In this document: positions 1 to 64,000 of the stretch, one piece after another
How positions within the stretch are numbered: position 1 is the stretch's first letter
Layout of the letters: the number at the start of each line of letters is the position of its first letter
Source of the DNA: Nitrospinales bacterium
Lineage (GTDB): Bacteria; Nitrospinota; Nitrospinia; Nitrospinales; VA-1
Reading direction: 5' to 3'
Length of the DNA: 64,000 bases
NCBI GenBank assembly: GCA_965249625.1
Contig: OZ252246.1
Coordinates: forward strand, 1,854,365 to 1,918,364
Translations under genes and position numbers: made by a program
Notes under the pieces: model-generated
What the model was told of the DNA's origin: nothing
The model's input: the letters and a program-made list of their open reading frames with translations, nothing else
The model's database searches: none

Positions 1-552
1 AGCCAGTAAACTGAACTCCGGTTGCAGTGACACAATTTTTCCGTATTGAAGACAGCCGTTGATCTGTTGAGCCGAGTAATTGCTGACACCGATATGACGA
101 ATCTTGCCTTTTTCCTGAATCTCCAACAGGGTTTCCATAGTCTCTTTCTGACCCGTTTCCACATCGGGCCAGTGAACCTGATAAAGATCGATCACATCCG
201 TATCCAGACGTTTCAAACTCTGGTCAATTTCTTCCAGAATAGAAGTTCTGCTGGCATCCTTGCGGAGCGAGCTTAAGGATTTCTTATCCCACCGCAATCC
301 ACATTTGGTCGCAAGAATCACTTTATCCCTGAGCGGTTTCAGGGCTTTTCCAATCAACTCCTCAGAATGGCCAAAACCATAAACCGGGGCCGTATCAAAA
401 AAATTAATACCCAGGTCATACGCCTTCCTGATAGAATCCAGCGATTTCCCATCGCCCTCGTTATTCCAGAAGGGTGCTCCACCTATCCCCCACGCACCAA
501 AACCGATCACCGACACTTCAAGATCACTGCTTCCCAGTTTTCTGTATTCCAT
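1..552 (-). CDS. aldo/keto reductase family oxidoreductase (C-terminal part cut by window edge)
   Basis: My own minus-strand translation from ATG at 552..550 gives MEYRKLGSSDLEVSVIGFGAWGIGG...GINFFDTAPVYGFGHSEELIGKAL...DLYQVHWPD...IRHIGVSNY, which are typical AKR N-terminal motifs. The frame stays open to position 1. It is absent from the ORF track because no stop lies inside the window. Confidence 0.85.
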   Translation of the reverse strand, partial: MEYRKLGSSDLEVSVIGFGAWGIGGAPFWNNEGDGKSLDSIRKAYDLGINFFDTAPVYGFGHSEELIGKALKPLRDKVILATKCGLRWDKKSLSSLRKDASRTSILEEIDQSLKRLDTDVIDLYQVHWPDVETGQKETMETLLEIQEKGKIRHIGVSNYSAQQINGCLQYGKIVSLQPEFSLLA

Positions 553-718
553 ATTCTCGTTGAGTTTAAATTTAAGGTTTCAGGTTTTCTCGCAAAAACC
601 ATTTCGCATTATTAAGGTTACTCATTATAATCGTAAGGACACCTCTAAAAATCAGAACCTTTATGCTTTGACAGTTTTTAGAGGCTTTTTTAATTATAGC
701 AGTCCAAACGCTGAAAAC

Positions 719-2443
719 ATGAAATCCCTTGCAAGAGTACTGAGTTATTTAAAACCTTATCAAAAAGGGGTAGCGATGACACTGTTTTTAGCCATCGCCA
801 CCACCCTCCTGGATCTAGTCCCACCCTGGCTGATTAAACTGATTGTCGACAGCCTGGTCGAAGGCGGAGAATCCTTATGGATATACGGACCCATAGCCGG
901 TTTGGCCGGTATTTATCTGACGCGAAACTTCACCAATCACCGGCGCATCATGATCAACAACAAAGTCGAGCAGAGTGTAGTGTTCGATTTAAGGTCAGAC
1001 GTTTATCGTGCGTTGCAGAATTTATCCCTGAACTATTTTGAAAACCGCTCCACCGGCGAGTTGATGTCCCGCGCCAACGATGATGTGACCTATGTCGAGC
1101 GAATTTTTATTGATGGCGTGGAGCAGGTTGTGACCGCGATCCTGACCCTGATCGGGATTTCCATTATACTTTTTTATATGCATTGGAAACTGGCCTTGGT
1201 GGCCCTGCTTCCCATTCCTTTCCTGGCTTATGGCGCATGGATCTACACCGCCAAGGCCCACGACCAGTATCATGTTGTGCGCAAGCGGGCCGCGAAAATG
1301 AATGCTAAGTTGCAGGACTCCATTTCAGGAATCCGCGAAACACTTTCTTTTAACCGCCAGCTTCATGAAGTCAATCAATTTGAAAAACGCAGTCGGGATT
1401 ACTGCGATGGGACTTTGGAAGTCATGCGGTTGTGGGCCTTCTACTCCCCGACCATGATGTTTTTTGGGTCTCTCGGCACAGTTCTGATCCTCCTGTATGG
1501 AGTGGGGCTGGTACAGGCCGGGGATATCACCGTCGGTTCCCTGATCGCTTTCGTAGGCTACTTGGCATTATTTTATACGCCGATCAACCAATTGCATTCG
1601 GTCAATCACATGCTTCAGCACGCACTGGCTTCCGGCGAACGGTTGTTTGAGATCATCGACACGGTGCCCGAGATCCAAGAGATGCCACATGCGATTCTCC
1701 CCTCTACCAATGTCTTGGGCACGATTCAATTTAACCGGGTGGACTTTTCATACATCTCGGGCAAACCCGTCCTTCAAGAAGTTGACTTCACCATTGCCGC
1801 CGGAGAAAAGATAGCTCTGGTCGGTCATACCGGCAGCGGCAAATCCACCATGGTTAAACTGCTCATGCGGTTTTATGATGTCCAGTCAGGAGCCATTCTC
1901 ATTGATGGTCACCGAATAAAAGACCTGAAGCTTTCTTATCTCCGCGAACAGATCGGGCTGGTCGCGCAAGATCCGTTCCTGTTTAATGGCACAGTGGCAG
2001 AAAACATCCTTTACGGGAACATTGAAGCCGACCGGGATCAGATCATTTCAGCCGCTGTCTCAGCACACGCCGACCCCTTTATAAAAAATCTGCCGGAGGG
2101 ATACGACACCATGGTCGGAGAACGGGGAGTCAAACTTTCTGGAGGGGAAAAACACCGCATCGCCATCGCCCGGACTTTTCTGAAAAATCCGCCGATCCTG
2201 GTGCTGGACGAAGCCACCTCATCGGTGGACACTGAAACCGAGAGCCATATCAAACAAGCTCTGGACACGTTGATGGCAGGGCGTACCACTCTGATTGTTG
2301 CGCATCGCCTGTCAACTTTGAAAGGGGCAGACCGTGTTCTGGTCATGAAACAAGGAGAACTGGTTGAAACAGGAGTGCACGATACCTTGATCACCACTGA
2401 CTCAGAATACGCACAACTGTTTTGCCAACAGGTCCACCTCTAA
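719..2443 (+). CDS. ABC exporter, fused permease/ATPase (MsbA-like family)
   Basis: ORF track 560..2443. I moved the start to ATG 719 (MKSLARVLSYLKPYQKG) because the upstream residues look non-coding. A multi-TM exporter domain is followed by Walker A GHTGSGKST, signature LSGGEKHR, Walker B ILVLDEATS and H-loop AHRL. Confidence 0.9.
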   Translation: MKSLARVLSYLKPYQKGVAMTLFLAIATTLLDLVPPWLIKLIVDSLVEGGESLWIYGPIAGLAGIYLTRNFTNHRRIMINNKVEQSVVFDLRSDVYRALQNLSLNYFENRSTGELMSRANDDVTYVERIFIDGVEQVVTAILTLIGISIILFYMHWKLALVALLPIPFLAYGAWIYTAKAHDQYHVVRKRAAKMNAKLQDSISGIRETLSFNRQLHEVNQFEKRSRDYCDGTLEVMRLWAFYSPTMMFFGSLGTVLILLYGVGLVQAGDITVGSLIAFVGYLALFYTPINQLHSVNHMLQHALASGERLFEIIDTVPEIQEMPHAILPSTNVLGTIQFNRVDFSYISGKPVLQEVDFTIAAGEKIALVGHTGSGKSTMVKLLMRFYDVQSGAILIDGHRIKDLKLSYLREQIGLVAQDPFLFNGTVAENILYGNIEADRDQIISAAVSAHADPFIKNLPEGYDTMVGERGVKLSGGEKHRIAIARTFLKNPPILVLDEATSSVDTETESHIKQALDTLMAGRTTLIVAHRLSTLKGADRVLVMKQGELVETGVHDTLITTDSEYAQLFCQQVHL

Positions 2444-2484
2444 GCGGAGAACCTCCGCTGGTAACTAGCAATAGCTTTTCAAGG
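2444..2484. repeat. stop-codon-adjacent hairpin repeat, copy 1
   Basis: GCGGAG-AAC-CTCCGC forms a perfect 6-bp stem starting 1 nt after the TAA stop. About 41 nt (gcggagaacctccgctggtaactagcaatagcttttcaagg) matches the sequence starting 1 nt after the TGA stop at 8173 at roughly 80 percent, aligned by eye. Confidence 0.6.
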
Positions 2485-2541
2485 CTGGCAACAATTCTCC
2501 TTGGCTTGAAGAGTTCCTGATCATTGGGTAGCGTCACGTGT

Positions 2542-2572
2542 GGTGACCCTTCATTAACCCTCATGCCCCGAA
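2542..2572 (-). repeat. REP-like hairpin module M1, left part (interrupted by IS110-family element)
   Basis: gtgacccttcattaaccctcatgccccgaag is the same module as 10349..10387 and 28460..28497. It breaks off in the hairpin loop (ccccgaag) exactly where the IS sequence begins. Confidence 0.7.
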
Positions 2573-3646
2573 GCAACTGTGTTAAATGTCAAGTGCTGGC
2601 AATGAGATTTTCATTCCAGAGTGTTTTTGTTTTGATCATAGTATTGATGATCGTTAATAATTTTCTCATGCATGCAGTAATGGCGACTTTAAAGGGTTTT
2701 CCCTTTTCGATGAGGCGTGTGTAAAAGGTACGAATCAGAGGATTATGTTGCATAGCAGTGACGGCGGTCATGTATAAAGCGGCACGCACATTGGCGCGTC
2801 CGCCCCGGATACACCGGCGGCCCCGGAACTTTCTGCTGTCACGATTGAGTGGAGCAAGACCGATCAGTGCGGCAACTTGCCGCCGGTTTAAGGTTCCTAA
2901 CTCTGGAACACCGGCTAACAGGCGACAATACGGGCCCTGCGCCTGGCAAGCTTTGAATGATCAGGTCGCGCTCATGCCAGACAGAACTGTTCCGGATAGC
3001 TATGGAAAGGTCACCATCGATTTTACGCAAGCGTTTTTTTAAGAGATTCGGTATGCTCCTTAATGTCCTTACGTATCCATTTTGGAGCTTGTTTTAAACG
3101 GGTCTTTTCCCTGGTTAGCATCTCGATCAACTGGCGTCTGCGAGTGACCAGAGCTGAGAGCTTCAGGGATTCTGCATCTTTGATTTTTCTGGCCTCAGGG
3201 CGTATGGCCTTGGCAAAATGGGCCAGCACAAGAGAATCAATGACATCCGTTTTTGCCAGTTTTCCGATGGCTTTGGCAAAATCACGAACTTGCCGTGGGT
3301 TGACCATGGCTACTGGCAGTCGACCCGCAGCCAAGGCCGAGGCCAGCGGGAGCTCCAAACCGCCTGTGGCTTCCAGAACAATTAATGGAGGGTTTAAGGC
3401 GGATAAACTCTCGACCAAACCAGCAATCCCTTCCTCATTGTCAGCGGTTTGCCAGGTTTCTTGAGTCATGCTGTCAGCGGCATCCAGATGGTGTTTGGAA
3501 ATATCGATGCCAATAAAATGCGCTTTCTGATTCATAATTTGGTCTCCCAGCCTTGTCGATGCGGGCTCAGTGGCCCAGGCAACTGTTCGGGTTAATCAAA
3601 ACAGGACACAACGACCTGCGCTCCAGGACGGGTTTAATAACCCAAG
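2573..3646 (-). mobile_element. IS110-family insertion sequence (decayed), inserted in an M1 hairpin
   Basis: It contains the IS110-type transposase reading frames. The boundaries are inferred from the flanks. Joining left flank ...catgccccgaag to right flank ggggtaaacgatc recreates an intact M1 hairpin (compare catgcccctaaaggggtaaaacgctc at 28481..). The triplet aag occurs at both junctions (2570..2572 and 3644..3646). Confidence 0.7.
2589..3535 (-). pseudogene. IS110-family (DEDD/RuvC-like) transposase, at least two frameshifts
   Basis: Three minus-strand ORF pieces make up the gene. Piece 3023..3535 is the N-terminal domain (FIGIDISKHHLD, VLEATGGLE, KTDVID). Piece 2839..3030 reads IRNSSVWHERDLIIQSLPGAGPV. 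Piece 2589..2789 is the C-terminal domain (RAALYMTAVTAMQHNPLIRTFYTRLIEKGKPFKVAITACMRKLL). My own translation of a third frame across about 2790..2925 gives VPELGTLNRRQVAALIGLAPLNRDSRKFRGRRCIRGG and bridges the pieces. One frame change sits at an A7/T7 run near 3033..3039. Confidence 0.8.
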
Positions 3647-3728
3647 GGGTAAACGATCTATTGTGCCCTGAATCGAATCCTGTGAGCTTGTGGAAAACAC
3701 AAAACCGGCTTCCCACAGGACTCACAGG
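3647..3728. repeat. right half of interrupted M1 hairpin plus an adjacent inverted repeat
   Basis: ggggtaaacgatc completes the M1 stem. CCTGTGAG (3679..3686) pairs with CTCACAGG (3721..3728), and an inner cttgtgg/ccacagg pairing extends the stem. Confidence 0.5.
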
Positions 3729-3789
3729 TTCTTTGGACGGACTACTGAAAGTTGAAACCTTTCAAGAAGAATACACCCAGAAACAGAAA

Positions 3790-4026
3790 ATGATCACAGT
3801 CCGAGTTGAGGGCACAGGAGGAGGCATTCCCCATGAAGTTTTTGAAAATATTTTTAATCCCTTTTTCACCACTAAACATACGGGAACCGGGCTCGGACTT
3901 TCCATCTGTCGGAAAATTATAGAGAATCATGGCGGAACAATTCGGGTGGAAAACCAATTAGGTAAAGGGGTTATCGTCTATCTCCATTTACCGTTGCAAA
4001 ACAGCCCCGATTATTATAAAAACTAG
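3790..4026 (+). pseudogene. histidine kinase remnant (C-terminal HATPase_c tail only)
   Basis: Only the last part of ORF 3553..4026 is kinase-like: ITVRVEGTGGGIPHEVFENIFNPFFTTKHTGTGLGLSICRKIIENHGGTIRVENQLGKG (G1/F/G2 boxes). No H-box, N-box or sensor region is present. The upstream part of the ORF runs over IS and repeat sequence. Confidence 0.7.
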
Positions 4027-4100
4027 TGTCCTTCTGTCATGGTGAATCCATTTTCTTTTTCCAGGATCCTTGACCTGAAACCATAAAAGCAAAACTAAAC

Positions 4101-4466
4101 ATGAAAACCATCCTCGTTGTTGATGACGAACAAAATATCAGGTTTCTTTACAAGGAAGAGCTTGAAGATGCCGGTTACCAGGTTTCGGTGGCTGCCACCG
4201 GCGAAGAAGCTCTGAAAATGTTAGATAAGCAGGCTCCGGACCTCATTATCCTGGACATCAAAACGCCTGGAATGGACGGCATTGAGGTCATGCGAAAAAT
4301 CAAGGATGATAAAGGCGATATTCCCATAATACTTTGTTCTGCTTATGGCCAGTACAAGCAGGACTTTGGAGTATGGGCCTCGGATGCCTATGTGGTCAAA
4401 TCAGCGGACCTCAGGGAACTGAAACTCACCATCAAGGAGATTTTCAATCAGCTGAAAGCGGGTTGA
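4101..4466 (+). CDS. single-domain response regulator (CheY-like receiver)
   Basis: MKTILVVDDEQNIR..., phospho-acceptor context DLIILDIKTPGMDG, and conserved Lys in YVVKS. At 121 aa it has no output domain. Confidence 0.9.
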   Translation: MKTILVVDDEQNIRFLYKEELEDAGYQVSVAATGEEALKMLDKQAPDLIILDIKTPGMDGIEVMRKIKDDKGDIPIILCSAYGQYKQDFGVWASDAYVVKSADLRELKLTIKEIFNQLKAG

Positions 4467-4476
4467 TCAGAATAAA

Positions 4477-5127
4477 ATGGCCAAGCAAACCATCGAACCC
4501 AGATTCATTGCTGTTGAAGGTGCTATAGGCGCAGGCAAAACATCTTTGGTCAGCCTCCTTAAACAACAATATGGCGCCCGGGTGATTCTGGAGGAGAATG
4601 ACTCCAATCCCTTTATCGCGAAATTTTATGAGGATCAGGAGACCTACTCCTTTCAAACCCAGATTTTTTTTTTACTGAACCGTTACAATCAGTATATGGA
4701 GCTAGCGCAGAGAGACCTGTTTAACTCCGTGGTCGTGATCGACTACCTGTTTCAACGCGACAAAATATTCGCACAACTCAACCTGGAAGATCACGAGTAT
4801 CGCCTGTATGAACAAATCTTCAACCTACTCGGCCACAAAGCTCCGAAACCCGATTTAGTCATTTTTTTGCAGGCCAGCACCGAAGTGTTGATGGAGAGAG
4901 TTTCCAAAAGAGGCCGGGATTATGAAGCTTTTATGGACCCCGATTATCTTGATTCGGTGAACAAGGCTTTCAATAATTTCTTTTTTTACTACTCCGACAC
5001 ACCGCTTTTGGTCATAAATACCAATGAAATCGACTTTGTTGAAAAAAAATGTGACCTGGAAGAGTTGATTAACAAGATCAACAGCCATAAAATAGGCAGA
5101 GAATATTATAACCCGCTTGGATCCTAA
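4477..5127 (+). CDS. deoxynucleoside kinase family protein
   Basis: P-loop IAVEGAIGAGKTSL. The dNK-like layout includes NPFIAKFYED, the DYLFQRDKIFA motif region and the lid region ERVSKRGRDYE. Confidence 0.8.
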   Translation: MAKQTIEPRFIAVEGAIGAGKTSLVSLLKQQYGARVILEENDSNPFIAKFYEDQETYSFQTQIFFLLNRYNQYMELAQRDLFNSVVVIDYLFQRDKIFAQLNLEDHEYRLYEQIFNLLGHKAPKPDLVIFLQASTEVLMERVSKRGRDYEAFMDPDYLDSVNKAFNNFFFYYSDTPLLVINTNEIDFVEKKCDLEELINKINSHKIGREYYNPLGS

Positions 5128-5305
5128 CGGACCGGGACGGAGTAAGCTTCATAAATCAAGGCGAACGTAATTCGGGGACCCCATTGGCGGCCTCAAAATT
5201 TTTCATAGCGTTCTCCATGCTACGCTGCTCCCACAGCATTTGCTGCTGGTTTCATTTTTTGATCCCCCCCCCGTTTGGCCTCAAGCCTTATCCGTATAAA
5301 AAATC

Positions 5306-6151
5306 ATGGATAACAGGCCTGTCACCGTCCCTGAAATTTCAGGGAGAAAAAATTCAGGGAAAAAGATCACCGCCCTGACCGCTTGCGATTACAGCTTCGC
5401 GAAACTCCTCGACGCAACAGATTTAGACATCATTCTGGTGGGAGATTCCTTAGGGATGGTTTCACTCGGCCATGAGAACACCCTCGCAGTGACCATGGAA
5501 AACATGGTTGACCATACCCGCGCCGTCAAACAAGGCGTCCAGCGTGCACTGGTTGTGGGCGATATGCCGTTCATGTCCTATCAGGTTTCAGTGGAACAGG
5601 CAGTTACTAACGCTGGCCGCCTGATTCAGGAAGGCGGGGCCTCCGCCGTCAAACTTGAAGGGGGAGCCCGCGTGTCCGACAGGGTTCAGGCGATTGTTCA
5701 GGCGGGAATTCCCGTCATGGGCCATATTGGCTTGACCCCGCAGTCCGTCCATCAATTTGGTGGCTACAAAGTGCAGGGCAAAAACTATCTCGACTCCCGG
5801 CAAATCAAGCAGGATGCGCACGATCTGCAAAACGCCGGCATCTTTGCTCTGGTTCTGGAGGGCATCCCCGGTGGACTTGCAGAAGAAATCACCGCCGAAT
5901 TAAAAACACCGACCATCGGTATTGGGGCCGGCTCTAAATGTGACGGACAGATTCTGGTGCTTCACGACCTGCTCGGACTGAATCAGGACTTCGTGCCCAA
6001 ATTCGTAAAACAATATGCCCAACTGGCTGATAGCCTGAAGGACGCGGTTTCCGAATACATACAGGACGTCAGGAGCGAAACGTTTCCGGGGCAGGAACAT
6101 ACCTATCACTCGAAACAGGGAAAACTCAAACAGGTCAACGATGGGGACTAA
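5306..6151 (+). CDS. panB: 3-methyl-2-oxobutanoate hydroxymethyltransferase
   Basis: KITALTACDYSFAKLLD, ILVGDSLGMV, VVGDMPFMSY, AVKLEGG, PVMGHIGLTPQS and LVLEGIP. It is followed by panC and panD. Confidence 0.92.
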   Translation: MDNRPVTVPEISGRKNSGKKITALTACDYSFAKLLDATDLDIILVGDSLGMVSLGHENTLAVTMENMVDHTRAVKQGVQRALVVGDMPFMSYQVSVEQAVTNAGRLIQEGGASAVKLEGGARVSDRVQAIVQAGIPVMGHIGLTPQSVHQFGGYKVQGKNYLDSRQIKQDAHDLQNAGIFALVLEGIPGGLAEEITAELKTPTIGIGAGSKCDGQILVLHDLLGLNQDFVPKFVKQYAQLADSLKDAVSEYIQDVRSETFPGQEHTYHSKQGKLKQVNDGD

Positions 6152-7016
6152 AATTAAATCTCGAACCTTGCGAGAAATATCCTCCATTTCCGAAATGAAA
6201 GATATTTCTCAATCGTTGCGGAAACAGAACCTGACTATAGGGTTTGTGCCGACTATGGGTTGCCTCCATGCAGGTCATTTAAACCTGGTCAAAAGATCAT
6301 TGGAAACCTGTGACCGAACCGTGGTCAGTATTTTTGTCAACCCCACTCAGTTTGGTCCCAACGAAGATCTTGATACCTACCCACGCCAGTTGGAGAACGA
6401 CATCGAAAAGCTGGAGACAATAGGCACCGACATTATGTTCCATCCAACCAAAGAGGAGATGTATCCACCCGACTACAAAACCTATGTAGAAGTGCAGAAC
6501 ATCACCGAACAGCTATGCGGCGACAGTCGACCCGATCTTTTTGAGGGAGTCAGCACAGTGGTGTTAAAACTGTTCAATATCGTTCGGCCCCACAACGCTC
6601 ACTTTGGCGAGAAAGACTGGCAACAGCTTGCCGTCATTGAGGCTCTGGTTGAGGATTTAAACCTTGATGTTGCCATCATCCGTGTCCCAATTGTAAGGGA
6701 ACCTGATGGACTTGCCATAAGTTCCAGAAACCGCTATTTGTCACCTCAAGAGAGACAATCCGCGCTGTCTTTATCGCGTTCGCTTCAGCAGGCCCGGGAC
6801 AATATTCGCCGGGGAACTACTTCGGCAAAAGCGATCAGCGATTCAATCCGGCAATGCCTGTCCGAGCAAGAAGGAACAGAAGTCGACTATATTTCCGTTT
6901 GTGACCCGGAAAGTTTCAAGGAAAAAGAACAAATTCGTGGTAGAACGCTGATCGCCCTCGCGGTGAAGGTCGGCCCGTCACGGCTCATTGACAATTGCAT
7001 TATCGAGGAGTTCTGA
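6141..7016 (+). CDS. panC: pantoate--beta-alanine ligase
   Basis: IGFVPTMGCLHAGHLNLV, VVSIFVNPTQF, AHFGEKDWQQL and LAISSRNRYL. It overlaps the panB stop by 11 nt and the panD start by 1 nt (the A shared by TGA and ATG). Confidence 0.9.
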   Translation: MGTKIKSRTLREISSISEMKDISQSLRKQNLTIGFVPTMGCLHAGHLNLVKRSLETCDRTVVSIFVNPTQFGPNEDLDTYPRQLENDIEKLETIGTDIMFHPTKEEMYPPDYKTYVEVQNITEQLCGDSRPDLFEGVSTVVLKLFNIVRPHNAHFGEKDWQQLAVIEALVEDLNLDVAIIRVPIVREPDGLAISSRNRYLSPQERQSALSLSRSLQQARDNIRRGTTSAKAISDSIRQCLSEQEGTEVDYISVCDPESFKEKEQIRGRTLIALAVKVGPSRLIDNCIIEEF

Positions 7017-7369
7017 TGCAAAGAATTATGCTTAAATCCAAACTTCACCGTGCCCGGGTAACGGCAACGGAGATTGATTATGAAGGCAGTATCGCCATTG
7101 ATGAAAACCTGTTGGAAAGAGTCGGCATTCTGCCCCTTGAACAGGTCCACATCTATAACATTAACACCGGAGGCCGGTTCGTCACCTACGTCATCACCGC
7201 CGAACGGGGATCCGGGATTTTTTCAATCAATGGTGCGGCCGCCCGTCTGGCGCGGATAAATGATCGTATCATCGTTGCGGCTTATGGTATGATAGATACC
7301 GAACAAGAAAACCATAATGCCCAAGTAGTTCTTCTCGACGAGAGCAATAAAATCGTTGAAGGCCAATGA
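7016..7369 (+). CDS. panD: aspartate 1-decarboxylase
   Basis: MLKSKLHRARVTATEIDYEGSIAIDENLL contains the Gly-Ser self-processing site. I moved the start to ATG 7016, which overlaps the panC TGA, rather than the track start at 6995. Confidence 0.9.
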   Translation: MQRIMLKSKLHRARVTATEIDYEGSIAIDENLLERVGILPLEQVHIYNINTGGRFVTYVITAERGSGIFSINGAAARLARINDRIIVAAYGMIDTEQENHNAQVVLLDESNKIVEGQ

Positions 7370-7419
7370 GCATTTATTAAGTTTGTCCCAATAGTCCCTT
7401 TTACAAAAAAGAGGTTATC

Positions 7420-8172
7420 TTGCCCGATCTTTTTATATATGGCGCCGCCGGGTTCATGGTCTGGATGTGTCTGGACTGCATCCAGCGCCGCGAACATTTT
7501 ATCTGGATCATTATCATGATCATCCTCTTCCCCGTAGGGGCAGTTGCCTATTTCTTTGTGGTGAAAAACCGCGCCGGAGGAGAAGGTAAAACCGGGTTCT
7601 CCATCACTCCCATCCGCAAAGAAGTTGAAACGGAAGAAACCCTGCAGCTCAAGGAACTGATCGGAAAACACCACAAAGCCTATCATTATGAAAAGCTTGG
7701 GCAGGTCTATATCGAGCAGAAAAAGTTTGAGCAGGCAATTCCCGAGTTTGAGGAAGCCATCCAACGCGACCCGGAAATGCTGGAAGCCCGTTATGGTCTG
7801 GCTAAAAGCCTTCACGGAATGGGCAACTATGCAGAAGCCGCCGTTGCTCTGGAAAAACTGACCGCCATTGAAAAAAAATACGACTATGGCAATGCAATAT
7901 TTGGCCTCGCAGAAAGCTACCGCTTGTCCGGCAATGAAGAAAAAGCTCTGGAAACATATCGTGAAGTCATAAACTCCTTCCACTTTTTTAAGGCCTATTA
8001 CCACTACGCCCGGCTTCTCGACAAAAGAGGAAAAAAACAGGAAGCCATCGACCACATGAAAAGTATTGTCGGCTCTTCCAAAGACCTGCCCGACTACAAA
8101 CTCGAAAAAGAGCGGTTCTGGATTGATGAGGCTTATAAATTTCTAAGAAAAAATGGGATTGAGCTGGCCTGA
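7420..8172 (+). CDS. membrane-anchored TPR-repeat protein with PLD-nuclease N-terminal-like (PLDc_N) hydrophobic head
   Basis: The N-terminus FMVWMCLDCIQRREHFIWIIIMIILFPVGAVAYFFV is followed by TPR-like helices (KLGQVYIEQKKFEQAIPEFEEAIQRDPEMLEARYGLAKSL...). The start is TTG in the track, and the exact start is uncertain. Confidence 0.7.
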   Translation: MPDLFIYGAAGFMVWMCLDCIQRREHFIWIIIMIILFPVGAVAYFFVVKNRAGGEGKTGFSITPIRKEVETEETLQLKELIGKHHKAYHYEKLGQVYIEQKKFEQAIPEFEEAIQRDPEMLEARYGLAKSLHGMGNYAEAAVALEKLTAIEKKYDYGNAIFGLAESYRLSGNEEKALETYREVINSFHFFKAYYHYARLLDKRGKKQEAIDHMKSIVGSSKDLPDYKLEKERFWIDEAYKFLRKNGIELA

Positions 8173-8213
8173 GCGTAGAACCTCCGCAGGCATTAGCACT
8201 AGCTTTTTAAACC
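8173..8213. repeat. stop-codon-adjacent hairpin repeat, copy 2
   Basis: gcgtagaacctccgcaggcattagcactagctttttaaacc starts 1 nt after the TGA stop at 8170..8172. It is homologous to 2444..2484. Confidence 0.6.
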
Positions 8214-8301
8214 GAGAGCACCGTAGTTAGCCAGACAAGTCCAGGCTTATTGGCCCCACCTGAGCGGGGAAAGTAAAACCCACTTGTGGGGTTCAAAAAT
8301 C

Positions 8302-8499
8302 ATGACAGTCCTTTCTGAAAATCTAAAAACCCTCAGAAAAAAACTCAACTGCACACAGATGGCCCTTTCAGAAGCCCTCGAAATCGGATTCAGGACCTAT
8401 GTCCGATACGAAGCAGGGGAAAGAAACGCGCCGGTCATGGTCAAACTTGCCAAACTGGGGAACGTGTCGCTCGACCGCCTGCGCGTCATCCTGAGCTAG
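8302..8499 (+). CDS. XRE-family helix-turn-helix protein (short)
   Basis: LKTLRKKLNCTQMALSEALEIGFRTYVRYEAGERNAP is a Cro/C1-type HTH. I prefer the ATG at 8302. The last codons (RVILS) run into a gtcatcctgag-type repeat module, so the C-terminus may be repeat-derived. Confidence 0.6.
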   Translation: MTVLSENLKTLRKKLNCTQMALSEALEIGFRTYVRYEAGERNAPVMVKLAKLGNVSLDRLRVILS

Positions 8500-8600
8500 T
8501 GATAATTAACCGTTGATTTCTTGCCCCGCAGGGGTATGTCGAAGGATCAATCCCTCACTTTATCTGACAAAACAAAAAACTTGAGGAACGTTCATGCAAA

Positions 8601-8813
8601 CTATTCCACTGCCAGATTGGAAATATCATCTCCCAATTCCCGTAGGGCTTTGCTAATGAATACACCACCTACCCCGCCAACAACCGCCCCAACAGGTCTG
8701 CCAATTAAAAATCCAGTTACTCCTCCAATTGCAGACCCGGTTGCATCAGATCCCAAACTGATCAAGTTTCTAAGTTTTCCTTGGATTTCTTTTTGATCAG
8801 GATGCTCACTCAT
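8601..8813 (-). CDS. small glycine-zipper-like membrane protein (hypothetical)
   Basis: The Gly-rich hydrophobic core GSAIGGVTGFLIGRPVGAVVGGVGGVFI resembles glycine-zipper segments. There is no other support. Confidence 0.4.
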   Translation of the reverse strand: MSEHPDQKEIQGKLRNLISLGSDATGSAIGGVTGFLIGRPVGAVVGGVGGVFISKALRELGDDISNLAVE

Positions 8814-8864
8814 TTAATTGGTCGTTCCAGGGGTTGTTCATCCTTTAAAGGGGTCAAGTCTTTT

Positions 8865-10052
8865 GGGCCTGTTGCCCAAACCTTTTGATGGGAGCGTGGG
8901 TTTATAAGGATTATAATTTATCCAGCTAGTTTTTGTTGTTCTACAGTTTTAATCTTTTTTTCCGGGAGTCCTTCCCATGATGAAACGCGAAACCCCGTGG
9001 CAGAGCGTATTCTTTAACTATGCCGTGAATCTTGAAGATCGGATACCTCGAGATCACGAGTTGCGGCAAGTTTCTTCCGTTTTGAACCTGGATTTTATGT
9101 ATGAACAAGTAAAGGATAAGTACGGCCACAATGGAAACGAATCGGTTCCGCCTCCGGTGATTCTAAAACTGATGTTGCTGCTCATCTTTTACAACGTTCG
9201 TTCCGAACGTGAGTTGATGCGTACGCTTCCGTACCGGATGGATTGGCTCTGGTTTCTGGGTTATGGTCTGGACACTGTGATTCCTAATCACAGCGTATTA
9301 TCGAAGGCGCGTTTCAGATGAGGTGAATCAGTTTTTAAAGAGTTGTTCGAGCGAATCGTACACCAATGTGTAGAGTTGGGTTTGGTGGATGGGAAGAAAT
9401 TGTTCATGGACTCAAGCCTTGTCGATGCGAACGCTTCCCGGGAATCGGTGGTCGACATGCATTCACTCAGCGCATTTACATTCGACCCTGAAAGCGATAC
9501 CTATATCTGCCCGGCGGGCAAACGCTTGCGGCTGAAGACCCGCCGGTTAAAAGAGCAGCGTATGTATTACGCCGCCAGAGCAGACGACTGTAATGCCTGC
9601 GAACTAAAATCCCAATGCACACGTAGTGCAACCGGACGCACGATCCAACGGTATGATCGTCAGGACGACCTCGAAGAAATGCGCGCAATGGCAAAGACCC
9701 CAAAAGGAAAACAAGACCTGAAAACGAGACAGCATCTTATGGAACGGTCATTCGCATATTCAGTGCCCTTGGGATTCAAAAGGGCGCGGTGGCGAAGATT
9801 ATGGCGGGTCCAGATTCAAGAATACCTGACTGCATCCATTCAAAACATCAAACGAATGATCCAACACCTGAAAAAATCGATTCACAGTAATGCATTGAAG
9901 GTCGTACAACGATTCAAAAACTGCTTGCAGGCTTCAACTTGGGGAGGAATGAATCTGAGTTTTGGGATTTCAATTTAGAAAAGAAAATTCGTAGGAAATA
10001 CACAAAATCAATATCAGCAACCCTTCACGGCAACCCTTTGGGCAACAGGCCC
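8865..10052 (+). mobile_element. IS5/IS1182-like insertion sequence with 16-bp terminal inverted repeats
   Basis: Left end gggcctgttgcccaaa (8865..8880) is the exact reverse complement of right end tttgggcaacaggccc (10037..10052). T-runs flank both ends (tctttt / ttttct). The element encloses the DUF772-type transposase frames. Confidence 0.75.
8977..9978 (+). pseudogene. IS5/IS1182-type transposase interrupted by in-frame TGA, probably also internally shortened
   Basis: ORFs 8977..9321 (InsH/DUF772-like N-terminus: IPRDHELRQV...PPPVILKLMLLLIFYNVRSERELM) and 9343..9978 (LFMDSSLVDANAS, DTYICPAGKRL, CNACELKSQC, HLMERSFAY...GFKRARWRRLWRVQIQEYLTASIQNIKRMI) are in the same frame. They are separated by TGA at 9319..9321, at a position where relatives as I recall them have Trp (ARFR-W-GE). 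The total of about 330 codons is short for this family. Confidence 0.7.
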
Positions 10053-10200
10053 TTTTCTTGGCTACAAAGTTTCGGGTCTGCCAAAAACCCCCACAGTAAA
10101 ATCCTTGAGCGGAATCATACCATAAGAGGAGGTGATCCTTCGAGGGCCTCAGGATGACGACTAACCCTCTCCCTTATCTGGGAGACCCGTAAACTAGATT

Positions 10201-10282
10201 CGTCATCGCGAGCGACAGAAAGGAGCGCGGCGATCCAGTCTTTCTGGATTACTTCGTCGCCTCCGGCTCCTCGCAATGACGG
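10201..10282. repeat. 82-bp palindromic repeat unit (gtcat...cgag / ctcg...atgac type)
   Basis: The arms cgtcatcgcgag (10201..10212) and ctcgcaatgacg (10270..10281) are reverse complements at 11 of 12 positions. The unit is related in design to the gtcattctga modules of the two arrays. Confidence 0.6.
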
Positions 10283-10348
10283 ATAGAGCAACGCCCCTCA
10301 ATCCCATCGAATAAGCCAAACCCCTTGCGGTCAATCACCCCAGCCCTT

Positions 10349-10387
10349 GTGATATCCTCTCATTAACTTTCATGCCCCGAAGGGGAC
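10349..10387 (-). repeat. REP-like hairpin module M1 (complete copy)
   Basis: The reverse complement reads gtccccttcggggcatgaaagttaatgagaggatatcac, with a CCCC-TTC-GGGG stem-loop and a conserved tail. Confidence 0.75.
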
Positions 10388-10469
10388 TTTTAGAAAGAGG
10401 GGGCAAAACCTACTCAAGCCGAGGTAGCCGATTGCCTGCCAATAAGAGCTATGGCAGTGGGCTTCGCGC

Positions 10470-12293
10470 CTAGCGACGGAGGAATTTTTTCAGGATGTCA
10501 TCCATATCGAACAACAGAGAGATGGGCCGTCCGTGAGGACAGGTATAGGGCATGGAAGTCTGTTCCAGATCGGAGATCAGTTTCCGGATCTGGTCGAGGT
10601 TGAGAGTGTGGTTGACCTTGATGGCGTTGCGGCACGACATCATGATCAACACATCTTCGTATTTTTCGTTGAGGACGTCGTCATGCGCTTCTCTTGGCAG
10701 GGCTTCGAGGGTTTCGCGCAAAAGTTTTTCGTGATCGCCGTTTTTGAGGATTGCCGGGACGGAGCGGAGCAAAAATTCGTTTTTCCCGAACGTTTCCAGT
10801 TCCAGTCCGAGATCAAGCAATCGTGTTAGGTGAGGCGTTAAAACTTCCGTCTCTTCGGGAGAAAGCTCTATAGGGAGAGGAAACAAAAGTTGCTGGATTT
10901 CGATCTTGCAGTTTTTGGCGGCACCGCGAAACCGTTCATAAAGAATCCGTTCATGGGCTACGTGCTGGTCGATGACCAGAATTCCCTGTTTGCCCTGCAT
11001 GATGATGAAAGACCGGTCCAACTGTCCTAATGGCTCGAACTCCGAATAGATCAGGTCGGCAACTGGTGTTGGAGCCTTGTCGAACCAGGTAACCTGATGT
11101 GATGCGGAGTCGACATCGGGTTTCAACATGGTTCTTAAGGCTTGTGACAGATCGCCTCGAACCGGGGGATGCGATTTATCGATCCACTGCGGTGGCTGAT
11201 AGCTGGCTCGCGGTGGAGACGATTGTCTTGATTCGCTCAGAGGGATGTCGGCTTCGTCCCGCGCCGTTAAATCGACCTGCTGGTTTTTTTCCAGAGCCGC
11301 GCGAACACCGTGCGCCACAAACTGGTGCACATCCTGTTGAAACGCGAAGCGGACTTCCGCCTTGGAGGGATGGACATTCACATCGAGCAGTTTGGGGTCC
11401 ATCGTCAAATACAGGAACATCGCCGGGTGTTGCCCTTTCGGCAACAAATGGCTATAGCCCTGCTGGGTGGCATGCAGAATAACTTTGTCCCGCACAAAAC
11501 GTCCATTGATGAAACAATACTGGGCATTTCTATTAGAGCGGGTATAAACAGGGCTCGAGACAAATCCTTTCAACTGGTAGTCCCCCGACTCAACTTCAAC
11601 TTCCAGTAGAGATTTGCCAAGGTCGGGCCCGAACAACTCGGCAATGCGGTAATGCCATTGATCGGTGGGCAGGGTGTTGATCACCTCGCGTCCGTTATGG
11701 GTTAGGTGAAACTGGATATGGGGACAAGCCAGTGCCTGTTGTGTGACCACCTGGGTGATGTGAGAAAATTCTGTCGAATCCCCTTTCAGGAATTTACTGC
11801 GTGCGGGGGTCACATAGAAAAGCTGGGCCACCTCAAGCGTCGTTCCCTGGGGGCAGGCCGCATCCTTTTCTTCCAGAACCTCTCCCCCTTCTACGACGAT
11901 CAACCTGCCGCCTTCACTTTCGCTGCGGGCACTGGTGCAACGCACTTTAGCCACGGACGCGATACTGGGCAGGGCTTCGCCGCGAAATCCTAACGACTGG
12001 ATGCTCTCAAGATCTTCGAACCGGGAGATTTTGCTGGTCGCATGACGGGAAAAAGCCAGACTGCATTCTTCCGGCACCATACCCATTCCATTGTCCATAA
12101 TGCGGATTTTCTTTTTCCCGCCGCCCTCAATATCCAGCCGGATCAGGGTCGCCCCGGCATCGATGGAGTTTTCAACCAGTTCCTTGACCACGGAAGCGGG
12201 ACGTTCCACCACTTCCCCGGCGGCAATCTGGCTGGCGAGGTCATCAGAAAGGACGCGAATTTGCGGGTGTGCTTTTTGAGAGGAAACAGACAT
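10470..12293 (-). CDS. mutL: DNA mismatch repair protein MutL
   Basis: The N-terminal GHKL ATPase carries IAAGEVVERPASVVKELVENSIDAG, MDNGMGM and GFRGEAL. The C-terminal dimerisation domain carries DQHVAHERILYE and the tail TCPHGRP. Confidence 0.95.
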   Translation of the reverse strand: MSVSSQKAHPQIRVLSDDLASQIAAGEVVERPASVVKELVENSIDAGATLIRLDIEGGGKKKIRIMDNGMGMVPEECSLAFSRHATSKISRFEDLESIQSLGFRGEALPSIASVAKVRCTSARSESEGGRLIVVEGGEVLEEKDAACPQGTTLEVAQLFYVTPARSKFLKGDSTEFSHITQVVTQQALACPHIQFHLTHNGREVINTLPTDQWHYRIAELFGPDLGKSLLEVEVESGDYQLKGFVSSPVYTRSNRNAQYCFINGRFVRDKVILHATQQGYSHLLPKGQHPAMFLYLTMDPKLLDVNVHPSKAEVRFAFQQDVHQFVAHGVRAALEKNQQVDLTARDEADIPLSESRQSSPPRASYQPPQWIDKSHPPVRGDLSQALRTMLKPDVDSASHQVTWFDKAPTPVADLIYSEFEPLGQLDRSFIIMQGKQGILVIDQHVAHERILYERFRGAAKNCKIEIQQLLFPLPIELSPEETEVLTPHLTRLLDLGLELETFGKNEFLLRSVPAILKNGDHEKLLRETLEALPREAHDDVLNEKYEDVLIMMSCRNAIKVNHTLNLDQIRKLISDLEQTSMPYTCPHGRPISLLFDMDDILKKFLRR

Positions 12294-12751
12294 GAAAATC
12301 CTTCAGCCCCACCAGTGGGGTTTTACTCCCCATGACTCGGCTATGTCTTTTAAAATAACTCTTTATCAGGATACTCCATCCGCTTGCGGCGGGATTGTCG
12401 CTCTGAAGCCCCAATCAATTTTTTAAAGCAATTCGGAAACGATTGCAAGTCAATTGGTGATATGATGGTACCGATGCAATACGGAGACGCCTCGTTGGAC
12501 AATCATTTCTTCGAAAAAAACCTCCAATCAGGGAAAAAACAACTGTCGGTAAAAAGCACTCAGGAGAATCCCCTGCTCACCGACCAAGTCATGTATAGTT
12601 ATTTACGAACACTGGAATACATCATCCAGGCCAATTCAGCTACCCGTGTTTTTAACTTTTATTCACACGGTGCTGAAATTAAACAGGCATCGGTTTCAGG
12701 TTCGGCGAACAAATTAAAGTGCCGGGCTTTTTCCCCAGTGACCTGAGAGCC

Positions 12752-13351
12752 ATGTCACCTTTCACAAAATACCTGCCCCATCTTGGCGTAACCGCCTTCA
12801 TCGTTTTTCTTACAGCGGATTATTTTCCTCCAGCCGAGAAACCTGCCTCACTCAACCCGGGGAATCTTCAAAGCATGGCAGAAGGGAGTCATAAGGAAGG
12901 CAGTAATTGGAGCAATCTTTCACAGGAAGGGCGGGAACATCGAATGGCAATTTTCCATTACAACGAAGGAAATAAGTTTTATAGGGAAGGGAATTATGCC
13001 GAGGCCATCATTCGCTACGAAAAAGCCATGCACCATAACAAGGGATTTAAGGAAACCCTCATTAACCTGAGCACCGCTTATATGAAAAACAAAGTGTTCG
13101 ATAAAGCACTGGAAACACTTCAGACGGGTCAAAAGAAATTCCCGCGGGAACCTCTATTCGATTACAACTTTGCCTGCTATTATTCTTTGACGGAAAGCCT
13201 GGAACCAAGCCTCTCAGCTCTTAAACAAGCGGTAGGAAAAGGGTTCAAACAATTTAAACAAATGGAAAGCGACTCCGATCTTAATAATTTGAGGCAATCG
13301 GATGAATATAAAGTCTGGAAAGAAAAGATACCCTCTGCGACCGCGACCTGA
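12752..13351 (+). CDS. TPR-repeat protein with N-terminal hydrophobic anchor
   Basis: I moved the start to ATG 12752 (MSPFTKYLPHLGVTAFIVFL). TPR-like helices include YNEGNKFYREGNYAEAIIRYEKAMHHNKGFKETLINLSTAYMKNKVFDKALE. Confidence 0.7.
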   Translation: MSPFTKYLPHLGVTAFIVFLTADYFPPAEKPASLNPGNLQSMAEGSHKEGSNWSNLSQEGREHRMAIFHYNEGNKFYREGNYAEAIIRYEKAMHHNKGFKETLINLSTAYMKNKVFDKALETLQTGQKKFPREPLFDYNFACYYSLTESLEPSLSALKQAVGKGFKQFKQMESDSDLNNLRQSDEYKVWKEKIPSATAT

Positions 13352-13353
13352 TT

Positions 13354-14514
13354 TTACGACTCCGTCAAACGAACCTGGCCGGATGGGTCAATCCTGAGTC
13401 CCACCTTGCCACTCAACAAAGAAAACATGGGTGTGCCTATTAATTCTTTCCTCCACCCCTGAAACAGAAAGTGTTCTTCCATATCTTCCTTTTGTTCAAA
13501 GTGGGCCACAAAACTGTGAATCTGCTTTCGGTCTGCCAAAACGCTCGGCTCAATTTTCAATTCTTCAGACCGAATCTGCACATAAGCCGAAAGCAACTCC
13601 TCCACTCCCCGGGTCGTGGCATGTCCATTGCTTTCTGGGAGAACCGTAAGCTCCTCCTCCGGAATTTTCATAGCCTTTTCAATCGCAGACAAAATGGCTG
13701 CCCCGCCTTTACTCAGTTCCTTTTGGTAAAAACCACGAATTCCGGATAACGCTTTTGGGTCCCTGGGAATTTTGCGGGCTATTTCCAGTAATGTTTCATC
13801 CCGGATGATGGCCTTGGCCAGACAATCTCTCTTGACCGCTTCCCCTTCCCGCCAGGCAGCGATTTCTTGAAGTACCGTCAGGTTCCTGGGCTTCAAGCTA
13901 CGCAGGTTTTTAATTTTCATGAATCGTTGTCGTGGGTCGGGCAAAGCAAATGTTTTGGGGTCTTCCCAATTCTGAACCTCACCTTTCACCCAATCTAGAC
14001 GATTCATCTTTTTCAATCGCTCAATCAGTTTGTTGTACACCGGAACCAGATAGCGGACATCGTCAATGGCATATTCAATCTGGTTATTACTTAAAGGGCG
14101 GCGACACCAGTCTGTATAGGTTTCTGTTTTATGAATCTTTTTTCCTATAGCTTTATAGACAATTTTTGCGAAGGAAATCTGAGTCCCCCATCCCACCAGG
14201 GCAGCGGCGATCTGGGTATCAAACACCGGAGGAATTACCTGGCCGCAGAGGCGCACCAGAATTTCAAGGTCCTGTCTGGCAGCGTGAAAGATTTTTATTT
14301 TTGTGGGATCTTTTAACAACTCCAGCAACGGAGTCAAATCCGAAAGCAAAACAGGGTCGATGGCGGCAAAGTGCTCTCCGCTACCCACCTGAATCAGCCC
14401 GGTACGGTGAAAATAAGTTCTTTCCCGGACAAACTCAGTGTCTACCGCCAGAATTTCAGCAGACTGAAGGCTTTCACAGAATACTTTTAACTGGTCCGCA
14501 GACGTGATGTACAT
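13354..14514 (-). CDS. rnd: ribonuclease D
   Basis: The DEDD 3'-5' exonuclease motifs are LAVDTEF, IFHAARQDLE and YAIDDVRYL. An HRDC-like region follows (VLQEIAAWREGEAVKRDCLAKAIIRDETLLEIA). Confidence 0.9.
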   Translation of the reverse strand: MYITSADQLKVFCESLQSAEILAVDTEFVRERTYFHRTGLIQVGSGEHFAAIDPVLLSDLTPLLELLKDPTKIKIFHAARQDLEILVRLCGQVIPPVFDTQIAAALVGWGTQISFAKIVYKAIGKKIHKTETYTDWCRRPLSNNQIEYAIDDVRYLVPVYNKLIERLKKMNRLDWVKGEVQNWEDPKTFALPDPRQRFMKIKNLRSLKPRNLTVLQEIAAWREGEAVKRDCLAKAIIRDETLLEIARKIPRDPKALSGIRGFYQKELSKGGAAILSAIEKAMKIPEEELTVLPESNGHATTRGVEELLSAYVQIRSEELKIEPSVLADRKQIHSFVAHFEQKEDMEEHFLFQGWRKELIGTPMFSLLSGKVGLRIDPSGQVRLTES

Positions 14515-14637
14515 AAATTAACTCGAAAAACTGGTTTAATTCCTATTCAATTCTCAAAATTAGAATTATAGGGGAATCGACTCCAGAAGAATAGGATGAA
14601 AAAAATAACAGAATAAAGCCATTACCGCCCAGAGCAT

Positions 14638-14669
14638 AAAAAAATGGCACAGAGCTTGGCTCCATGCCA
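14638..14669 (-). terminator. possible rho-independent terminator
   Basis: The minus strand reads gtggcatggagccaagctctgtgccattttttt. This is an imperfect stem (TGGCA..GAGC / GCTC..TGCCA) followed by a T7 run, downstream of the transposase fragment ending at 14705. Confidence 0.4.
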
Positions 14670-14704
14670 CTTTATTCGATCAGAGTTCGTTAAAACATTT
14701 TAAA

Positions 14705-15172
14705 TCAATGATCTTCCAACTGATACTCGTCCTTGCCTTTCCATCCAGCGGAGCGGAACGTGCTTTCAAAATCCACCTTGCCCCGGATCACCGCTTGCAG
14801 AGTGGCTCTTGAGCAATCAGGAACGATCCTTGTGTATACGTTTCCATTACGTTTAAGCAACCCGAAGACGATGGTTTTGCCACTGGCTCCGCGACCTCTT
14901 TTTCCTTGAACCCGCCGGGCCCCGAAAAAGCTTTCATCGACTTCGATATCTCCAGAAAATGGAGATTCTATTTCACATTCTTCAGCAATTCTTTCGCGGA
15001 CAAGAAGCTGATATTTATTAACCGGGTTGCGATTTAAACCTGTCAATTTGGCAATCCTGGTCGCTTCAATATCCAGTGAAAAATACTTTAAAATTTCCCT
15101 GAATTTCCTCCTCGAAATCCGGGCACGTTTCAAAGCCGCGTAACTCTTTGTCATAACTGAAGTTTGAACCAC
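14705..15172 (-). pseudogene. IS1595-family (ISXO2-like) transposase, N-terminal fragment
   Basis: The HTH-like region (RRKFREILKYFSLDIEATRIAKLTGLNRNPVNKY) is followed by the start of the DDE domain (IEVDESFFGARRVQGKRGRGASGKTIVFGLLKRNGNVYTRIV). The frame ends after about 155 codons, and the rest of the catalytic domain is missing. Confidence 0.65.
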
Positions 15173-15183
15173 TTTTAATGGCT

Positions 15184-15363
15184 TTAACGAGTCATGAACC
15201 TAAGTTTTTTGCTTTCCCAGTCCGACGAGGACTGGGTCTCCTTATCACTAAAGTCGATCAAATTCTGCTCACCGTTCTTCCAAAATCGGTTGCTCAGCCT
15301 TTTGGGGGATAAAACTTTTTTCAGTTCTCCTTTGGTGTCGAAAATCCTGACTTCATAGAACAT
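15184..15363 (-). CDS. hypothetical small protein (59 aa)
   Basis: My own translation gives MFYEVRIFDTKGELKKVLSPKRLSNRFWKNGEQNLIDFSDKETQSSSDWESKKLRFMTR. It falls below the ORF-track length cutoff. I recognise no homology. Confidence 0.25.
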   Translation of the reverse strand: MFYEVRIFDTKGELKKVLSPKRLSNRFWKNGEQNLIDFSDKETQSSSDWESKKLRFMTR

Positions 15364-15794
15364 AACGCGCCTGCCTCCAAAAAAAAGCCCTCAATACCTA
15401 TTTTCTGGTGTCCCCTGCGCTTACAAAATAAACCAAAAAATAAGATTTACCCTGCAACTAATATTCACTATAAATTCAACATCGATGTTTGTCAAGCAAA
15501 TAAAGCTAATTTTTTCAATGCTTAGACTCAGTTCCTTCTAGTGGACATCAGATTTACCCCTTTATCAATTTAGGCTAAATTAAAAATGCGGTCCTATGAA
15601 GCTCACCTTTATTAATGTTTTTCAGGGAAATTTGGCGGACATTTTAAAAGCTGCCATCGCGAAAAAGAATTTTCGCGACCACATCACGGCTATTCGTGGG
15701 AGGGACTTTTAACTTATTGGAGAAATTGACAAAACTCTATCTACGATATTGGAGGAGGGGGCTGTTTCCACCTATTCCCGGCAATGAAACAGTT

Positions 15795-16388
15795 TCAGCC
15801 TTTATTCTCATAATAATCCAGGCCAGAGTGGTCGATCACTTTTTCTCCCATAATGATCCGCAAGGTATTGCGAAGTTTATCATCCTGATCGAACAGGGAG
15901 TTCACCGGTTTGAGGTAGGGTCTGCATTGGGGCGATTTAAAATAAAACGAAAGCCATTCCTGTATGCCTCTCATTCCCGCCCGTTGCGCCAGGTCGAGGA
16001 ATAACACCAGGTCCAGAACGACAGGTGCCGCAAGAATAGAATCGCGACAAGGAAAATTGATTTTTAATTGCATTTTTTGACCCAACCAACCTTGGATATC
16101 TATATCATCCCAGCCTTCTTTAGCATCTCCTCTTGGAGGATAATATTCGATGCGGATTTTATGGTAGTAGTCTCCATAGAGATCGGGATAAAGATCATCC
16201 TGAAGGATGCGCGACATTTGCGTGACCGACCCAATAGGTTTGCTATGTCCAGAATTCACCAGAAAGACCCCAGCGATAAGTGTCGAACGCACCGCTCCCA
16301 TTCCTGGCAACAAAACTCCCAATTTCCCTTTTGGCGGCGCAATTTTTTTCGCCATGCCGCTATATTTGTCGCTGGTCTCAGTCATCAA
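15795..16388 (-). pseudogene. myo-inositol-1-phosphate synthase remnant (intact frame, central part apparently deleted)
   Basis: The N-terminal Rossmann start GKLGVLLPGMGAVRSTLIAGV...KPIGSVTQM joins directly to the C-terminal MIPS region YHKIRIEYYPPRGD...CRDSILAAPVVLDLVLFLDLAQRAGMRGIQEWLSFYFKSP. The ORF is 197 aa, against roughly 360-400 aa for archaeal/bacterial MIPS as I recall them. The junction is near 16195..16210. Confidence 0.6.
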
Positions 16389-16663
16389 GTCCTACTCCTC
16401 TCAAGTTAGATCATGACTCTAGTGGTTGTAAATTGGTTCAACTGGAAGGCCCTGGCACAAGAAGGAGGTACAACCTTGCGAGTGGCAAACCTGTTGATTC
16501 TGTGCAAGAATGGCACCCTGCAGCCTGTATTGGATAGTTTTTTTCCAATCTAGAGATCTGCAACAAACTGACTTAAAAACCGACCCTCATAAACAAATGG
16601 CCTCTATCGGGTGAGGCTAGCTTTTGTTTAATATTACAATACGTTTCACAGGCTAACAGCCGC

Positions 16664-17878
16664 ATGAACCCCAACACCAACCCTCCAAATTCCGAAGCTT
16701 CACTGCAAAGTACATGTGGCATCCTTTACTTACCGCCTCCTCCGGAACCTTGGGAAACTGCGGAGTGGTATGCATCATCCATTGCCGGCGTACCTTTCCT
16801 TTTAAGAAACATTCTGACTCTTCAGCGTTCTGGACTGCATGACATAACCATCCTCATGGATGCCGGGGAAACAGAAAAATTAACCCTCGCCATTGAGAAA
16901 GATTCTCGCATCACCGCAAAGGTTCATTGGATGACAAAACCCGACCAGCTAAAAGAAACGCTGCAAAACCACCGGGTTCTTTTTTTTAACGGATCTGCTC
17001 TTCACGACAAAAAAGAGGTTCGTTCCCTTCTAGAAACTGAAGGAACAAAAACTCCTGAAACTTTACCCATCAGCAACGAGCAGCTCGAATCATTGATAGA
17101 AAAAATCCAAACGAATGGCGAAAAAGAATCAGGAGAACTCCTAGAAAACACACGCTCCTTTACATATGTACCTGGGATGGAAAAAACCCATGTTCGGGAA
17201 CAAAAAGATTTTAATACTCTAAACAAACGCTTACTTAAAGGTTCCGGCCAAAACCATGACAGCACCATAACCCGACTTCTATCCCGTCCAGTTTCCAGAA
17301 AACTGACCCGCTTTTTTTTGAATACGCCGATTCACCCCAACCAGATCACGCTGTTTGGTTTTGCCATGGGCTTGGGGTCGGCTCTGTGTTTTGCGCAAGG
17401 AACATATCAGACAAACATATTTGGCGGCCTCTTGTTATTATTTTCAACATGGGTGGATGGAGCAGACGGAGAAATCGCCAGATTGAAATTTATGGAAACG
17501 GAATTAGGAGGCAAGCTGGACATTGTTTGCGACAACATTGTCCACTTCTTCGCATTCGGAGCTATAGGCTGGGGGTTGAGCGAGGCAACAGGCGACAAAA
17601 CCTACATATATGTAGGAGGATTGGCCGCATTCGCCAGCTTAACTTCCTTTATGCTTCTGGGCGCATCCCTTCTCAAGAAAAGCTCCAACGCCGCCACTCC
17701 GTTACCGGAATCGCAACCCTCTCTGGCCGATAAACTCGCCAACCGGGACTTCATTCATTTTCTTATGTTGATGGCTTTGATCGATTTGGTGCAAGTGTTT
17801 ATATTCATCGCCGCTGTAGGTGCCACCGTTTTCACCACCTATCTGATTTACCTACGCCTCTCTCAGCGATCTCATTAA
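16664..17878 (+). CDS. CDP-alcohol phosphatidyltransferase with N-terminal degenerate nucleotidyltransferase-like domain
   Basis: The C-terminal TM domain carries the family motif DGADGEIARLKFMETELGGKLDIVCD (D-x2-DG-x2-AR-x8-G-x3-D-x3-D). The roughly 200-aa N-terminal domain sits where IPCT sits in bifunctional IPCT/DIPPS enzymes. It lacks a G-x-G-x-R-L loop and reads ILYLPPPPEPW instead. Confidence 0.75.
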   Translation: MNPNTNPPNSEASLQSTCGILYLPPPPEPWETAEWYASSIAGVPFLLRNILTLQRSGLHDITILMDAGETEKLTLAIEKDSRITAKVHWMTKPDQLKETLQNHRVLFFNGSALHDKKEVRSLLETEGTKTPETLPISNEQLESLIEKIQTNGEKESGELLENTRSFTYVPGMEKTHVREQKDFNTLNKRLLKGSGQNHDSTITRLLSRPVSRKLTRFFLNTPIHPNQITLFGFAMGLGSALCFAQGTYQTNIFGGLLLLFSTWVDGADGEIARLKFMETELGGKLDIVCDNIVHFFAFGAIGWGLSEATGDKTYIYVGGLAAFASLTSFMLLGASLLKKSSNAATPLPESQPSLADKLANRDFIHFLMLMALIDLVQVFIFIAAVGATVFTTYLIYLRLSQRSH

Positions 17879-17882
17879 AAAA

Positions 17883-18605
17883 TTATTTTGAAGAATTGGC
17901 AATCAAATAACTTTCGGCTTGTTTGTACCTTTCAGGGTCATCAATATCGATCCAAAACATGCCATCGACCGGCATGGTGCGTACCCGACCTTCCCGGGCC
18001 ATGATACGAACCCCTCCGGACAGTGAGTCATCCCCAGAGTCCCGCAAAGATTGCTCCAAGGCCGAAAACAAGGCCGGATTGCAAAGAAAGATTCCCGTAT
18101 CAAAACAGTTATATGCCTCAATTCCTTTACCTATATTTTGAATCAGGCCCTTCTCTGCCATCACCCGAGTCACATCATCCAGATCAACCATGGGGTTTTT
18201 CAGATCCTGATCCACCGCCAAAACGATTTCATCATCAGCCAAGGGATAGTCGATCATTTTGCGAGCAATACCAGGATCAAAAAGATGGTCTCCCATTAAC
18301 AGGAAAAAAGGCTCCTTTAAAAATTTCTTTGCTTTAAGCACCGACAAGCCGTTGGCCTTTTCCCAATCGTCATTTTCAATCACCGTGACAGGCACATCAA
18401 TTTTGCCAGCTAAATCTTCAAGAAAAGCGCGAACCTGATCCCCTCGATACCCCACCACCGCATAAAATCCATCCACTCCCGCCTCTAAAGCAGAACAAAT
18501 GACCCGTTCAACAAGAGGAACATCCAAAAGGGAAGCCAGCGGCTTACTGTCGGACAGAGATTTTAAGCGACTTCCTTTTCCAGCGATAATGATTAAGCAT
18601 TTCAT
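17883..18605 (-). CDS. nucleotidyltransferase, CTP:inositol-1-phosphate cytidylyltransferase-like
   Basis: MKCLIIIAGKGSRL, then NGLSVLKAK...FFLLMGDHLFD, CFDTGIFLC and FWIDIDDPE. In my recollection of the A. fulgidus enzyme, these align closely with the IPCT half of archaeal IPCT/DIPPS. Confidence 0.75.
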   Translation of the reverse strand: MKCLIIIAGKGSRLKSLSDSKPLASLLDVPLVERVICSALEAGVDGFYAVVGYRGDQVRAFLEDLAGKIDVPVTVIENDDWEKANGLSVLKAKKFLKEPFFLLMGDHLFDPGIARKMIDYPLADDEIVLAVDQDLKNPMVDLDDVTRVMAEKGLIQNIGKGIEAYNCFDTGIFLCNPALFSALEQSLRDSGDDSLSGGVRIMAREGRVRTMPVDGMFWIDIDDPERYKQAESYLIANSSK

Positions 18606-18657
18606 AATGTTAATGACTCATTTCAGCGAAAAAATTTCTGTCAAAACTAAAAGCATC

Positions 18658-19665
18658 CTAATTCGAATCTTCCTGAGCGACTTTAGCCAGATCAAAAGGC
18701 TTTTGTGAATATTCCAGGCCTACGGAAAATCCCCAAACCAACCAGACAATTTCCCGAACCCGCCTGATGAGAGCCGCAGCAACGCCCAATGCAGGTTGAC
18801 CCGCTATCGCTTCCGTTGCGATCATAAAAATAGCTTCCGTACTGCCCAGCCCGGAAGGAATAAAAAATGTGCCTGCCCGAACCAGTTCAATGAGTGTTTC
18901 CAGAATTATGGCCTCAACAATTGTAATAGGATGGCCTAAAAAATAAAAAATGACGAATATTTCCAAGGCACCCAAATACCAGTTAACAAGATTCAAAAAT
19001 AGCGCGGAGATGAAGCGTCCCTTGTCACAGGTATAAAATTGCACCAGCCGCTCATCCATATCATGGATTTGGTGGAGAAATTTTTCCAGCCGTTGGCCAA
19101 ACTTTCTCTGGCTAAGCCAAGTACCGGTTAATGAAGTGATCTTGTAGCGCTGAATGGCGTAGAACAAAAATATTCCAAGAGTGATTGCACTCAAGCTAAG
19201 AATCGCGAAGAGACGAAAGCTCTCAGGAAGGTCTGAACCCATGATTATAAGGAAAACACCCGTTGCCGCAAATAAAACCAGGGAGATCATATGGGTGGAT
19301 TCGGCAAGGATCATTGATGCCGTCCCTTCCCGGTAGCGGATTCCATAATGATGCTTGAGAATATAACCTTTAATAGGCACTCCTCCCCAAGAGCTGAAAG
19401 GCATCACTTTAGAAAAAGCCGAACCCACCATGCGGACCTTCCAAAGGTCATACAACCATCGTTTGGTGAATTGTGTGCCGGGCAAAGTAAACTGCCATGC
19501 AAAGGTGTCCACCATAAAGGCTATTTTATAAACGACCAACACAACTACAATGCCCCAGCCCATTTTTTTTAACTGGGACCAAACCGAAGCAAGGTCTGTA
19601 TAGCTCAGAACAAAAAAAAGCAGGCCAATACCTATCAACAAATACAAAATTTTTAAAGGTTTCAT
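18658..19665 (-). CDS. flippase-like polytopic membrane protein (lysyl-PG synthase TM-region / UPF0104-like)
   Basis: I moved the start to ATG 19665 (MKPLKILYLLIGIGLLFF), 5 nt after the upstream stop, to remove the 127-nt overlap in the track. It has multiple hydrophobic spans. The family call is from general resemblance only. Confidence 0.6.
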   Translation of the reverse strand: MKPLKILYLLIGIGLLFFVLSYTDLASVWSQLKKMGWGIVVVLVVYKIAFMVDTFAWQFTLPGTQFTKRWLYDLWKVRMVGSAFSKVMPFSSWGGVPIKGYILKHHYGIRYREGTASMILAESTHMISLVLFAATGVFLIIMGSDLPESFRLFAILSLSAITLGIFLFYAIQRYKITSLTGTWLSQRKFGQRLEKFLHQIHDMDERLVQFYTCDKGRFISALFLNLVNWYLGALEIFVIFYFLGHPITIVEAIILETLIELVRAGTFFIPSGLGSTEAIFMIATEAIAGQPALGVAAALIRRVREIVWLVWGFSVGLEYSQKPFDLAKVAQEDSN

Positions 19666-19670
19666 AGCTG

Positions 19671-20300
19671 TCACACATGCCAGCGACGCGCACTGCAGGT
19701 GAACTGCAGGCACCAATAGGCCTGGGCACCAATCGCGGTCGGAGGGAGAATGTACCAAAGTACGCCCCCCATACTCATAAATAATACGATGAAACAAAAA
19801 TCGCTGCGGACAACACGTGCGTTGAGCACAAATCGATCCATCCTGGTGTCGTCATCCCTCGTCATCGCATCTTCGGGAGGACGTTGGCTGGAATGAAGCT
19901 TGGTCTTATTTTGATAAAGCTCCAGGCCGTAATTAATGGTGCCGCCTAACCCCGCAGCGATACCAGTCCACAACCACCATTTCTGCCCTGTCACTGAGGT
20001 TGCCCCCCACCCCAGGCAAACAAAGAAAAAACCATGGACAACCCAATCGACGAAGGTGTCGAATCTCATTCCAAAAATACTGCGCATATCCTTGAGGCGG
20101 GCAATCTCACCATCGCAGTTGTCGAGCACATAGCAACCAAACAACAAAAATGCGCCAATAAGTGTCGAGGTATAGGTTCCATTTAGACAGGTCACTCCAG
20201 CGGCCAAGCCAAACAGTAAAGACAAGGAGGTGATCTGGTTCGGCGTGATCGGTGTGCGTACCAATAGCAGGGTAAGCCGAAAGGAAAAATGCCGGATCAA
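19671..20300 (-). CDS. CDP-alcohol phosphatidyltransferase family protein
   Basis: The motif DNCDGEIARLKDMRSIFGMRFDTFVD is present. The 209-aa protein is polytopic. Confidence 0.85.
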   Translation of the reverse strand: MIRHFSFRLTLLLVRTPITPNQITSLSLLFGLAAGVTCLNGTYTSTLIGAFLLFGCYVLDNCDGEIARLKDMRSIFGMRFDTFVDWVVHGFFFVCLGWGATSVTGQKWWLWTGIAAGLGGTINYGLELYQNKTKLHSSQRPPEDAMTRDDDTRMDRFVLNARVVRSDFCFIVLFMSMGGVLWYILPPTAIGAQAYWCLQFTCSARRWHV

Positions 20301-20838
20301 TGGCGACCATGCCCTGGGCGGCTTTAACCTTTGCTCAGATGGATTCTTAAAGGATTCAGAAATGATAATTGCTATCCGGTTGAAATTGTTTGATGTTAAA
20401 AATTGTGAATCAGGAAAACTTTAAATCTAAGAAGCGAAGTTCCCCTCTTGGCCAAAACCCGAAAACTTATGGTTTTTCAGCCCGATCAAACCTTACTTTC
20501 AAGGCCCTCGTTTTGCAATGAAAAATTCCAGCCGAATGTTTGCCCTAACTGATATCCCCCATCATCGCCCTGCTAACATTAAACATTTTCTTCTGAAATG
20601 GGAATATGAGTTAAGTTAGCTTATTTCAAGAGCTTGAAGATATCATGCTCCTCTGTCATTTGTCTTGTTTCCTTAAACCCATGAATTTTAAAGCAAAACT
20701 GCACCTCTATTGAGGCTCAAAATTGCCGATTTTTCATTGACTTTCCCCAACCTATCCCCTATGTTTAGATTAAGTCTTCAGGAGTGATCCAATGTCCCTC
20801 TCGTTGCAATTTCATCTTCATTTCCCGAACGTGAAACG

Positions 20839-21546
20839 ATGATTATATTAGGGCTTGATGCCTCCACGCCTCAAGGAAGTGTTGCTCTTCTGGATGGCGA
20901 ACGCATCATTGCCGAGTCTGCCAGTTCTTCAGCATTTTCTGACCAGCTTCTGGTCATGGTGGATGAAGTTTTGGGGAAATTGGAGGGGGGGCTCGAGAAA
21001 GTGGATGGGTTCTGCGTCACGACAGGTCCCGGTTCTTTTACCGGACTCCGGGTTGGCGTCAGCCTGATAAAAGGTTTGGTACTAGCCACAGAAAAGCCTT
21101 TCTGGGGAATCAACACGCTGGAAGCATATGCGAATTTAGTCAAACCCATTTCCCAACCGATTTGTCCAATCCTGGATGCTAGAAAGAAAGAAGTTTATAC
21201 CGCGAAGTTTAAATATACAGGTGAACAATTAGTCAGGGAGACCCCGGACCAGGCCATTTCTCCCCAAGAATTATGTGACCTGACCCAGGAACCCACTGTC
21301 TTTTTAGGAGGTGGGTTAGAGCCCTATGGAGAAACCCTTTCCTCCCCGTTAGGAGACAGGTTTATCGATCAGGCCCCGATCAAAAACCAAACAGTTGCCG
21401 CCAGCGCAGCGCAACTTGCCTTCAGTCAATTCAGGGCGAATCCCTGTTTTGACCTTGACGCCTTGACCATTCATTATGTCAGGAAATCGGAAGCAGAATT
21501 AAACCGCAAAATATTTAATCAGGAGGTTGTAAAGCATGGACATTAA
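20839..21546 (+). CDS. tsaB: tRNA t6A37 biosynthesis protein TsaB (YeaZ)
   Basis: ILGLDASTPQGSVALL and VTTGPGSFTGLRVGVSLIKGL. Confidence 0.85.
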   Translation: MIILGLDASTPQGSVALLDGERIIAESASSSAFSDQLLVMVDEVLGKLEGGLEKVDGFCVTTGPGSFTGLRVGVSLIKGLVLATEKPFWGINTLEAYANLVKPISQPICPILDARKKEVYTAKFKYTGEQLVRETPDQAISPQELCDLTQEPTVFLGGGLEPYGETLSSPLGDRFIDQAPIKNQTVAASAAQLAFSQFRANPCFDLDALTIHYVRKSEAELNRKIFNQEVVKHGH

Positions 21547-21763
21547 TCCCGCTTTGCTTGAAAAAGTTAAACAGGAAAATAGCGAATTTCGTGAGCTCTA
21601 TGAAGAACACACTACCCTCAAATTAAAAGTTGCGGAATTCAACAAAATGAAGCTCATCACTCCCGAACAGGAACTCGAAAAGAAAAAACACCAGAAACAA
21701 AAACTAAGCCTCAAAGATCGCATGGAGAAAATTTTAAGTCTCTATGAAGAGACAATTCACTAA
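21536..21763 (+). CDS. DUF465 (YdcH-like) small coiled-coil protein
   Basis: EFRELYEEHTTLKLKVAEFNK...TPEQELEKKKHQKQKLSLKDRM is the typical DUF465 pattern. Confidence 0.7.
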   Translation: MDINPALLEKVKQENSEFRELYEEHTTLKLKVAEFNKMKLITPEQELEKKKHQKQKLSLKDRMEKILSLYEETIH

Positions 21764-21795
21764 CAACCATTAGCCCATCTGGACACCACAAATCT

Positions 21796-22242
21796 ATGAA
21801 AAAAAACTGACCGCCTTGATCGAGGAGAAAGGCGATCTCCCGCCTCTTCCCGATATCCTCCTGAACCTGGAAAATAAAATCATCCGACCTCACCTTGGCG
21901 GAAAATGAAGCAGGAACTTTCGGCATCACACATGCTGAACTGGGGGCACGGTTCATCGAAAAATGGTGGCCGGTTTCACCGGGCCTGATGGAAGCCATTC
22001 GCGTCCACCATGATTCACCACGAGATGATGGCAACGTGAAGCATATTGCCCACCTTCTCGCCACCGCCAACCTTCTGGCAAACCAGAACGAATTCAGCAA
22101 TGGTATTGTCCCGGAAGACACGGTGCCTCTCGAATACGGTGTCCTGGACAAACTGGATCTGGATTCCGAAGAACTGGAAATCCTGATTGAGAACACTAAA
22201 GAAGGTCTGGAGGCCGCGCAATCTATCCTTAAAAGCAACTGA
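21796..22242 (+). pseudogene. HDOD-domain protein remnant (homopolymer frameshift plus internal deletion)
   Basis: The C-terminal half is in ORF 21895..22242 (GITHAELGARFIEKWWPVSPGLMEAIRVHHD). My own translation of another frame at 21789..21893 gives QIYEKKLTALIEEKGDLPPLPDILLNLENKIIRP, an HDOD N-terminus. The ATG at 21796 is out of frame with it by one A in an A8 run. The roughly 130 central residues expected between the two parts are absent. Confidence 0.6.
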
Positions 22243-22252
22243 TCACCTTAAG

Positions 22253-23503
22253 TCACAGCACCTTTCTCAAAGCCACCGTCTCATATCCCTTGAAAGCTCC
22301 AACGAGAAGTTGTAACAGAAACTTCAAAGAAACCACTTTTTTGGCTGGCAGGATATCCCCGATCACACCTACCAGCGTTTCAGCGAGAACCTGATTGTCC
22401 GAAAGGCTTTTCATCACCCGGTCACATAAAACCCGGTTATAAATCAGCCCTTGAAGAATCCGGCTCAACAAAAACTTGCCGCCAAACTCTTGCTTTCGCC
22501 TCTCGTCATAAACGGAAAGAAAATTCCTGGAAAAATTTGAATTTTGAAATCCAGAATGGATCACCTCACCTGCTAGCTGAGAACTTCTCAATGACAGATA
22601 AATACCTTCACCGGTAAACGGGTCGATAAAACCCGTCGCGTCCCCGACCAACACAAGTCCGCCACAAGGAACAGGCTTAACCGCAAACGCCAAAGATTCC
22701 ACCGAGCGCACAGGTTCCACCCGCTCCCCGCCCTCAAGCATTTTAGTTCGACGAGAGTTTTTCATCAGCATACGATGATAAAATGCTTCCGATTTTTCAC
22801 CATCCAAGGCAGAATCCGCCACCACCAGCACCACATTGGCCCGACCGTTTCCGACAGAAGATATTCCCGTATAGCCCGGATGGCTGACATGCATATAACA
22901 ATAGTCTTGCGGCAGACGCACGCCCTGCCAATGCGCAGAAAAAGCAATCCTCGAATTGCCTTTGGGTTTCCGCTTTAAATTGAATTTCCTCAAAGAGACC
23001 GCATTGCGCCCCCCGGCATCGACCACCAGTTTGCCATTCAAGGAAAAGGAGGTTTTCGTTTCATCCCAGCCCTTAATCCCAACAACATAACCTTCGTTGA
23101 AAATAAAATCCGTCACCTTATATTGCTCAAAAACTTTCACCCCGGTGCTTTGAACCTGCTTCAAAAACAGTGCGTCCAACTGGTAACGCGGCACCGACAA
23201 ACTGGTCAGACTCAATCCCGTCTCTGTTGAAACAGGATAGTCAATTTCCAACTCAGCACTTTCATAAGACGAGATCGCTACACCTTTTAGCCGTTTAGGC
23301 GACAAAGCCTCTATGGAACTAAGCACGCCCAACTGCTCAAGAATAGGGTCGGCACCCGGACTGATGAACTCTCCACACACCTTGTCGCGGGGAAATTTGG
23401 CCTGATCGCAAAGCACCACGTCATAACCACGACGGCTGAGGTCCAACGCCACGGAGCAACCCGCAGGCCCGCCGCCAATGACAATGACATCGTAAGAATT
23501 CAT
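22253..23503 (-). CDS. FAD-dependent oxidoreductase, geranylgeranyl reductase family
   Basis: YDVIVIGGGPAGCSVALDLSRRGYDVVLCD is an FAD-binding Rossmann motif. PRDKVCGEFISP and LVGDATGFIDPFTGEGI are also present. Confidence 0.8.
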   Translation of the reverse strand: MNSYDVIVIGGGPAGCSVALDLSRRGYDVVLCDQAKFPRDKVCGEFISPGADPILEQLGVLSSIEALSPKRLKGVAISSYESAELEIDYPVSTETGLSLTSLSVPRYQLDALFLKQVQSTGVKVFEQYKVTDFIFNEGYVVGIKGWDETKTSFSLNGKLVVDAGGRNAVSLRKFNLKRKPKGNSRIAFSAHWQGVRLPQDYCYMHVSHPGYTGISSVGNGRANVVLVVADSALDGEKSEAFYHRMLMKNSRRTKMLEGGERVEPVRSVESLAFAVKPVPCGGLVLVGDATGFIDPFTGEGIYLSLRSSQLAGEVIHSGFQNSNFSRNFLSVYDERRKQEFGGKFLLSRILQGLIYNRVLCDRVMKSLSDNQVLAETLVGVIGDILPAKKVVSLKFLLQLLVGAFKGYETVALRKVL

Positions 23504-23578
23504 GGTCGATCCTTTCGGCTCAGCAAAGCAATGCCTTATAGAAAATGGAGAGGGATTTCAAAACCACACCGTGAAAAT

Positions 23579-24301
23579 TCATGATTGGGTCTTTTGTCCC
23601 ACTAAAGCAATACGGTAAGGAAAGTGGAGGTGGATTTCAAAAGGATCTATTTCCGCCTCCCTGGCCAACTCATGAAACTCGTCGGGCGTGAAGGCATTCA
23701 TCACCGAAACCGGCGCATCATACCGGGTCAACCGGTTGCGAGTAAAGATTCGGGTCAACAGAAAAATCACAGCATGCGCCACGCGACTGCGATGCAGATC
23801 ATTGACCACCACACCCAATCGCCCGGCCTTGTAAATCGCCCGCAAAATCGCTACCGCCTTCTGCCAACTGAAATGATGCAGAGACAAAGAGTTGACCGCC
23901 AAATCGAATCCGCCTTCTCGGAATGGCAACGCAAGAACATCGCACTGCACCAGGTGGATTTCGGGATAAGAGGCAATCTCCTCCCAAGCCAGTTTCAGCA
24001 TCTTGGGGTTGATATCAATAGCAGTGATATGGATCGGCACTCCCAAACGGCGCGCCAGCTGGACCAGCGCCACTGGCTGGTCGGCCGACCCGGTGGCCGC
24101 GTCCAGCACCCTGAAGGGGCGATCAGCTTTATGGGATTTCAAGAAAGGTTCCACATGCCGGAGCAGAACCCGGTATCCGCTCAAATAGCGGTTGACCGTG
24201 GCAACATCCTGCAGACTGTCCCGGACCTCTTCATAAGGAGCTTCGTCCAGGTCCAGCAGTTCATCTCTAAGATTTCTAGGAGGAAAGAAAAATGATCGCA
24301 T
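23579..24301 (-). CDS. class I SAM-dependent methyltransferase
   Basis: Motif I VLDAATGSAD is followed by ITAIDINPKML and FDLAVNSLSLHHF. Confidence 0.8.
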   Translation of the reverse strand: MRSFFFPPRNLRDELLDLDEAPYEEVRDSLQDVATVNRYLSGYRVLLRHVEPFLKSHKADRPFRVLDAATGSADQPVALVQLARRLGVPIHITAIDINPKMLKLAWEEIASYPEIHLVQCDVLALPFREGGFDLAVNSLSLHHFSWQKAVAILRAIYKAGRLGVVVNDLHRSRVAHAVIFLLTRIFTRNRLTRYDAPVSVMNAFTPDEFHELAREAEIDPFEIHLHFPYRIALVGQKTQS

Positions 24302-24400
24302 TACAGAGGGCCTCCGCCCACTCCCATTGGAGGGAATAAGAATGAGATTCTATAGCCGAGATAACTTTTTGCCGGGAAATAAAAATTCTTGCTAGTTGCA

Positions 24401-24438
24401 CCCCTTCGGGGCACGAAATTTATGGAAAGGGATACCAC
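24401..24438 (+). repeat. REP-like hairpin module M1
   Basis: ccccttcggggcacgaaatttatggaaagggataccac. Confidence 0.7.
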
Positions 24439-24494
24439 AGCCCCACGCCTTTGGCAATCGCGGCAGCGTCACCGCCACCAGTGGCTCACCGGGG

Positions 24495-24890
24495 CTAGTC
24501 TTTGAAAAAGAAATACGGTTGTCCTGATTGGATTCTATCCTTGGTAATGTCTAAAGCAATTTTCTTGAAGATCCCACGGGTGAGCGGGGTCATGATGAGG
24601 AGTCCAATCGTATCCGTCACCACGCCGGGAGTGATGAGGAGCATGCTGGCCACCCCCATCACCGCGCCGTCCAGGGCCTCGTCACTAGGGGCTTCGCGCG
24701 ACTTGAGTTGTCTCTGCATTTTCTCGAAGACCTCTTTGCCATAGCTGCGGCTGACAACAATTCCCACCAGAAAGGTGAACATGATCAACGAAACCGTATT
24801 GAGGATGCTGATCTCATCGCTCACATATTTCAATCCATAAAGTTCGATCCCTGTGCCCAGAGCAAAAATAGCGGTAATGGGTAAAGACAT
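24495..24890 (-). CDS. fxsA: FxsA-family inner-membrane protein
   Basis: LLITPGVVTDTIGLLIMTPLTRGIFKK is the characteristic FxsA C-terminal motif, and TM segments lie at the N-terminus. Confidence 0.75.
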   Translation of the reverse strand: MSLPITAIFALGTGIELYGLKYVSDEISILNTVSLIMFTFLVGIVVSRSYGKEVFEKMQRQLKSREAPSDEALDGAVMGVASMLLITPGVVTDTIGLLIMTPLTRGIFKKIALDITKDRIQSGQPYFFFKD

Positions 24891-25135
24891 TTCAAATACC
24901 TGTAAAATATTAAACGAGCGAAATAGAAGTTTTCACCATAGCACGGTCCCTGCCCTGCCGGACCTGCCGGAAAGCAAAAATCCGGTAAAGTCCGGAAGCT
25001 TTTTCTGCCCCCTGTTAACATCGATTTATCAAGAATTAACAAACCCAACACAAGTAAAAACAAGGAGACAGACTTCCTTTTACCTGATTTTTCAGCTATG
25101 CTCCCACCAATATTTCTCGGTAGTGGAGGACCGGG

Positions 25136-25712
25136 ATGAAACGTTTTATCCAGACAGGAATCGTACTTGGAGCCGGGTTCATGCTATGGCAGGTGTCTGC
25201 CGATGCGCGTTTTCTCGACTTGTAAAGAACAGAAACCGTCGCCGACTCCAGAAATAGCCCCCACTCCTGCCTCTTCCTCCCAATCCCGTTTACAAACCCA
25301 AAATTGAACCTCGCGGAATCAGCCTCCAGTTTGAGGACCTGGCCTGCTTGGCGTTTTAAGAAACATTCAGGACGAAACCGGGATTTTATTTTCCGTTGAC
25401 CCTTCCCTTGAAACGGTTCCTTTCAGTGCCCGCATTCAGGCCAATGACCGAAGTTTCGAGTAGCTTCTGCTCCAAAACCAACAGCCAGTTCCAATATCAG
25501 GATTGAAGATCTCCCACCGCATATTCTTTTTGAACCAGAAGTGTTGACCTTCTTCAAATCAAAAGGCCCAGCTTCCTGACAATGTAAAGAACATGTTTGA
25601 TCCCAACCTGGAAGGGTTGCCGGCCAATATGCCCATCTCTCCGCATATCCTGAACGACCCAACCTTTAAACAGTTCCTCGACCCAGAAGGAATCCAAACC
25701 CCGCAGGGTTAA
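25136..25712 (+). pseudogene. degraded gene for a secreted protein with an STN-like (secretin/TonB N-terminal) segment
   Basis: My own three-frame reading finds these pieces: MKRFIQTGIVLGAGFMLWQVSA (signal-like); GISLQFEDLA; after a frame change, LLGVLRNIQDETGILFSVDPSLETVPFSARIQANDRSFE followed by TAG; and further open pieces up to 25712. No frame is continuous. Confidence 0.4.
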
Positions 25713-26543
25713 TCACTTAACGTTATTCTGAGCCTGCAAAAGGTAATCGACAACACGCTCCAGTTTTCCCTCGGTGACGAACTGTTCAAATTCAACATCC
25801 TGTTTATCTGCATTGTCTTTATGATGAAAATTTTTAAAATCCGCCAAAAACCGTTTTCGATCTGAGTCATTCGCAAAGGTGTACTCCTGTAGGAGTCGCA
25901 CACCCTTATTGCCACCCCTGCCTTTTAAGGAATGGCAGGACAGGCAATTATTTTTGAAAACTTCCAAGCCTTCCCGAGCCTGCAGTGAATCTCCCGCAAT
26001 TTTTTCGAGCGGTGCGTAATAGTCATTCAGTCGGACGAATTTCAGTTCCCGAATATTCGCCGTCATGAACCGCCCCTGAAACGGCGGTCGTTTTCCATCC
26101 GGCACCAGAATGAGGAGCGGATTCAACCAGTCCGGCCTGGAACTTGTGGACGTCAGCCCTATTTTTGTCGCGAGGCGCAGATCATAACGGTAAATATCAT
26201 TGAGAGATAAAATCCCCTGGTAGTCGTCAAAGCAATTCAACAGCACGGCATCCTCGCTGCGTTTCAAGGCAAACTCCTTCACCAAATTGGAAAGAGATAT
26301 GGCATTAAACCACGAGTCACTCGTGTGCATGGCCCGGTCAAAATACTCGCTGGAAATTTCCCGCGACCCTAATGACTCCAGTTTCGGCACGGTCCAGGTT
26401 TCCGAAACCATCCGGCCTGCGGAATCGGCATGGGTGATGCGAAAATTCCTCTGCTCCCCCAGCTCCGATTTTTCCGGGGCGGAGCAGGCTGAAATCCATA
26501 TCCCGGTGAGCAGGGCCAAAAACCCACAAAATATTTGTTTCAT
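25713..26543 (-). CDS. lipoprotein with C-terminal mono-haem cytochrome c domain
   Basis: I prefer the ATG at 26543, which has AGGAGG about 9 nt upstream. The signal/lipobox-like sequence is LALLTGIWISAC. There is a single CLSCH haem-binding motif. The N-terminal domain is of unknown function. Confidence 0.65.
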   Translation of the reverse strand: MKQIFCGFLALLTGIWISACSAPEKSELGEQRNFRITHADSAGRMVSETWTVPKLESLGSREISSEYFDRAMHTSDSWFNAISLSNLVKEFALKRSEDAVLLNCFDDYQGILSLNDIYRYDLRLATKIGLTSTSSRPDWLNPLLILVPDGKRPPFQGRFMTANIRELKFVRLNDYYAPLEKIAGDSLQAREGLEVFKNNCLSCHSLKGRGGNKGVRLLQEYTFANDSDRKRFLADFKNFHHKDNADKQDVEFEQFVTEGKLERVVDYLLQAQNNVK

Positions 26544-26613
26544 TGGAGAAAACCTCCTATAATGGGAGAAAGTATTCATCAACTGCTAATTTTTATCAGG
26601 CCCCCAGTCTAAC

Positions 26614-27954
26614 ATGGAAACGAACCCCACTTTAGAATTCAGCCCGGAAAAAATGGACTTCCGCGCTTACTCAATATCCTGGAACCTCACCAAGCGGTGC
26701 AACCTCAATTGTGACCACTGCTATCTTGACGCCGACTTTCGCGGTGGCCTCAAAACCGATGAACTCAACACTGAAGAATGTTTCCGGGTCATCGACCAGA
26801 TCGCGGAAGTTAATCCTAACGCGTTTCTGATTCTCACAGGTGGCGAGCCGCTACTTCGTCCCGACATCTACGAGATAATCCGCTACGCCGCCGACAGAAA
26901 ATTCATGGTTGTGCTGGGCACCAACGGCACCATGATCAATCGCGTCAACGCCGAAAAAATAAAAGCCGCCGGAGCCCACGGTGTAGGAATCAGTATCGAC
27001 TCAATGAATCCGGACAAACATAACAAGTTTCGCGGGGTGGAAAAAGCCTGGGAACTTTCCATGGCGGCCTTCGATATTCTGAACGAAGTGGGTGTCGACT
27101 TTCTCGTGCAGATGTCTGTATCGGATATGAACTATAAGGAAATCCCTGAGGTGGTCGAGTTCACCGAAAAAATTGGTGCCATCGCTTTCAATTTGTATTT
27201 TCTGGTCTGCACCGGACGAGGACAAGGCAATACCGATATTTCCAACGCTGCTTATGAAGAAGCTTTGAAAATGTTGTATGAGCAGCAAATGAAATACAAA
27301 GGCAAGTTGATGATCAACTCCAAATGCGCCCCGCAGTACAAGCGCGTTGTTTATGAGAACGATCCCGAATCGGTTTACACCCGCACCTATTCCGGCGGGT
27401 GTCCGGCGGCCACACATTACAGCCGCATTTCACCGGAAGGCAACCTGACCCCCTGCCCCTTTATCGAAGAGTCAGTGGGCAATTTGAAATCCAGAACATT
27501 TAAAGACCTGTGGGAAAACGCGCCGTTGATGATCCAGTTGCGCGACCGCAAACAACTCGAAGGCAAATGCGGCACCTGCGAATTCTCCACCATGTGTTCC
27601 GGCTGCAGGGCACGGGCTTTTGCCGAAACCGGAAACTATATGGACCCGGACCCCTCCTGCGATTACGAACCGGGAAAATATGGCGGCAAAGCCATCACCT
27701 TAAAAGTCGAAGACACACTTGGGCTCGAAGTCGAGTTCCAGATCCAATGGACCCCGGAAGCCAAAAGCCGACTCGACCGAATCCCCTCTTTCGCCCGCGG
27801 TATGGTGGTGAAAGGCATCGAGAAATTTGCCGCCGAACGCGACATCCGCCTCATTGACGAGGCCGTCGTGAAAAAGTCACGCGAAGAAATGATCGAGAAA
27901 CGCGGTGCCATGTTCCCCTTCCTGAAAAAGTTCATCAATTCCGAAAACCAATAA
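26614..27954 (+). CDS. radical SAM / SPASM-domain protein with C-terminal PCP_red-like extension
   Basis: The radical SAM cluster motif is CNLNCDHCY, followed by ILTGGEPLL. The SPASM-like Cys motifs are GGCPAA, CPF and CGTCEFSTMCSGCRARA. The tail WTPEAKSRLDRIPSFARGMVVKGIEKFAAERDIRLIDEAVV resembles the protochlorophyllide reductase C-terminal (PCP_red) fold. Confidence 0.85.
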   Translation: METNPTLEFSPEKMDFRAYSISWNLTKRCNLNCDHCYLDADFRGGLKTDELNTEECFRVIDQIAEVNPNAFLILTGGEPLLRPDIYEIIRYAADRKFMVVLGTNGTMINRVNAEKIKAAGAHGVGISIDSMNPDKHNKFRGVEKAWELSMAAFDILNEVGVDFLVQMSVSDMNYKEIPEVVEFTEKIGAIAFNLYFLVCTGRGQGNTDISNAAYEEALKMLYEQQMKYKGKLMINSKCAPQYKRVVYENDPESVYTRTYSGGCPAATHYSRISPEGNLTPCPFIEESVGNLKSRTFKDLWENAPLMIQLRDRKQLEGKCGTCEFSTMCSGCRARAFAETGNYMDPDPSCDYEPGKYGGKAITLKVEDTLGLEVEFQIQWTPEAKSRLDRIPSFARGMVVKGIEKFAAERDIRLIDEAVVKKSREEMIEKRGAMFPFLKKFINSENQ

Positions 27955-28000
27955 GCCCACTAGGCGTGGAGACCCTTGCATAAGTTGATAAAACAGAAAA

Positions 28001-28500
28001 GCGAGATTCTTCACTACGTTCAGAATGACAATGCGACCTCGTTCAGCATGACAATACTGGGCCATTTTGTCATCCTCGAGGAACCGAAGGCGACGAAGGA
28101 TCTCGCCTTGCACTAACTTGGGGATTACCCCTTCGGGGCACGAAAGCTTGAGTGAAACATCACGTCTTCACGGAGCCTGTGCTAAGCGAAGCCGAAGCAT
28201 TCAGAATAACAATGCGACCTCGTTCAGCATGACAATACTGGGCCATTTTGTCATCCTTGAGGAGCCGAAGGCGACGAAGGATCTCGCCTTGCACTAACTT
28301 GGGGATTACCCCTTCGGGGCACGAAAGCTTGAGTGAAACATCACGTCTTCACGGAGCCTGTGCTGAGCGAAGCCGAAGCATTCAGAATGACAATGCGATC
28401 TCGTTCAGCATGACAATACTGGGCCATTTTGTCATTCTGAGGAACAAGGTGACGAAGACGTGATATTTTTCCTTAAACTTCATGCCCCTAAAGGGGTAAA
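28001..28500. repeat. mosaic repeat array A
   Basis: The array contains gtcat(t/c)ct(g/c)a-type modules in both orientations, two M1 modules at 28128..28163 and 28309..28344 (+), and one M1 at 28460..28497 (-). It lies between the convergent genes ending at 27954 and 28545. Confidence 0.85.
28019..28448. repeat. 181-bp tandem direct repeat, about 2.4 copies
   Basis: Units start near 28019, 28200 and 28381. The track ORFs 28067..28297 and 28248..28463 are offset by exactly 181 nt and give near-identical peptides (SSRNRRRRRISPCTNLGITPSGHESLSETSRLHGACA...). Confidence 0.85.
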
Positions 28501-28544
28501 ACGCTCCGCGAGCCACTAGCAGATCATACTTTGCCACCGGTGGA

Positions 28545-28928
28545 TCACCGGTTTTTATAAAGATCTCCAACACGGAAACCGCCGCGGTCTTCCTGATCAA
28601 TGCTGCTCTGGCGGGTGTCTTCCACATCGAGTTTGCCAAGAGCTTCCGACACTTCGACCTGATAGTTTTTGACCTTTCGATAAAGGGGGTGGGTAATATC
28701 GAGTTTCAGGTTGGTGAGCGCGGCAGTGAACTCGCCTTTCCCATCCGGACTCAGCTTGCAGACCAGTTCACCTGAATTGTCATCGCAGTAAACATCGATC
28801 ACTTCAAGCGGGGTTTTATTTTTGACCGGGAATCCCATTTCACGGAGCAAGGTCAACACAGCTCCGCGCCCATAAACACGAAGTGGCAGGTGCGGTAAAA
28901 GTTCATTTAACAAAGACTGTGCGCTCAA
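28545..28928 (-). CDS. hypothetical protein (127 aa)
   Basis: The ORF is non-repetitive and has a plausible composition. I recognise no motif. The start codon is uncertain (TTG in the track). Confidence 0.45.
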   Translation of the reverse strand: MSAQSLLNELLPHLPLRVYGRGAVLTLLREMGFPVKNKTPLEVIDVYCDDNSGELVCKLSPDGKGEFTAALTNLKLDITHPLYRKVKNYQVEVSEALGKLDVEDTRQSSIDQEDRGGFRVGDLYKNR

Positions 28929-29845
28929 AATCTATTCCTTTCCAAAATGAGGACCAACTATTGAATTCGACCAGTATATACGCCCACTAGGCGTGGAGCC
29001 AATGAGTAATTACCTTCTCCCAAGGGCAAAAAGTATGGGTGACTTGACGGGTTCCTGCCAATTGCCCCTGCGGCGAACAGGGGAAACATAAATGTTTAAA
29101 GGTCTTTCCCTAATTATCCGAAAATAATAATAGGCAAGTCTGCTAATAATGAGGGCACTTATCGTTTCACGTTGTTTTCAGCCTGATCCGAACTTAGATT
29201 TATTACAGTGAGTATGAGGCCAGTCTCGATGCGTCAAAATTTTGTAATAACTTGACAAACATCAATAAATTCATTAAGTAGGGAGAGAAATTATGAGGGA
29301 AATGTGTGCCTGTGAATAAAATTTTCCCGGCGGTCAATGCGGTCAATCTGGCTTTTGTCCCCACCATCGCTCTCCTTGTTACCTTGTCGGTCAAAACCTG
29401 GACCCACCCCCTTATCCATCCATGGTGGGTGGTTCCTCGCTGGTGGGATTGATGCGTACAGACACCACCGACACCACTGCAAGCATTCCTATGCTGAAAG
29501 ATCTCCCCCACAAGTAGGAAAGCTGTTTGATTCCGAAACCACCACCCCTAAAAAACGGAACTGATGATATTTATCACCCCTCACGTTATCTCGAACTCTG
29601 ATGATTCTGAGTTTGTCACCCGCGAATTCAAAAAACGTCTGCCCAACCTGAAAAACCTCGACCCCAGAAGAAGCTAGCCTCCAACCCAGGCAAAAACCCC
29701 ATAAAGTGCTTGAAATCAGGGCCAATCTCAAGCATAGTGGGTGTTCTTTTATTCTATAATTCCCTTTCGTGCACATTTGTTTCCTGGCATACACAGGGGC
29801 CATTCCAAAGGAAGCGGATTAGAGTGCCAGATTCCCAGGGTTGAA

Positions 29846-30772
29846 ATGATTAAATCCAAATTTGTGAATAGTTTAGAGTTGATCGGTGACACCCCTTTGG
29901 TTAGACTGAACAGCGTTATCCCTTCAAATGGTGCCAATATTTTCGCTAAGCTGGAATTCTTCAATCCAGGGGGCAGTGTCAAGGATCGTATCGCACTGGC
30001 TATGGTGAAAGATGCAGAAAAAAAGGGCCTGCTGAAACCCGGTTCCACGATCATTGAACCCACAAGTGGAAATACAGGGATCGGCCTCGCTCTGGTGGGT
30101 GCCATCAAGGGCTACAATGTCATACTGGTCATGTCTGAGAACATGAGCTCCGAACGAAGGATGATTCTGGAAAGTTTTGGCGCAAAAACTGAATTGAGCC
30201 GCGCCGAATTCGGGATGGAAGGCACCATCCAAAGGGCAGAAGAAATGCTGGCTGAAAATCCGGGTTATTTCATGCCCCAGCAGTTCAACAACCCCGCCAA
30301 CCCGGAAGTGCATCGGCAAACAACCGGGCCCGAAATCGTTGCCGCCATGAATGGTGAATCGGTTGACGGTTTTGTGGCCGGCATTGGAACCGGGGGAACT
30401 ATCACCGGAGTTGGGGAAGTCTTAAAACAGCATTATGAGCAGGTTAAAGTGGTGGGTGTCGAGCCGGCAACCTCGGCGGTGTTATCAGGAGAACCACCCG
30501 GTCCCCACAAAATCCAGGGAATTGGCGCAGGGTTTAAACCCAATGTCCTGAACTTTGATCTGCTGGATCGTATTTTACCCGTTTCCGATGAAGACGCCTT
30601 TCTGTTTGCCAAGAGGCTCGGGAAAGAAGAAGGTCTTCTCGCTGGCATTTCTTCCGGAGCCGCATGTTTTGCCGCCAATGAAGTGGCCAAAGAGTTAGGC
30701 CCCGACAAAAATGTGGTGGTGGTTTTACCAGATACGGGCGAACGCTATTTCAGTTTTAATCAATACTTCTAA
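29846..30772 (+). CDS. cysK: cysteine synthase A (O-acetylserine sulfhydrylase)
   Basis: I moved the start to ATG 29846 (MIKSKFVNSLELIGDTPLVRLN). The PLP-lysine motif is NPGGSVKDRIAL, followed by TSGNTGIGLA and GIGTGGTITG. Confidence 0.9.
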   Translation: MIKSKFVNSLELIGDTPLVRLNSVIPSNGANIFAKLEFFNPGGSVKDRIALAMVKDAEKKGLLKPGSTIIEPTSGNTGIGLALVGAIKGYNVILVMSENMSSERRMILESFGAKTELSRAEFGMEGTIQRAEEMLAENPGYFMPQQFNNPANPEVHRQTTGPEIVAAMNGESVDGFVAGIGTGGTITGVGEVLKQHYEQVKVVGVEPATSAVLSGEPPGPHKIQGIGAGFKPNVLNFDLLDRILPVSDEDAFLFAKRLGKEEGLLAGISSGAACFAANEVAKELGPDKNVVVVLPDTGERYFSFNQYF

Positions 30773-30821
30773 AATAGACAGGATTTTGTTTTCCTGTAAA
30801 AAAAACCAAGGGAATGTTGGA

Positions 30822-32060
30822 ATGGGTTATGTTAAAGGATTAATCTGTAAAGAATGCAAAAAAGAATACCCCAAGGACCCGATTCACGTTTGTGAATTTT
30901 GTTTTGGGCCCTTGGAAATCAATTACGATTACGAATCCATCAAAAAGGTCGTGACCAAAAAGTCTATTGAGTCCGGCCCGCCCTCCATGTGGCGCTATGA
31001 GGCCCTTTTGCCTCTGGATGAGCCCCCAAAAGTAGGTCATCACACCGGTTTCACCCCTTTAATCAGGGCAAAAAACCTGGGCAAGGCACTGGGACTGAAA
31101 CATCTTTACCTGAAAAACGACTCCGTCAATCATCCCACTTTTTCTTTCAAGGACCGGGTCGTTTCAGTGGCCGTTTCCAAGGCCATAGAGTTTGGGTTCG
31201 ACACCATCTCCTGCGCCTCAACGGGTAACCTGGCAAACTCGGTGGCCGCCCATGCGGCAGAGGCCGGCCTGAAAAGTTGCATCTTCATTCCTGATGGATT
31301 GGAAGCGGGAAAAATTCTCGGGACTTTGATTTACGGAACGCAGCTGATTGCCGTCAAAGGCAGTTATGATGACGTGAACCGGCTTTGCAGTGAAATTGGA
31401 GCCAACCATGACTGGGCCTTCGTGAATATTAACATCCGGCCTTATTATGGCGACGGGTCTAAATCTTACGGTTATGAAATTGCCGAGCAGCTGGGCTGGA
31501 AAACACCGGACAATGTTGTGGTTCCCGTGGCAGGCAGTTCGCTGATCACAAAAATATGGAAAGCTTTTCATGAGTTTGAAATGCTGGGGCTGGTCGATAA
31601 GGTACAAACCAAAATTTTTGCGGCCCAGGCCACTGGCTGTTCCCCCGTCACCACAGCCATAAAAAATGGCACTGAAAACATCATACCGGTCAAGCCGAAT
31701 ACCATTGCCAAGTCCATCGCCATTGGAAATCCGGCCGATGGATACTACGGGATCAAAACCGCAAACACCAGCGGTGGCTACGGAGAAGACATCTCTGACG
31801 AAGAGGTGGTCACTGCTATGAGACTGCTGGGCGAGACCGAAGGCATATTCACGGAAACTGCAGGAGGCGTTACTGTAGGCGTCACACAAAAACTGGTCCA
31901 GCAAGGCCGGATCAAACCGGATGAAGTGACGGTCATTTGTATTACCGGCAACGGATTAAAAACCCAGGAAGCCTTGGCAGGTTGTTTTCCAGTGCCTACG
32001 GTGATCGAACCTAAAATAGATAGTTTTGAAGAAATTTTTGCCAACGGTTTAACAGTTTAA
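30822..32060 (+). CDS. threonine synthase family PLP enzyme with N-terminal zinc ribbon (ThrC or ThrC-like)
   Basis: I moved the start to ATG 30822 (MGYVKGLICKECKKEYPKDPIHVCEFCFGPLE). The PLP-lysine motif is HPTFSFKDRVVS, followed by CASTGNLANSVAAHAA. Whether it makes threonine or acts with the adjacent sulfur carrier cannot be decided from sequence. Confidence 0.85.
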   Translation: MGYVKGLICKECKKEYPKDPIHVCEFCFGPLEINYDYESIKKVVTKKSIESGPPSMWRYEALLPLDEPPKVGHHTGFTPLIRAKNLGKALGLKHLYLKNDSVNHPTFSFKDRVVSVAVSKAIEFGFDTISCASTGNLANSVAAHAAEAGLKSCIFIPDGLEAGKILGTLIYGTQLIAVKGSYDDVNRLCSEIGANHDWAFVNINIRPYYGDGSKSYGYEIAEQLGWKTPDNVVVPVAGSSLITKIWKAFHEFEMLGLVDKVQTKIFAAQATGCSPVTTAIKNGTENIIPVKPNTIAKSIAIGNPADGYYGIKTANTSGGYGEDISDEEVVTAMRLLGETEGIFTETAGGVTVGVTQKLVQQGRIKPDEVTVICITGNGLKTQEALAGCFPVPTVIEPKIDSFEEIFANGLTV

Positions 32061-32072
32061 AAGGAGTAAAGC

Positions 32073-32354
32073 ATGGCAGTAAAAGTAAGAGTACCCACCC
32101 CGTTAATGAAGTTGACCAACAACAAGAGCGAGGTGACGGCAGAAGGTGCCACCATCAGCGAAATTCTCAACAATCTGGAGAGCCAGTTTGCTGGAATTAA
32201 AGAGCGCATCTGCGAAGAAAGCGGTGCTCCCCGGCGTTTCATTAATATCTATTTGAACGAAGAAGATATCCGGTTTCTTGAGGGCGAAAGCACCGCTGTT
32301 AAAGATGGCGATGAAATCTCCATCATACCGGCAATAGCGGGCGGCACTAAATGA
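32073..32354 (+). CDS. MoaD/ThiS-family sulfur-carrier protein, C-terminus ...AIAGG-TK
   Basis: It is a 93-aa beta-grasp-like protein ending DGDEISIIPAIAGGTK. AAGGAG lies upstream of the ATG. Its stop overlaps the next gene's start (ATGA at 32351..32354). Confidence 0.8.
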   Translation: MAVKVRVPTPLMKLTNNKSEVTAEGATISEILNNLESQFAGIKERICEESGAPRRFINIYLNEEDIRFLEGESTAVKDGDEISIIPAIAGGTK

Positions 32355-33157
32355 TCGATTTTACCGATGAGCAGATAGAGCGCTACAGCCGCCACATCAT
32401 CCTCCCTGAAGTGGGAGGTGAGGGACAAAGCCTCCTTTTAGAATCAAAAGTTCTTTTGGTGGGTGCAGGTGGGCTGGGCTCTCCTGCCGCGTTTTATCTT
32501 GCCGCCGCTGGTATCGGCAACATGGGAATCATCGACTTTGATACCGTCGACCTCAGTAATCTGCAGAGGCAGATCATCCATAATACCGAGCGTATCGGCA
32601 TGCTCAAAACCGAGTCCGCAAAAAAAACCATTTCAGCACTCAATCCTGATGTCAATGTCACAGTTTTTAATGAGAGACTGAATTCGGAAAACATCATGCG
32701 CCTGTTTGAAGGCTATGATTATATTCTTGATGGCACCGACAATTTTGCCACGCGTTATCTCATCAATGATGCCTGTGTGATGACGGGAAAAGCCAATATC
32801 CATGGCAGTATATTCCGTTTTGAAGGACAGGTAACCGTTTTCAAGCCTGACGAAGGCCCCTGCTACCGTTGCCTCTATCCGGAACCGCCCCCACCGGGTC
32901 TGGTTCCCAATTGTCAGGAAGGCGGTGTTTTGGGTGTGCTGGCAGGAGTGATCGGAAACCTGCAAGTGGTCGAGACCCTGAAACTAATTCTAGGGAAAGG
33001 AGAAACCCTGGTCGGTTCTCTGCTTATTTATGACGCACTGAAAACAGAATTCAGGAAACTGAAATTAAAGAAAGATCCGAAGTGCCCTATTTGTAGCGAC
33101 CAACCCGCGATCACCGAATTGATTGACTATGAAGAATTTTGTGGTTTGCCGCGCTGA
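32351..33157 (+). CDS. ThiF/MoeB/HesA-family E1-like adenylyltransferase (no rhodanese domain)
   Basis: RYSRHIILPEVG, the nucleotide loop VGAGGLGSPAAFYLAAAGIG, DLSNLQRQ, and the zinc pairs CYRC and CPIC. At 268 aa it has no C-terminal extension. Confidence 0.85.
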   Translation: MIDFTDEQIERYSRHIILPEVGGEGQSLLLESKVLLVGAGGLGSPAAFYLAAAGIGNMGIIDFDTVDLSNLQRQIIHNTERIGMLKTESAKKTISALNPDVNVTVFNERLNSENIMRLFEGYDYILDGTDNFATRYLINDACVMTGKANIHGSIFRFEGQVTVFKPDEGPCYRCLYPEPPPPGLVPNCQEGGVLGVLAGVIGNLQVVETLKLILGKGETLVGSLLIYDALKTEFRKLKLKKDPKCPICSDQPAITELIDYEEFCGLPR

Positions 33158-33238
33158 TAAAGAAATATAAAAAATACCGGTAATTTTTTGCATCGTACCC
33201 GGTTTAAAAGATATCTAATATCTGAAATATCAAAATCG

Positions 33239-34240
33239 ATGAAATTCCCCATTCCCTTTGAGGTTCAGGCACCAACTTGCCCTGTCATCACCAACCAATC
33301 GGTGTTGAAGGCGATCGGCAACACCCCTCTGATCCGCATTCATAACTTGGGAAAAGAGTTCAAGGATGTGGATATTTACGCCAAGGCCGAGTGGAAAAAC
33401 GCCGGCGGTTCAGTAAAATCCCGCCCTGCCCTGAGAATGATCGAAGATGGTGAAAAATCCGGCAAGCTCACCAAAGATAAAATCATCCTCGATTCCACAT
33501 CCGGCAACACCGGCATCTCCTATGCACTGATCGGCAAGGTAAAAGGCTATAAAGTCAAACTGGTCATGCCAGCGAATGTCTGCAAAGAACGCAAAGGACT
33601 CATGGCCGACTTTTACGGCGCTGAAATTGTGACCTCCAGCCCCTTTGAAGGCTCCGATGGTGCGATCATCATGGCCAAGAAAATCTATGACGAAAATCCG
33701 GATATTTACTTCATGCCGGACCAGTACAACAACGACTCCAACTGGAAAGCGCATCAGGAAACCACAACACAGGAAATTTGGAATCAGACCAATCACCGAG
33801 TCACCCATTTCCTGGCGGGTATCGGAACCGGGGGTACCATTATGGGAACCAGCCGCGGCCTGCGCCAACTGAACTCTGACATCAAATGCTACGCAGTGGA
33901 ACCGGCAGAGTCCCTGCACGGACTGGAAGGCCTCAAACATATGGAGACTTCCATCGTACCCGGAATTTATAAAGAAGAAGAACTGGATGGGAAACTCAGC
34001 ATCCCGACCGACGAAGCTTACGACATGGTTGAGGTGCTGGAAAAACAGGAAGGCATCCTGGTCGGGCATTCTTCTGCCGCCGCTATGGTGGGAGCCCTGA
34101 AACTCGCCTCACAGATTAAAAGAGGGGTGATTGTTACCGTGTTCCCCGACAGTTGTGAAAGATGTTACGTTAACTTTGGGCAATTCAAGCAGTATTACGA
34201 GACCCACTCCAGCACCAGGCGTGAGGCCAACGAGCAATAG
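33239..34240 (+). CDS. cysteine synthase B-like PLP enzyme (CysM-like)
   Basis: I moved the start to ATG 33239. Motifs are IGNTPLIRI, the PLP lysine in NAGGSVKSRPAL, TSGNTGISYA and GIGTGGTIMG. Confidence 0.85.
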   Translation: MKFPIPFEVQAPTCPVITNQSVLKAIGNTPLIRIHNLGKEFKDVDIYAKAEWKNAGGSVKSRPALRMIEDGEKSGKLTKDKIILDSTSGNTGISYALIGKVKGYKVKLVMPANVCKERKGLMADFYGAEIVTSSPFEGSDGAIIMAKKIYDENPDIYFMPDQYNNDSNWKAHQETTTQEIWNQTNHRVTHFLAGIGTGGTIMGTSRGLRQLNSDIKCYAVEPAESLHGLEGLKHMETSIVPGIYKEEELDGKLSIPTDEAYDMVEVLEKQEGILVGHSSAAAMVGALKLASQIKRGVIVTVFPDSCERCYVNFGQFKQYYETHSSTRREANEQ

Positions 34241-34328
34241 CTCTATTTGGCGAGCAAGAGGTATGGGGCTTGACAAGCCTTTGCTATCTGCCTTCCCTGC
34301 CAAGGGGCGGCGAGTGGATCGATCAACC

Positions 34329-34656
34329 ATGCCACCTTTTGAAAAACATATTTTCATCTGTACCAACGAAAGAAAAGCCGATGATGCCAGAGGCTGTTGT
34401 CACGCACGCGGTTCCCAAGAGCTTCTAGATCACATGAAAAGCCGTGTCCACGAACTGGGGGCTGAAAGGGAAAGTGCGGGTTAACAAAGCCGGGTGTCTG
34501 GATGCCTGCGCCCAAGGGCCATCCATGGTGGTTTATCCCGATGATGTCTGGTATTCCCCGAAGACGAAAGAAGACATGGAAGAAATCCTCACCGAACATA
34601 TCCAGAACGACCGCCCCGTTGACCGGCTAACCCTTTCCTTTAAGGCAAAAAGCTAA
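34329..34656 (+). pseudogene. thioredoxin-like [2Fe-2S] ferredoxin, +1 frameshift in a G5 run
   Basis: MPPFEKHIFICTNERKADDARGCCHARGSQELLDHMKSRVHELG (frame of ORF 34131..) continues as LKGKVRVNKAGCLDACAQGPSMVVYPDDVWY (frame of ORF 34444..). The switch is at ctgggggctg near 34456..34465, and one G fewer would restore a single frame. Confidence 0.7.
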
Positions 34657-34663
34657 AACTCTG
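34561..34663 (+). repeat. direct repeat R1 (3' end of ferredoxin gene)
   Basis: aagacgaaagaagacatggaagaaatcctcaccgaacatatccagaacgaccgccccgttgaccggcta...aaaagctaaaactctg recurs at 35398..35500 with a few substitutions and one small indel. Confidence 0.85.
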
Positions 34664-34860
34664 ATCGCTTGAAAATCAAGACAAAATCATGCGACATTTA
34701 GGGTAATCCTGGTCTTTGAATTTGGGTTAGCTGATTTCCAGTCTCAATACCACACAAAATCTGTACGGCACGGGGTTAGTGTCGGGCATCCGGCACCCCT
34801 TGCTTTTTTTTTCTGACACGCTAAACTGGGGGCAACAATAACTTTACGGGTACGCACACA

Positions 34861-35115
34861 ATGTCAAAAGTTATTCATACAAAAAAAAGCCAATTGCCTC
34901 CCGAATGGCAAGAGGGTATTTCTGCTGATCCGGACGAAATACTTGAGGTGCGGATTTTAACCAAGCAAGAAGCGGAAAATGATATGCCTCCGGAGGAGAA
35001 TTTTCGCCCGGAGTTTATTGAGGAAATGAAGCAGGATGATGAAGATTATAAGGCAGGAAAGTACACGGAGTACGAAAGCAGTAAGGAAATGTTTAAGGAT
35101 ATGTTTAGTAAATAA
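34861..35115 (+). CDS. putative antitoxin (acidic, 84 aa) of a RelE-type module
   Basis: Its stop lies 6 nt before the toxin ATG. The C-terminus is acidic (PEFIEEMKQDDEDYKAGKYTEYESSKEMFKDM). The assignment rests on gene position only. Confidence 0.45.
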   Translation: MSKVIHTKKSQLPPEWQEGISADPDEILEVRILTKQEAENDMPPEENFRPEFIEEMKQDDEDYKAGKYTEYESSKEMFKDMFSK

Positions 35116-35121
35116 AAATCC

Positions 35122-35378
35122 ATGTATCGGAGACAGCTTACTGAAAATTTCAAAAAAGATACAAAAAAATAAAAGAAAATTCCCTCCTCGGCAAACGGCT
35201 CCAAAAAAAGATGGTGGAAATTTTAGAAAACCCCCACCACTATAAACCCCTACGAAATGTTTTGAAAAATCGTTGGCGAGTGCATATCGATAGCTTCGTG
35301 TTGATTTTTGAATTAAATGAAGTGGAGAGGGTTGTTATCTTCCGACAATTTAAGCACCACGATAACGCATACGAATAA
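35122..35378 (+). pseudogene. RelE/ParE-superfamily toxin, frameshift in an A7 run
   Basis: My own translation gives MYRRQLTENFKKDTKK from ATG 35122. After a -1 shift in acaaaaaaat (about 35159..35168) it continues KENSLLGKRLQKKMVEILENPHHYKPLRNVLKNRWRVHIDSFVLIFELNEVERVVIFRQFKHHDNAYE, a typical RelE core pattern. Confidence 0.6.
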
Positions 35379-35397
35379 AACCTCATCAGACAAGTGG

Positions 35398-35500
35398 AAA
35401 AAGACGGAAGACATGGAAGAAATCCTCACCGAACATATCCAGAACAACCGCCCCGTTGACCGGCTAATCATTCCTTTCAAGCCCAAAAGCTAAAACTCTG
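35398..35500 (+). repeat. direct repeat R2 (orphan copy of ferredoxin gene 3' end)
   Basis: It encodes KTEDMEEILTEHIQNNRPVDRLIIPFKPKS plus a stop, against KTKEDMEEILTEHIQNDRPVDRLTLSFKAKS in the gene copy. It is followed by a weak hairpin plus T-run (ggggattaggttttaaccccctcttttt). Confidence 0.85.
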
Positions 35501-35709
35501 GCCGCCAAGGGGATTAGGTTTTAACCCCCTCTTTTTAAAGACTCAAGCCCGATCATTTGAGGGGTTGATGCTGGGGTGATTTATCTTCAGGTCTACCATA
35601 GGTTTATAGTTGCAGGTAAATCAGGGTGGGAGGAATTACCAATGTTCTTCCTGTCCCCTTTGACACGCTCCCTGAACCATTACAACTTGTTAAAATTAAT
35701 GGCAATAGA

Positions 35710-37149
35710 TCATAAACTCTCCAAATCTTCCTCTATCGCATCGCCAGCTTCCAGTAAATTATCAGTGATGTCTTCTAATTGAGGAATTGAATGACCTACA
35801 ATTCCTTCAAATGAGCCATACATTGATAAAATATTCTCTTCAACTTGTTTAATTTGCTCCTCCCGCTTAGCCCAACGGTTTTTAGTGGTTCTAATTTCTT
35901 TTTGAAGCTCCTCATTCATTCGGCTAAAACTGTCTAGACAATCAGAAATCCTGTTTTTGAACCCTGGAGAAGTTAAGTAACCATAAAGCTTTTCCATTTT
36001 TAGATTTTTACCCTCTAAGGTCTGATCTTTTTGATGCAATTCAATAATTGCATTTCTGAGAATTTTGGCTAGTGGAACAACTAAATCCATATTAGTTACC
36101 CAAACATTCCTGATATCACCAAAATTTGAGATTTCTTTAGGAAGAGTTTTAGATACCAATATAGAAAAGTTCGCATTAACTACCTTCTGATCAGCCTTTA
36201 ATTTATCAATCCAAGGATCTTGCCACAATTTAGTATTTTTGGATTCCCACAAAATAATGCCACAGGTCCTACCTTGAAGACGTATTGTTTGAACAATATC
36301 AGCACCATTGACACCAACAGGAACATCTTCGATGATATCCTCGTAAAAGTTTTCTTTTAAAGTAGCTTTTAATTGTTCTTCAGTTACTTCTCCTTGTATT
36401 TGCTGTGATCCTTGTTCCACCGTTTGCTTTAAATTATTGATTTCTTTTCTAAGAAGCTCAATGGTTTTTTCTTTTTCCCCAAGTTTTTGCCTGGATTCAC
36501 TTTGAGTTTGATCTTGGGTTTCTTTTATTAGTTTTTCTTTGTTGAAAAGAAAATCCTTTTCCATCTCCCTTTTTTTGTCTTCTAATTGATCCTTTTGTTT
36601 AATGAATTCCAATTCTAAGTCTTTACGCTCATTTTTTGCTTTTCTTAATTCTTCGTTTAGGTTTTTAATGTTGATTTCAACCTCAGCAATTTCCTTTTCT
36701 TTTTCAAAATCATATTTCTTTTTTAATTTACCTTTAGCTTCTATCACCTTTTTCTCCAATTCTCTATCAAAATCTTCTTTGGTTTCTTGCAATTTGCGTT
36801 CAGTTTTTCGGGCCTTTAGTTCGGCATCTTTTAGTTTTTCATTTACAGCCTGTTGTTCTTTTAGCTTTTCGTTTAAATCATTTAACTCTAATGAAAATTT
36901 GCTTTCCGCCTCATTGGTAAGCTCTATTTTTAAGTTATTTCTTTCTTTTAATAATTTTTCACTAATGGTTTTCTCAATTGACCCCTCTTTCTTTAATAAT
37001 GCTTTTTCTTTTTCAATTAACTCCTTTTCTTTTTCCTTGGCCTCTGATTCTATTTCAGTCCTCAACTCCTGGGCTATTTGACTAGTAAGGACATCAGTTA
37101 AGGGGATTTCTGATTTACAATTAGGGCACGTAAGCAGTTGTTCAGCCAT
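35710..37149 (-). CDS. DUF2130-family protein: zinc ribbon, long coiled coil, C-terminal PD-(D/E)xK-like domain
   Basis: The N-terminus has CPNCKSEIPL. About 230 aa of K/E-rich heptad-like sequence follows. The C-terminus reads GADIVQTIRLQGRTCGIILWESKNTKLWQDPWIDKLKADQ (a D...ExK arrangement). The gene is markedly AT-rich: I counted 17 G+C in the 60 nt of line 36601. Confidence 0.8.
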   Translation of the reverse strand: MAEQLLTCPNCKSEIPLTDVLTSQIAQELRTEIESEAKEKEKELIEKEKALLKKEGSIEKTISEKLLKERNNLKIELTNEAESKFSLELNDLNEKLKEQQAVNEKLKDAELKARKTERKLQETKEDFDRELEKKVIEAKGKLKKKYDFEKEKEIAEVEINIKNLNEELRKAKNERKDLELEFIKQKDQLEDKKREMEKDFLFNKEKLIKETQDQTQSESRQKLGEKEKTIELLRKEINNLKQTVEQGSQQIQGEVTEEQLKATLKENFYEDIIEDVPVGVNGADIVQTIRLQGRTCGIILWESKNTKLWQDPWIDKLKADQKVVNANFSILVSKTLPKEISNFGDIRNVWVTNMDLVVPLAKILRNAIIELHQKDQTLEGKNLKMEKLYGYLTSPGFKNRISDCLDSFSRMNEELQKEIRTTKNRWAKREEQIKQVEENILSMYGSFEGIVGHSIPQLEDITDNLLEAGDAIEEDLESL

Positions 37150-37340
37150 TGGGACCTCACATTTTAAATTAAATCGGAATGCCTACCCTAAATCAGGGTA
37201 GCAATATTGTCAAATTTGAGTAGTAAGTTGGTTGACTTATTAATTTAAGCTGGGTTAGGTCAACGCATAGCAAAAATAAATTTTCCTTCACTTGAGGCGG
37301 GAAAACTGCTGGGAGTTTTCTTACAAATTTTTACATTCAT

Positions 37341-39131
37341 TTATTCTCCCGTATTATCTGATGTTAAGCGTTGCGACTGCGACTGGCAAAGTTTATAAAA
37401 AACTCCTTTTTGTTGCAACAGTTCCTTTCGAGGGCCGTATTCCAATATTTTTCCCTGCTTCAATACAAGAATTTTGTCGGCGTGCAGAAGGGTGGATATC
37501 CGATGTGCAATTATAATGCTGGTTCTTCCACGCGTCAATTCCCGGATTCCATTTTGGATCTGGCTCTCGGTTTCAGGGTCAACGCTGGAAGTCGCTTCAT
37601 CCAGCACCAGTATGCGTGGATTGCTGGCCAAAGCCCGGGCAAAAGACAATAATTGCCGCTGGCCGGAGGAAATCCCAACCCCGCCTTCCTTTAGCTCCTG
37701 CTCATATTTAAAAGGAAGACTGCTGATAAAATTATGTGAACTGACGGCTTGCGAAATAGACTCGATTTCTTCCTGACCCATCTGTTGGTTTCCCAGTCGA
37801 ATATTATCCGAAATATTTCCTGAGAATAAAAATACATCCTGCTGAACAAGAGCAATCTGGCGGCGTAAATCGTATTTATTGATATCCCTGATGGGTTTAC
37901 CGTCAAACCGAATATCGCCTTTTTGAATATCATAAAAACGGCAAAGGGCATTGATGAGGGTGGATTTTCCCGAACCCGTCGCGCCGACAATGGCAAGGCT
38001 CTCCCCTTCTGACAGGGAAAAACTGATGTCCTCCAAGATAAAGTTTTCATCATTATAGGCGAACCAGACATTCTTGAACTCAACCGCCCCCTTCATTTTG
38101 AAATCCGGGTGGGATGGAACCTTGTCGGGCAATTGTTCAGGCGTGTCCAGCAGTTCAAAAATCCGCTCAGAAGATGCCATGGCCGTTTGAATGATATTGA
38201 ATTTTTCCGCAAGGTCTCTTACCGGCTCAAAAAATTTCTGCAGGTACTGGATGAATGCCACCAGGATTCCCAACTGGATTTCATCCTGAACAAATCGCCC
38301 TCCCCCATACCAGATAACCATCCCCACAGCCAGCGAGTTGAACAAATCGATGGAAGGCATATACAGGGAATTGTAATAAACGGTTCTTAAATCCTCTTGA
38401 AGCCGGTTACGGTTAATGCCGGTAAAGTTTTCCAGATTCGTCTTTTCCCGGTTGAAGCATTGAACCGTATCCACACCTGATAAATTTTCCTGTAGATAAG
38501 AATTGAGCTCCGAAACATGCGCCCGATTTTTTCTAAGCGCGTCACGCGCTCGAATCCTGTATAGACGCGTACCCCACGCCAGCAACGGGAAAACCGTGCA
38601 GACCACAAGCGTCAGTCGCCAGTCCAGATAAAGCATGACAGCAAAAATTCCTGTCAATGTGAACAGGTCGCTGAAAATAAGGATGAGCCCGGAAGTCAAC
38701 ATTTCATTGAGAACCTCAACATCATTCACCACCCGGGTGATCATTTTCCCAATGGGGTTCTTGTCAAAATAGGAAAACGACATCTTATGGAGATGGGCGA
38801 ACACTTTAGAACGCAGGTCAAACATGACTTTCTGGCCAATGTACTGCATTAAATAGTTCTGGAAAAACTGAAACACGAATGAAGCGATCAATACAGCCAG
38901 ATACAGGCCCGCGACGACATCCAGCCCATTAAGATCAGAAACTTTTATATAGTCGTCAATAACGATCTTGGTGAAGTAGGGGCCTGCCAGATTGAGCAGA
39001 GAAACTCCTAAAAGCAGGAATATAGCGAGCGCCACCCACTGGCTATAAGGTTTCAGATAAACAAGCACCCGCTTAAATAAAACCCACTCGCGGTACCGGT
39101 CTTTCATGTTTTCCATGTAGGTTCCACTCAT
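37341..39131 (-). CDS. ABC exporter, fused permease/ATPase (second subunit of a probable heterodimer)
   Basis: Walker A GATGSGKST, signature ISSGQRQL, Walker B ILVLDEATS and AHRIST. The ATG at 39131 overlaps the upstream TGA by 1 nt. Confidence 0.9.
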   Translation of the reverse strand: MSGTYMENMKDRYREWVLFKRVLVYLKPYSQWVALAIFLLLGVSLLNLAGPYFTKIVIDDYIKVSDLNGLDVVAGLYLAVLIASFVFQFFQNYLMQYIGQKVMFDLRSKVFAHLHKMSFSYFDKNPIGKMITRVVNDVEVLNEMLTSGLILIFSDLFTLTGIFAVMLYLDWRLTLVVCTVFPLLAWGTRLYRIRARDALRKNRAHVSELNSYLQENLSGVDTVQCFNREKTNLENFTGINRNRLQEDLRTVYYNSLYMPSIDLFNSLAVGMVIWYGGGRFVQDEIQLGILVAFIQYLQKFFEPVRDLAEKFNIIQTAMASSERIFELLDTPEQLPDKVPSHPDFKMKGAVEFKNVWFAYNDENFILEDISFSLSEGESLAIVGATGSGKSTLINALCRFYDIQKGDIRFDGKPIRDINKYDLRRQIALVQQDVFLFSGNISDNIRLGNQQMGQEEIESISQAVSSHNFISSLPFKYEQELKEGGVGISSGQRQLLSFARALASNPRILVLDEATSSVDPETESQIQNGIRELTRGRTSIIIAHRISTLLHADKILVLKQGKILEYGPRKELLQQKGVFYKLCQSQSQRLTSDNTGE

Positions 39132-40903
39132 CAAAGAAAAATCTCCATTTCTCTGGCCAATGATTGATTCTGGAACAGGCCCGCATAGACTCCGCCCGCC
39201 TGGGTCAGCGAAACATGACTGCCCTGTTCAAGTATTTTTCCCGCATCCATCACGATTATCAGGTCCGCGTCACGAACAGCCGATAACCTGTGGGAAATAA
39301 TCAGGGTGGTGGTTTGACTTGGCTGGCCTTGGATATTCCTTAAAATTTCTTCTTCGGTGTCCGAGTCCAGATTTGAAAACGCGTCATCAAGAATCAGCAC
39401 TTCGGGTTTCTTGATCAAAGCACGGGCCAGGGCCACCCTTTGCTTCTGGCCTCCCGACAACGAAACCCCACGCTCGCCGACCAACGTCTCCAATCCCTCC
39501 GGGAACCGTGCCACATCTTTGCTCAATCCGGCGATCTGGATAATTTCTTCCAACTCAAGGTCTGTGGCAGATCCCCTTCCCAGCACAATATTGTCGCGAA
39601 TGGATGCAGAAAATAAAAAGGGTTCCTGACTCACATAACCTATGGATTCTCGCAGTTTTTGCAGAGGGATTTCTTTTATGGGAAGGTTTCCTATTAACAA
39701 AGCACCCGCAGTCGGATCATAAAAGCGTAAAAGCATTTGAGCCAAAGTGGTTTTTCCAGAACCGATCACACCCACCACTCCCAGCGTCTGGCCTCTGGGA
39801 ATTTTAATATCGACTCCCCTTAAACTTGGTGTTTCTGCATCGGGGTAGGTAAACTGCAGTCCCTGAAACTCTATGCCACCCATTGGCTCCAGAGAACCAG
39901 CTCCTTCAAGGGCCGGTTTTATTTCAGGCTGGGCCTTAAAGATTTCATGAATACGGCTCATGGCCGCCATCCCTTTCTGGGTGAGGTTAAAAACATATCC
40001 GATTCCCATCATGGGCCATGAAAGAAGCATCAAATAACCATTAAATGCGACAAAAGATCCCAACGTCATGGAGCCGCCAATCACTGCCTTTCCTCCCAGC
40101 CACAAAGAAAGCATCGCCGCCACCCCTATAACAAACACCATTGTGGGCGTGAAAATTCCAAACATTTGCGTGACATACAGGTTTTTTTTGATGTATTCGT
40201 TATTCAGTTCTGCAAATTTTATTTTTTCATTTTCCTCCTGAACAAATGCGTGGAGAACCCGGATGCCAGCAAGGTTTTCCTGAACGTGACCTGTTATCAA
40301 AGCCAAATGCTCCTGCACCGCTTTATGACGCTTGCCGATTTCCTTAACAAAATAAAAAAACAAGAACGAAATAAAAGGAAGCGGCAGTAAAACCTTGAGA
40401 GCCAGATCAGCATTGATCCAGATCATCATGCTCATGGCGGTGATAATGACAAAAACCGCATCAATGAGAATCAACACCCCCAGCCCAATAAATTCCCTCA
40501 CCGCCCGCAGATCATTGGTGGCGCGCGACATGATATCCCCTGTCGTTTGCTTCAGGTACCATGCCCGGTCTAAAGTTAAAAGATGGCTGAAAAGCCGGTT
40601 CAGGATATCAAATTCAATTTTTCGGGAGGCTCCGAACATATACATCCTCCAGCCATAACGGCCCACTACAAGAAATAGAGCAATCAGCAAAAGAAGAAAC
40701 GCATATTTCAAAAGAATTTCTGAAGAAGGCTTCCCCGGCAGGACATCAATAAACTCCTTGATCAACCAGGGCACAACCAGCGTTATAGAATCCGTGATGA
40801 TTAAAGCCACGATGCCTAGTACCAGCTCCCTCTGGTATTTGGATATATACGGCCAGAATGATTTTAAGTTTTCCAATTTAAATCCTTTTCCTCTTCCCGC
40901 CAA
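39131..40903 (-). CDS. ABC exporter, fused permease/ATPase (first subunit of a probable heterodimer)
   Basis: Walker A GVIGSGKTT, signature LSGGQKQR, Walker B VLILDDAFS and SHRLSA. The start is TTG in the track, and the exact start is uncertain. Confidence 0.9.
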   Translation of the reverse strand: MAGRGKGFKLENLKSFWPYISKYQRELVLGIVALIITDSITLVVPWLIKEFIDVLPGKPSSEILLKYAFLLLLIALFLVVGRYGWRMYMFGASRKIEFDILNRLFSHLLTLDRAWYLKQTTGDIMSRATNDLRAVREFIGLGVLILIDAVFVIITAMSMMIWINADLALKVLLPLPFISFLFFYFVKEIGKRHKAVQEHLALITGHVQENLAGIRVLHAFVQEENEKIKFAELNNEYIKKNLYVTQMFGIFTPTMVFVIGVAAMLSLWLGGKAVIGGSMTLGSFVAFNGYLMLLSWPMMGIGYVFNLTQKGMAAMSRIHEIFKAQPEIKPALEGAGSLEPMGGIEFQGLQFTYPDAETPSLRGVDIKIPRGQTLGVVGVIGSGKTTLAQMLLRFYDPTAGALLIGNLPIKEIPLQKLRESIGYVSQEPFLFSASIRDNIVLGRGSATDLELEEIIQIAGLSKDVARFPEGLETLVGERGVSLSGGQKQRVALARALIKKPEVLILDDAFSNLDSDTEEEILRNIQGQPSQTTTLIISHRLSAVRDADLIIVMDAGKILEQGSHVSLTQAGGVYAGLFQNQSLAREMEIFL

Positions 40904-41055
40904 CCAAGGTTATTTTCCTGTTCCTTTGACGGCTTTTTAGCTAGAATAGGCGCGGGTTTGGGTAAAATTAAAATGCTCCTCAAAACAAACATTGTATCCC
41001 GTTTAATCCCTGGAGACCCGTAATCACTTGAACCATCAAAAAGAAAGACCGTCTT

Positions 41056-42480
41056 ATGTACGGAGTTATACTGGCCGGGGGAAGCGGCACCCGGTTCTGG
41101 CCTAAAAGCCGCGAACAAAGCCCAAAACAACTGCAGAAAATCGTTGGCACCGGAACCATGCTTCAAAACACCGTTCAACGCCTGCTGCCCCTGGTTTCTA
41201 TTGAAAATTTATACCTGTGCACCAACCATCAGCAAGCGGTCGAGACCCTTCGCCAGCTGGATTCCTACGGTTTTTTCCCCGATCATCTCATGGCAGAACC
41301 CTGCAGCAGAAATACCGCATTAGCAATCGGTTTGATGGCAAAAGTAATCATCGAAAAAGATCCTGGTGCGGTCATGGGTGTTTTTCCCGCTGACCATGTT
41401 GTAGCGAACTCTGAGAACTTTATCAAGACACTTCAAAGGTCAGAAACTCTGGCCAAAAAGGGTTATCTCGTTACCCTTGGTATCCCGCCGACCCGGCCTG
41501 AAACCGGATTCGGTTACTTGCAACAGGGAGCTGAAATAGAAGATGGAATCTATCAGGTAGAACGGTTTGTAGAAAAACCTGGCCGACCTGAGGCTGAACA
41601 ATATTTAGAGAATGGCTATTATTTTTGGAATTGCGGAGTCTTCGTCTGGAAGGCTTCTGTCATTCTTGAGGAATTGCAACAGCATGCAGAAAATATTTAT
41701 TCACAGCTTGAAACTATTGCCAGATGCATCCGGAACGCAAAAGGAAAATCCGCCTATCTGGAACTGGATGAAAGGGGCCGCAGCCTTTTTTCTTCCCTGC
41801 CCAGTCTTTCCATCGACTGTGCGGTCATGGAAAATTCGTCAAAGGCAGTCCTCATCCCTGCAGATATCGGTTGGAACGATGTCGGTGCCTGGACTGCTTT
41901 GGACGATGTATCCAAAAAAGATTCTAAAGGTAATATCATCAGCGGAAATGTTCTGGTTCAAGATTGCAGCAACTCCATAATCCAGGCGCAAAATCGGCTC
42001 ATCGCTGTATTGGGATTAAAAGATACAATCGTGGTGGACAGTCCCGATGCCCTCCTGGTCTGCGCCAAGGAGCGTTCCCAGGATGTAAAAAAACTGGTGG
42101 AGTCTCTCAATGAAAACGGCCACCCTGAAGGCAAACAGCCTGCTACCGTTAATAAACCATGGGGGTCCTATACGGTATTGGATTCAGGGTCTTCTTATGT
42201 GCTAAAGCGTATCGAAGTCTTGCCCGGAGAAGCACTCAGCCTGCAATCTCATCAGCACCGCAGTGAACATTGGACTGTTGTCTCCGGCTCAGCGGAAGTG
42301 GTGCGGAACAAAGAAACTTTTCAATTAAAAAGTAACGACTCCATCACCATCCCCAAAAATACCAGGCACAGACTGGGGAACCCAGGTTCCGACCTGCTAA
42401 TAATTATTGAAATTCAGTTTGGCCATCTCCTGGATGAATCCGACATCTCACGTTACGAAGACCGCTACGGTCGTTGCTGA
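41056..42480 (+). CDS. manC: mannose-1-phosphate guanylyltransferase / mannose-6-phosphate isomerase (bifunctional type)
   Basis: The N-terminus is VILAGGSGTRFWPKSR. The C-terminal cupin reads KPWGSYTVLD...RIEVLPGEALSLQSHQHRSEHWTVVSG. Confidence 0.9.
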   Translation: MYGVILAGGSGTRFWPKSREQSPKQLQKIVGTGTMLQNTVQRLLPLVSIENLYLCTNHQQAVETLRQLDSYGFFPDHLMAEPCSRNTALAIGLMAKVIIEKDPGAVMGVFPADHVVANSENFIKTLQRSETLAKKGYLVTLGIPPTRPETGFGYLQQGAEIEDGIYQVERFVEKPGRPEAEQYLENGYYFWNCGVFVWKASVILEELQQHAENIYSQLETIARCIRNAKGKSAYLELDERGRSLFSSLPSLSIDCAVMENSSKAVLIPADIGWNDVGAWTALDDVSKKDSKGNIISGNVLVQDCSNSIIQAQNRLIAVLGLKDTIVVDSPDALLVCAKERSQDVKKLVESLNENGHPEGKQPATVNKPWGSYTVLDSGSSYVLKRIEVLPGEALSLQSHQHRSEHWTVVSGSAEVVRNKETFQLKSNDSITIPKNTRHRLGNPGSDLLIIIEIQFGHLLDESDISRYEDRYGRC

Positions 42481-42519
42481 TCTTGTCCGCCCTGAAAATA
42501 GTGTGCAACGACCGGAACT

Positions 42520-44052
42520 TTAATTTTTCGGCAATGAAATCACAAAATAATTTTTAATGGACTTTGAGTCGACCAGCCGGTTGGCGTATGCGCCGGCCTG
42601 ATCCTTGGCAGCAAATTGTCCGACCCTGATTTTATACCAGTGCCCTCCGGCTCTTCGGATGTCCTTGACGACGTAGAGGCCTTCGATCCCTTTATTTTTA
42701 AGACGCCGGATCATCTTATCCGCATGTTTGGCAGAAATGACCGCGGCAATTTGAATGGTGTATACCCTGTCTTCCTTTTTTATTTGTGCCAGTTTTGATA
42801 TAAGCATCGATGTTAAAGACGGGGAAGACAGGTTATCCTCATTTTTCGAAACCAATTCGCTGAAGCCAAGGGCCAGCATAATTGAAACGGAAAGAACCGC
42901 AAAGCTGACCAGTTTGGCCCTCAACGAGAGTTGTCCGAACTGGATGAGGCCTTCAAGAACCTGAAGAAGGATCCATTTAAATCCAATTAAAATTTTGCGG
43001 GCCAGCCAACCGAACCCTCTCCTTAATATTGTCATTCGGCCTGCAACCAGGCCCATCTCCACTTTCAGGCGTTTCAAATCCTGAAGATCTTCCCGGCGGA
43101 AAAGTTTTATCTTTTTCAGTTTGGAAGCGATCCGGTTTTCCTCAGACTGTCTTCTAGCCTCCGCCTGCTGGTCAGAACTCAAGCCCGCAAATACTTCTCC
43201 GCATTTCTGGTGCAATTCTGGCGCAACCCCGGCAAGATTCCCCTCACAATAACTATGGGCAAGATAGTTCTTAATTTCTTCTTCCTCTTTAACCGAATAA
43301 TTCAACGCAAACAGGTAAAACCTCAAGGCCAACTCATCCGTTCTTTTGTGAGCCAGGTAAATAGGCAGGGCAAATTGGATAATTTCACTGGAAAGCTCAC
43401 TCTGATCTTCCAACGCACTCAAGAATAGCGGTTCAACTTTTCCGGACCATTGTCCAGCCTCTAGAAACAGGCTGGACAGGTAATGAGTTAAAGCGGGGTC
43501 ATGAATTTCCTCCTGCTGCACCAGGACGAGAAGCAGATCCATTTCCTCCCGGGTGAGTTCCCGGCCCTGGTTCAGAATAGCAAGGAGCGGCTTGCGAAAA
43601 CGCGAATCCCCGGGGCTTTGCAAAAAGGCCTGCACATAAATATTCAAGGCCCTGGGGGTTTCATCCCCAATTGATAGCAGGTAGTCCGCGTATAACAGGA
43701 CTCCAAGAATCCGATACTGCTTGCCCGTTTCCGGTAAAAAATAAGAGGAGTAGGTGAAATTCAGGAGATTTTCATACTGGTTTTTAATATCGTCAGGGTT
43801 TGACTGGGGAGGAAAATTTTTAAGAAAGTGCAGAGCGTTAAAAAAACGTTGTTCCCCTACCATCCCATACGCAATAAACCCAAAAAACAGGCAGACGAGG
43901 AAAATCGCCCACTGGATCGGAGCATCGTCAAACAGAACGTTTGGAAGTGCCACCTCGTGCAGAAAAAACAGAAGCGTGAAACCCAATCCAAAAATCAGGA
44001 TTAACGAGACGGCGATTCGGGCCAGATAAAATTTAAGGGTCTGGTACAGCAT
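42520..44052 (-). CDS. SPOR-domain membrane protein
   Basis: TM segments lie at the N-terminus and near residue 370. The C-terminal SPOR-like domain is YTIQIAAVISAKHADKMIRRLKNKGIEGLYVV...WYKIRVGQFAAKDQAGAYANRL. It overlaps the PBP gene stop by 20 nt. Confidence 0.7.
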   Translation of the reverse strand: MLYQTLKFYLARIAVSLILIFGLGFTLLFFLHEVALPNVLFDDAPIQWAIFLVCLFFGFIAYGMVGEQRFFNALHFLKNFPPQSNPDDIKNQYENLLNFTYSSYFLPETGKQYRILGVLLYADYLLSIGDETPRALNIYVQAFLQSPGDSRFRKPLLAILNQGRELTREEMDLLLVLVQQEEIHDPALTHYLSSLFLEAGQWSGKVEPLFLSALEDQSELSSEIIQFALPIYLAHKRTDELALRFYLFALNYSVKEEEEIKNYLAHSYCEGNLAGVAPELHQKCGEVFAGLSSDQQAEARRQSEENRIASKLKKIKLFRREDLQDLKRLKVEMGLVAGRMTILRRGFGWLARKILIGFKWILLQVLEGLIQFGQLSLRAKLVSFAVLSVSIMLALGFSELVSKNEDNLSSPSLTSMLISKLAQIKKEDRVYTIQIAAVISAKHADKMIRRLKNKGIEGLYVVKDIRRAGGHWYKIRVGQFAAKDQAGAYANRLVDSKSIKNYFVISLPKN

Positions 44053-46111
44053 TTCTTTTTTCAGATTGTTTGGAATTCATGGGTTCACTTTTCGGATCAG
44101 GAAGAAGCCCGGTTTCATCCGGCTCCGAGTCTTCAGGCAAAGCGGGAGGCACCGAAAGGTCCACACCTTCTTTAACCGCAACCTGCAAAGTCTCAAGGGA
44201 AAACTCATCAGCAAGATAACCTGTCTGCACATCCACGGTGGCAAATTTAACTTTTTCCGGAACAGGAAATTTCACCGGACTTTTCCCCTCCAGTACCTTC
44301 TGCATAAAAAACACCCAGATGGGAGCGGCGGCACTGGCACCAGTTAAACCTTTACCGGATTTGACTTTCATAGGTTCATTATTATCAAAGCCCACCCAGA
44401 CCGAAGCTGAGATATCTTTTGTAAAAGCATTGAACCACGCATCCTTAAAGTCATTGGTCGTTCCCGTTTTGCCCCCGGCGGGGTGACGAAAACCCATCCT
44501 CCTTACCACCCGTCCGGTGCCTCCATCTATCACTCCTTGCATCATGTTCAGAAGCGGGAAAAGGGAATCAGGCAAAAACTGTTGCACCCCTTGATAGTAA
44601 TGCTCATAAAGCCGGTTGCCTTGGAAATCCTCAATGTGCTGGATCAAATAAGGTTCATTATAAATTCCCAGGTTGGCGATAACACTGTAGGCGGATGCCA
44701 TTTCATAAGGGGATAAACCGGAAGTCCCCAGAGCAAGGGAAAGGTTTTTACCTAACGGACTTTTAATACCAAACTGCCGTGCCGTACGAATCACTTTTTC
44801 CGACCCGACCTCATTAATCAGTTTCGCAGAAATAATGTTAATGGATTTCATCAGAGCTTTTTTAAGAATAATACTTCCTGCAAACTCTTCATCGAAATTC
44901 TGTGGACTCCACGGTTCGCTGCCGGGAACATCTATGGTCAGCGGCTCGTCCACCACCACTGTGGCGGGTGAATAACCCAACTCTTCCATAGCCGTAAAAT
45001 ACACAAACGGTTTGAAGGAAGAACCTGGAAGGCGGTTGTTCGATACCGCTCGATTGAATTGACTGTAGGAGTAGTCTCTTCCACCAAGCATGGCCCGCAC
45101 AGCACCGCTTTTATTTTCTATCGCCACTAATGCCACCTGAAGTGGACCCGCACCCGGCTCCTTGACGACTCTGCCTTCCAAAGCCTCCAGATGATTGCGG
45201 GCACTTTTAAAAGCAAGCTTCTGGTAACGCGAATCCAGTGTAGTAAGAATTTTTAAGCCGCCAAAATGCACAAATTCTTTGCCATAATCCTTTTCTATTT
45301 GCTCCAGCACCTGATCAACAAAATAAAGATTGGGACCCGAATCTACCCGGGGATTAACCAGATCAATATTGGACTGAAGGGCCAATTCTTTCTCTTCAGC
45401 GGTAATCAGGTTTTCACTGACCATCCGGTTCAACACATACTCCGTTCTTTTCATCGCTCTTTCATAATGCGAGAACGGGTTGGCATTATTGGGAGAGTTG
45501 GGGAGGCCCGCAAGAAGAGCCGATTGCAGCAAAGTCAGATCCTTGGCACGTTTTCTAAAATAGACTTGCGCCGCCTCTTCCACACCATAAGCGCCGCTAC
45601 CGAAATATATCTGATTGCAATAGGCTTGAAGAATCTGGTCTTTATTGAAAGTCGCCTCCAATTGAAAAGCAATCAATAGTTCCTTGATCTTGCGCACCCA
45701 GTTTCTCTCAAAAGAAAAAAACAGGTTTTTGGAAAGTTGCTGAGTGATCGTGCTTCCCCCCTGAGCAATCCTTTTTTCACGAAGGTTGGTCAATAACGCA
45801 CGCACCAATCCCCTGTGATCTATTCCGCTGTGGCGATAAAACCGGGAATCTTCAACAGCTATAATGGCTTTTGTGAAAAAGGGCGCAATATCCTCAAGAG
45901 CAACAGGATGCCTCTCACCAAGAATCTTGATGCGGTCACCATCCGAAGAATAAATTTCTGTCGGAAGGCTCAGGTTGATATGTTGCAGGTTTTTGGGAAG
46001 CTGGGGCAAGTCCTGGTTTAACCAGAAGTACAGACCCGCCACAACCAGAACCACAAAAAGAATTAAAGTTACCAGAACCAGATTCAGGGTATGGAGTAAG
46101 CGGTCGGTCAA
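44033..46111 (-). CDS. class A penicillin-binding protein (PBP1A-type transglycosylase/transpeptidase)
   Basis: GT51 motifs are EDSRFYRHSGID and GGSTITQQL. Transpeptidase motifs are SSFKPFVY (SxxK) and KTGTTND (KTG). Confidence 0.92.
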   Translation of the reverse strand: MTDRLLHTLNLVLVTLILFVVLVVAGLYFWLNQDLPQLPKNLQHINLSLPTEIYSSDGDRIKILGERHPVALEDIAPFFTKAIIAVEDSRFYRHSGIDHRGLVRALLTNLREKRIAQGGSTITQQLSKNLFFSFERNWVRKIKELLIAFQLEATFNKDQILQAYCNQIYFGSGAYGVEEAAQVYFRKRAKDLTLLQSALLAGLPNSPNNANPFSHYERAMKRTEYVLNRMVSENLITAEEKELALQSNIDLVNPRVDSGPNLYFVDQVLEQIEKDYGKEFVHFGGLKILTTLDSRYQKLAFKSARNHLEALEGRVVKEPGAGPLQVALVAIENKSGAVRAMLGGRDYSYSQFNRAVSNNRLPGSSFKPFVYFTAMEELGYSPATVVVDEPLTIDVPGSEPWSPQNFDEEFAGSIILKKALMKSINIISAKLINEVGSEKVIRTARQFGIKSPLGKNLSLALGTSGLSPYEMASAYSVIANLGIYNEPYLIQHIEDFQGNRLYEHYYQGVQQFLPDSLFPLLNMMQGVIDGGTGRVVRRMGFRHPAGGKTGTTNDFKDAWFNAFTKDISASVWVGFDNNEPMKVKSGKGLTGASAAAPIWVFFMQKVLEGKSPVKFPVPEKVKFATVDVQTGYLADEFSLETLQVAVKEGVDLSVPPALPEDSEPDETGLLPDPKSEPMNSKQSEKRNAVPDP

Positions 46112-47007
46112 GGGCTTTCCTTCAAGGAAGGTGGAGTTCCATTAGAACTTGCATCAGAAATATCCGCTTTTTCAATTTGGGACATCATATTGTTGGCCAA
46201 TTCCACAGCCACAGGAATCAAGAGAATCCCCGTGTAGTAATCGGTGTCGTACTCAACTCCAAACAGCAAGTGTTGGACAGGTTCTCCAGCAGGCAAATCC
46301 GAAATGCCCACACGGGTGACATGATAATTCTTCCCCAAAAACCAGCGGGGTTCCGGGAAAACTGCTTTTTGGGTGGTTGCGTCCAGAGATTTCAAAACAG
46401 GAAGAAAATCGAAAATTGAGAAAATCCGGTTTTCAGTAAAATTCGCATCTTCAAGAGTTCCCCGCTTAACCGTCCGCGTAGCCTGAACCTCAAACAACGT
46501 GTCTACAGATAAGAACAATTCATGAATGGGAATGTTTTGGCGGTCAATGAATTGCAGGGTGATCCAGGGACCAAATCGTTTCAGAAAAATCCGATCCCAG
46601 TTTTTCCTTGAGTCCAGCTCAACCAAGTCGTAAGAAGAAATGATTTGCTCCGACCATGGCCCAGGAAAATCATAATAGAGTTGGAGAAATTTTTCCCGGG
46701 AAACAACAAGGGGGAACCCCGGGGACAACCCTTCAAACAAATGCTTGAAGGAAGAAATTCCCAAAGCCGTCTCTTCCTGAAGATCCAGCGAGGACCGAAT
46801 GGACTTTATCTTGGCTTGCGCTACCAGAGATTGTCTATCCCGCTCCCACATTCTACCTAATTGAGGCCTTTTGTGGTTTTGCCACTTTAAGTGATAACCG
46901 ACACTTTTTTCAAACAGGTTGGTATAAAACTCAAGGGAAAGGAATGCGGAAAGAACAATCAACCCGGCTACACCGTGCCATGGCTTTCTGACACCGGCAA
47001 ATTTCAC
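46108..47007 (-). CDS. hypothetical membrane-anchored protein, first gene of the PBP operon
   Basis: It has a GTG start and an N-terminal TM segment (WHGVAGLIVLSAFLSLEF). It overlaps the PBP gene start by 4 nt. I recognise no domain. Confidence 0.55.
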   Translation of the reverse strand: MKFAGVRKPWHGVAGLIVLSAFLSLEFYTNLFEKSVGYHLKWQNHKRPQLGRMWERDRQSLVAQAKIKSIRSSLDLQEETALGISSFKHLFEGLSPGFPLVVSREKFLQLYYDFPGPWSEQIISSYDLVELDSRKNWDRIFLKRFGPWITLQFIDRQNIPIHELFLSVDTLFEVQATRTVKRGTLEDANFTENRIFSIFDFLPVLKSLDATTQKAVFPEPRWFLGKNYHVTRVGISDLPAGEPVQHLLFGVEYDTDYYTGILLIPVAVELANNMMSQIEKADISDASSNGTPPSLKESP

Positions 47008-47033
47008 TGAATATTATCTCACCGTAGTTTTTT

Positions 47034-48236
47034 ACCCGTACCGGGCATGAAGTTTAATGAAGAGGATATCACAGGCTCCTCAAGGATGACAAATTGGCGT
47101 CTCTTGTCATGCTGAACGACTGCTTTGTCATAGGGTTAGTGCAAGGCGAGATCCTTCGTCGCCTTAGGCTCCTCAAGGATGACAAATTGGCGTCTCTTGT
47201 CATGTTGAACAAAAGGATGACAAATTGGCCTTGTATTGTCATTCTGAACGCAGTGAAGAATCTCGCTTTTCTTGTCATTCGTGGGAGAGATCCTTCGTCT
47301 CCCTAAAGGGACGTGCCAGGCCTTAGGCTCCTCGAGGATGACAAACTGGCGTTTCTTGTCATTCTGAATACTTCGGCTTCGCTCAGCACAGGCTCCTCAA
47401 GGATGACAAAATAGCCTTGCATTGTCATTCTGAACAACTGCATTGTCATTCTGAACGAAGTGAAGAATCTCGCTTTTCCTGTCATTCGTAGGAGAGATCC
47501 TTCGTCTCCCTAAAGGGACGTGCCAGGCCTTAGGCTCCTCGAGGATGACAAAATGGCGTCTCTTGTCATTCTGAATGCTTCGGCTTCGCTCAGCACAGGC
47601 TCCTCAAGGATGACAAAATAGCCTTGCATTGTCATTCTGAACAACTGCATTGTCATTCTGAACGAAGTGAAGAATCTCGCTTTTCCTGTCATTCGTAGGA
47701 GAGATCCTTCGTCTCCCTAAAGGGACGTGCCAGGCCTTAGGTTCCTCGAGGATGACAAATCTGAATGCTTCGGCTTCGCTCAGCACAGGCTCCGCATTGT
47801 CATTCTGAACGAAGTGAAGAATCTCGCTTTTCTGTCATTCAGGGAGAGATTCTTCGTCGCCTTGTTCCTCAGAATGACAAACCACGTTGTTCCTCAGAAT
47901 GACAAAATGGGGTAACCTCGCTTTTCTTGTCATTCTGAATGCTTCGGCTTCGCTCAGCACAGGCTCCGCTTTGTCATTCTGAACGAAGTGAAGAATCTCG
48001 CTTTTCTTGTCATTCAGGGAGAGATTCTTCGTCACCTTGTTCCTCAGAATGACAAAATGGCCTTGCTTTGTCATGTTGAACAAAAGGATGACAAACTGGC
48101 CTTGTATTGTCATTCTGAACGAAGTGAAGAATCTCGCTTTTCTGTCATTCAGAGAGAGATTCTTCGTCACCTTGTTCCTCAGAATGACAAACCACGTTGT
48201 TCCTCAGAATGACAAACTGGGGTAATCTCGCTTCTC
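47034..48236. repeat. mosaic repeat array B (1.2 kb)
   Basis: It starts with an M1 module (acccgtaccgggcatgaagtttaatgaagaggatatcac). A dense patchwork follows, made of gtcattctgaacgaagtgaagaatctcgc, gagat(c/t)cttcgtc..., ggctcctcaaggatgacaaa and ttgttcctcagaatgacaaa modules. Many occur as mutually inverted pairs. The array fills the whole space between the giant gene's stop (48237) and the PBP operon start (47007). Confidence 0.9.
47281..47840. repeat. 207-bp tandem direct repeat inside array B (2 full copies plus 1 copy with deletions)
   Basis: Units are 47281..47487, 47488..47694 and 47695..47840 (shortened). Track ORFs 47303..47485 and 47510..47692 are offset by exactly 207 nt and are nearly identical. 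Confidence 0.85.
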
Positions 48237-51200
48237 TTAAAACCGGATATCGCCTTTCAGCATGATGGCGTGGTCAGTAACATTGCTGTTACTCTCTCTG
48301 CGCTCACCGGTCAGGTTCAGGTCAAACAACGCATCAAGTTCCCATCTCATCCCCAGGCGGTAACTTCTGGAAGAGTCGCCGAGAGTCATCTCACTGTAGG
48401 GAGTCAGCAGTCCCCGTCCGTCGGGAGCGGTCAGTCCGTAACCCAGGCGGGCATCCAATCGCGCGCCGTAACCCTGGTCACCGCTGACCTCATCGCCCAG
48501 GCCCTGCTGCCATACTTTTTGCGTGCCACTGCCTGTATCGCCGTAACCGGGACTCAGGCTGAACGACAGTCCCCGTCCGTTGCTGCTCTGCTCCAGAAGA
48601 ATCAGGCCGGAAACACCCCATTCCTCATAGTTGTCCCGTCCTACCAGGGTGCGGGCCCTGCCTTCCAAGGTCAGGCCGGCGGTCGGATCGGTGTAGCGGA
48701 AACCGGCGCCCAGCTCGGCCCCGAAACCGGTCTCGCCGTCACCGCCGTCATACCGCACTCCAGCCTCCAGGCTCGGTTCCACATAAGCCCCGTCAGCCAG
48801 CGTATGCTTATACGCCCCTTCCAGGATCATGCGCAACAGGCTGGACTCCACTTCCAGTCCCGCTATATCATCACTGCCCTCCACTTCCATCTCAGTCAGC
48901 AAAGCTGAACTCTTGAGCTGGAACAGGACCGGGCCTGCCCGCGACAACTGGGCATTGCTACCCACAGCCACGTTCCACGCTTCAACATCGCTCGATGCCG
49001 GGTCCTGCTCATCAGTGATCTCCAGGTCACCCCAGCCGTAGCCGGCAGTGGCCCACAGGTCCAGCTGTCCGGCCAGCGCCTCCCAGCTCACATAAGGGTG
49101 GACGCTGGTGAGGTCCAGCTCGTAATCGCCGCTGCTATCGTCGCCGTCCTGATAGTCCAGATCGCCATGGCTCCAGGATACTGTCAGACCCGTCAGCAGG
49201 TCGTCACGCGGTCGGCCATCCAGTCCCAGATGGGCGCTGAACAGGCTGCCGTCCCAGTCGATTGTCCCGCCGGAACCTTCGAGACTGCGGTAGCCGCCCC
49301 CGCCCCACAAGGTCAGGGAGGACAGTATCCCGCTGTCCGGTCCGCCCGCATCACTCAACGGCAGTACGAAGTCGGAGTTACCCAGCACATCCTTAAGACT
49401 CAGCGTACCGTCAGCAATGGCCTGGCCGTGGGCAGATGCCGCCCCGGCCAATGTGGACTGCCCGGCAATAGTGACGGACCGGGCATTGCCGCCGTTCCCA
49501 GCCTGACTGATACGTTGCGTTATCGCGCTCACCGTCTGGTCCGCTATGGCACGCGCCATTTCCGGCAGGATCACGGCATTGAGGTCGGTAAACCCCTCGT
49601 CCGTCACATTGGTAACCCTCACCGTTACCGCAACTGCGTCGCTGGTCCCGCTCGCGTCATCGGTGGCGGTGACGGTGATTTCATAATCGTTGTCGGTGTT
49701 GGCATCGGTCGGCATCTCAAAGTCCGGCGGGGTGCTGAAGGTCAAGACGCCAGCGTTAGTGATGGAGAAGTCATCCGCATCGGCCCCGCCGAGGGCGTAA
49801 CTGGTAATGGTCCTGCTATCAGTCGTGGTCGCGCTGAAGGAGTGCACTTCTGCCGTATCATTCTCGGCAAATACTATCGGTGTTGTTGGTGGTGGAGTCA
49901 CAACCGGTTTGGTCGGGGTCGCGGCCTGCACGGCGGCGGTCGGGTTGCTGGTGACTGCTTTACCGCTACCCTCACCATCGGTGTAAGTGGCGATGACTCG
50001 AATGGTCCTGTCTTCATCGGTTGCCACCGGCGTGTAGGTTGCACCGGTGCCCGCGCCGCTGATGTCGGTGTAGGTACCGTCTCCGCCTGCACTTCGCCAT
50101 TGATAGGTGATGGTGCCAACTTCCACACCATCCGGCGAATCCGCGTCGGTTACCGTGCCGGCGGTCAATTCCACGCTAACCCGCGCGGTGCCGGTGATGT
50201 CGCTGATGGCACCCGTCTCATCCACATTGGTAACCGTCACCGTTACCGCCAGCGGTGCGCTTGCCAGGTTGCTTGGGACGCCATTGGTTTCCGTGGCGGT
50301 AATGGTGACCTCGTAGGTCTCGGTGTGTGCATCGTCTTCAAAGTCCGGCGGATTGTTGAAAGTCAATTCGCCCTTATTAGGAGCAGCGCTATTAGGAGCA
50401 ATCGAGAACAATGCCGCATCCGTGCCGCCAGTGATTGACCAGATGATGGCGTTGCCCTCGGCATCGGTCGCGGTGTAGGTCTCCACCGGGGTGTCGGCGT
50501 TCTCGGCATAATTCGGTGCTGCATTGCCACTGACTACCGGCGCGGTGTTAGCCGCTGCCGCCGTCGCCATGCCGTTCACGCTCGCCGCGCTCTCGGGGCC
50601 TGGGTTCGGGGTGGTGGCAGCATCCATCACGCTGTTCGCGGCAAGGATCAGGCTGAAGGTTGCCGCGGTCGGGGTGAAGTTGATGGTGTAGGCGGCACCG
50701 CTACCGCTCACGCTATTCACCGTGACAAAGGTGGAAGTGGAGAAAGCATCCACCACCAAACCGGTTACCGCCTCGTTGAAGGTGATGCCGTGATCCTGCG
50801 GCGTGCCAATCACACCTGCGGTAATGGTGCCGAGGGTCACCGTCGGCGCGGTGGTGTCAGGTACATCCGTTACTGTGTATGTTCTAGTTACCGAGGTAGC
50901 CGCATTGCCTGATGCATCTACAGAATCATAAGTGATTATGTAATCGTCTAGTGTGCCAACCTCAACAGTTCCCGTTGTAGTCACTGCAGAACCGTCATCA
51001 GTTGTGACTCCATCAAGTAAGTTAGGTGGTGCTGAACCAATTTGTAGTGTAACGGTAGAAGGAACAACTGTGATGACTGGCGCTGTGGTATCAAGCGTAA
51101 TGACTAATTCTGATGACGCACCAGATTCATTACCTGCTGCATCCGTAGCCGTTGCGGTGAAGGTGTTGGCGCCTTCAGATAGTGCAACTGCTGCAAATGA

Positions 51201-54200
51201 GAAATCCCCTGAGCCATCAGCAGTTGTTGTACCCGCTGAGGTTGTTCCATTGAATAGTGCTACAGTCGCTGCGGCCTCAGCCGTGCCCTCAATTGTGATT
51301 GGCGATGAACCAACAGTTGCCGGTGCTGTGGTAATTGCAGGAACTGCCGGTGCTGTGGTGTCCTCCACAGTAATTACAATTGATTGTTGGGCTGGTGTGT
51401 TACCTGCCGCATCATCCGGCGCATTATATAATACGGTGTAAACTCCTACAGCACTGGTGTCAGGTGTGTCGCCTGTAATTGCTACTGCTCCAGAGTAAGC
51501 CGGGTCATTATCAGTTACCGTAGCGCCAAGTTCAGTGTAAGTGTTGGTTGCAGTTAACTCTATTGTTTCACTAGATCCTGCTACTGCGATAACTGGTGGG
51601 GTAGTATCTGTAACGGTAACTGTTCTGGTTACTGTTTCCGCAGAATTTCCAGACGCATCATCCACATTAAAGGTTACAGTGTATGTATTAGCCACACTGG
51701 TATTAACCGTATCGCCACCAACAACTACACCACTTGCGATATCTCCATCAGCATCATCAGTGGCAGAATAGGTAAATGGCGTGTATTCCGCTCCAAGTTC
51801 AACAGAGAATGAATCTTCAACAACTGCGATTACTGGTAGGGTAACATCATCAGCCGTAGTAGTTGTAGTTACAGGCAGATCAGCAGAGTTGTCACTCGTC
51901 CCGGCAGCGTTAGTTGATGTGGCGTGATATGTATACGCTGTTCCGGCAGTCAATCCAGTATCAGTGTAGGATGTTTCAGTGGTAGTAGTTGTTATGGAAG
52001 CGCCATCTCTAAACAACTCGTATCCTGTGGCGCCATTCACTGCAGTCCATTGAATCACAATGCTGGTCGGAGTGACTGCTCCTTGTACAAGTACAGGTGC
52101 GGCAGGTGCTTCAATTGGTGTAGTCAAGGTAGTGGCAGCAACCTCGTTGGAATTAGCAGTTGTTCTGCTCCCCACTGTCGCGGTAATGACATACCTATAC
52201 TCGGTTGCAGCAGTCAAGCCAGTATTAGTGGCAGTCAATGCAGTGGTTGTTGGCACTGTTACATCAGCACCGCCCGCAACAATTCTGGTCAGGGTGTAAC
52301 TATCGGCATTATCCACTGCACCCCATGAGAGCGTTATGCTTGTATCAGTAATTGTTCCTGCGACAAGTACAGGTGGGGTAGTTACAACCAACACAGCGGA
52401 TGGGTTACTTTGCTCGGAAGCATCGTTAAGTGCTATGACGTGATAAGTGTAAGTTGTTCCAGGAGTCACGTCCGTATCAGTGTATGCTGGTAAATCACCA
52501 CCCAGAGTAGTGTGAAAAACCCTTGCTATGCAGCCGGTTTTATCAGACCTAACCAAGCAATAGGCCAAGGTGCCATCCACTGCAGTCCATGTAATCGTAA
52601 CACTTGTCGAAGTGACTGCTCCGAGAATGAGTGTGGGTGCGGCGGGTGCAGTTGGCGCAGGCAAGGTAGTTGCAGTAACCTCGTTGGAATTAGCACTTAT
52701 TCGGCTCCCAACTGTCGCGGTAATGACATACTTATACTCGGTTGCAGGTTCCAAGTTCTCATCAGTGGCAGTCAATGCAGTGGTGGTTACTGTTACATTA
52801 GCACCGCCTGCAACCATTCTGGTCAGGGTGTAACTATCGGCATTATCCACTGCAGTCCATTCAAGCACTACGCTTGATGCCGTAGTTGTTCCTGCAGAAA
52901 GTATCGGTGCGGCGGGTGGTTCAGTTGGCGCAGGTCCAGTCGTTATAGGTGCAGAATCTATAACTGCGTCAAGGCCAAGGAAAATACTAACCTCGCCAGT
53001 ATAATCATAGCCCACTGTTTCTGTGTGAATGTATGGGACGGCTGCATCATTAATGCTAAAGCCAGTGGTAGAACCAGGATCAAATTGAATTTCAAAATCA
53101 CCGGTGTGTGACGACGTGAAGGTTATAACTACTTTATCTCCGTCAGTCGCATGGGGTTCATCGTTGAGAGTGTACACGGCAGGTGAAGTTGGCGCAGCAT
53201 TAGTCCTTGCCTCAACCTCGTTAGAATCTGCACTTGTCCCAACAGAATTTGTTGCGGTAACGACATACTTGTACGGTGTCTCAGGAGTCAGGCCAGCATC
53301 AGTGGCAGTCAATACATTGCCTGTTGCCACTTCAATATCATTAATGCCATCAACAATTCGGGTCAGGGTATAACTGTCGGCATTATCCACTGCACCCCAT
53401 GAGAGCGTTATCGTTGTCGGAGTAACTTCTCCGAGAACAAGTGCGGGAGTAGCCGGTGCAGCGGTCGGCGTGGCGGTGGCTTCGTTTGACGCTTCGCCCC
53501 CGCCCGCCGAGTTCACCGCGCGCACTTGGAAGAAGTATGCGGTGTCGTTGGTCAAGCCGGTCACGGTGTATTCGGTCGCGGTGGCACTGTTTGGAATTGC
53601 TGTCCACGGATTGGTATCGTCATAAGTTCCCGCTGTTGTGCTTTGGCGAACCTCATAGCCGGTGATTGCCGCGCCGCCGGTTGCGCTCGGTGCCGTCCAG
53701 GTCAGCGTGACCGTGGTATCGCCCGCATCCGCCGTCAAACCGGTCGGCGCGGCGGGTGCTGTTGTTGTGTCAGCGGCGGTCGTTCCCGTGTTGGTCACAT
53801 AAGCGCCTGCCACTTCGGCGGTGGCGCCGCTGCCGGCTTTGGCGCGCACGCGCACAGTGTAGCCGGTGTCTGCCGTCAAGCCGGTGATGGCGGCGGTCTC
53901 GGCAGTCACCGCGACATTCGCAGCCGTGTAGGTGCTGTCGTCCGCGCCAGTCACTTTATATTCCACATCAAAGCCGGTGGTCGGGTCTTTGTCGGTGTCG
54001 GATCCTTGCGTCCAGGACACCGCGAAGGCGCTCTGGGCGGGCGAGCCCGCGTTGACGGTGACGCTGGCAATGGCGCGCGGTTGCGCCACATTGGGGATGA
54101 TGATGTCCACCATGTCGGTAACGGGCGAGTTGCCGCCGCCAGACAGGGTCACGCTCAACTCAAAAGTCAAGGTGGTGTCGGCGGTTACATAAGGCGCGGT

Positions 54201-57200
54201 GAAACTCGCATCCTCCATGTCCGAGCCGGTGATGGCCAGCGGGGTGGACGGCAGTGAGCCATTGGTCCCGGTGTGCGTCCATAAAATGGTCGGGTCGGTG
54301 CCAGGATTGGTGATGGTGCCATCCAGATTCACAGTCGTGTTTTCCAGAACGCCAGGTTGATCCGCGCCGGCATTCACCGTCAGGGCGGTATCCACGGTGG
54401 CGGTCGGCGTGGCGGTGGCTTCGCCTGACGCTTCGCCCGCGCCCACCGAGTTCACCGCGCGCACTTGGAAGAAGTATGCGGTGTCGTTGGTCAAGCCGGT
54501 CACGGTGTATTGGGTCGCGGTGGCGCTGTTTGGAATTGCCATCCAATCGACGACGGCGGCGGAGCCGGTGGTGTCATAGTCGCCCGTGGCGTCGCTTTGG
54601 CGATACTCATAGCCGGTGATGTCCGCGCCGCCGGTTGCGCTCGGTGCCGTCCAGGCCAGCGTGACCGTGGCATCGCCCGGCGTCGCCGTCAAACCGGTCG
54701 GCGCGGCGGATACGGTAGGCGGCGTGACCGTCACGGTATCGGTTGCCGCGCTGGTGGCAGTTTTGTTGCTACCCTCTCCATCGGTGTAAGTGGCAACGAC
54801 TCGAATGGTCCTGCCGACATCATCGGCATCCGGCGTGTAGGTTGAAGTGGTGCCCGCGCCGCTGATGGGGGTGTAGGCGCCGTCTCCGCCTGCGCTTTGC
54901 CAGGTATAACCATCACCCCTAACCGCGTCATCCGGGTCGGTTACGCTGCCGGCGGTCAATTCCTCGCCTACCCGCGCGCTGCCGCTGATGTCGCTGATGC
55001 TTCCCGGCTCATCCACATTGGTAACCCTCACCGTTACCGTAACTGCGTCGCTGGTCTCGGGCTCGCTGTCGGTGGCGGTGATGGTGATTTCATAATCGTT
55101 GTCGCCATCGCCATCGGTCGCTGACTCAAAGTTCGGCGGTGTCTTGAAGGTCAAGACGCCGACGTTAGTGATGGAGAAGTCACCCGCTCCGGTTCCGCCG
55201 AGGGCGTAACTGGCAATCGTCCTGCCGCTAGTCGCGGTCGCGGTGAAGGTGTGCACTTCTCCCCCGCCATTTTCGGCAAATTCTATCGGCTCTGTTGGCG
55301 CCACCACAGTCGGTTTGGTCGGGGTCGGCTCGCTCACGGTGACGGTGCGGGTCAGCGTGTTGGAGACATTGCCGGCGAGGTCGGTGGCGATGTAGGTAAT
55401 GGTGTAGTCGCCGGCGGTGTTGGTGTCCACTGCGTTCACTGTCATAGCGCCAGGCCCGGCAATAGTGCTCACCAGAGTCTCCCCACTCCCCACTCCAATC
55501 ACACCCCTATCACTGTAAGCGTCGCCGTGGGCAACGGTAAAGGATGAAGCGCCATTCAGTCTGATGACCGGCGCCGACACATCAATTCGAATCGCACTGT
55601 CGGTAGCGGGTTGGGCAAGGGTGCCGGCGGCGGCATCAGCGGCGGTCATTTCGGCAATGGCATACCTTGCCAACTCACCGTCGCGTGCCTGAACCTGCGC
55701 CGCGACCACCACATAGGTCGCGGTGTAATCATTGTCACTGCCTTTTGTCGCCGTGACAGTTTGCCCGGCGATGGTCACGCTTGGGTCGTCTGCCAATGCC
55801 TGATTGACCGTGAAGGCAAGGGTCAGGGTGTCGCCGTTTATGGCGTAATCACCGGGGTTATCGCTAACGAGCGTGGGTTCCCCTCCTGCGTTAAAGGCAA
55901 GGGCTACGGCGGCCACCGGTGTTGCAGTGGTAGTTGCAGTAAACTCGGCGGAAGGAGTACTTGTCCCAACAGAATTTGTTGCGGTAATGACATATTTGTA
56001 CGGTGTCTCAGCAGTCAAGCCAGTATCAGTGGCAGTCAATACATTGCCTGTTGCCACTACTACATTATCATCGCCATCAACAATTCGGGTCAGGGTATAA
56101 CTGTTGGCACCATCCACCGCACCCCATGTAATCTCTATGCTGGTATCAGTGACTTCTCCGAAAACAAGTGTGGGAGTAGCCGGTGCAGTTGGGGTCACGC
56201 CCGCGGCACGCACGGGGGTGGTCTTGTCGCTCCTGGCATTTTGGGTGCGGCCTTCCTCGGCATAGGTGACCTCGACTCTAATGGTCTTGCCGCTATCGGC
56301 TGGCTTCAGCATGTAGGTATCGGATGGGCCACTGGCGATGTCGGTGGCGGTACTGCCTAATCCCGTTGGCTCGCTTTCCCAACGATAATTGGTGCCGGTA
56401 ACATCGCCATCCATGTTGTCCTGGGTGACGAAATCCGGGTCGGTCGCGCTGGCGGTCAATACCTGCCCGACCTGAACGTCGCCGGCGATGGTTGCCGTGC
56501 CGTCTTCATCCACATTGGTAACCGTTACCGTTACCGCAACTGCGTCGCTTGCCTCGACCGGCGCGCCGTTATCGGTGGCGGTAATGGTGATCTCATAAAC
56601 ATTATCGCCGGCGACGACAGTGGAATCGTCGGGGTCAGCGACATCGGTCGGCACTTCAAAGTTCGGCGAAGCCCTGAAAGTCAATGCGCCATCCGCATCA
56701 ATCGCAAACAAACCCGCATCCGCGCCACCGACTGACCAGGTGATGGTGTCGCTCTCGGCATCGGTCGCGGCGTAGGTATGCACCGCCGCAACATTCTCGT
56801 CAACCGTTATCGCATCATCGCCATTGGTTCTGGTAATCACCGGCGCGGTGTTGGTCACGGTCGGGGCGGTCACGGTGATGACTACCGTGTCGGTGCCGCT
56901 TGCCGGGGGCGTGCCATCATCGGTGACGGTCAGTTCAAAGGTATAAGCCCCAGCCGTGGCCGGCGCGATGAAGGTCGCGGTCGGGGTGGCGGTATCCGCA
57001 TTAGTCACGGCGATTACCGCTGTCGGCGCAGGCGCGCTGTCATCGGTCATGGTATGCACCCAAGCGTAAGTCAGCATATTGTCATTGGAATCGATGGTAG
57101 CAGAGCCGTCCAGCGTCACTTCGGCACCGGCAACTGCATTAGCATCGGCTCCGGCATCGGCAGACGGCGCATAGTTTGCCGTGCCCTCTACACTCGCCGC

Positions 57201-64000: not shown

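What the first reader, a model, noticed from the sequence alone, without database searches (positions are those of the whole stretch)
2542..3660. IS110-family element inserted in the loop of an M1 hairpin; the empty site can be reconstructed
**Seen in the sequence.** The left flank ends ...cattaaccctcatgccccgaag (2572) and the right flank resumes ggggtaaacgatc (3647). Joined, they give catgccccgaaggggtaaacg, which closely matches the intact copy catgcccctaaaggggtaaaacg at 28481... The triplet aag is present at both junctions. The element (about 1,074 bp) has no obvious terminal inverted repeats, as expected for IS110.

**Established knowledge.** IS110/IS1111-family elements often target REP or hairpin sequences. 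Members have been reported to use a non-coding guide (bridge/seek) RNA encoded in a non-coding end.

**Inference.** The 112 nt between the transposase start (3535) and the right junction (3646) might carry part of such an RNA, with loops complementary to the M1 target. The transposase carries at least two frameshifts, so the copy is probably inactive.
Basis: partly seen in the sequence, partly recalled or inferred. Interest (0 to 1): 0.55.

Follow-up and report, generated by a model that had tools for sequence, protein, structure and literature searches.

The report
Dead IS110 element with bridge RNA

Summary
Window 2572-3729 (minus strand) is a decayed IS110-group insertion sequence.

- **Intact relatives.** At least ten distinct intact copies lie in a Nitrospinales genome (OZ253496). 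Each is 1,198 bp: a 230-nt left end, a 316-aa DEDD transposase and a 17-nt right end.
- **Window copy.** It matches element positions 37-1198 at 89.5% identity. It has two frameshifts (+1 A near 3040, -5 nt near 2924). It has lost the first 36 nt of its left end.
- **Left junction.** The junction at 2573/2574 in M1 is real.
- **Right junction.** The proposed junction at 3646 is not real. GGGGTAAACGATC lies inside the element and is conserved in every copy. It is the left target guide of a bridge RNA (window 3546-3668), and that guide has the same sequence as the target's left half.
- **True right edge.** The edge at 3729/3730 is a rearrangement breakpoint fused to the 3' third of a histidine-kinase gene.
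- **Bridge RNA support.** The two-loop RNA rests on 63 relatives, with 18 of 25 pairs compensatory. Guide-to-flank covariation was never reached in 2,000 permutations.

It is a new member of a known kind and of low interest.

The parts
2536..2571 (-). Remnant of the M1 repeat. In element orientation it is the right half of the target: TCGGGGCATGAGGGTTAATGAAGGGTCACCACACGT.
   Evidence: The same motif, TCGGGGCATGAAnnnnAATGAAGAGGnCATCAC, follows the right end in most copies in the related genome. Intact M1-like copies lie at window 10371 and 28481.
2572..3729 (-). Decayed IS110-group insertion sequence. It corresponds to positions 37-1198 of the 1,198-bp intact element.
   Evidence: blastn against the intact copy L001 gives 3729-2572, 89.5% identity and 6 gap positions. 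It is the only copy in the window by tblastn and blastn.
2572..2573 (-). CT core at the right-end junction.
   Evidence: CT is shared by the flank and the element at both junctions of every intact copy. Coordinates verified.
2574..2580 (-). Left donor half-site ACAGTTG, the last bases of the right end. It is matched by the left donor guide.
   Evidence: The 7-mer is found exactly in the donor-binding loop in 43 of 47 relatives. Of 13 variant ends, 9 are mirrored exactly in the guide.
2587..2592 (-). -35 hexamer TTGACA of the circle-junction promoter. It overlaps the stop codon.
   Evidence: In intact copies the joined right and left ends read TTGACA-17 nt-TATGTT. TTGAC[A/T] at the same spacing occurs in 36 of 50 relatives. 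The -10 half lay in the 36 nt now missing from the window copy.
2589..3535 (-). Transposase pseudogene with a DEDD domain plus a Transposase_20-type C-terminal domain. It carries two frameshifts: +1 A near 3040 and -5 nt near 2924.
   Evidence: Intact relatives encode one 316-aa ORF. Homologous to the IS621 (8wt6) and ISCro4 (9t56) transposases over nearly the full length.
3546..3591 (-). [quoted passage not shown] Stem CCC/GGG; left donor guide loop 3577-3588 (GAACAGTTGCCT); hairpin 3563-3576; right donor guide loop 3549-3562 (GCATCGACAAGGCT).
   Evidence: Alignment A2 with RNAalifold and pair counts. Coordinates. Match of guide to element ends.
3604..3668 (-). [quoted passage not shown] It has a 13-bp outer stem (3655-3668 with 3604-3616). 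The hairpin is 3631-3642 and the right target guide loop is 3617-3630 (CGTCCTGGAGCGCA).
   Evidence: Ten of 13 outer-stem pairs show compensatory changes. The guides match the flanks in relatives. Coordinates.
3679..3728 (-). Long 5' leader hairpin of the left end (50 nt, -27.4 kcal/mol).
   Evidence: Folds. Copies within OZ253496 and the relative L013 keep it through paired changes (GAGC/GCTC to GGAC/GTCC). A terminator-like 5' stem-loop is described for the IS621 leader (bioRxiv 10.64898/2026.03.19.712850).
3729..3730 (.). Rearrangement breakpoint. Element position 37 is fused to the interior of a histidine-kinase gene. The first 36 nt of the left end and the other M1 half are missing.
   Evidence: Element homology ends at 3729. 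Homology to the full-length kinase gene of L091 starts near 3731. There is at most 1 nt of microhomology and no CT at the joint (read directly).
3730..4026 (+). 3' remnant of a sensor histidine-kinase gene. HATPase_c positions 35-110 only are present. The listed ORF 3553-4026 reads through the bridge-RNA region.
   Evidence: Pfam. L091 encodes the missing N-terminal 410 or more residues, including the H-box and N-box.

Best explanation
**What it is.** Window 2572-3729 is the fossil of an IS110-group (IS621-like) insertion sequence that moved by bridge-RNA-guided recombination.

**How an active copy works.**
- The excised circle joins the right and left ends and creates a sigma-70-type promoter, TTGACA-17-TATGTT.
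- That promoter transcribes the 230-nt left end.
- The transcript folds into a leader hairpin plus two internal-loop modules.
- The target-binding loop carries UUUACCC-CU. This has the same sequence as the left half of the target plus the core, so it pairs with the bottom strand.
- The same loop carries GUCCCGA-AG, which is complementary to CT-TCGGGGC on the top strand.
- The donor-binding loop carries ACAGUUG and ...CAAG, which match the element's own right and left ends.
- The DEDD/serine recombinase uses this RNA to insert the circle at the CT of TACCC-CT-TCGGGGCATG, the loop of the M1 repeat hairpin.

**History of the window copy.**
- It inserted into an M1 copy downstream of an ABC-transporter gene. 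That junction survives at 2573/2574.
- It later lost its first 36 nt, the other M1 half and an unknown stretch of chromosome. This illegitimate rearrangement fused it to the 3' third of a histidine-kinase gene.
- It also picked up two frameshifts.
- It therefore cannot make transposase, cannot rebuild its promoter, and lacks its right-donor half-site.

**Shown versus inferred.** Shown here: the boundaries, the target consensus, the RNA structure covariation, the guide-flank covariation and the lesions. Inferred from the IS621 literature: transcription, RNA-protein assembly and the recombination chemistry.
For: **Family and copies**
- DEDD_Tnp_IS110 scores E 5.7e-24.
- NF033542 'IS110 family RNA-guided transposase' scores 226 bits for the intact protein and 196 bits for the frame-corrected window protein, against a cut-off of 140.
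- The protein is homologous to the solved IS621 and ISCro4 transposases.
- At least ten distinct intact copies (12 fetched loci, some overlapping) lie on one 2.68-Mb Nitrospinales contig.

**Boundaries**
- Copies diverge upstream of ..TACCC-CT|TGTATGTTG and downstream of ACAGTTG-CT|TCGGGGCA.
- The intact element is 1,198 bp. The window copy equals positions 37-1198.

**RNA structure**
- In 63 distinct relatives from many phyla, 97.9% of cells are paired.
- 18 of 25 pairs have compensatory changes.
- No shuffle in 500 reaches the observed values.
- Slid controls pair at 38-44%.

**Guides**
- Across 47 distinct relatives, the right target flank matches the right guide at 4.68 of 6 non-core positions. 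Permuted pairs give 1.73.
- The left flank matches at 4.96 of 7, against 3.47 for permuted pairs.
- Neither observed value was reached in 2,000 permutations.
- The right-end 7-mer is exact in the donor loop in 43 of 47 relatives, and variants co-vary.

**Promoter.** The junction promoter is conserved in 36 of 50 relatives.

**Lesions.** Indels are listed. In two relatives the ABC-transporter block is followed by accA-lpxD, not the kinase.

**Mechanism.** It matches PMC11208160. [quoted passage not shown] The core is included in each pairing, and the bridge RNA lies in the left end for the IS110 group.
Against: - No expression or activity data exist for this element. The RNA, the promoter and the recombination are inferred by homology.
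- The window's right target guide differs from the intact consensus at two positions (GUCCUGGAG versus GUCCCGAAG). It would pair with the flank only through three G-U/G-T wobbles.
- The right donor guide matches the left end only discontinuously.
- I could not scan the window's own genome for further copies. 'Always in M1' is therefore shown only for a related genome (about 90% identical element).
- No Rfam family reaches its gathering score.
- I could not determine the size or nature (deletion or inversion) of the rearrangement at 3729/3730.
Confidence: 0.9

Rival explanations
1. One reading: a complete element of about 1,074 bp lies between 2573 and 3646. Both halves of one M1 hairpin flank it, so joining the flanks restores the empty site.
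For: The joined sequence resembles the intact M1 at 28481, and AAG occurs at both proposed junctions.
Against: The sequence from 3646 to about 3729 is 93-95% identical to the interior of the left end of the intact copies, which lie in different genomic contexts. In those copies the real left flank lies 230 nt upstream of the ATG. The 'flank' also sits in a conserved, covarying RNA stem-loop module.
Confidence: 0.02
2. The conserved left end works as DNA rather than RNA, for example as sub-terminal recombinase-binding sites. Its resemblance to the target would then reflect DNA-level site mimicry.
For: No transcript data exist for this element. Sequence conservation of the CCCGAACAGTTGC and GCAAGG blocks is high enough to fit protein-binding sites as well.
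Against: Ten of 13 pairs of the outer stem and all 3 pairs of the inner hairpin change on both sides while staying paired, as expected for a folded single strand. One guide matches the top strand and the other the bottom strand, as in the experimentally established IS621 bridge RNA (PMC11208160, PMC11208158). The transposase is homologous to IS621.
Confidence: 0.03
3. The truncation at 3729/3730, and possibly the +1 A frameshift, are assembly or sequencing artefacts. The junction would be a mis-join inside a repeated element and the frameshift a homopolymer error, and the real copy would be intact.
For: Insertion sequences are classic mis-assembly points. One frameshift lies in an A7 run. The source appears to be one very long contig: the kinase fragment's record lists a 2.86-Mb contig, which suggests long-read data.
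Against: The joint lies at a unique internal position of both partners, element position 37 and mid-kinase. It does not lie at a repeat edge. The second lesion is a 5-nt deletion in non-repetitive sequence. The copy is 10% diverged from its relatives, so collapse of identical repeats is unlikely.
Confidence: 0.05

Closest known systems
IS621 (E. coli) and the IS110 group of bridge-RNA-guided recombinases (Durrant et al. 2024, PMC11208160; Hiraizumi et al. 2024, PMC11208158)
   Same: It shares the DEDD plus Ser-domain recombinase, homologous over nearly the full length. The left end is long and the right end short. The CT core is the same. The left-end RNA has a 5' target-binding loop and a 3' donor-binding loop, each with a central hairpin. 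The left guides match the top strand and the right guides are complementary to it. The right donor guide pairs discontinuously. A promoter is rebuilt across the circle junction.
   Different: The protein is only distantly related (phmmer E about 1e-30). The target is the Nitrospinales M1 repeat. The leader carries a 50-nt hairpin. The right target guide is longer than IS621's 4 nt: 7 nt plus core, counted on the sequence. Nothing here has been tested experimentally.
ISPpu10 and other REP-targeting IS110 elements (Tobes & Pareja 2006, cited in PMC11208160; bioRxiv 10.64898/2026.03.19.712850)
   Same: It inserts site-specifically into a short, multi-copy, hairpin-forming intergenic repeat.
   Different: In ISPpu10 the required target hairpin lies 5' of the crossover. 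Here the CT crossover lies at the stem-loop border of the hairpin itself (CCCC-TTCG-GGGG). This element keeps a 5' leader stem-loop that ISPpu10 is reported to lack. Whether the DNA hairpin matters here was not tested.
Rfam RF02234 sX15 (Xanthomonadaceae sRNA)
   Same: It is the only Rfam model that hits the region. It hits the same place in the window and in four relatives, full model length, with the same two-module layout.
   Different: The hits are on the strand opposite the transposase and below the gathering score (30-41.5 bits against 55). sX15 was described as one of a complementary pair (sX15/asX7) with 10 copies in Stenotrophomonas (PMC3300014). It probably models the antisense strand of another IS110 left end. 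This locus is not a member by Rfam's threshold.

Membership tests
IS110 family (IS110 group) insertion sequence | N-terminal DEDD RuvC-like transposase domain (PF01548) | tested here: met
   Window 3023-3535 scores E 5.7e-24 over profile positions 1-148 of 155. The motif residues D (GIDISK), E (LEATGG) and D (KTDVID) can be read directly in the translation.
IS110 family (IS110 group) insertion sequence | C-terminal Transposase_20-type domain (PF02371) with the conserved serine | tested here: met
   The two C-terminal fragments alone give no Pfam hit. The frame-corrected protein matches NF033542 end to end at 196 bits against a cut-off of 140. All close homologues carry PF02371. NRDS is present, and S235 is invariant in alignment A1.
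IS110 family (IS110 group) insertion sequence | No terminal inverted repeats; a short core sequence is shared by target and element at both junctions | tested here: met
   A CT core lies at both junctions of the intact copies. In the window only the right-end core (2572-2573) survives.
IS110 family (IS110 group) insertion sequence | The left non-coding end is much longer than the right end, as in the IS110 group rather than IS1111 | tested here: met
   230 nt against 17 nt in the intact element.
Bridge-RNA-guided recombination system | Structured RNA in the non-coding end with two internal-loop modules, supported by covariation | tested here: met
   25 consensus pairs; 18 have compensatory changes; 97.9% of cells are paired; no shuffle in 500 reaches the observed values; slid controls pair at 38-44%.
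Bridge-RNA-guided recombination system | Target-binding loop: the left guide equals the top strand of the left target plus core, and the right guide is complementary to the core plus right target | tested here: met
   The guide UUUACCCCU is identical to the left flank TTTACCCCT in L001 (9 of 9). The reverse complement of the right guide matches CTTCGGGG at 7 of 8 positions. The family-wide permutation test was never reached in 2,000 trials for either side.
Bridge-RNA-guided recombination system | Donor-binding loop matches the element's own ends | tested here: met
   The right-end 7-mer is exact in the loop in 43 of 47 relatives, and 9 of 13 variant ends co-vary. CAAG in the right donor guide pairs with CT+TG of the left end. 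The rest of that pairing is discontinuous (read directly).
Bridge-RNA-guided recombination system | Promoter reconstituted across the right-end/left-end junction of the circle | tested here: met
   At sequence level only: TTGACA-17-TATGTT, with TTGAC[A/T] at the same spacing in 36 of 50 relatives. The window copy retains only the -35. Transcription was not testable.
Bridge-RNA-guided recombination system | RNA binds the recombinase and directs recombination | not testable with these tools
   This needs biochemistry or a plasmid recombination assay.
Rfam RF02234 sX15 | Score at or above the family's gathering threshold (55 bits) | tested here: not met
   29.8 bits in the window and 34.7-41.5 bits in relatives, all on the antisense strand.
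   Three copies occur in the 64-kb window. The same motif flanks the element copies in the related genome. The copy at 2536-2573 is absent from the orthologous position in OZ253496. No genome-wide census was possible.

The most novel reading that the evidence does not exclude
The dead copy may still matter. Its bridge-RNA scaffold is fully intact. Every stem still pairs, and the inner hairpin changed from GGGC/GCCC to GGGU/ACCC in a compensatory way. The non-coding ends are better conserved (93-100%) than the coding sequence (88.9%). If it is transcribed by read-through, it could supply a slightly re-targeted guide in trans to recombinase made by other copies. It would then act as an orphan bridge RNA and seed rearrangements such as the one at its own left edge.
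Probability: 0.05. Interest if true: 0.45.

Novelty: new member of a known kind. Interest (0 to 1): 0.22.

Why it matters
**For annotation.**
- In IS110 elements the left target guide copies the target's left half. An element can therefore appear to end about 80-120 nt too early, and a false 'empty site' can be rebuilt.
- Gene callers here also produce a spurious 155-157-aa 'kinase' ORF that reads through the bridge-RNA region.

**For biology.**
- The result adds an unnamed Nitrospinales member to the bridge-recombinase family, with a natural multi-copy hairpin target.
- It also gives a 63-sequence, multi-phylum alignment in which all four guide-DNA relationships can be read off directly.

Nothing here challenges the published mechanism.

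Tried and rejected
1. **Is GTATTCTTCTTG at 3767-3778 a diverged but complete left-end terminus?** No. The close relative L091 shows that 3731-3779 is kinase coding sequence.

2. **Was the breakpoint at 3729/3730 made by the bridge recombinase?** Probably not. There is no CT at the joint, and the adjoining kinase sequence matches the left target guide at only 1 of 7 positions (read directly).

3. **Exact-protein look-ups for the window's own genome.** The response regulator and the kinase fragment P0121 are both 'not on record'. Other copies in the same genome could not be examined.

4. **Genome-collection scan.** It returned relatives but not the window's genome.

5. **Metagenome scan for the window-specific right-guide variant ACCCGTCCTGGAGCGCAG.** It gave 32 hits, and none lies in an IS110 context. 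The variant looks private to this dead copy, or is unsampled.

6. **Rfam.** No bridge-RNA family reached threshold. Only sub-threshold antisense sX15 hits appeared.

7. **Synteny.** The ABC-transporter neighbours in two relatives are accA-lpxD, not the kinase operon. A simple local deletion of 'M1 half plus kinase 5' part' is therefore not sufficient. The size and type of the rearrangement remain unknown.

8. **Not done.** I did not build a covariance model, because the alignment and pair counts already answered the question.

Full report
**1. What the sequence shows**

The minus strand of 2589-3535 encodes an IS110-type transposase in three frames.
- The N-terminal 170 aa match Pfam DEDD_Tnp_IS110 at E 5.7e-24.
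- The frame-corrected 315-aa protein matches NCBIfam NF033542 'IS110 family RNA-guided transposase' at 196 bits, against a cut-off of 140.
CATGCCCCGAAG ends at 2573 and GGGGTAAA starts at 3646.

**2. Intact relatives define the element**

A protein search found 316-aa homologues at about 90% identity, all on one 2.68-Mb contig. That contig is OZ253496, a Nitrospinales MAG. I fetched twelve loci, some overlapping, which give at least ten distinct copies.

Aligning their flanks gives clean boundaries.
- On the left the copies diverge upstream of ...TACCC-CT|TGTATGTTGTTCATAAGGGG.
- On the right they diverge after ...ACACAGTTG-CT|TCGGGGCATGAA.

The element is 1,198 bp counting one CT core. The left end is 230 nt and the right end is 17 nt after the stop codon.

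The reconstructed target is TACCC-CT-TCGGGGCATGAAnnnnAATGAAGAGGnCATCAC. The crossover CT spans the border between the CCCC stem and the TTCG loop.

So the idea 'IS110 in the loop of the M1 hairpin' holds for this element family.

**3. The right boundary is wrong, and why it looked right**

All copies stay near-identical through and beyond the sequence equivalent to window 3646-3729. The window copy aligns to element positions 37-1198, which is window 3729-2572, at 89.5% identity.

GGGGTAAACGATC is therefore internal. On the element's strand it reads GAUCG-UUUACCCCUU-GGG. It sits in the 5' side of an internal loop (window 3643-3654).

[quoted passage not shown] It therefore has the same sequence as the top strand of the flank. 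Here UUUACCCCU equals the left flank TTTACCCCT of copy L001 at 9 of 9 positions.

The second AAG (3643-3645) is the complement of the guide's CUU.

**4. The bridge RNA**

I aligned 63 distinct left-end segments: the window, the Nitrospinales copies and relatives from Nitrospirota, Chloroflexota, Gemmatimonadota, Acidobacteriota and other phyla. RNAalifold gives two modules.

| Module | Window coordinates | Content |
|---|---|---|
| 5' module | 3604-3668 | 13-bp outer stem around an internal loop with a central hairpin |
| 3' module | 3546-3591 | CCC/GGG stem, loop, GGGC/GCCC hairpin |

Pair counts:
- 97.9% of cells are paired.
- 18 of 25 pairs have changes on both sides.
- No shuffle in 500 reaches the observed values.
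- Slid controls pair at 38-44%.

In the window copy every stem still pairs. Its inner hairpin differs from the Nitrospinales consensus by a compensatory change, GGGC/GCCC to GGGU/ACCC.

**5. Guides track their DNA partners**

I located the left-end start and the right-end terminus in each relative.

| Relationship | Observed | Permuted pairs | Permutations reaching observed |
|---|---|---|---|
| Right flank versus right target guide, 6 non-core positions | 4.68 | 1.73 | 0 of 2,000 |
| Left flank versus left target guide, 7 non-core positions | 4.96 | 3.47 | 0 of 2,000 |

These figures are for 47 distinct elements.
- The conserved AG at the 3' end of the right guide and the CU at the 3' end of the left guide pair with the CT core.
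- The right-end 7-mer ACAGTTG is present exactly in the donor loop in 43 of 47 elements.
- Nine of 13 variant ends (ACGGTTG, ACAGTCG, ACAGCTG) are mirrored in the guide.
- The right donor guide ...GCAUC-nn-GCAAG pairs with CT-TG and then, discontinuously, with TAT/ATG of the left end. The same pattern is described for IS621.

All four relationships that define a bridge RNA are therefore present.

**6. Promoter**

Joining the right and left ends of the intact element gives TTGACA-17 nt-TATGTT. TTGAC[A/T] at that spacing, with TAT[C/G]TT, recurs in 36 of 50 relatives. This matches the published circle-junction promoter. It is sequence-level evidence only.

**7. State of the window copy**

Relative to the intact element it carries several lesions.
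- +1 A in an A-run (A7 versus A6, about 3040).
- A 5-nt deletion (about 2924).
- Loss of element positions 1-36. These held the -10 box and the right-donor half-site.

At 3729/3730 it abuts kinase coding sequence. A close relative, L091 (89% identity), carries the full-length sensor kinase, and its homology to the window begins near 3731. Only HATPase_c positions 35-110 survive in the window.

To the left, the ABC-transporter block (window 2-2519) is followed by accA-lpxD in two relatives, not by the kinase operon. The element therefore sits on a synteny breakpoint.

The joint shows at most 1 nt of microhomology and no CT. I read it as illegitimate recombination rather than a guide-directed event.

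Conservation differs by region.

| Region | Identity to the intact element |
|---|---|
| Non-coding ends | 93-100% |
| Coding sequence | 88.9% |

Coding substitutions fall mostly at third codon positions (25, against 11 and 8). Most of the 10% divergence therefore accrued while the lineage was functional, and the lesions are comparatively recent.

**8. Comparison with known systems**

The protein is homologous over nearly its full length to the solved IS621 and ISCro4 transposases. The architecture matches the IS110 group as described in PMC11208160 in the following respects:
- the bridge RNA lies in the left end;
- the order is target loop, then donor loop;
- the core is CT;
- the promoter is rebuilt across the circle junction.

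REP-type hairpin targets are well known for this family (ISPpu10). The 50-nt leader hairpin (3679-3728) has a counterpart in the IS621 leader stem-loop, reported as terminator-like.

Rfam has no model that reaches threshold. RF02234 sX15 hits the antisense strand of the same region in the window and four relatives at 30-41.5 bits, against 55 needed.

**9. Verdict**

This is an ordinary, decayed IS110-group element and a new, unnamed member of a known kind.
- The right boundary, the length and the empty-site reconstruction were wrong, for an instructive reason.

Interest is low.

Noticed in passing
window 3526-3682 (+); L083 1317-1474, L013 1349-1503, L001 2354-2510, L069 192-333 (all antisense to the transposase): Rfam RF02234 (Xanthomonadaceae sRNA sX15) repeatedly matches the strand opposite the bridge RNA, full model length, at 30-41.5 bits (gathering score 55). 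sX15 was described as one of a complementary pair (sX15/asX7) with 10 homologues in Stenotrophomonas maltophilia (PMC3300014). The Rfam family probably models the antisense strand of an IS110 left end.
   Followed up: partly
L010 about 2106-2270 (OZ253496 about 2,144,600): One copy has, instead of the M1 left half, a fragment of another copy's left end (positions 1 to about 165, ending GTTGTGTC-CT). This fragment abuts the start of a complete element, and an M1 left half lies further upstream. It may be a tandem partial duplication or an off-target ('half-match'-like) event into a resident copy's own target-loop stem.
   Followed up: partly
L006/L011, L008, L012 (OZ253496): At least three copies have near-identical flanks on both sides. 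They lie between an rve (IS3-type orfB) gene and an HTH_Tnp_1 (orfA) gene. Either an IS3-family element carries an M1-like site that was hit, or the IS3::IS110 composite has itself multiplied.
   Followed up: no
window 3553-4026 (+): The ORF listed here, also called as a 155-aa 'HATPase' protein in public data (P0121), starts inside the bridge-RNA region of the element. Only about the last 80 residues are kinase. This is an annotation artefact created by the fusion.
   Followed up: yes
L093 3115-4094 (a 2.43-Mb Nitrospinaceae contig) versus window 3883 onward: In another related genome the same kinase gene is also reduced to a 78-aa HATPase stub. The cut is at a different point, with about 0.9 kb of unrelated, gene-free sequence upstream. 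This kinase locus has been disrupted independently more than once.
   Followed up: partly
window 2520-2573 versus L094 7801 onward: The M1 copy downstream of the ABC-transporter gene is absent from the orthologous position in OZ253496, where homology stops at window 2519. M1 repeats are themselves variable between close genomes.
   Followed up: no
window 27990-28460 and 47070-48150: Two arrays of about 40-60-nt repeats (GTTCAGAATGACAA..., GGAGCCTGTGCTGAGCGAAGCCGAAGC...) lie in inverted orientation about 19 kb apart. The intact M1 at 28481 sits at the edge of the first array. A similar repeat appears next to the ABC-transporter gene in L095.
   Followed up: no
window about 49600-63740: A very large region of diverged direct repeats (units of 120-300 nt, 60-97% identity) looks like a giant repetitive coding region on the minus strand.
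   Followed up: no

Follow-up and report, generated by a model that had tools for sequence, protein, structure and literature searches.

We analyzed a 64-kb stretch of a Nitrospinales genome, the window, which lies on a 2.86-Mb contig. Five genes occupy the coordinates that the first-pass annotation had assigned to a CDP-inositol-type cluster: a remnant of myo-inositol-1-phosphate synthase (MIPS), a 404-aa transferase, a CTP:L-myo-inositol-1-phosphate cytidylyltransferase (IPCT)-like enzyme, a PF03706 membrane protein, and a small transferase. The features of the region are as follows.

14735..15200, (-) strand: insertion of 466 bp that relatives lack here, seen as a blastn gap in comparison with L001, L003, and L006
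15795..16388, (-) strand: MIPS pseudogene, from orthologue alignments and matches to the Pfam MIPS models at the profile ends only
16205..16210, (-) strand: deletion junction, the sole remaining GCATCC copy (GGATGC on the + strand), from DNA alignment
16389..16663, no strand (.): divergent intergenic region of 275 bp between MIPS and the 404-aa transferase gene, from gene coordinates
16664..17878, (+) strand: AF2299/DIPPS-type CDP-alcohol phosphotransferase, 404 aa, from PF01066, the DIPPS half of NF041135, and structure matches
17883..18605, (-) strand: stand-alone IPCT-like enzyme, 240 aa, from Pfam, NCBIfam, and solved structures
18658..19665, (-) strand: PF03706 polytopic protein (LPG_synthase_TM, flippase-like, HpnL-like), 335 aa, from profile matches
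19671..20300, (-) strand: small AF2299-type CDP-alcohol phosphotransferase without an N-domain, about 196-209 aa, from PF01066

The IPCT-like protein matched Pfam NTP_transf_3, and its top NCBIfam match was to bifunctional IPCT/DIPPS, in the IPCT half at positions 1-223 (E 5.9e-36, 124 bits), followed by archaeal GlmU (75 bits). The motifs that had first been aligned with IPCT by eye fall into register, and the Gly-rich loop GKGSRL is intact. The best solved structures were A. fulgidus IPCT (2xme, E 2.2e-22) and IPCT/DIPPS (4mnd, 3.5e-22); the third, 4jd0 (2.8e-17), was deposited merely as a nucleotidyl transferase, and we take it to be the IPCT of T. maritima. In both profile and structure matches the protein groups with characterised IPCTs rather than with choline, glycerol, or sugar-phosphate enzymes. 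Among relatives the gene has a dN/dS of 0.07-0.15.

Both transferases matched PF01066, and both translations contain the complete D-x2-D-G-x2-A-R-x8-G-x3-D-x3-D motif noted at first reading (DGADGEIARLKFMETELGGKLDIVCD in 16664-17878; DNCDGEIARLKDMRSIFGMRFDTFVD in 19671-20300), which spans D265-D290 of the 404-aa protein (nt 17456-17533). The 404-aa protein scored 80.5 bits on the DIPPS half of NF041135 (family cut-off, 580 bits), and a PDB sequence search returned AF2299 (E 7.5e-22) and IPCT/DIPPS (4e-14). For the small transferase, NCBIfam ranked DIPPS, archaetidylinositol-phosphate synthase, and PIP synthase in that order, all under cut-off; its best PDB match was AF2299 (E 5e-12), and at E<0.01 no PIP synthase appeared among its PDB sequence matches. 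Bacterial PIP synthase and the archaeal archaetidylinositol-phosphate synthase, which rank second and third for both transferases, share with them the CDP-alcohol motif and six-TM size, but the scores are only 31-51 bits against cut-offs of 170-180. The closest named families in NCBIfam all take inositol-1-phosphate as acceptor. These comparisons place both enzymes in the AF2299/DIPPS/inositol-phosphate-acceptor branch, in agreement with the first-pass annotation.

Residues about 200-404 of the larger transferase comprise a juxtamembrane helix and six TM helices. Residues 1 to about 200 had been proposed to occupy the position of a nucleotidyltransferase domain without its Gly-rich loop. Pfam and NCBIfam gave no nucleotidyltransferase match for this part, and the AlphaFold model of the protein (pLDDT 76.5) matches IPCT-DIPPS 4mnd and AF2299 along its entire length; a Foldseek search with the model likewise returned full-length matches to 4mnd and 4o6m/n. 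The model thus supports the proposal of a cytosolic nucleotidyltransferase-like domain, which is probably catalytically degenerate: LPPPPEPWE stands where the G-x-G-x-R loop is expected and NGS where the metal-binding MGD is expected. The family alignment contains invariant residues in both domains.

The gene between the IPCT-like gene and the small transferase had been described as flippase-like, and profile matches bear this out (PF03706 LPG_synthase_TM, 103 bits; TIGR00374 flippase-like, 61 bits, over cut-off). On the HpnL model (TIGR03476), the protein scored 158 bits, under the 195.65-bit cut-off, and HpnL itself has no known function. The three genes lie on one strand and are separated by just 5 nt and 52 nt, which makes co-transcription likely. 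The nearest homologues of the PF03706 protein outside Nitrospinota (45-51% identity) lie in loci ordered HpnN-transferase-PF03706-MlaC-MlaA, and the small transferase shares 44-46% identity with the transferases that accompany HpnL-like genes in Alphaproteobacteria. In Alphaproteobacteria the same two genes are again neighbours, next to MlaC/MlaA-like genes and the hopanoid transporter HpnN. This context is related to the HpnN/HpnM/HpnS hopanoid-transport loci of Proteobacteria, and by analogy it points to a membrane-lipid role. No hopanoid genes were found within the 64-kb window.

The cluster was found throughout Nitrospinota, at identities as low as 43%. MIPS, the 404-aa transferase gene, and the IPCT-like gene are adjacent in every cluster locus with enough flank, bearing out the linkage of MIPS with the other enzymes that had been drawn from this one locus. 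MIPS is the most conserved member over the phylum (identity 80-94% across loci), whereas the 404-aa transferase falls to 43%. The divergent arrangement of these two genes is kept in relatives, and the intergenic region (16389..16663) presumably holds a shared promoter. The PF03706 gene and small transferase are usually, but not always, present. The PF03706 gene is missing from some clusters that retain the small transferase (L028, L033), and it remains undamaged in loci whose small transferase is dead; the pair is therefore not obligate. The cluster is an ancient, conserved feature common to marine nitrite-oxidising Nitrospinota, which the first-pass annotation had overlooked, and its sequences predict a role in inositol-phosphate activation and transfer.

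In this genome, MIPS has been gutted. The remnant, with a likely ATG at 16385 (196 aa), retains in one frame residues 1-60 and about 315-450 of a 450-aa orthologue, much as first described. Comparison with intact orthologues by tblastn and DNA alignment revealed a 762-bp in-frame deletion, and in relatives two GCATCC 6-mers bracket the missing segment. In relatives showing 94, 89, 81, and 77% identity, MIPS has a length of 448-450 aa, and the identical 196-aa product is recorded only once, on the 2.86-Mb contig. The short form is therefore a deletion derivative, and the idea of a distinct conserved family was rejected. There is no second MIPS in the 64-kb window, and another may lie elsewhere in the genome.

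Lineage-specific lesions are numerous, and this deletion is just one of them, a point that the first-pass annotation had missed; the gutting of MIPS is itself ordinary reductive evolution. The closest relatives of this eroding genome include a sponge-holobiont MAG. MIPS carries a different lesion in L007 (a 583-bp deletion plus a 1-bp deletion) and a 1-bp deletion in LS_NOB; the small transferase, intact here, is degraded in several close relatives, with multiple disruptions in L001 and L006 and deletion in L003-L005. The MIPS lesions look recent, the dN/dS of the remnant being raised only slightly. The genes for the 404-aa transferase, the IPCT-like enzyme, and the PF03706 protein contain no stop codons or frameshifts, and their dN/dS values of 0.07-0.33, like those of RNase D and TsaB, indicate purifying selection.

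We conclude that the five-gene cluster is a real, previously undescribed variant, that it is probably the Nitrospinota version of a CDP-inositol pathway, and that this genome has freshly lost MIPS. In relatives, MIPS would turn glucose-6-phosphate into L-myo-inositol-1-phosphate, from which the stand-alone IPCT would form CDP-inositol with CTP. The 404-aa six-helix transferase would then move the phospho-inositol group onto an acceptor alcohol. The likeliest acceptor is another molecule of inositol-1-phosphate, in which case the product would be a DIP-type phosphodiester. The N-domain of this transferase may be a dead copy of an IPCT domain, retained as a structural or docking module. The small transferase and the HpnL-like PF03706 protein, on the same strand as IPCT, may form an accessory two-gene unit for the synthesis and translocation of a membrane lipid bearing inositol phosphate. 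In this genome MIPS was lost, apparently recently, through the deletion between the 6-bp direct repeats, amid general deletional erosion. With MIPS destroyed, the pathway here has no locus-encoded source of inositol phosphate, and it may be newly non-functional or supplied from elsewhere. The original CDP-inositol reading thus stands in its IPCT grouping, transferase branch, MIPS linkage, and true deletion, while the product may be an inositol lipid or a DIP-like solute, or the pathway may yield both. Counting against the proposal, both transferases are nearer AF2299 than DIPPS and far under every NCBIfam equivalog cut-off.

The closest known system is the DIP pathway of (hyper)thermophiles (A. 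fulgidus AF0263, PDB 4mnd; IPCT 2xme; 4jd0), which likewise combines MIPS, an IPCT-like cytidylyltransferase, and a six-TM transferase with a cytosolic NT-fold domain. The Nitrospinota system differs in its host, a marine nitrite oxidiser that is mesophilic or psychrophilic, and in encoding IPCT by a gene of its own rather than as part of a DIPPS fusion. Its transferase keeps a degenerate, apparently dead IPCT-like domain, and a PF03706 protein and second transferase are added. AF2299 of A. fulgidus (PDB 4o6m/4o6n/4q7c), the best PDB sequence match for both transferases, shares the DGEIARLKFME signature with them and, like the 404-aa protein, fuses a cytidylyltransferase-like N-domain to six TM helices; the small transferase lacks this domain. 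AF2299 is archaeal and was crystallised with CDP-glycerol, and its physiological reaction is not established (PMC4634129). Predicted counterparts in the literature, which the first-pass annotation did not mention, are an 'alternative' cluster of Bacteroides/Prevotella (PMC9246714) and IPCT/DIPPS of cold deep-sea archaea (PMC8397731, PMC7265257).

A pure compatible-solute pathway is possible but unlikely. Di-myo-inositol phosphate would come from the core trio (MIPS, IPCT, and the 404-aa enzyme), which matches the canonical set of DIP genes. The small transferase would make a similar soluble phosphodiester, for example glycero-phospho-inositol, with the PF03706 protein mechanistically uninvolved or an exporter of the solute. 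Soluble acceptors are reported for CDP-alcohol transferases with six TM helices, and AF2299 and DIPPS "do not process lipids" (PMC4634129). In mesophilic marine Bacteroidetes/Verrucomicrobia, fused IPCT/DIPPS genes adjoin MIPS and compatible-solute-type genes (S6PP-like, mannosylglycerate-hydrolase-like), and the cold deep-sea archaeal IPCT/DIPPS was proposed as an osmolyte/piezolyte route. However, the PF03706 gene is linked phylum-wide to IPCT on the same strand with short gaps, its nearest outside homologues sit with their own small transferase in lipid/hopanoid transport loci, and ectoine is reported as the mainstay of Nitrospinales (PMC10579370).

Doubtful, too, is a Kennedy-type inositol lipid pathway, in which one or both transferases would put the group from CDP-inositol directly on a membrane alcohol (diacylglycerol, ceramide, or hopanoid polyol) and the PF03706 protein would flip the product to the outer leaflet. 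A like scheme was proposed for the Bacteroides vulgatus/Prevotella cluster (Heaver et al. 2022, PMC9246714), which by its description resembles ours in having MIPS, an NTP transferase for proposed CDP-inositol, a CDP-alcohol transferase, and, as in the Bacteroides inositol-lipid clusters, a lysyl-PG-synthase-like (PF03706-type) gene nearby; these species make inositol sphingolipids without PIP synthase. The HpnN, MlaC, and MlaA neighbours of the transferase/PF03706 pair and the hopanoid production reported for Nitrospinales fit this scheme. On the other hand, the Bacteroides pathway is itself only predicted, and it differs in having one transferase rather than two and a HAD hydrolase that the Nitrospinota cluster lacks, and no dead NT domain is reported for it. 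Moreover, known lipid-acceptor CDP-alcohol transferases have 3-4 extra C-terminal helices that both proteins here lack.

As IPCT and the 404-aa gene survive without MIPS, both could be wholly independent of it, with the IPCT-like enzyme and the AF2299-like transferases acting on another phospho-alcohol (e.g. glycerol phosphate via CDP-glycerol, as bound in AF2299) or on host-derived inositol phosphate, so that MIPS loss is tolerated. The clade shows five or six lesions of independent origin, all of them in MIPS or the small transferase (together 40% of the coding length of the cluster) and none in the remaining three genes; by a rough calculation, the chance of this under uniform hits is about 0.01-0.03. 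The closeness of AF2299 to both transferases and the purifying selection on the retained genes point the same way. We nevertheless consider this improbable: the lesions look recent enough that the downstream genes may not yet have decayed, no cluster member is more conserved phylum-wide than MIPS, and IPCT falls among characterised inositol-phosphate enzymes.

That the short MIPS, seen in one assembly only, is an assembly artefact is very improbable, since the 6-bp microhomology at the junction is too short for assembly collapse, the remnant bears additional amino-acid changes, the closest relative carries a different MIPS deletion, and the neighbouring HDOD and MptE-like genes have differing internal deletions of their own, some shared between assemblies. 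The 64-kb window also contains three transposase fragments. The 466-bp insertion carries a truncated IS1595-family transposase ORF (14705-15172; PF12762, NF033547), which belongs to the context of erosion and lies outside the pathway.

The cluster comprises five genes, in which the inositol-1-phosphate synthase (MIPS) gene and a 404-aa CDP-alcohol transferase gene diverge, the latter converges on the cytidylyltransferase (IPCT) gene, and two further genes lie beyond.

15795-16388, minus strand: MIPS remnant, 196 aa
16664-17878, plus strand: 404-aa CDP-alcohol transferase
17883-18605, minus strand: IPCT-like protein, 240 aa
18658-19665, minus strand: PF03706 protein, 335 aa
19671-20300, minus strand: small CDP-alcohol transferase, about 196-209 aa

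Homologues of the 404-aa protein are nearly all from Nitrospinota/Nitrospinales. The five-gene neighbourhood marked out in the first-pass annotation held up in a comparison of 72 loci from representative genomes: MIPS, the 404-aa transferase and IPCT adjoin in every Nitrospinota cluster locus with enough flank, and the PF03706 and small transferase genes are usual in these loci and absent from some. Adjacency of the core trio persists down to 43% transferase identity, with MIPS meanwhile at 80-94% identity. Close relatives alone share the flanking RNase D and TsaB genes, so the linkage of the five genes goes beyond general synteny. A 2.2-kb contig labelled Opitutia (JABGWU010000152.1) has the Nitrospinota MIPS/404-aa/IPCT arrangement at 65-86% identity and is probably a mis-binned Nitrospinota contig.

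The IPCT-like protein matched NTP_transf_3 (PF12804) and also PF00483, and its alignment to A. fulgidus IPCT (2xme) showed GKGSRL, LMGDH and DIDD, with the Gly-rich G-x-G-x-R loop and the metal-binding Asp motifs intact. Among NCBIfam models, the IPCT half of bifunctional IPCT/DIPPS (NF041135) scored 124 bits and the runner-up family 75 bits. A PDB sequence search placed 2xme and A. fulgidus IPCT/DIPPS (4mnd) on top and, third, 4jd0, deposited merely as 'Nucleotidyl transferase', which we take to be the T. maritima IPCT; the E-value of the next class was 1e11-fold weaker. These scores and matches ruled out a choline, glycerol or sugar enzyme. The product, read as an IPCT-like cytidylyltransferase from the start, is closer to characterised IPCTs than to other nucleotidyltransferases for sugar or alcohol phosphates and is predicted to form CDP-inositol from CTP and inositol-1-phosphate.

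Both transferases belong to CDP-OH_P_transf (PF01066), as had been proposed for the pair, and the 404-aa protein has the complete CDP-alcohol motif at D265-D290, a six-TM core and a cytosolic nucleotidyltransferase (NT)-fold domain. The NT-fold domain was assigned to the N-terminal ~200 residues because the AlphaFold model (pLDDT 76.5) matched 4mnd and AF2299, a six-TM CDP-alcohol transferase of A. fulgidus, over the full length in Foldseek. The position of the Gly-rich loop is occupied by LPPPPEPWE and that of the metal-binding MGD by NGS, in agreement with the earlier description of this region as NT-like without a Gly-rich loop. The domain has residues invariant across 69 homologues and is conserved, not decaying.

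With regard to substrate, the 404-aa transferase scored 80.5 bits against NF041135 (DIPPS), below the cut-off of 580, and its PDB sequence search gave AF2299 (E 7.5e-22) ahead of DIPPS (4e-14). The small transferase likewise stayed below the cut-offs for archaetidylinositol-phosphate synthase (45 bits; cut-off 180) and PIP synthase (31 bits; cut-off 170), and its PDB search gave no PIP synthase match. NCBIfam ranked DIPPS first for both proteins, then archaetidylinositol-phosphate synthase, then PIP synthase, all far under the curated cut-offs; inositol-1-phosphate is the acceptor in all three families. Among solved structures, both transferases are nearest to AF2299, with DIPPS next. In RsPIPS, a conserved arginine pair (R153/R191) binds the phosphate of inositol phosphate (PMC4634129), and both transferases have a conserved R-x-D-F / N-R-D-F motif ahead of the last helices, placed without a structure-based register to RsPIPS. 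Automated JGI annotation already calls homologues of the 404-aa protein 'IPCT/DIPPS'.

The AF2299-like family is expanded in many Nitrospinota, with three or four copies per genome. Many genomes have a second locus of two tandem AF2299-like genes (~380-410 aa) with no MIPS or IPCT near (L047 5714-8104; L049 5755-8119; also L026, L040, L042, L044, L045 and L052). The N-termini of the tandem paralogues were read in L047 and L049 and have a degenerate NT-like domain as well; the neighbours inspected at these two loci gave no functional clue.

From the sequence comparisons we assign the core trio to CDP-inositol chemistry. In the proposed pathway, MIPS would form L-myo-inositol-1-phosphate, IPCT would convert it to CDP-inositol, and the 404-aa enzyme would move phospho-inositol onto an alcohol. 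Six-TM CDP-alcohol transferases without extra C-terminal helices use soluble acceptors according to a published rule (PMC4634129), and we favour such an acceptor for the 404-aa enzyme because it has six TM segments, no extra C-terminal helices and an affinity to AF2299 and DIPPS. Its product would then, by analogy, be a DIP-type phosphodiester (DIP, di-myo-inositol phosphate). Two points stand against a purely soluble output: the PF03706 gene shares its strand with IPCT and the small transferase, with short gaps between them, and homologues of the PF03706 and small transferase genes occur in alphaproteobacterial lipid loci. Strong conservation of the cluster over the whole phylum implies that Nitrospinota, the ocean's dominant nitrite oxidisers, have an inositol solute or lipid that has gone unrecognised.

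The protein encoded between IPCT and the small transferase, originally described as UPF0104/flippase-like, passed the cut-offs for LPG_synthase_TM (PF03706; 103 vs 33.4 bits) and TIGR00374 (61 vs 43.2 bits), which bears out that description, and fell below that for the HpnL model (158 vs 195.65 bits). Its nearest homologues outside Nitrospinota (45-51% identity) are alphaproteobacterial and are encoded directly after a small transferase 44-46% identical to that of the window. The gene order there is HpnN RND transporter, small CDP-alcohol transferase, HpnL-like PF03706 protein, two MlaC-like proteins and an MlaA-like protein (L079 3630-9238; L080 3630-9295; a contig in JGI 3300072015), and the HpnN upstream of the transferase scored 991 bits on TIGR03480. 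In a recent preprint, the MlaC- and MlaA-like genes of such loci are HpnM/HpnS candidates and the function of HpnL is left open; the CDP-alcohol transferase of hopanoid-transport loci goes unmentioned in two hopanoid papers. Two more small CDP-alcohol transferase genes lie a few kb upstream in L079 and the JGI contig, and genes for a ROK kinase and an NTP transferase are present in L079 as well.

Nitrospinales are reported hopanoid producers, and a PF03706-like gene lies near both Bacteroides inositol-lipid clusters (PMC9246714). Pfam scans of the larger ORFs of the window found no hopanoid genes. On account of the HpnN/Mla-locus homologues, the Nitrospinales hopanoids and the Bacteroides gene neighbourhood, we assign the small transferase/PF03706 pair, by analogy, to synthesis and translocation of a putative membrane lipid. 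A more specific and rather improbable reading makes a portable two-gene module of the small AF2299-type transferase and the HpnL-like PF03706 protein. This module would put a phospho-alcohol head group (here phospho-inositol, supplied by the adjacent MIPS and IPCT) on a membrane polyol lipid such as bacteriohopanepolyol and then take the resulting lipid across or out of the inner membrane. If this were true, it would give HpnL-type proteins a function and predict a class of phospho-inositol hopanoids or lipids for the principal nitrite oxidisers of the sea and for Alphaproteobacteria that produce hopanoids. The link between transferase and HpnL-like protein in hopanoid-transport loci thus provides a concrete, testable hypothesis for HpnL.

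The window's MIPS ORF (196-197 aa) matched only the terminal parts of both MIPS domains in Pfam and lacks the complete NAD-binding and catalytic domains (~360-450 aa) of the enzyme. Relatives of 94, 89, 81 and 77% identity have at this position an intact MIPS, 448-450 aa long. Alignment of the DNA with these relatives showed that 762 bp (254 codons, in frame) are missing between two copies of GCATCC, one of which is retained at the deletion junction (16205-16210). The missing stretch takes in the greater part of the NAD-binding domain and positions 1-65 of the catalytic Pfam domain, which has 107. Among ~15 billion proteins, an identical 196-aa product turned up once, and the 2.86-Mb contig that encodes it also has the gene for the window's 404-aa protein. 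A distinct conserved family of short MIPS is ruled out, since relatives are full-length and the short product is single. The gene is thus a pseudogene with a private deletion, consistent with the gutted MIPS of the first-pass annotation. A tblastn search found no second MIPS in the 64-kb window, and Pfam scans of 40 larger window ORFs found no inositol monophosphatase, inositol kinase or inositol transporter. ABC exporter genes are present (two fused, 37341-40903; one at 560-2443) with no evident tie to the cluster.

Lesions recur across the clade of close relatives, which includes a sponge-holobiont MAG. The closest relative (OZ253496.1, 95%) has another MIPS deletion of 583 bp plus a 1-bp deletion, and in Nitrospina sp. 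LS_NOB the gene has lost 1 bp. The small transferase gene survives whole in the window and OZ253496.1, has multiple disruptions in each of OZ242182.1 and OZ253582.1, and has been deleted from GCA_010367365 and two Logan assemblies. The HDOD/HD and MptE-like neighbours are intact in more distant free-standing relatives and persist as differing end-fragments within the clade. Remnants, mobile elements and a giant ORF of the window are as follows.

3023-3535: truncated transposase ORF, IS110 DEDD type
9343-9978: truncated transposase ORF, DDE_Tnp_1_6
12462-12737: MptE-like gene remnant, keeping aa 1-25 and 413-480 of 482
14705-15172: truncated transposase ORF, IS1595
21801-22239: HDOD/HD-domain gene remnant, keeping aa 3-32 and 164-286 of 286
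48237-63995, minus strand: giant ORF of at least 5,252 aa, perhaps running past the window end

Next to MIPS, the IS1595 piece forms an insertion of 466 bp (14735-15200) that relatives do not have. The giant ORF contains repeats of fibronectin type III, cadherin-like and bacterial Ig-like domains in a block of ~60% GC, vs ~47% elsewhere in the window, and looks like a host-adhesion-type protein, a horizontally acquired adhesin of the host-associated kind. Given the lesions across the clade, the gutted neighbours, the transposase fragments and this adhesin-like ORF, reductive evolution, probably with host association, is the ordinary explanation of the MIPS lesion. Interest lies in the cluster, which spans the phylum, and in the transferase/HpnL-like module rather than in the pseudogene, which is ordinary.

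None of the seven clade genomes has a stop or frameshift in the genes for the 404-aa transferase, IPCT and the PF03706 protein, and the dN/dS values of these three genes (0.19-0.33, 0.07-0.15 and 0.10-0.21, respectively) are like those of RNase D and TsaB, the MIPS lesions being too recent for a clean post-loss test. All five independent lesions hit MIPS or the small transferase, two genes that together account for 40% of the coding length; by a rough calculation with uniform hits, the chance of this pattern is ~0.01, or ~0.03 if the two MIPS deletions stem from one ancestral hit. The dN/dS of the MIPS remnant is only slightly raised, so the loss is recent. Close relatives lacking either MIPS or the small transferase offer a natural experiment.

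Nearest to the cluster among known systems are the thermophile DIP pathway, AF2299, the Bacteroides/Prevotella alternative inositol-lipid cluster and the IPCT/DIPPS predicted in cold deep-sea archaea (PMC8397731, PMC7265257). The Nitrospinota cluster differs from all four in gene set: it has in addition an HpnL-like protein and a second transferase of AF2299 type, and its architecture is unusual for the DIP machinery, in that IPCT is split off and the transferase keeps a dead IPCT-like domain. The initial impression that no characterised system has this exact set still stands. The Bacteroides/Prevotella alternative cluster, a prediction, consists of MIPS, an NTP transferase, a CDP-alcohol transferase and a HAD hydrolase (PMC9246714). 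Set beside BVU_RS13095/13105 by description, the window has the first three in common, whereas no HAD hydrolase was found in or beside the Nitrospinota cluster, which places it outside the alternative-cluster definition. Our literature search found no work later than 2022 that confirms the alternative pathway of Bacteroides, and no paper in the literature searched connects Nitrospina with inositol.

The relatives found outside Nitrospinota are mostly fused IPCT/DIPPS-type genes of mesophilic bacteria, and DIP-type genes seem widespread in mesophiles. Two examples are listed.

L074 5164-10405, marine Bacteroidetes MAG: MIPS, then a fused 451-aa IPCT/DIPPS-type gene, an HD-domain protein and an S6PP-like phosphatase fusion
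L060 6227-10901, Verrucomicrobia MAG: fused 502-aa IPCT/DIPPS-type gene beside a mannosylglycerate-hydrolase-like enzyme

Elsewhere in the window, an Rfam scan over its whole length returned no RNA families. A DUF2130 gene (479 aa, 35710-37149) lies in a local GC trough of 37% and may be foreign DNA. A cluster at 29741-34240 encodes three PLP-dependent (PALP) enzymes and a ThiF-family protein, and one of the PALP proteins has a short NinF-like zinc-ribbon N-terminus.

Follow-up and report, generated by a model that had tools for sequence, protein, structure and literature searches.

A conserved Nitrospina operon that probably couples a threonine synthase homologue to a protein-thiocarboxylate sulfur carrier

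Introduction

A compact gene cluster of a Nitrospinales bacterium raises the question of whether an enzyme that public records label threonine synthase indeed makes threonine, or rather works with the small sulfur carrier protein encoded directly after it. We analyzed a window of 64,000 nucleotides around this cluster (contig OZ252246.1 of assembly GCA_965249625.1), to which all coordinates below refer. An earlier note had described five tightly packed genes at 29846-34240, and all five were recovered there on the plus strand. A sixth co-oriented gene, absent from that note, codes for a ferredoxin:

29846..30772, plus strand: cysK, O-acetylserine sulfhydrylase A, 308 aa; first gene of the cluster
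30822..32060, plus strand: ThrC-like PLP enzyme of the MetM-like clade, 412 aa; PALP domain and N-terminal four-cysteine ribbon
32073..32354, plus strand: CysO/MetO-type carrier of the ThiS/MoaD fold, 93 aa; putative C-terminal propeptide of 2 residues (GG-TK)
32351..33157, plus strand: E1 adenylyltransferase of the MoeB/ThiF type, without rhodanese, 268 aa; start overlaps the carrier stop
33239..34240, plus strand: CysM-like PLP enzyme, 333 aa; carrier-linked clade of the cysteine-synthase (OASS) family
34329..34656, plus strand: thioredoxin-like [2Fe-2S] ferredoxin, sixth conserved gene; Pfam 2Fe-2S_thioredx and NF041612
34779..34796, plus strand: terminator-like hairpin from a consensus scan, about 120 nt 3' of the ferredoxin stop

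Results

Organization and conservation of the cluster

The gaps between the first five genes are, in order, 49, 12, -4 and 81 nt, the negative value being the ATGA overlap of carrier stop and E1 start that had been read from the sequence. The neighborhood comparison recovered the same gene order in 62 Nitrospinota loci and in the cultured N. gracilis, with cysK at the same first position in the Nitrospinota loci, and found the linkage kept, though rearranged, in other phyla. Thus, the arrangement is far from chance, and the non-conserved neighborhood that the earlier note would have counted against its proposal is not what we see. In N. gracilis and 50 of the 62 Nitrospinota loci, the CysM-like gene is followed by the ferredoxin gene. 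The window copy has an additional G in its G-run at 34457-34461, which shifts the frame relative to loci L001-L003; with the reading frame repaired, it codes for 108 aa. The hairpin is a weak hint of a possible operon end, the count of terminator-like sites in the region not exceeding the shuffle expectation.

The product of the first gene scores 435.7 bits against TIGR01139 (cutoff 351), shares about 52% identity with E. coli CysK and clusters with the CysK proteins of the OASS-family tree; it would represent the ordinary sulfide route.

The threonine synthase homologue

The ThrC-like protein passes the cutoff of the thrC model TIGR00260 (287.5 bits) and has kept the lysine for PLP and most motifs of the ThrC family. 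However, this model does not discriminate MetM-like proteins from ThrC, since a riboswitch-controlled homologue from Nonomuraea passes its cutoff too. In a neighbor-joining tree, the canonical ThrC clade has 94% bootstrap support, and the window and Nonomuraea proteins fall outside it in 100/100 bootstraps, to the exclusion of all structurally solved ThrCs. The earlier note had named firm clustering with canonical threonine synthases as the outcome that would speak against it; the tree shows the opposite. The motifs differ as well: the window protein has PTFSFKDRVV, CASTGNLAN and NINIRPYYGDGSKS, as against the canonical PTGSFKDRGM, CASTGNTSA and N-SVNPYRIEGQKT. The STGNL and RPYY-type motifs are present in the window protein and in 24/24 carrier-linked homologues, and STGNT and NPxR[IL]EGQKT in canonical sequences, the five solved ThrCs among them. 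These changes fall in a region that we take to be the phosphate pocket. Judged by clade and motifs, the protein is no threonine synthase of the canonical kind.

The Nonomuraea gene, whose product is 52.6% identical to the window protein over its full length, lies between a SAM-I riboswitch (68.7 bits) on its 5' side and a gene for a GG-ended carrier on its 3' side. A canonical thrC, whose product is 64.5% identical to M. tuberculosis ThrC, is present at a separate locus of that genome. This succession of riboswitch, ThrC homologue and carrier is the metM-metO layout, as far as the published accounts describe it. The thiocarboxylate pathway of MetM and MetO in Streptomyces albulus (Hasebe et al. 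2024, Appl Environ Microbiol 90:e01247-24; cited in PMC12172450 and GapMind 2026), which the earlier note had mentioned, is real, and the same accounts call MetM "often misannotated" as threonine synthase. Membership in the MetM clade was judged with the Nonomuraea gene standing in for S. albulus MetM. The clade placement, the shared motif changes and the riboswitch and carrier of the Nonomuraea homologue favor the suggestion that the ThrC-like enzyme is the partner of the carrier in the manner of MetM/MetO, and most likely the "threonine synthase" of this operon is a carrier-fed homocysteine synthase using O-phosphohomoserine. A Microcystis MetM homologue was reported to show threonine synthase and deaminase activity in vitro. 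The Nitrospina enzyme could be bifunctional, or be the sole threonine synthase of Nitrospina.

Homologous loci and the link to methionine

Homologues of the ThrC-like protein with 60-63% identity occur in Binatia, Syntrophobacteraceae, "Deltaproteobacteria", Thermodesulfovibrionales and Manganitrophaceae, where the gene again adjoins the carrier gene within other gene orders. This adjacency outlasts the reshuffling across phyla, including four loci without a CysM-like gene (L064, L066, L068 and L078), which further strengthens the proposed partnership. Directly 5' of nine loci with such homologues, of the form E1, ThrC-like, carrier (with CysM-like and NIL genes), we found a SAM-I riboswitch (80-96 bits). 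A stand-alone protein with the NIL domain, which is associated with methionine biosynthesis and transport, is added in 12 of the distant, non-Nitrospinota loci. In L066, the order is MetM-like, carrier, NIL, canonical ThrC (324 bits) and HomK (TIGR02535, 537 bits, above cutoff), which brings together the maker of O-phosphohomoserine and its two consumers, the MetM-like enzyme and ThrC. The window and the Nitrospinota loci tested gave no hit to a SAM riboswitch or another known RNA element.

The carrier, its E1 and the search for a protease

The carrier matches Pfam ThiS with 65.3 bits and ends in ...SIIPAIAGGTK, in agreement with the two residues past the di-glycine noted earlier. Its best solved relatives are CysO of A. 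orientalis (4n6e_B, E 1.5e-22) and of M. tuberculosis (3dwg_C, E 2.6e-21), and it is equally near to actinobacterial MetO and CysO (45-52% identity). Across 77 homologues, the core SI[IV]PAIAGG is invariant and is followed by a hypervariable tail of 0-4 residues, which suggests that the tail acts like a propeptide. Each locus has a single carrier of the CysO/MetO type; the idea that one carrier serves both the ThrC-like and the CysM-like enzyme is therefore compatible with the sequence data.

The E1 is covered by Pfam ThiF over residues 12-246 (287.5 bits) and exceeds the cutoff of the MoeB subfamily model NF004281 (315.8 bits against 266). The rhodanese-fused models NF006444 and NF005902 match it in their E1 parts only, which, with the ThiF span, bears out that this 268-aa protein has no rhodanese domain. 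The clusters of L054, L055, L059 and N. gracilis lack the E1 gene, and thus the E1 can act in trans.

The known CysO and HcyS cycles require a JAMM hydrolase for carrier maturation and product release. The domain scan of the 64 kb found no JAB/JAMM or rhodanese domain in ORFs of at least 100 aa, and the Prok-JAB protein of L064 and Tsukamurella Mec, used as queries, gave zero matches to the six-frame translation of the window, as the earlier note had it for JAMM. Likewise, none of the 62 Nitrospinota loci has a JAMM hydrolase within about 8 kb. The obligate autotroph N. gracilis is capable of full sulfate assimilation and has both a ferredoxin-dependent sulfite reductase and a thiosulfate sulfurtransferase.

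The CysM-like enzyme

The CysM-like protein stays under the cutoff of TIGR01138 (314 bits against 394) and under that of TIGR01136, and is 36-38% identical to each of E. coli CysM, M. tuberculosis-type CysM and E. coli CysK. With carrier-adjacent homologues from other phyla it forms a clade of its own in the OASS family, marked by a short loop of the CysM type in which LHG[LI]EGLKHM is invariant. Automated annotation names it an E. coli-type CysM. Its identity to M. tuberculosis-type CysM is 38%, and it is no orthologue of M. tuberculosis CysM. We propose that it may be the second client of the carrier; alternatively, it is possibly a sulfur mobilizer.

Discussion

A proposed pathway

We consider it probable that this conserved operon lets Nitrospina make sulfur amino acids by way of a protein thiocarboxylate, with the ThrC-like protein as its MetM-type enzyme. 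The carrier would be made with a disposable tail of 1-4 residues (TK here) that has to be trimmed to expose Gly-Gly; the E1 would adenylate the C-terminus, and the addition of sulfur would then yield carrier-COSH. The sulfur could come as sulfide from ferredoxin-dependent sulfite reduction or from a stand-alone sulfurtransferase encoded elsewhere. The ThrC-like protein, rather than being the housekeeping threonine synthase, would catalyze a gamma-replacement turning O-phosphohomoserine and carrier-COSH into homocysteine, and the CysM-like enzyme, as a separate carrier-linked OASS branch, would most likely make cysteine with the same carrier-COSH. Gene content, conservation, clade placement and motif changes are observed here, as are the riboswitch and the HomK/ThrC co-location in homologous operons; beside these, all the catalytic steps, the sharing of the carrier and the role of the ferredoxin are what we infer.

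Alternative readings

An operon dedicated to methionine alone would cast the CysM-like enzyme as a sulfur mobilizer rather than a cysteine synthase. It would load the adenylated carrier with sulfur drawn from cysteine, the product of the neighboring CysK, and the sulfur would pass from carrier-COSH to homocysteine; a reversal of the CysM thiocarboxylate half-reaction or a cysteine desulfhydrase activity are examples of how it might do so. As the riboswitch of the nine operons precedes the whole set of genes, that for the CysM-like enzyme included, a methionine-specific role fits better than general cysteine supply; an E1 without rhodanese, the separate clade with its invariant, unusual active-site loop, and the frequent presence of CysK where the CysM-like gene is missing (L064, L068) point the same way. 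Nevertheless, we regard this as unlikely: sulfur mobilizing with a carrier has no precedent in the OASS family, M. tuberculosis CysM, its sole characterized carrier-adjacent member, runs in the synthetic direction, and the unit of ThrC-like, carrier and NIL genes works without a cysteine-synthase-family enzyme, as no such gene is nearby in L066 and L078. Moreover, S-box control of cysteine-pathway genes has a precedent in Bacillus.

It is quite unlikely that the ThrC-like protein truly serves as a threonine synthase, perhaps as the sole one of Nitrospina, next to a cysteine module of the CysO/CysM type whose carrier serves the CysM-like enzyme alone. The TIGR00260 score and public annotation, the retained lysine and motifs, the activity reported for the Microcystis homologue, and the conserved adjacency of carrier and CysM-like genes, like that of M. 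tuberculosis cysO-cysM, speak for it. Yet its position outside the canonical clade with changed motifs, the loci pairing it with a carrier and no CysM-like gene, the control of homologous operons and the Nonomuraea gene by a SAM riboswitch rather than by threonine, and the coexistence of canonical ThrC in the L066 operon and the Nonomuraea genome argue otherwise. Very improbable is a carrier/E1 pair of the MoaD/MoeB or ThiS/ThiF kind (molybdopterin, thiamine or tRNA thiolation), or a SAMP/UbaA-like conjugation system, with incidental amino-acid neighbors. The E1 passes the MoeB cutoff, the carrier barely reaches TIGR01687 moaD_arch (49.7 bits against 49.5), the nitrite oxidoreductase of Nitrospina requires molybdopterin, and the E1 may be a shared, general one given its absence from some Nitrospinota clusters. 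However, zero moa, moe, thi or tRNA-thiolation genes lie in the window or the N. gracilis locus, contrary to the molybdopterin association that the earlier note would have held against itself; CysO is far ahead of MoaD among solved relatives of the carrier (E 1e-22 against 1e-10); SAMP1 and UbaA scores are sub-cutoff; and the carrier always adjoins the ThrC-like gene across phyla.

Comparison with known systems

The MetM-type reading finds its closest counterpart in MetM/MetO, as far as the cited accounts describe it: a ThrC homologue annotated as threonine synthase directly upstream of a CysO-like, ThiS-fold carrier, an E1 required for activation, the chemistry from O-phosphohomoserine and carrier-COSH to homocysteine proposed here, and a SAM riboswitch, reported for S. 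albulus metM and seen on relatives of the window gene. In contrast, the Nitrospina pair sits within an operon holding cysK, the E1, a second cysteine-synthase-family enzyme and a ferredoxin; its E1 lacks the rhodanese domain of MoeZ, its carrier has a variable tail of 1-4 residues, and the Nitrospinota loci have neither the SAM riboswitch nor a Mec-type JAMM nearby.

With the cysteine pathway of M. tuberculosis CysO/CysM/Mec/MoeZ (EC 2.5.1.113; Burns 2005, Agren 2008, O'Leary 2008), the operon shares a clear CysO homologue activated by an E1 and a cysteine-synthase-family gene shortly downstream. However, M. tuberculosis CysO stops at GG, propeptide-free, and the Nitrospina cluster has no adjacent mec, an E1 without rhodanese, a carrier also flanked by the MetM-like enzyme, and a CysM-like enzyme from a separate clade. 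The latter has Lys at the position of the loop Arg (presumably Arg220) of M. tuberculosis-type CysM. The homocysteine pathway of Wolinella succinogenes HcyS/HcyF/HcyD/MetY (Krishnamoorthy & Begley 2011) likewise leads from a protein thiocarboxylate to homocysteine with a dedicated E1 and a carrier whose post-GG residue(s) need removal, but its sulfhydrylase is the fold-type I MetY acting on O-acetylhomoserine, not a ThrC homologue using O-phosphohomoserine, and its cluster encodes the HcyD protease, of which none is seen here.

The resemblance to the route of DUF39 (MA1821) and the NIL/ferredoxin protein (MA1822) in methanogens and Desulfovibrio is only a lead: NIL accompanies the MetM-like/carrier unit in the 12 non-Nitrospinota loci and ferredoxin does so in Nitrospinota, both tied to homocysteine formation. 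However, DUF39 is absent, NIL and ferredoxin are here separate and mutually exclusive, the ferredoxin is thioredoxin-like [2Fe-2S] rather than a 4Fe-4S domain, and the substrate logic differs, the DUF39 route using aspartate semialdehyde. The operon is no new kind of system. It varies what is known from the thiocarboxylate systems MetM/MetO and CysO/CysM, and would extend the Streptomyces pathway described in 2024 to a marine nitrite-oxidizing bacterium.

Organization of the cluster

The cluster consists of five genes on one strand, followed by a sixth that encodes a ferredoxin.

Genes of the cluster (coordinates in the window)
29846-30772, plus strand: cysK, 308 aa; TIGR01139 match of 435.7 bits, above the cutoff
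30822-32060, plus strand: ThrC-like gene, 412 aa; PALP domain with an N-terminal four-cysteine ribbon
32073-32354, plus strand: sulfur carrier of the ThiS/MoaD fold, 93 aa; C-terminus SIIPAIAGG-TK
32351-33157, plus strand: E1 (adenylyltransferase of the ThiF/MoeB type), 268 aa; no domain besides ThiF; start overlaps the stop of the carrier gene (ATGA)
33239-34240, plus strand: CysM-like gene, 333 aa; scores under the curated cutoffs for cysM and cysKM
34329-34656, plus strand: thioredoxin-like [2Fe-2S] ferredoxin, 88 nt after the CysM-like gene

The ORF listing and domain scans bore out the picture drawn in the earlier note of five tightly packed, co-directional genes (intergenic gaps of 49, 12, -4 and 81 nt), with the carrier stop overlapping the E1 start, two residues after the carrier di-glycine, and an E1 that has no rhodanese domain. 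The carrier gene, coding for a C-terminal Gly-Gly, lies immediately downstream of the ThrC-like gene. No riboswitch or leader was recovered upstream of cysK, there being no Rfam match in the window at the gathering threshold, nor at 28000-30000 with E ≤ 5; the count of promoters and terminators scanned near the cluster was not above the expectation from shuffling. The ferredoxin gene has one extra G in the GGGGG run at 34457-34461 relative to three related loci (L001-L003), which splits it over two frames; removal of this G yields a 108-aa protein, and the extra base is either a homopolymer sequencing error or the mark of a recent pseudogene.

Relationship of the ThrC-like enzyme to MetM

The MetM/MetO pair of Streptomyces albulus (Hasebe et al. 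2024) couples a ThrC homologue to a sulfur carrier. According to PMC12172450 and GapMind 2026, O-phosphohomoserine and MetO-thiocarboxylate yield homocysteine, Mec and MoeZ assist in the process, and metM is preceded by a SAM riboswitch; a Microcystis homologue is reported to be 51.6% identical to MetM. Threonine synthase is a frequent wrong annotation of MetM (GapMind 2026). As an actinomycete proxy for MetM, we used the 11.85-Mb record of Nonomuraea gerenzanensis, in which a SAM-I riboswitch (68.7 bits) is followed by a ThrC-like gene and then by the gene for a 91-aa carrier ending in GG. Full-length comparison of this Nonomuraea ThrC-like protein with the window protein gives 52.6% identity, and a separate canonical thrC elsewhere in the Nonomuraea genome codes for a protein 64.5% identical to M. 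tuberculosis ThrC.

We then aligned 116 ThrC-family sequences, comprising five solved ThrCs, annotated thrC genes, the cluster loci and the representatives of 50%-identity clusters among the matches of an exhaustive HMMER search. This alignment separated two sets of active-site motifs: canonical ThrCs have PTGSFKDRGM, CASTGNTSA and N-SVNPYRIEGQKT, whereas the window protein has PTFSFKDRVV, CASTGNLAN and NINIRPYYGDGSKS. The pattern PT[FHL]SFKDRVV, C[AS]STGNLAN and N[IV]N[IL]RPYYxxGSK is found in all carrier-linked homologues and in the Nonomuraea protein. Relative to the canonical versions, the Thr of STGNT is replaced by Leu and the Arg of NPxR by Tyr, with a new Arg three residues earlier; we take the changed positions to be those that line the phosphate pocket in Thermus thermophilus ThrC.

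In neighbor-joining bootstrap analysis, the canonical clade, which includes the five ThrCs from the PDB among others, received 94% support, and the window and Nonomuraea proteins excluded all canonical sequences in 100 of 100 replicates. Judged by this placement relative to the Nonomuraea proxy, the enzyme is most likely MetM-like rather than a canonical ThrC, and the 'threonine synthase' annotation in Nitrospina is probably wrong. The TIGR00260 'equivalog' model does not tell these groups apart, as it also scores the riboswitch-controlled protein of Nonomuraea above its cutoff. The PDB matches comprised canonical ThrCs only, with no MetM structure among them. The N-terminal Zn-ribbon was rejected as a marker of MetM, as many ThrC-family proteins with canonical motifs carry it too.

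Conservation of the linkage between the ThrC-like enzyme and the carrier

The ThrC-like protein is 99% identical to its homologue in Nitrospina sp. LS_NOB and 80-98% identical to those of 61 further loci, nearly all labelled Nitrospinota. The complete order cysK, ThrC-like, carrier, E1, CysM-like, ferredoxin is kept in 42 of these 62 loci, most of the others being interrupted by contig ends. E1 is absent from the cluster in three Nitrospinota loci, as well as in N. gracilis 3/211, the cultured type strain; thus, E1 can be supplied in trans. A further 18 loci with ThrC-like homologues of 60-63% identity come from other lineages, including Binatia, Syntrophobacteraceae, 'Deltaproteobacteria', Thermodesulfovibrionales, Manganitrophaceae and Poribacteria, and their usual order is E1, ThrC-like, carrier, CysM-like. 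The adjacency of the ThrC-like and carrier genes is kept in Nitrospinota and in 16 of the 18 distant loci, four of which (L064, L066, L068 and L078) have the pair and no CysM-like gene. That this linkage outlasts rearrangement and exists without a CysM-like gene argues that the ThrC-like enzyme is itself a partner of the carrier. This proposal, made in the earlier note from the sequence alone on the model of MetM/MetO, thereby gains comparative support from clade, motifs and adjacency, and the conservation of the neighborhood, on which it was to be judged, extends to other phyla.

In N. gracilis 3/211, the carrier gene (L086, 9427-9708) is called as 81 aa, and the upstream sequence does not encode the conserved N-terminus (MAVKVRVPTP...) in frame, possibly reflecting a sequencing frameshift or a shorter start. 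Its C-terminus reads GG-N, and the 290-nt gap before the CysM-like gene holds no E1.

The carrier, its tail and the protease

The best solved relatives of the carrier are CysO proteins (4n6e_B, E = 1.5e-22; M. tuberculosis CysO 3dwg_C, E = 2.6e-21), with MoaD-type proteins at about 1e-10. A finer assignment as MetO-like or CysO-like was rejected: the carrier is equidistant from both, at 45-52% identity to the actinobacterial MetO and CysO proteins taken together and 44-51% to actinobacterial CysO proteins. Across 77 carrier homologues, the core SI[IV]PAIAGG is invariant, and the tail after the di-glycine comprises 0-4 residues of almost free sequence (GG in seven, GGA in ten, GGVGA in six, GGTR in four, and others); all Nitrospinota carriers possess such a tail. 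In its variability, the tail behaves as a putative propeptide that is removed.

As the earlier note had observed, the window holds neither a JAMM protease nor a rhodanese: Pfam scans of all its ORFs of at least 100 aa recovered no JAB/JAMM or rhodanese domain, and phmmer searches of its six-frame translation with two genuine JAMM proteins gave no match. Likewise, none of the 62 Nitrospinota loci encodes a JAMM (Mec) hydrolase with the carrier. Actinomycetes encode Mec together with cysO-cysM, distant from metM-metO; thus, a protease acting in trans has precedent.

Among the related loci, a JAMM gene was seen in L064 only (6344-6970), in the order Prok-JAB, ThiS, cysK, ThrC-like, carrier, E1, where the extra ThiS-like gene codes for 70 aa just upstream of the last four. 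None of the 257 matches to the L064 JAB protein, for which organism names are sparse, is labelled Nitrospina. Divergently upstream of cysK lies orf127 (28545-28928, minus strand), a 127-aa protein that 13 loci of Nitrospinaceae, N. gracilis among them, encode in the same place, with the conserved core SGELVC...AALTNLKLDIxHPLY. It was rejected as a hidden protease or sulfurtransferase, having no match to a Pfam family and no conserved metal motif.

The CysM-like enzyme

For comparison with the CysM-like enzyme, we used CysK and CysM of E. coli, together with Mtb-type CysM proteins encoded in the Tsukamurella and Nonomuraea loci that share the syntenic order clpS-...-mec-cysO-cysM. The cluster versions of all phyla form a third clade, with 36-38% identity to E. 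coli CysM, Mtb-type CysM and E. coli CysK alike (for the window protein, 38% to the CysM of the Tsukamurella mec-cysO-cysM locus and 37% to E. coli CysM); thus, the enzyme is not of the Rv1336 family by descent. A placement with M. tuberculosis CysM through PDB searches was discarded, as CysM showed no greater similarity to the protein than generic cysteine synthases did. The IMG (JGI) annotation of the protein is cysteine synthase B/S-sulfocysteine synthase. Its loop is short and CysM-type, with an invariant LHG[LI]EGLKHM that places Lys, basic but of no diagnostic value, where both CysM types have Arg (GLRN in Mtb-type CysM, GIRR in E. coli CysM). The loop Arg that M. tuberculosis CysM uses for O-phosphoserine binding is presumably Arg220. 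That the CysM-like enzyme uses the carrier we infer from adjacency alone.

Links to methionine

Nine distant loci (L065, L067, L069, L070, L072, L073, L076, L077 and L079) have a SAM-I riboswitch (80-96 bits; e.g., L069, 7039-7154) immediately upstream of the first gene of an operon of E1, ThrC-like and carrier genes, in some cases with CysM-like and NIL genes. Such SAM-controlled operons occur in Binatia, Syntrophobacteraceae and 'Deltaproteobacteria' MAGs, where a cysteine-synthase-like gene too comes under SAM control. Rfam scans found no SAM riboswitch in the window, in the Nitrospinota loci L002 and L020 or in N. gracilis, so this feature of MetM/MetO is missing here.

In 12 loci outside Nitrospinota, the gene just after the carrier or CysM-like gene encodes a NIL-domain protein that stands alone and is about 80 aa long (L066, 2085-2321; L068, 9533-9772; L078, 9564-9815; L065, 9273-9530; L077, 10686-10943; and seven more). 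It is missing from the Nitrospinota loci, where the ferredoxin takes the position after the CysM-like gene. The NIL domain also occurs in the methionine importer MetN, and is known from a NIL/ferredoxin protein that methanogens and Desulfovibrio require to make homocysteine; the stand-alone version may be a methionine-sensing accessory. In L066 (Thermodesulfovibrio, 253-4719), genes for the MetM-like enzyme, carrier and NIL protein are joined by a canonical ThrC (TIGR00260, 324 bits) and a HomK-type homoserine kinase (TIGR02535 'proposed homoserine kinase', 537 bits, above the cutoff); thus, a predicted maker of O-phosphohomoserine adjoins two different putative consumers. This grouping is indirect support for the predicted conversion of O-phosphohomoserine and carrier thiocarboxylate to homocysteine by enzymes of the MetM-like type.

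Because the CysM-like gene lies behind a SAM riboswitch in nine loci, we retain the alternative that its product supplies the carrier with sulfur from cysteine instead of making cysteine, even if we hold this to be unlikely. A fuller, more speculative version, which we regard as a long shot, is a JAMM-independent relay. Here, the CysM-like enzyme would load the carrier from cysteine, either by its half-reaction reversed on an S-acyl-cysteine intermediate or by channelling sulfide from a desulfhydrase reaction; release of homocysteine by the MetM-like enzyme would need no protease; and the ferredoxin in Nitrospinota, or the NIL protein in other phyla, would act as an accessory in a redox or methionine-sensing role. 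If true, such a relay would amount to transsulfuration of a new, carrier-mediated kind.

E1 and the sulfur donor

The matches of E1 to the MoeZ and rhodanese-MoeB models span the E1 part only. The N. gracilis genome paper describes a full pathway of sulfate assimilation, whose sulfite reductase is ferredoxin-dependent, and also a thiosulfate sulfurtransferase encoded elsewhere; the paper and its supplement make no mention of thrC, homoserine, MoeB or JAMM genes. The sulfur donor could be sulfide or a stand-alone sulfurtransferase, and the cluster ferredoxin might feed sulfite reduction.

Other features of the window

A 181-bp tandem repeat (28019-28457; 2.4 copies, 95% matches) lies between an AhbD-like radical SAM gene and orf127 and yields two near-identical spurious ORFs. 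A giant ORF (48237-63998, minus strand; >5,250 aa), which continues past the window end, carries Ig-like, cadherin-like, fn3 and PKD repeats at a GC content of 0.53-0.62, against about 0.47 in the remaining window, and is probably a giant adhesin of distinct composition. The stretches 3023-3535, 8977-9978, 14705-15172 and 15795-16388 hold several transposase remnants, namely the N-terminal part of an IS110 DEDD type, a DUF772 and DDE_Tnp_1_6 version split over two ORFs, and, finally, an IS1595-like fragment, next to which lies a myo-inositol-1-phosphate synthase truncated to its C-terminal part (197 aa). With two CDP-alcohol phosphatidyltransferases, an NTP transferase and an LPG-synthase-like membrane protein, this synthase falls in a cluster (15795-20300) that may make an inositol-phosphate solute or lipid.

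Among the comparison sequences, two entries of the plasmid collection evidently represent chromosomes: Nonomuraea gerenzanensis NZ_LT559118.1 (11.85 Mb; L081/L087), which contains metM-metO with the SAM riboswitch, mec-cysO-cysM and canonical thrC, and Bacillus sp. N5-665 NZ_CP093325.1 (5.5 Mb; L082).

Significance and comparison with known systems

Nitrospina is the main nitrite oxidizer of the ocean and an obligate autotroph, and its synthesis of methionine and cysteine belongs to its basic metabolic model. The MetM/MetO route, described in Streptomyces in 2024, appears to reach Nitrospinota, Binatia, Desulfobacterota-like lineages and Nitrospirota, often in one SAM-riboswitch-controlled operon with E1, a new OASS-family clade and a NIL-domain protein. 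STGNL with RPYY, as against STGNT with NPxR, offers a simple annotation signature separating MetM-like enzymes from true ThrC.

Among known systems, the HcyS/HcyF/HcyD/MetY system of Wolinella differs in its client, a MetY-type sulfhydrylase, whose Cys_Met_Meta_PP domain is absent from window ORFs of at least 100 aa. The possibility, raised earlier, that the carrier/E1 pair keeps company with molybdopterin genes, as in the MoaD/MoeB system, found no counterpart, neither the window nor the N. gracilis locus holding moaE or other Moco genes; SAMP1 (53 bits against 60) and UbaA (342 bits against 450) stayed below their cutoffs. The M. tuberculosis CysO/CysM/Mec/MoeZ system shares a CysO-family carrier with the window, but there CysM is of the Rv1336 type, of which the CysM-like enzyme is no orthologue, Mec is encoded with the carrier, unlike in the window and the Nitrospinota loci, and MoeZ is an E1 fused to a rhodanese that the window E1 lacks. 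The SAM riboswitch upstream of S. albulus metM is absent from the window, whereas it is present in homologues (Nonomuraea and nine distant loci). Two hallmarks of MetM/MetO are matched: a ThrC-family enzyme apart from the housekeeping threonine synthases and, in both the window and Nonomuraea, a CysO-like GG carrier immediately downstream. The system is not categorically new, as MetM is already published and its misannotation already noted in GapMind; from its gene content, the cluster is best described as joining two known thiocarboxylate modules, MetM/MetO and a CysO/CysM-like one, around one carrier.

Follow-up and report, generated by a model that had tools for sequence, protein, structure and literature searches.

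What is the 1.2-kb block of repeats that separates a giant gene from a PBP1A operon in the genome of a marine nitrite oxidiser, and what could it do there? The block lies in a 64,000-nt stretch of DNA (hereafter the window), whose host is a Nitrospina as judged from its PBP1A homologues. An initial annotation had read the block as a genome-specific, MITE/REP-like modular repeat system that had expanded locally and could serve as a terminator, insulator or RNA-stability element. Part of that reading stands: the block is a non-coding, REP/BIME-like mosaic of inverted palindromes, grown by local duplication. The data presented below argue against its being genome specific and point to single-stranded DNA, not RNA, as the form in which it would act.

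A mosaic array at a break in synteny

The absence of a credible ORF, as annotated, was borne out: the longest ORF inside 47034-48236 is 111 aa, and Pfam returned nothing above threshold for eight of the array ORFs, so a coding hypothesis was dropped. ORF analysis likewise placed both flanking genes on the minus strand, as had been proposed, with the giant ORF stopping at 48237 and the 299-aa ORF starting at 47007; the array thus abuts the stop codon of the giant gene. Complete hairpin modules number 13 in the array, as do orphan heads of modules (5' half-modules). Six complete modules are short and lie on the plus strand, seven are long and lie on the minus strand, and a short and a long module pair tail-to-tail with about 20 nt between them. 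All modules quoted in the initial annotation were recovered where it had placed them, and the coordinates of the complete set are given in the table.

Table. Features of the array and of related elements in the window
Feature	Position	Strand	Basis
Whole mosaic array, from the 299-aa ORF/PBP1A operon to the giant-gene stop codon	47034..48236	.	sequence, ORFs, repeats
207-bp unit, 2.5 tandem copies; a unit comprises a short (+) module, a long (-) module of 56 nt and orphan heads	47235..47759	.	Tandem Repeats Finder, family D1
Short complete module S (GTCATTCTGAACGCAGTGAAGAATCTC)	47238..47264	+	module pattern
Short complete module S (GTCATTCTGAACGAAGTGAAGAATCTC)	47445..47471	+	module pattern
Short complete module S	47652..47678	+	module pattern
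Short complete module S	47799..47825	+	module pattern
Short complete module S	47973..47999	+	module pattern
Short complete module S	48109..48135	+	module pattern
Long complete module L1 (GTCATCCTTGAGGAGCCTAAGGCGACGAAGGATCTC), of the type at 28250-28285 (+) in array A	47148..47183	-	module pattern
Long complete module L2, 56 nt, nested insert	47287..47342	-	module pattern
Long complete module L2	47494..47549	-	module pattern
Long complete module L2	47701..47756	-	module pattern
Long complete module L3 (GTCATTCTGAGGAACAAGGCGACGAAGAATCTC)	47846..47878	-	module pattern
Long complete module L3	48021..48053	-	module pattern
Long complete module L3	48156..48188	-	module pattern
Terminal motif GATATCCTCTTCATTAAACTTCATGCCCGGTACGGGTAAAAA, last array element before core-genome homology resumes	47029..47070	-	motif count
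Array A, another cluster from this module family, with 2.4 copies of a 181-bp unit	28003..28460	.	tandem repeats, modules
Third, small cluster: module GTCATCCTGAGGCCCTCGAAGGATC (-) and variant modules	10134..10390	.	module pattern; terminal motif 10369-10390
Giant ORF, >5252 aa, runs off the window	48237..63995	-	ORF listing, relatives compared

Tandem Repeats Finder detected a period of 207 over 47235-47759 (2.5 copies, 97% matches), in agreement with the series annotated at 47281, 47488 and 47695. Beyond these units the spacings are 145, 175 and 135 bp (families D6 and D7), where units of about 175 and 135 bp had been noted, and a 144-nt segment at 47785-47928 recurs at 48095-48238 with 93% identity. 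The array has therefore grown by tandem duplication of composite units, and the 93-97% identity between tandem copies indicates that duplication was recent. The 207-bp units repeat with their "spacers" included and module orientation alternates, which sets the array apart from a CRISPR.

Two module words are heavily over-represented in the window, TTGTCATYCTKRA with 18 occurrences (0.01 expected) and GAGATYCTTCRYY with 16 (0.03 expected), and their matches are confined to 47.0-48.2 kb and to array A at 28.0-28.5 kb. The segment 47137-47184 is the reverse complement of 28250-28297 save a mismatch or two, as the annotation had it. The terminal motif GATATCCTCTTCATTAAACTTCATGCCCGGTACGGGTAAAAA occurs three times in the window (0 expected) and closes all three module clusters, in array A at 28479-28501. 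A candidate left terminal motif, GACCYTTGCATAAGT, was discarded as a single, non-significant occurrence.

Related genomes, whose comparison the initial annotation had suggested, carry neither the array nor the giant gene at this locus, and homology to a 94%-related Nitrospina genome breaks off at 47031, at the very edge of the array. The giant ORF has a GC content of about 60%, against about 47% elsewhere, and its C-terminus contains an autotransporter beta-domain together with cadherin and Big_13 domains. The array sits at a break in synteny, a probable island boundary. Such a position, beside a segment of different GC, could also point to an assembly artefact, in which repeats were collapsed or made chimeric where contigs were joined, and short reads make it difficult to establish how many copies of a 207-bp tandem repeat there are. 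We regard this explanation as scarcely credible: modules of this family recur at two further sites in the window, a unit is also present in a related genome, like arrays exist in finished records (a Planktothrix plasmid and a Neisseria chromosome), and the copies are told apart by point changes (97% and 93% identity), unlike identical collapsed repeats. The window also encodes a BchE-like radical-SAM protein.

Anatomy and folding of the module

The complete module reads 5'-TGTC AT-NNN GA (G/A)C-GNA-G(C/T) GA NNN-AT C-3'. A conserved tag that stays unpaired is followed by a stem of 5 bp with AT as its first bases; next come tandem G·A/A·G mismatches and, at the apex, C-GNA-G, and a conserved C directly follows the stem. 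Long modules carry extra G·A/G-C layers. The string GTCAT...ATC is present in 13/13 complete modules of the window. When 113 sequences were anchored on the inner 11-mer alone, T, G, T and C were found at positions -8 to -5 in 94, 97, 104 and 95 of them, so that the bases of the TGTC tag are kept in 83-92%. The base following the stem was C in 99 (88%), and positions outside these ends showed no conservation. The tag and post-stem C positions are critical for cleavage and binding by Neisseria SsnA, a site-specific single-stranded DNA (ssDNA) nuclease (Chenal et al., Nat Commun 2025, PMC11893778).

Pairing within the module was assessed on 49 distinct modules from protein-selected loci (described below). 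Stem pairing reached 93.9%, compared with 82.4% in shuffles and 22-47% when slid, and compensatory changes on both sides were found in 6/7 stem pairs. Nearest-neighbour DNA folding gave weak energies for single modules (-0.8 to -5.6 kcal/mol, z about 0), strong folding being limited to short-plus-long pairs (-18.4 kcal/mol, z -4.4). Given these weak energies, the single-module hairpin rests on covariation and on the G·A/GNA literature, in which d(GCGNAGC) is described as a mini-hairpin DNA with a Tm of 76.5 C that standard thermodynamic models miss (Hirao and colleagues; PMC13037366). The apex of the pan-bacterial consensus is exactly GCGAAGC, GCGCAGC, GCGTAGC or GCGGAGC, with the same C-G-closed GNA triloop and sheared G·A pair. 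The short modules of the window differ in having an ACGAAGT apex, which is probably less stable than GCGAAGC since an A-T outer pair replaces G-C. Mini-hairpin DNA does not itself constitute a genetic system; it is a structural motif. A G·A/GNA hairpin is predicted for d(ATTCTGAACGAAGTGAAGAAT); half of the array units are orphan heads, which are unable to form the full hairpin.

An element acting in RNA, whether in the 3' UTR of the giant-gene transcript or in the leader of the 299-aa/PBP1A operon, could in principle terminate, insulate or stabilise mRNA. The shared minus strand of the flanking genes fits such a role, as does the plausible transcription argued for many tagged REPs that lie downstream of genes (Di Nocera, De Gregorio & Rocco, BMC Genomics 2013, PMC3733652). 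Module heads give TTGTCA hexamers resembling -35 boxes, and there are 6 promoter-like sites (1.5 expected), one of them 56 nt upstream of the 299-aa ORF. The minus-strand transcript, whose folding the annotation had called for, is indeed heavily structured (-422 kcal/mol over 1229 nt), but this fold does not discriminate between the hypotheses. Against a role in RNA, no minus-strand hairpin followed by a U-tract occurs in the array, and the 3 terminator-like sites in 46500-48700 are no enrichment over the 2.2 in shuffles. The whole window has no Rfam match at the gathering threshold, and a permissive scan of the array yielded chance miRNA/snoRNA-like matches only, far below threshold. As the modules point in both directions, they favour neither strand as the transcript. 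The conserved features (unpaired TGTC tag, 3' C, C-GNA-G/G·A architecture) are those of DNA hairpins and of recognition by proteins, as in the ssDNA hairpins that Ssn nucleases recognise, and SsnA does not bind the RNA version of its site (PMC11893778). The proposed terminator or stability role is not supported by these data, and we consider the RNA-level explanation improbable; an RNA effect may arise as a by-product.

Modules and Ssn-type nucleases across phyla

The core 27-mer GTCATYCTGARCGAAGYGAAGRATCTC was found exactly in at least 120 genome-contig stretches from many phyla, including Saccharibacteria, Acidobacteriota, Bacteroidota, Chloroflexota, Cyanobacteria, Firmicutes, Proteobacteria and Aquificota, and in 34 viral-contig stretches, which is incompatible with a genome-specific repeat. 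The window variant GTCATTCTGAACGAAGTGAAGAATCTC is exact in 12 loci among the 120 matches listed. Searching these 120 DNA-selected matches with a GIY-YIG regular expression gave two matches, both within about 20 nt of a module, and an HMM search of 932 kb of DNA-selected loci gave three homologues, two of them less than 200 nt and the third about 300 nt from a module.

A further, protein-selected sample comprised 80 metagenomic loci, for which the sole criterion was that they encode the 93-aa GIY-YIG protein. A module lay within 150 nt of the gene in 66/80 loci, and module density was 5.55/kb near the gene compared with 0.12/kb beyond 500 nt (45-fold), with none in shuffled loci. GIY-YIG is the sole domain of this protein, whose clade is about 70% identical across phyla. 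Its single Neisseria gonorrhoeae match (50% identity, pairwise E 1e-29) is encoded by a gene immediately flanked by canonical NTS repeats, cgtcattcccgc..gcgggaatc. By homology, the module-associated protein is an Ssn-type GIY-YIG nuclease related to Neisseria SsnA, probably of the cd10448 type. An assignment of the clade to UPF0213 was dropped, the similarity being distant and the sole PDB match, to the UPF0213 protein BH0048, equally remote. Among viral loci, homologues scoring 88-99 bits lie beside NTS and a 137-bit homologue lies beside an S-type module; nuclease clade and motif variant go together.

The modules share much with NTS and the wider class of Ssn-related motifs (SRMs; PMC11893778). 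Both are directional hairpin repeats in which GTC serves as tag, the stem begins with AT and a C follows it; both form intergenic, clustered arrays of alternating orientation beside surface-protein genes, with a tight link to a single-domain GIY-YIG gene of about 93-94 aa and with motif variants that differ by nuclease clade. The modules agree with the definition of SRMs as 20-50 nt semi-palindromes able to form a hairpin (on covariation, the single-module energy being weak), they are directional, the palindrome being directly preceded by a conserved GTC and directly followed by a C, and they are spatially associated with what appears to be a cd10448-type GIY-YIG gene. The published SRM pattern, HGTCWYN(0-2)YYVSBRHN(0-5)WNVSBRGN(0-2)RNCYNB, nevertheless matched nowhere in the window and in 0/80 A1-clade loci, while giving 8 matches in a Neisseria control locus, in which NTS form tandem arrays of alternating orientation. 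NTS have a CGTC tag, a perfect 8-bp GC-rich stem and a 4-nt loop, whereas the tag of the modules is TGTC, their loop a 3-nt GNA and their stem interrupted by tandem G·A mismatches. Unlike NTS, they also include long variants with nested inserts and have an exact sequence common to many phyla; no cognate nuclease gene is seen in the 64-kb window. Neither a regular expression nor an HMM detected an Ssn/GIY-YIG gene in the six-frame translation of the window, and no Ssn homologue was detected in the 18-22 kb loci of relatives.

An older descriptive name also applies, that of CGTC/TGTC-tagged REPs, a group that includes dRS3 and Rickettsia RPE-4/6 (PMC3733652). The likeness extends to an unpaired CGTC/TGTC end tag, complementary A-T at the first two stem positions, a short unpaired tail, a predominance of inverted dimers (often heterodimers) foldable into one large hairpin, and no association with a transposase. 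The TGTC tag (the definition allows CGTC, TGTC or CCTC) and the AT...AT stem ends agree with the published definition. Those REPs differ in having 8-9 bp Watson-Crick stems, 4-5 nt loops and CCA-like tails, in place of which the modules have nine stem positions, two of them G·A, a 3-nt GNA loop and a C-T-n tail. The strings GTCATTCTGA and GTCATCCTGA, their reverse complements and GCGAAGC are absent from the supplements of that study examined, whose 5 phyla exclude Nitrospinota, and a literature search for the module strings returned no paper.

The array further resembles the BIMEs/REPINs of E. coli in its palindromic units of alternating orientation mixed with short and terminal motifs, its predominance of doublets and its local tandem amplification. 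This look, including terminal motifs at cluster ends, would suit a classical REP/BIME moved by a RAYT (a tyrosine transposase of IS200/IS605 type) or a MITE belonging to a DDE insertion sequence. We hold that origin to be very improbable: BIMEs/REPINs carry a GTAG tag and are associated with an HUH tyrosine transposase, whereas the tag here is TGTC, with no GTAG; the gene adjoining the modules is a GIY-YIG nuclease in 66/80 loci, and the Di Nocera study could link no transposase to CGTC-tagged repeats (PMC3733652).

A candidate Ssn target cluster

Taken together, these data are consistent with the region being a BIME-like cluster of ssDNA hairpin repeats of the Ssn-associated class, located at an island boundary and acting as ssDNA and not as RNA, a reading to which we assign a probability of about 0.6. 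Modules are found beside Ssn-type nucleases across phyla, so the array would be a variant of a recently described system and no genome-specific oddity. By analogy with Neisseria, its function in Nitrospina may be that of an Ssn target cluster. When the array DNA becomes single-stranded, as incoming transforming or conjugative DNA or during replication or repair, the modules would fold, and a putative cognate Ssn, encoded elsewhere in the genome, would bind them. In Neisseria, SsnA cuts NTS a few nucleotides 5' of the tag, and Ssn enzymes bind neither RNA nor double-stranded DNA (PMC11893778); modelled on this, the Nitrospina enzyme would cut a few nucleotides 5' of TGTC. As the modules face both ways, both strands would carry sites. 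The expected effect would be to shorten recombination tracts that run across the boundary of core genome and acquired giant adhesin gene.

That the modules are selfish or neutral DNA with no host function, i.e. REPIN-like, non-autonomous doublets left by an IS-like "module-ssn-module" element and expanded by replication slippage or unequal recombination, is possible, if not our favoured explanation. Neighbouring modules in independent loci were convergent in 77 cases, divergent in 14 and tandem in 3, a bias that recalls REP doublets and by which convergent pairs act like TIRs. The Ssn gene bears modules on both sides, an IS-like architecture already remarked on by Chenal et al. (PMC11893778), and the identity of its clade across phyla suggests horizontal spread. 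The recent tandem duplication and the 13 orphan heads, if decayed modules, fit as well. Orientation relative to the gene is not strict, however, the nearest upstream module being forward in 34/53 loci and the nearest downstream module reverse in 27/45, and Ssn has no known transposition activity. The exact placement of the array at an island boundary beside a surface-protein gene also parallels the non-random clustering of NTS by surface-protein genes in Neisseria (PMC11893778). A selfish origin is moreover compatible with the Ssn-target reading, not opposed to it, since sites of selfish origin can still be cut.

A more specific proposal makes Ssn the enzyme of a mobile element and the convergent doublets and arrays its non-autonomous copies, which would spread between phyla by a hairpin-dependent, single-strand mobility that would be RAYT/REPIN-like but rely on a different catalytic fold; the array and its conserved terminal motif would then mark the integration boundary of the giant adhesin island. 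We consider this doubtful. A strict model of a gene-less element, with a short module at the left end and a long one at the right, was abandoned, as orientations and lengths around the gene are too mixed.

The Ssn-target reading would tie an unexplained repeat block of the marine nitrite oxidiser Nitrospina to an ssDNA-nuclease system described in 2025. It also brings out a second, very widespread motif class, with G·A mismatches, a CGNAG apex and a sequence kept across phyla, that escapes the published SRM pattern; censuses of Ssn targets have thus probably missed sites, and such modules may accompany Ssn genes that were counted as having no SRM. The pairing of nuclease clade and motif offers candidate ready-made enzyme/site pairs for ssDNA tools. 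The array borders a horizontally acquired gene for a giant surface protein and so provides a testable case outside Neisseria for the proposed modulation, by such clusters, of recombination or transfer at surface-protein loci. A like mosaic of full modules and orphan heads flanks the Ssn gene of the Planktothrix plasmid, and NTS in Neisseria likewise alternate in orientation.

Module anatomy of the array

The array (positions 47034-48236) had been described as a patchwork of short modules, with no credible ORF, between two minus-strand genes. Reading positions 46800-48500 bore this out: every quoted module was found, the genes on either side both lie on the minus strand, the longest ORF within the array is 111 aa, and a Pfam search with eight array ORFs returned nothing above threshold. 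The previously noted 207-bp tandem unit was recovered by Tandem Repeats Finder (2.5 copies, 97% matches), and a repeat finder placed the further units as extra copies at 145, 175 and 135 bp spacing, together with a 144-nt duplicate. The array has grown through tandem duplication. TTGTCATYCTKRA occurs 18 times in the window (0.01 expected) and GAGATYCTTCRYY 16 times (0.03 expected), all matches being confined to the array or to array A, a second module cluster at 28.0-28.5 kb.

The anatomy was mapped on both strands from heads, the 5' halves of the modules (GTCATNNTNN), and tails (GAAGRATCTC). Six short complete modules (27 nt, GTCATTCTGAACGAAGTGAAGAATCTC) lie on the plus strand and seven long ones (33, 36 or 56 nt) on the minus strand, accompanied by 13 orphan heads; each short module opposes a long one, tail-to-tail, across a gap of about 20 nt. 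The module layout is TGTC / ATTCT / GA / AC-GAA-GT / GA / AGAAT / C, and in the long modules either the G·A plus G-C layer is repeated or an insert is nested inside.

Coordinates of the array, related clusters and neighbouring features in the window
Feature	Position	Strand	Description
Module cluster	~10134-10390		
Terminal motif	10369-10390	+	
Array A	28003-28460		module cluster
Terminal motif	28479-28501	+	
AT-rich stretch	35001-37000		GC 0.31-0.39
479-aa ORF	35710-37149	-	covered by the AT-rich stretch
Terminal motif	47029-47051	-	
207-bp tandem unit	47235-47759		
144-nt duplicate	47785-47928 and 48095-48238		93% identical
Giant ORF	48237-63995	-	>5252 aa; C-terminal autotransporter beta-domain, cadherin and Big_13 domains

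All three clusters in the window close with one shared ~40-nt terminal motif, GTGATAT..TTAAACTTCATGCCC-(loop)-GGGTAAAA, which has exactly three copies in the window (0 expected) and whose small hairpin shows compensatory changes among copies. On the opposite strand the motif starts with ATGAAGTTTAA, which could be the start of a mini-ORF. Array A is flanked on its left (27955-28003) by gagacccttgcataagttgataaaa, which is present only once in the window and resembles the flank of the single module unit in a related genome (L323, 7700-7810, gagacctttgcataagtcgaaaaa); this likeness may reflect an orthologous insertion site or, alternatively, one more terminal motif.

Distribution of the modules and their association with a small nuclease gene

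A module scan with GTCATYCTGARCGAAGYGAAGRATCTC, limited to one genome per species, returned at least 120 stretches from many phyla; the matches listed include Saccharibacteria, Nitrospirota, Acidobacteriota, Bacteroidota, Chloroflexota, Cyanobacteria, Firmicutes, Verrucomicrobiota, Planctomycetota, several proteobacterial classes, Aquificota and Helicobacter. At 12 loci among these matches, including Saccharibacteria (L001) and Bacteroidales/Bacteroidia (L005, L010), the 27-mer of the window itself recurs without a mismatch; the modules are therefore not genome-specific, contrary to what the initial annotation had supposed. An assembly artefact is unlikely, since the window has three clusters of the family and further examples come from a relative and from finished records. 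The commonest layout among the matches listed is a convergent pair with 4-70 nt between modules (neighbouring modules: 77 convergent, 14 divergent, 3 tandem). In five Acidobacteriota and Saccharimonadales loci (L008, L025, L031, L101 and L104), convergent pairs are nested within an outer inverted repeat, CAGGCTGCGGAAAAA...TTTTTCCGCAGCCTG, which hints that these groups carry a larger composite element.

A GIY-YIG regex, run over the ~0.9 Mb of the 120 matches listed, hit in just two of them, each time a small ORF that begins 15-20 nt past a module. An HMM search of the same matches found three homologues; two of them lie no more than 200 nt from a module, and L080, the third, is about 300 nt from one. 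The protein is 93 aa long with GIY-YIG as its sole domain, as in the Ssn family of small ssDNA nucleases, and its clade is ~70% identical across Saccharibacteria, Chloroflexota, Nitrospirota, Deltaproteobacteria and Cyanobacteria (P0001-P0120, alignment A1), an identity that, on sequence comparison, lies far above the expectation for vertical descent. The converse sampling used 80 metagenomic loci chosen solely on similarity to the 93-aa protein: in 66 of them a module lay no more than 150 nt from the gene, and module density was 5.55/kb beside the gene vs 0.12/kb more than 500 nt off and 0 in shuffled loci. Modules flank the gene on both sides, the stop codon often lies within the downstream module, and in several annotated Ssn proteins the reading frame continues into this module, which gives them a C-terminal extension (..SLRSG, ..SSLRSE). 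Origin of the array as a RAYT/BIME or an IS-derived MITE is highly improbable, as both the tag and the partner gene are wrong for it. Neither the 64-kb window nor the relatives' loci encode an Ssn homologue.

Relation to Neisseria SsnA and its target repeat

Neisseria SsnA is a 94-aa cd10448 GIY-YIG protein, a site-specific ssDNA endonuclease that acts at the hairpin repeat NTS (CGTCATTCCCGCGMAVGCGGGAATCYRG), binding it and cutting just upstream, and is inactive on dsDNA and RNA; NTS clusters occur close to genes for surface proteins, DNA that carries NTS transforms less well when SsnA is present, and in many bacteria the SsnA homologues have Ssn-related motifs (SRM) on their flanks (Chenal et al. 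2025, PMC11893778). A tblastn search of a plasmid collection with the clade consensus matched a Neisseria gonorrhoeae gene at 50% identity (pairwise E 1e-29) in NZ_CP119142.1 (L321), a 2.17-Mb chromosome filed as a plasmid. Canonical NTS lie directly on the flanks of this gene, and the clade is thus homologous to SsnA. Assignment of the clade to UPF0213 was rejected, the similarity being distant. In L321 (766-1387), convergent NTS pairs are repeated in tandem with a period of ~252-262 bp immediately upstream of the ssnA homologue, an architecture shared with the window's 207-bp units. In viral contigs, homologues beside NTS score 88-99 bits against the clade profile with no S-type (short 27-nt) modules nearby, whereas the one homologue beside S-type modules scores 137 bits with no NTS nearby, indicating that nuclease clade and motif class co-vary.

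A logo anchored solely on the inner GAGCGNAGCGA recovered a 5' TGTC (83-92%) and a C right after the stem (88%), with no conservation beyond them; these positions are the most important for SsnA cleavage and binding (PMC11893778). Covariation supports the stem within modules: 93.9% of its cells are paired vs 82.4% when shuffled and 22-47% with the partner slid, and six of seven stem pairs have changes on both sides. Unlike NTS, the modules carry tandem G·A/A·G mismatches in the stem and a C-GNA-G apex. Their pan-bacterial consensus apex, GCGNAGC, is a "mini-hairpin DNA" with a Tm of 76.5 C that conventional thermodynamic models fail to explain (PMC13037366). Nearest-neighbour folding gave -0.8 kcal/mol for a single short module, -18.4 kcal/mol (z = -4.4) for a short and long pair and -10.6 kcal/mol for NTS, the weak single-module value being consistent with mini-hairpin stability outside conventional models. 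The role in RNA termination or stability proposed initially is not supported: the scan found no terminator signature, Rfam gave no match and the conserved features are of a DNA-recognition kind, which leaves an RNA-level UTR element improbable.

The array is real and of a known kind, Ssn/NTS-type repeats; what is new is the motif variant, missed by the published SRM search pattern (0 hits in the window, 0/80 clade loci, 8 in the Neisseria control locus), and the host lineage. The modules agree with the CGTC/TGTC-tagged REP superfamily (PMC3733652) in tag and AT-started stem but disagree in loop length and tail. That the array is purely selfish REPIN-like DNA is a lesser possibility, compatible with a nuclease-target role and not opposed to it. 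The best-supported reading is a cluster of Ssn target hairpins acting on ssDNA, with sites on both strands because the modules face both ways. An Ssn presumably encoded by this genome would cleave the array modules and, as a putative phenotype by analogy with Neisseria, recombination tracts or incoming ssDNA crossing the boundary of the giant adhesin gene would likely be shortened. On the Planktothrix agardhii plasmid NZ_LR882964.1 (L322, 1180-2110), an 82%-identical Ssn gene has a type IIL MmeI restriction-modification gene on one side and DISARM drmA on the other, and around it lies the mosaic known from the window, with both full modules and orphan heads; this defence-island context is compatible with an 'ssDNA restriction' role for Ssn.

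Synteny and variable segments

On the side away from the giant ORF, the array is followed by a 299-aa ORF and then by PBP1A and SPOR genes, the PBP1A homologues being 90-96% identical to proteins of Nitrospina/Nitrospinaceae MAGs. Neither the array nor the giant gene is at this locus in the four related Nitrospina loci, where a 214-aa HTH gene lies 7 nt (L323, L324) or ~50 nt (L325, L326) upstream of the 299-aa ORF. Nucleotide homology to a 94%-related genome extends over 40918-47031, ending 3 nt before the array, and the GC content of the giant gene is ~60% vs ~47% in the rest of the window. This break and the GC content indicate that the array, with the terminal motif closing it, borders a variable and probably acquired segment; absence from the four related loci and the higher GC suggest that the giant ORF is probably a horizontally acquired adhesin island. 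In the relative, a single small unit of the array's module family lies at a distance of 1.3 kb.

Module heads contain TTGTCA, a -35 box lookalike (e.g. 47063-47092, minus strand). Promoter-like sites are in excess in the array region (6 vs 1.5 expected), one of them 56 nt ahead of the start of the 299-aa ORF, and the array may thus supply the PBP1A operon promoter, the ancestral upstream gene having been displaced. Elsewhere in the window, the interval from the ManC gene to the thiamine/PALP genes is not the same in a 94%-related genome, and the AT-rich stretch there may accordingly be another variable segment.
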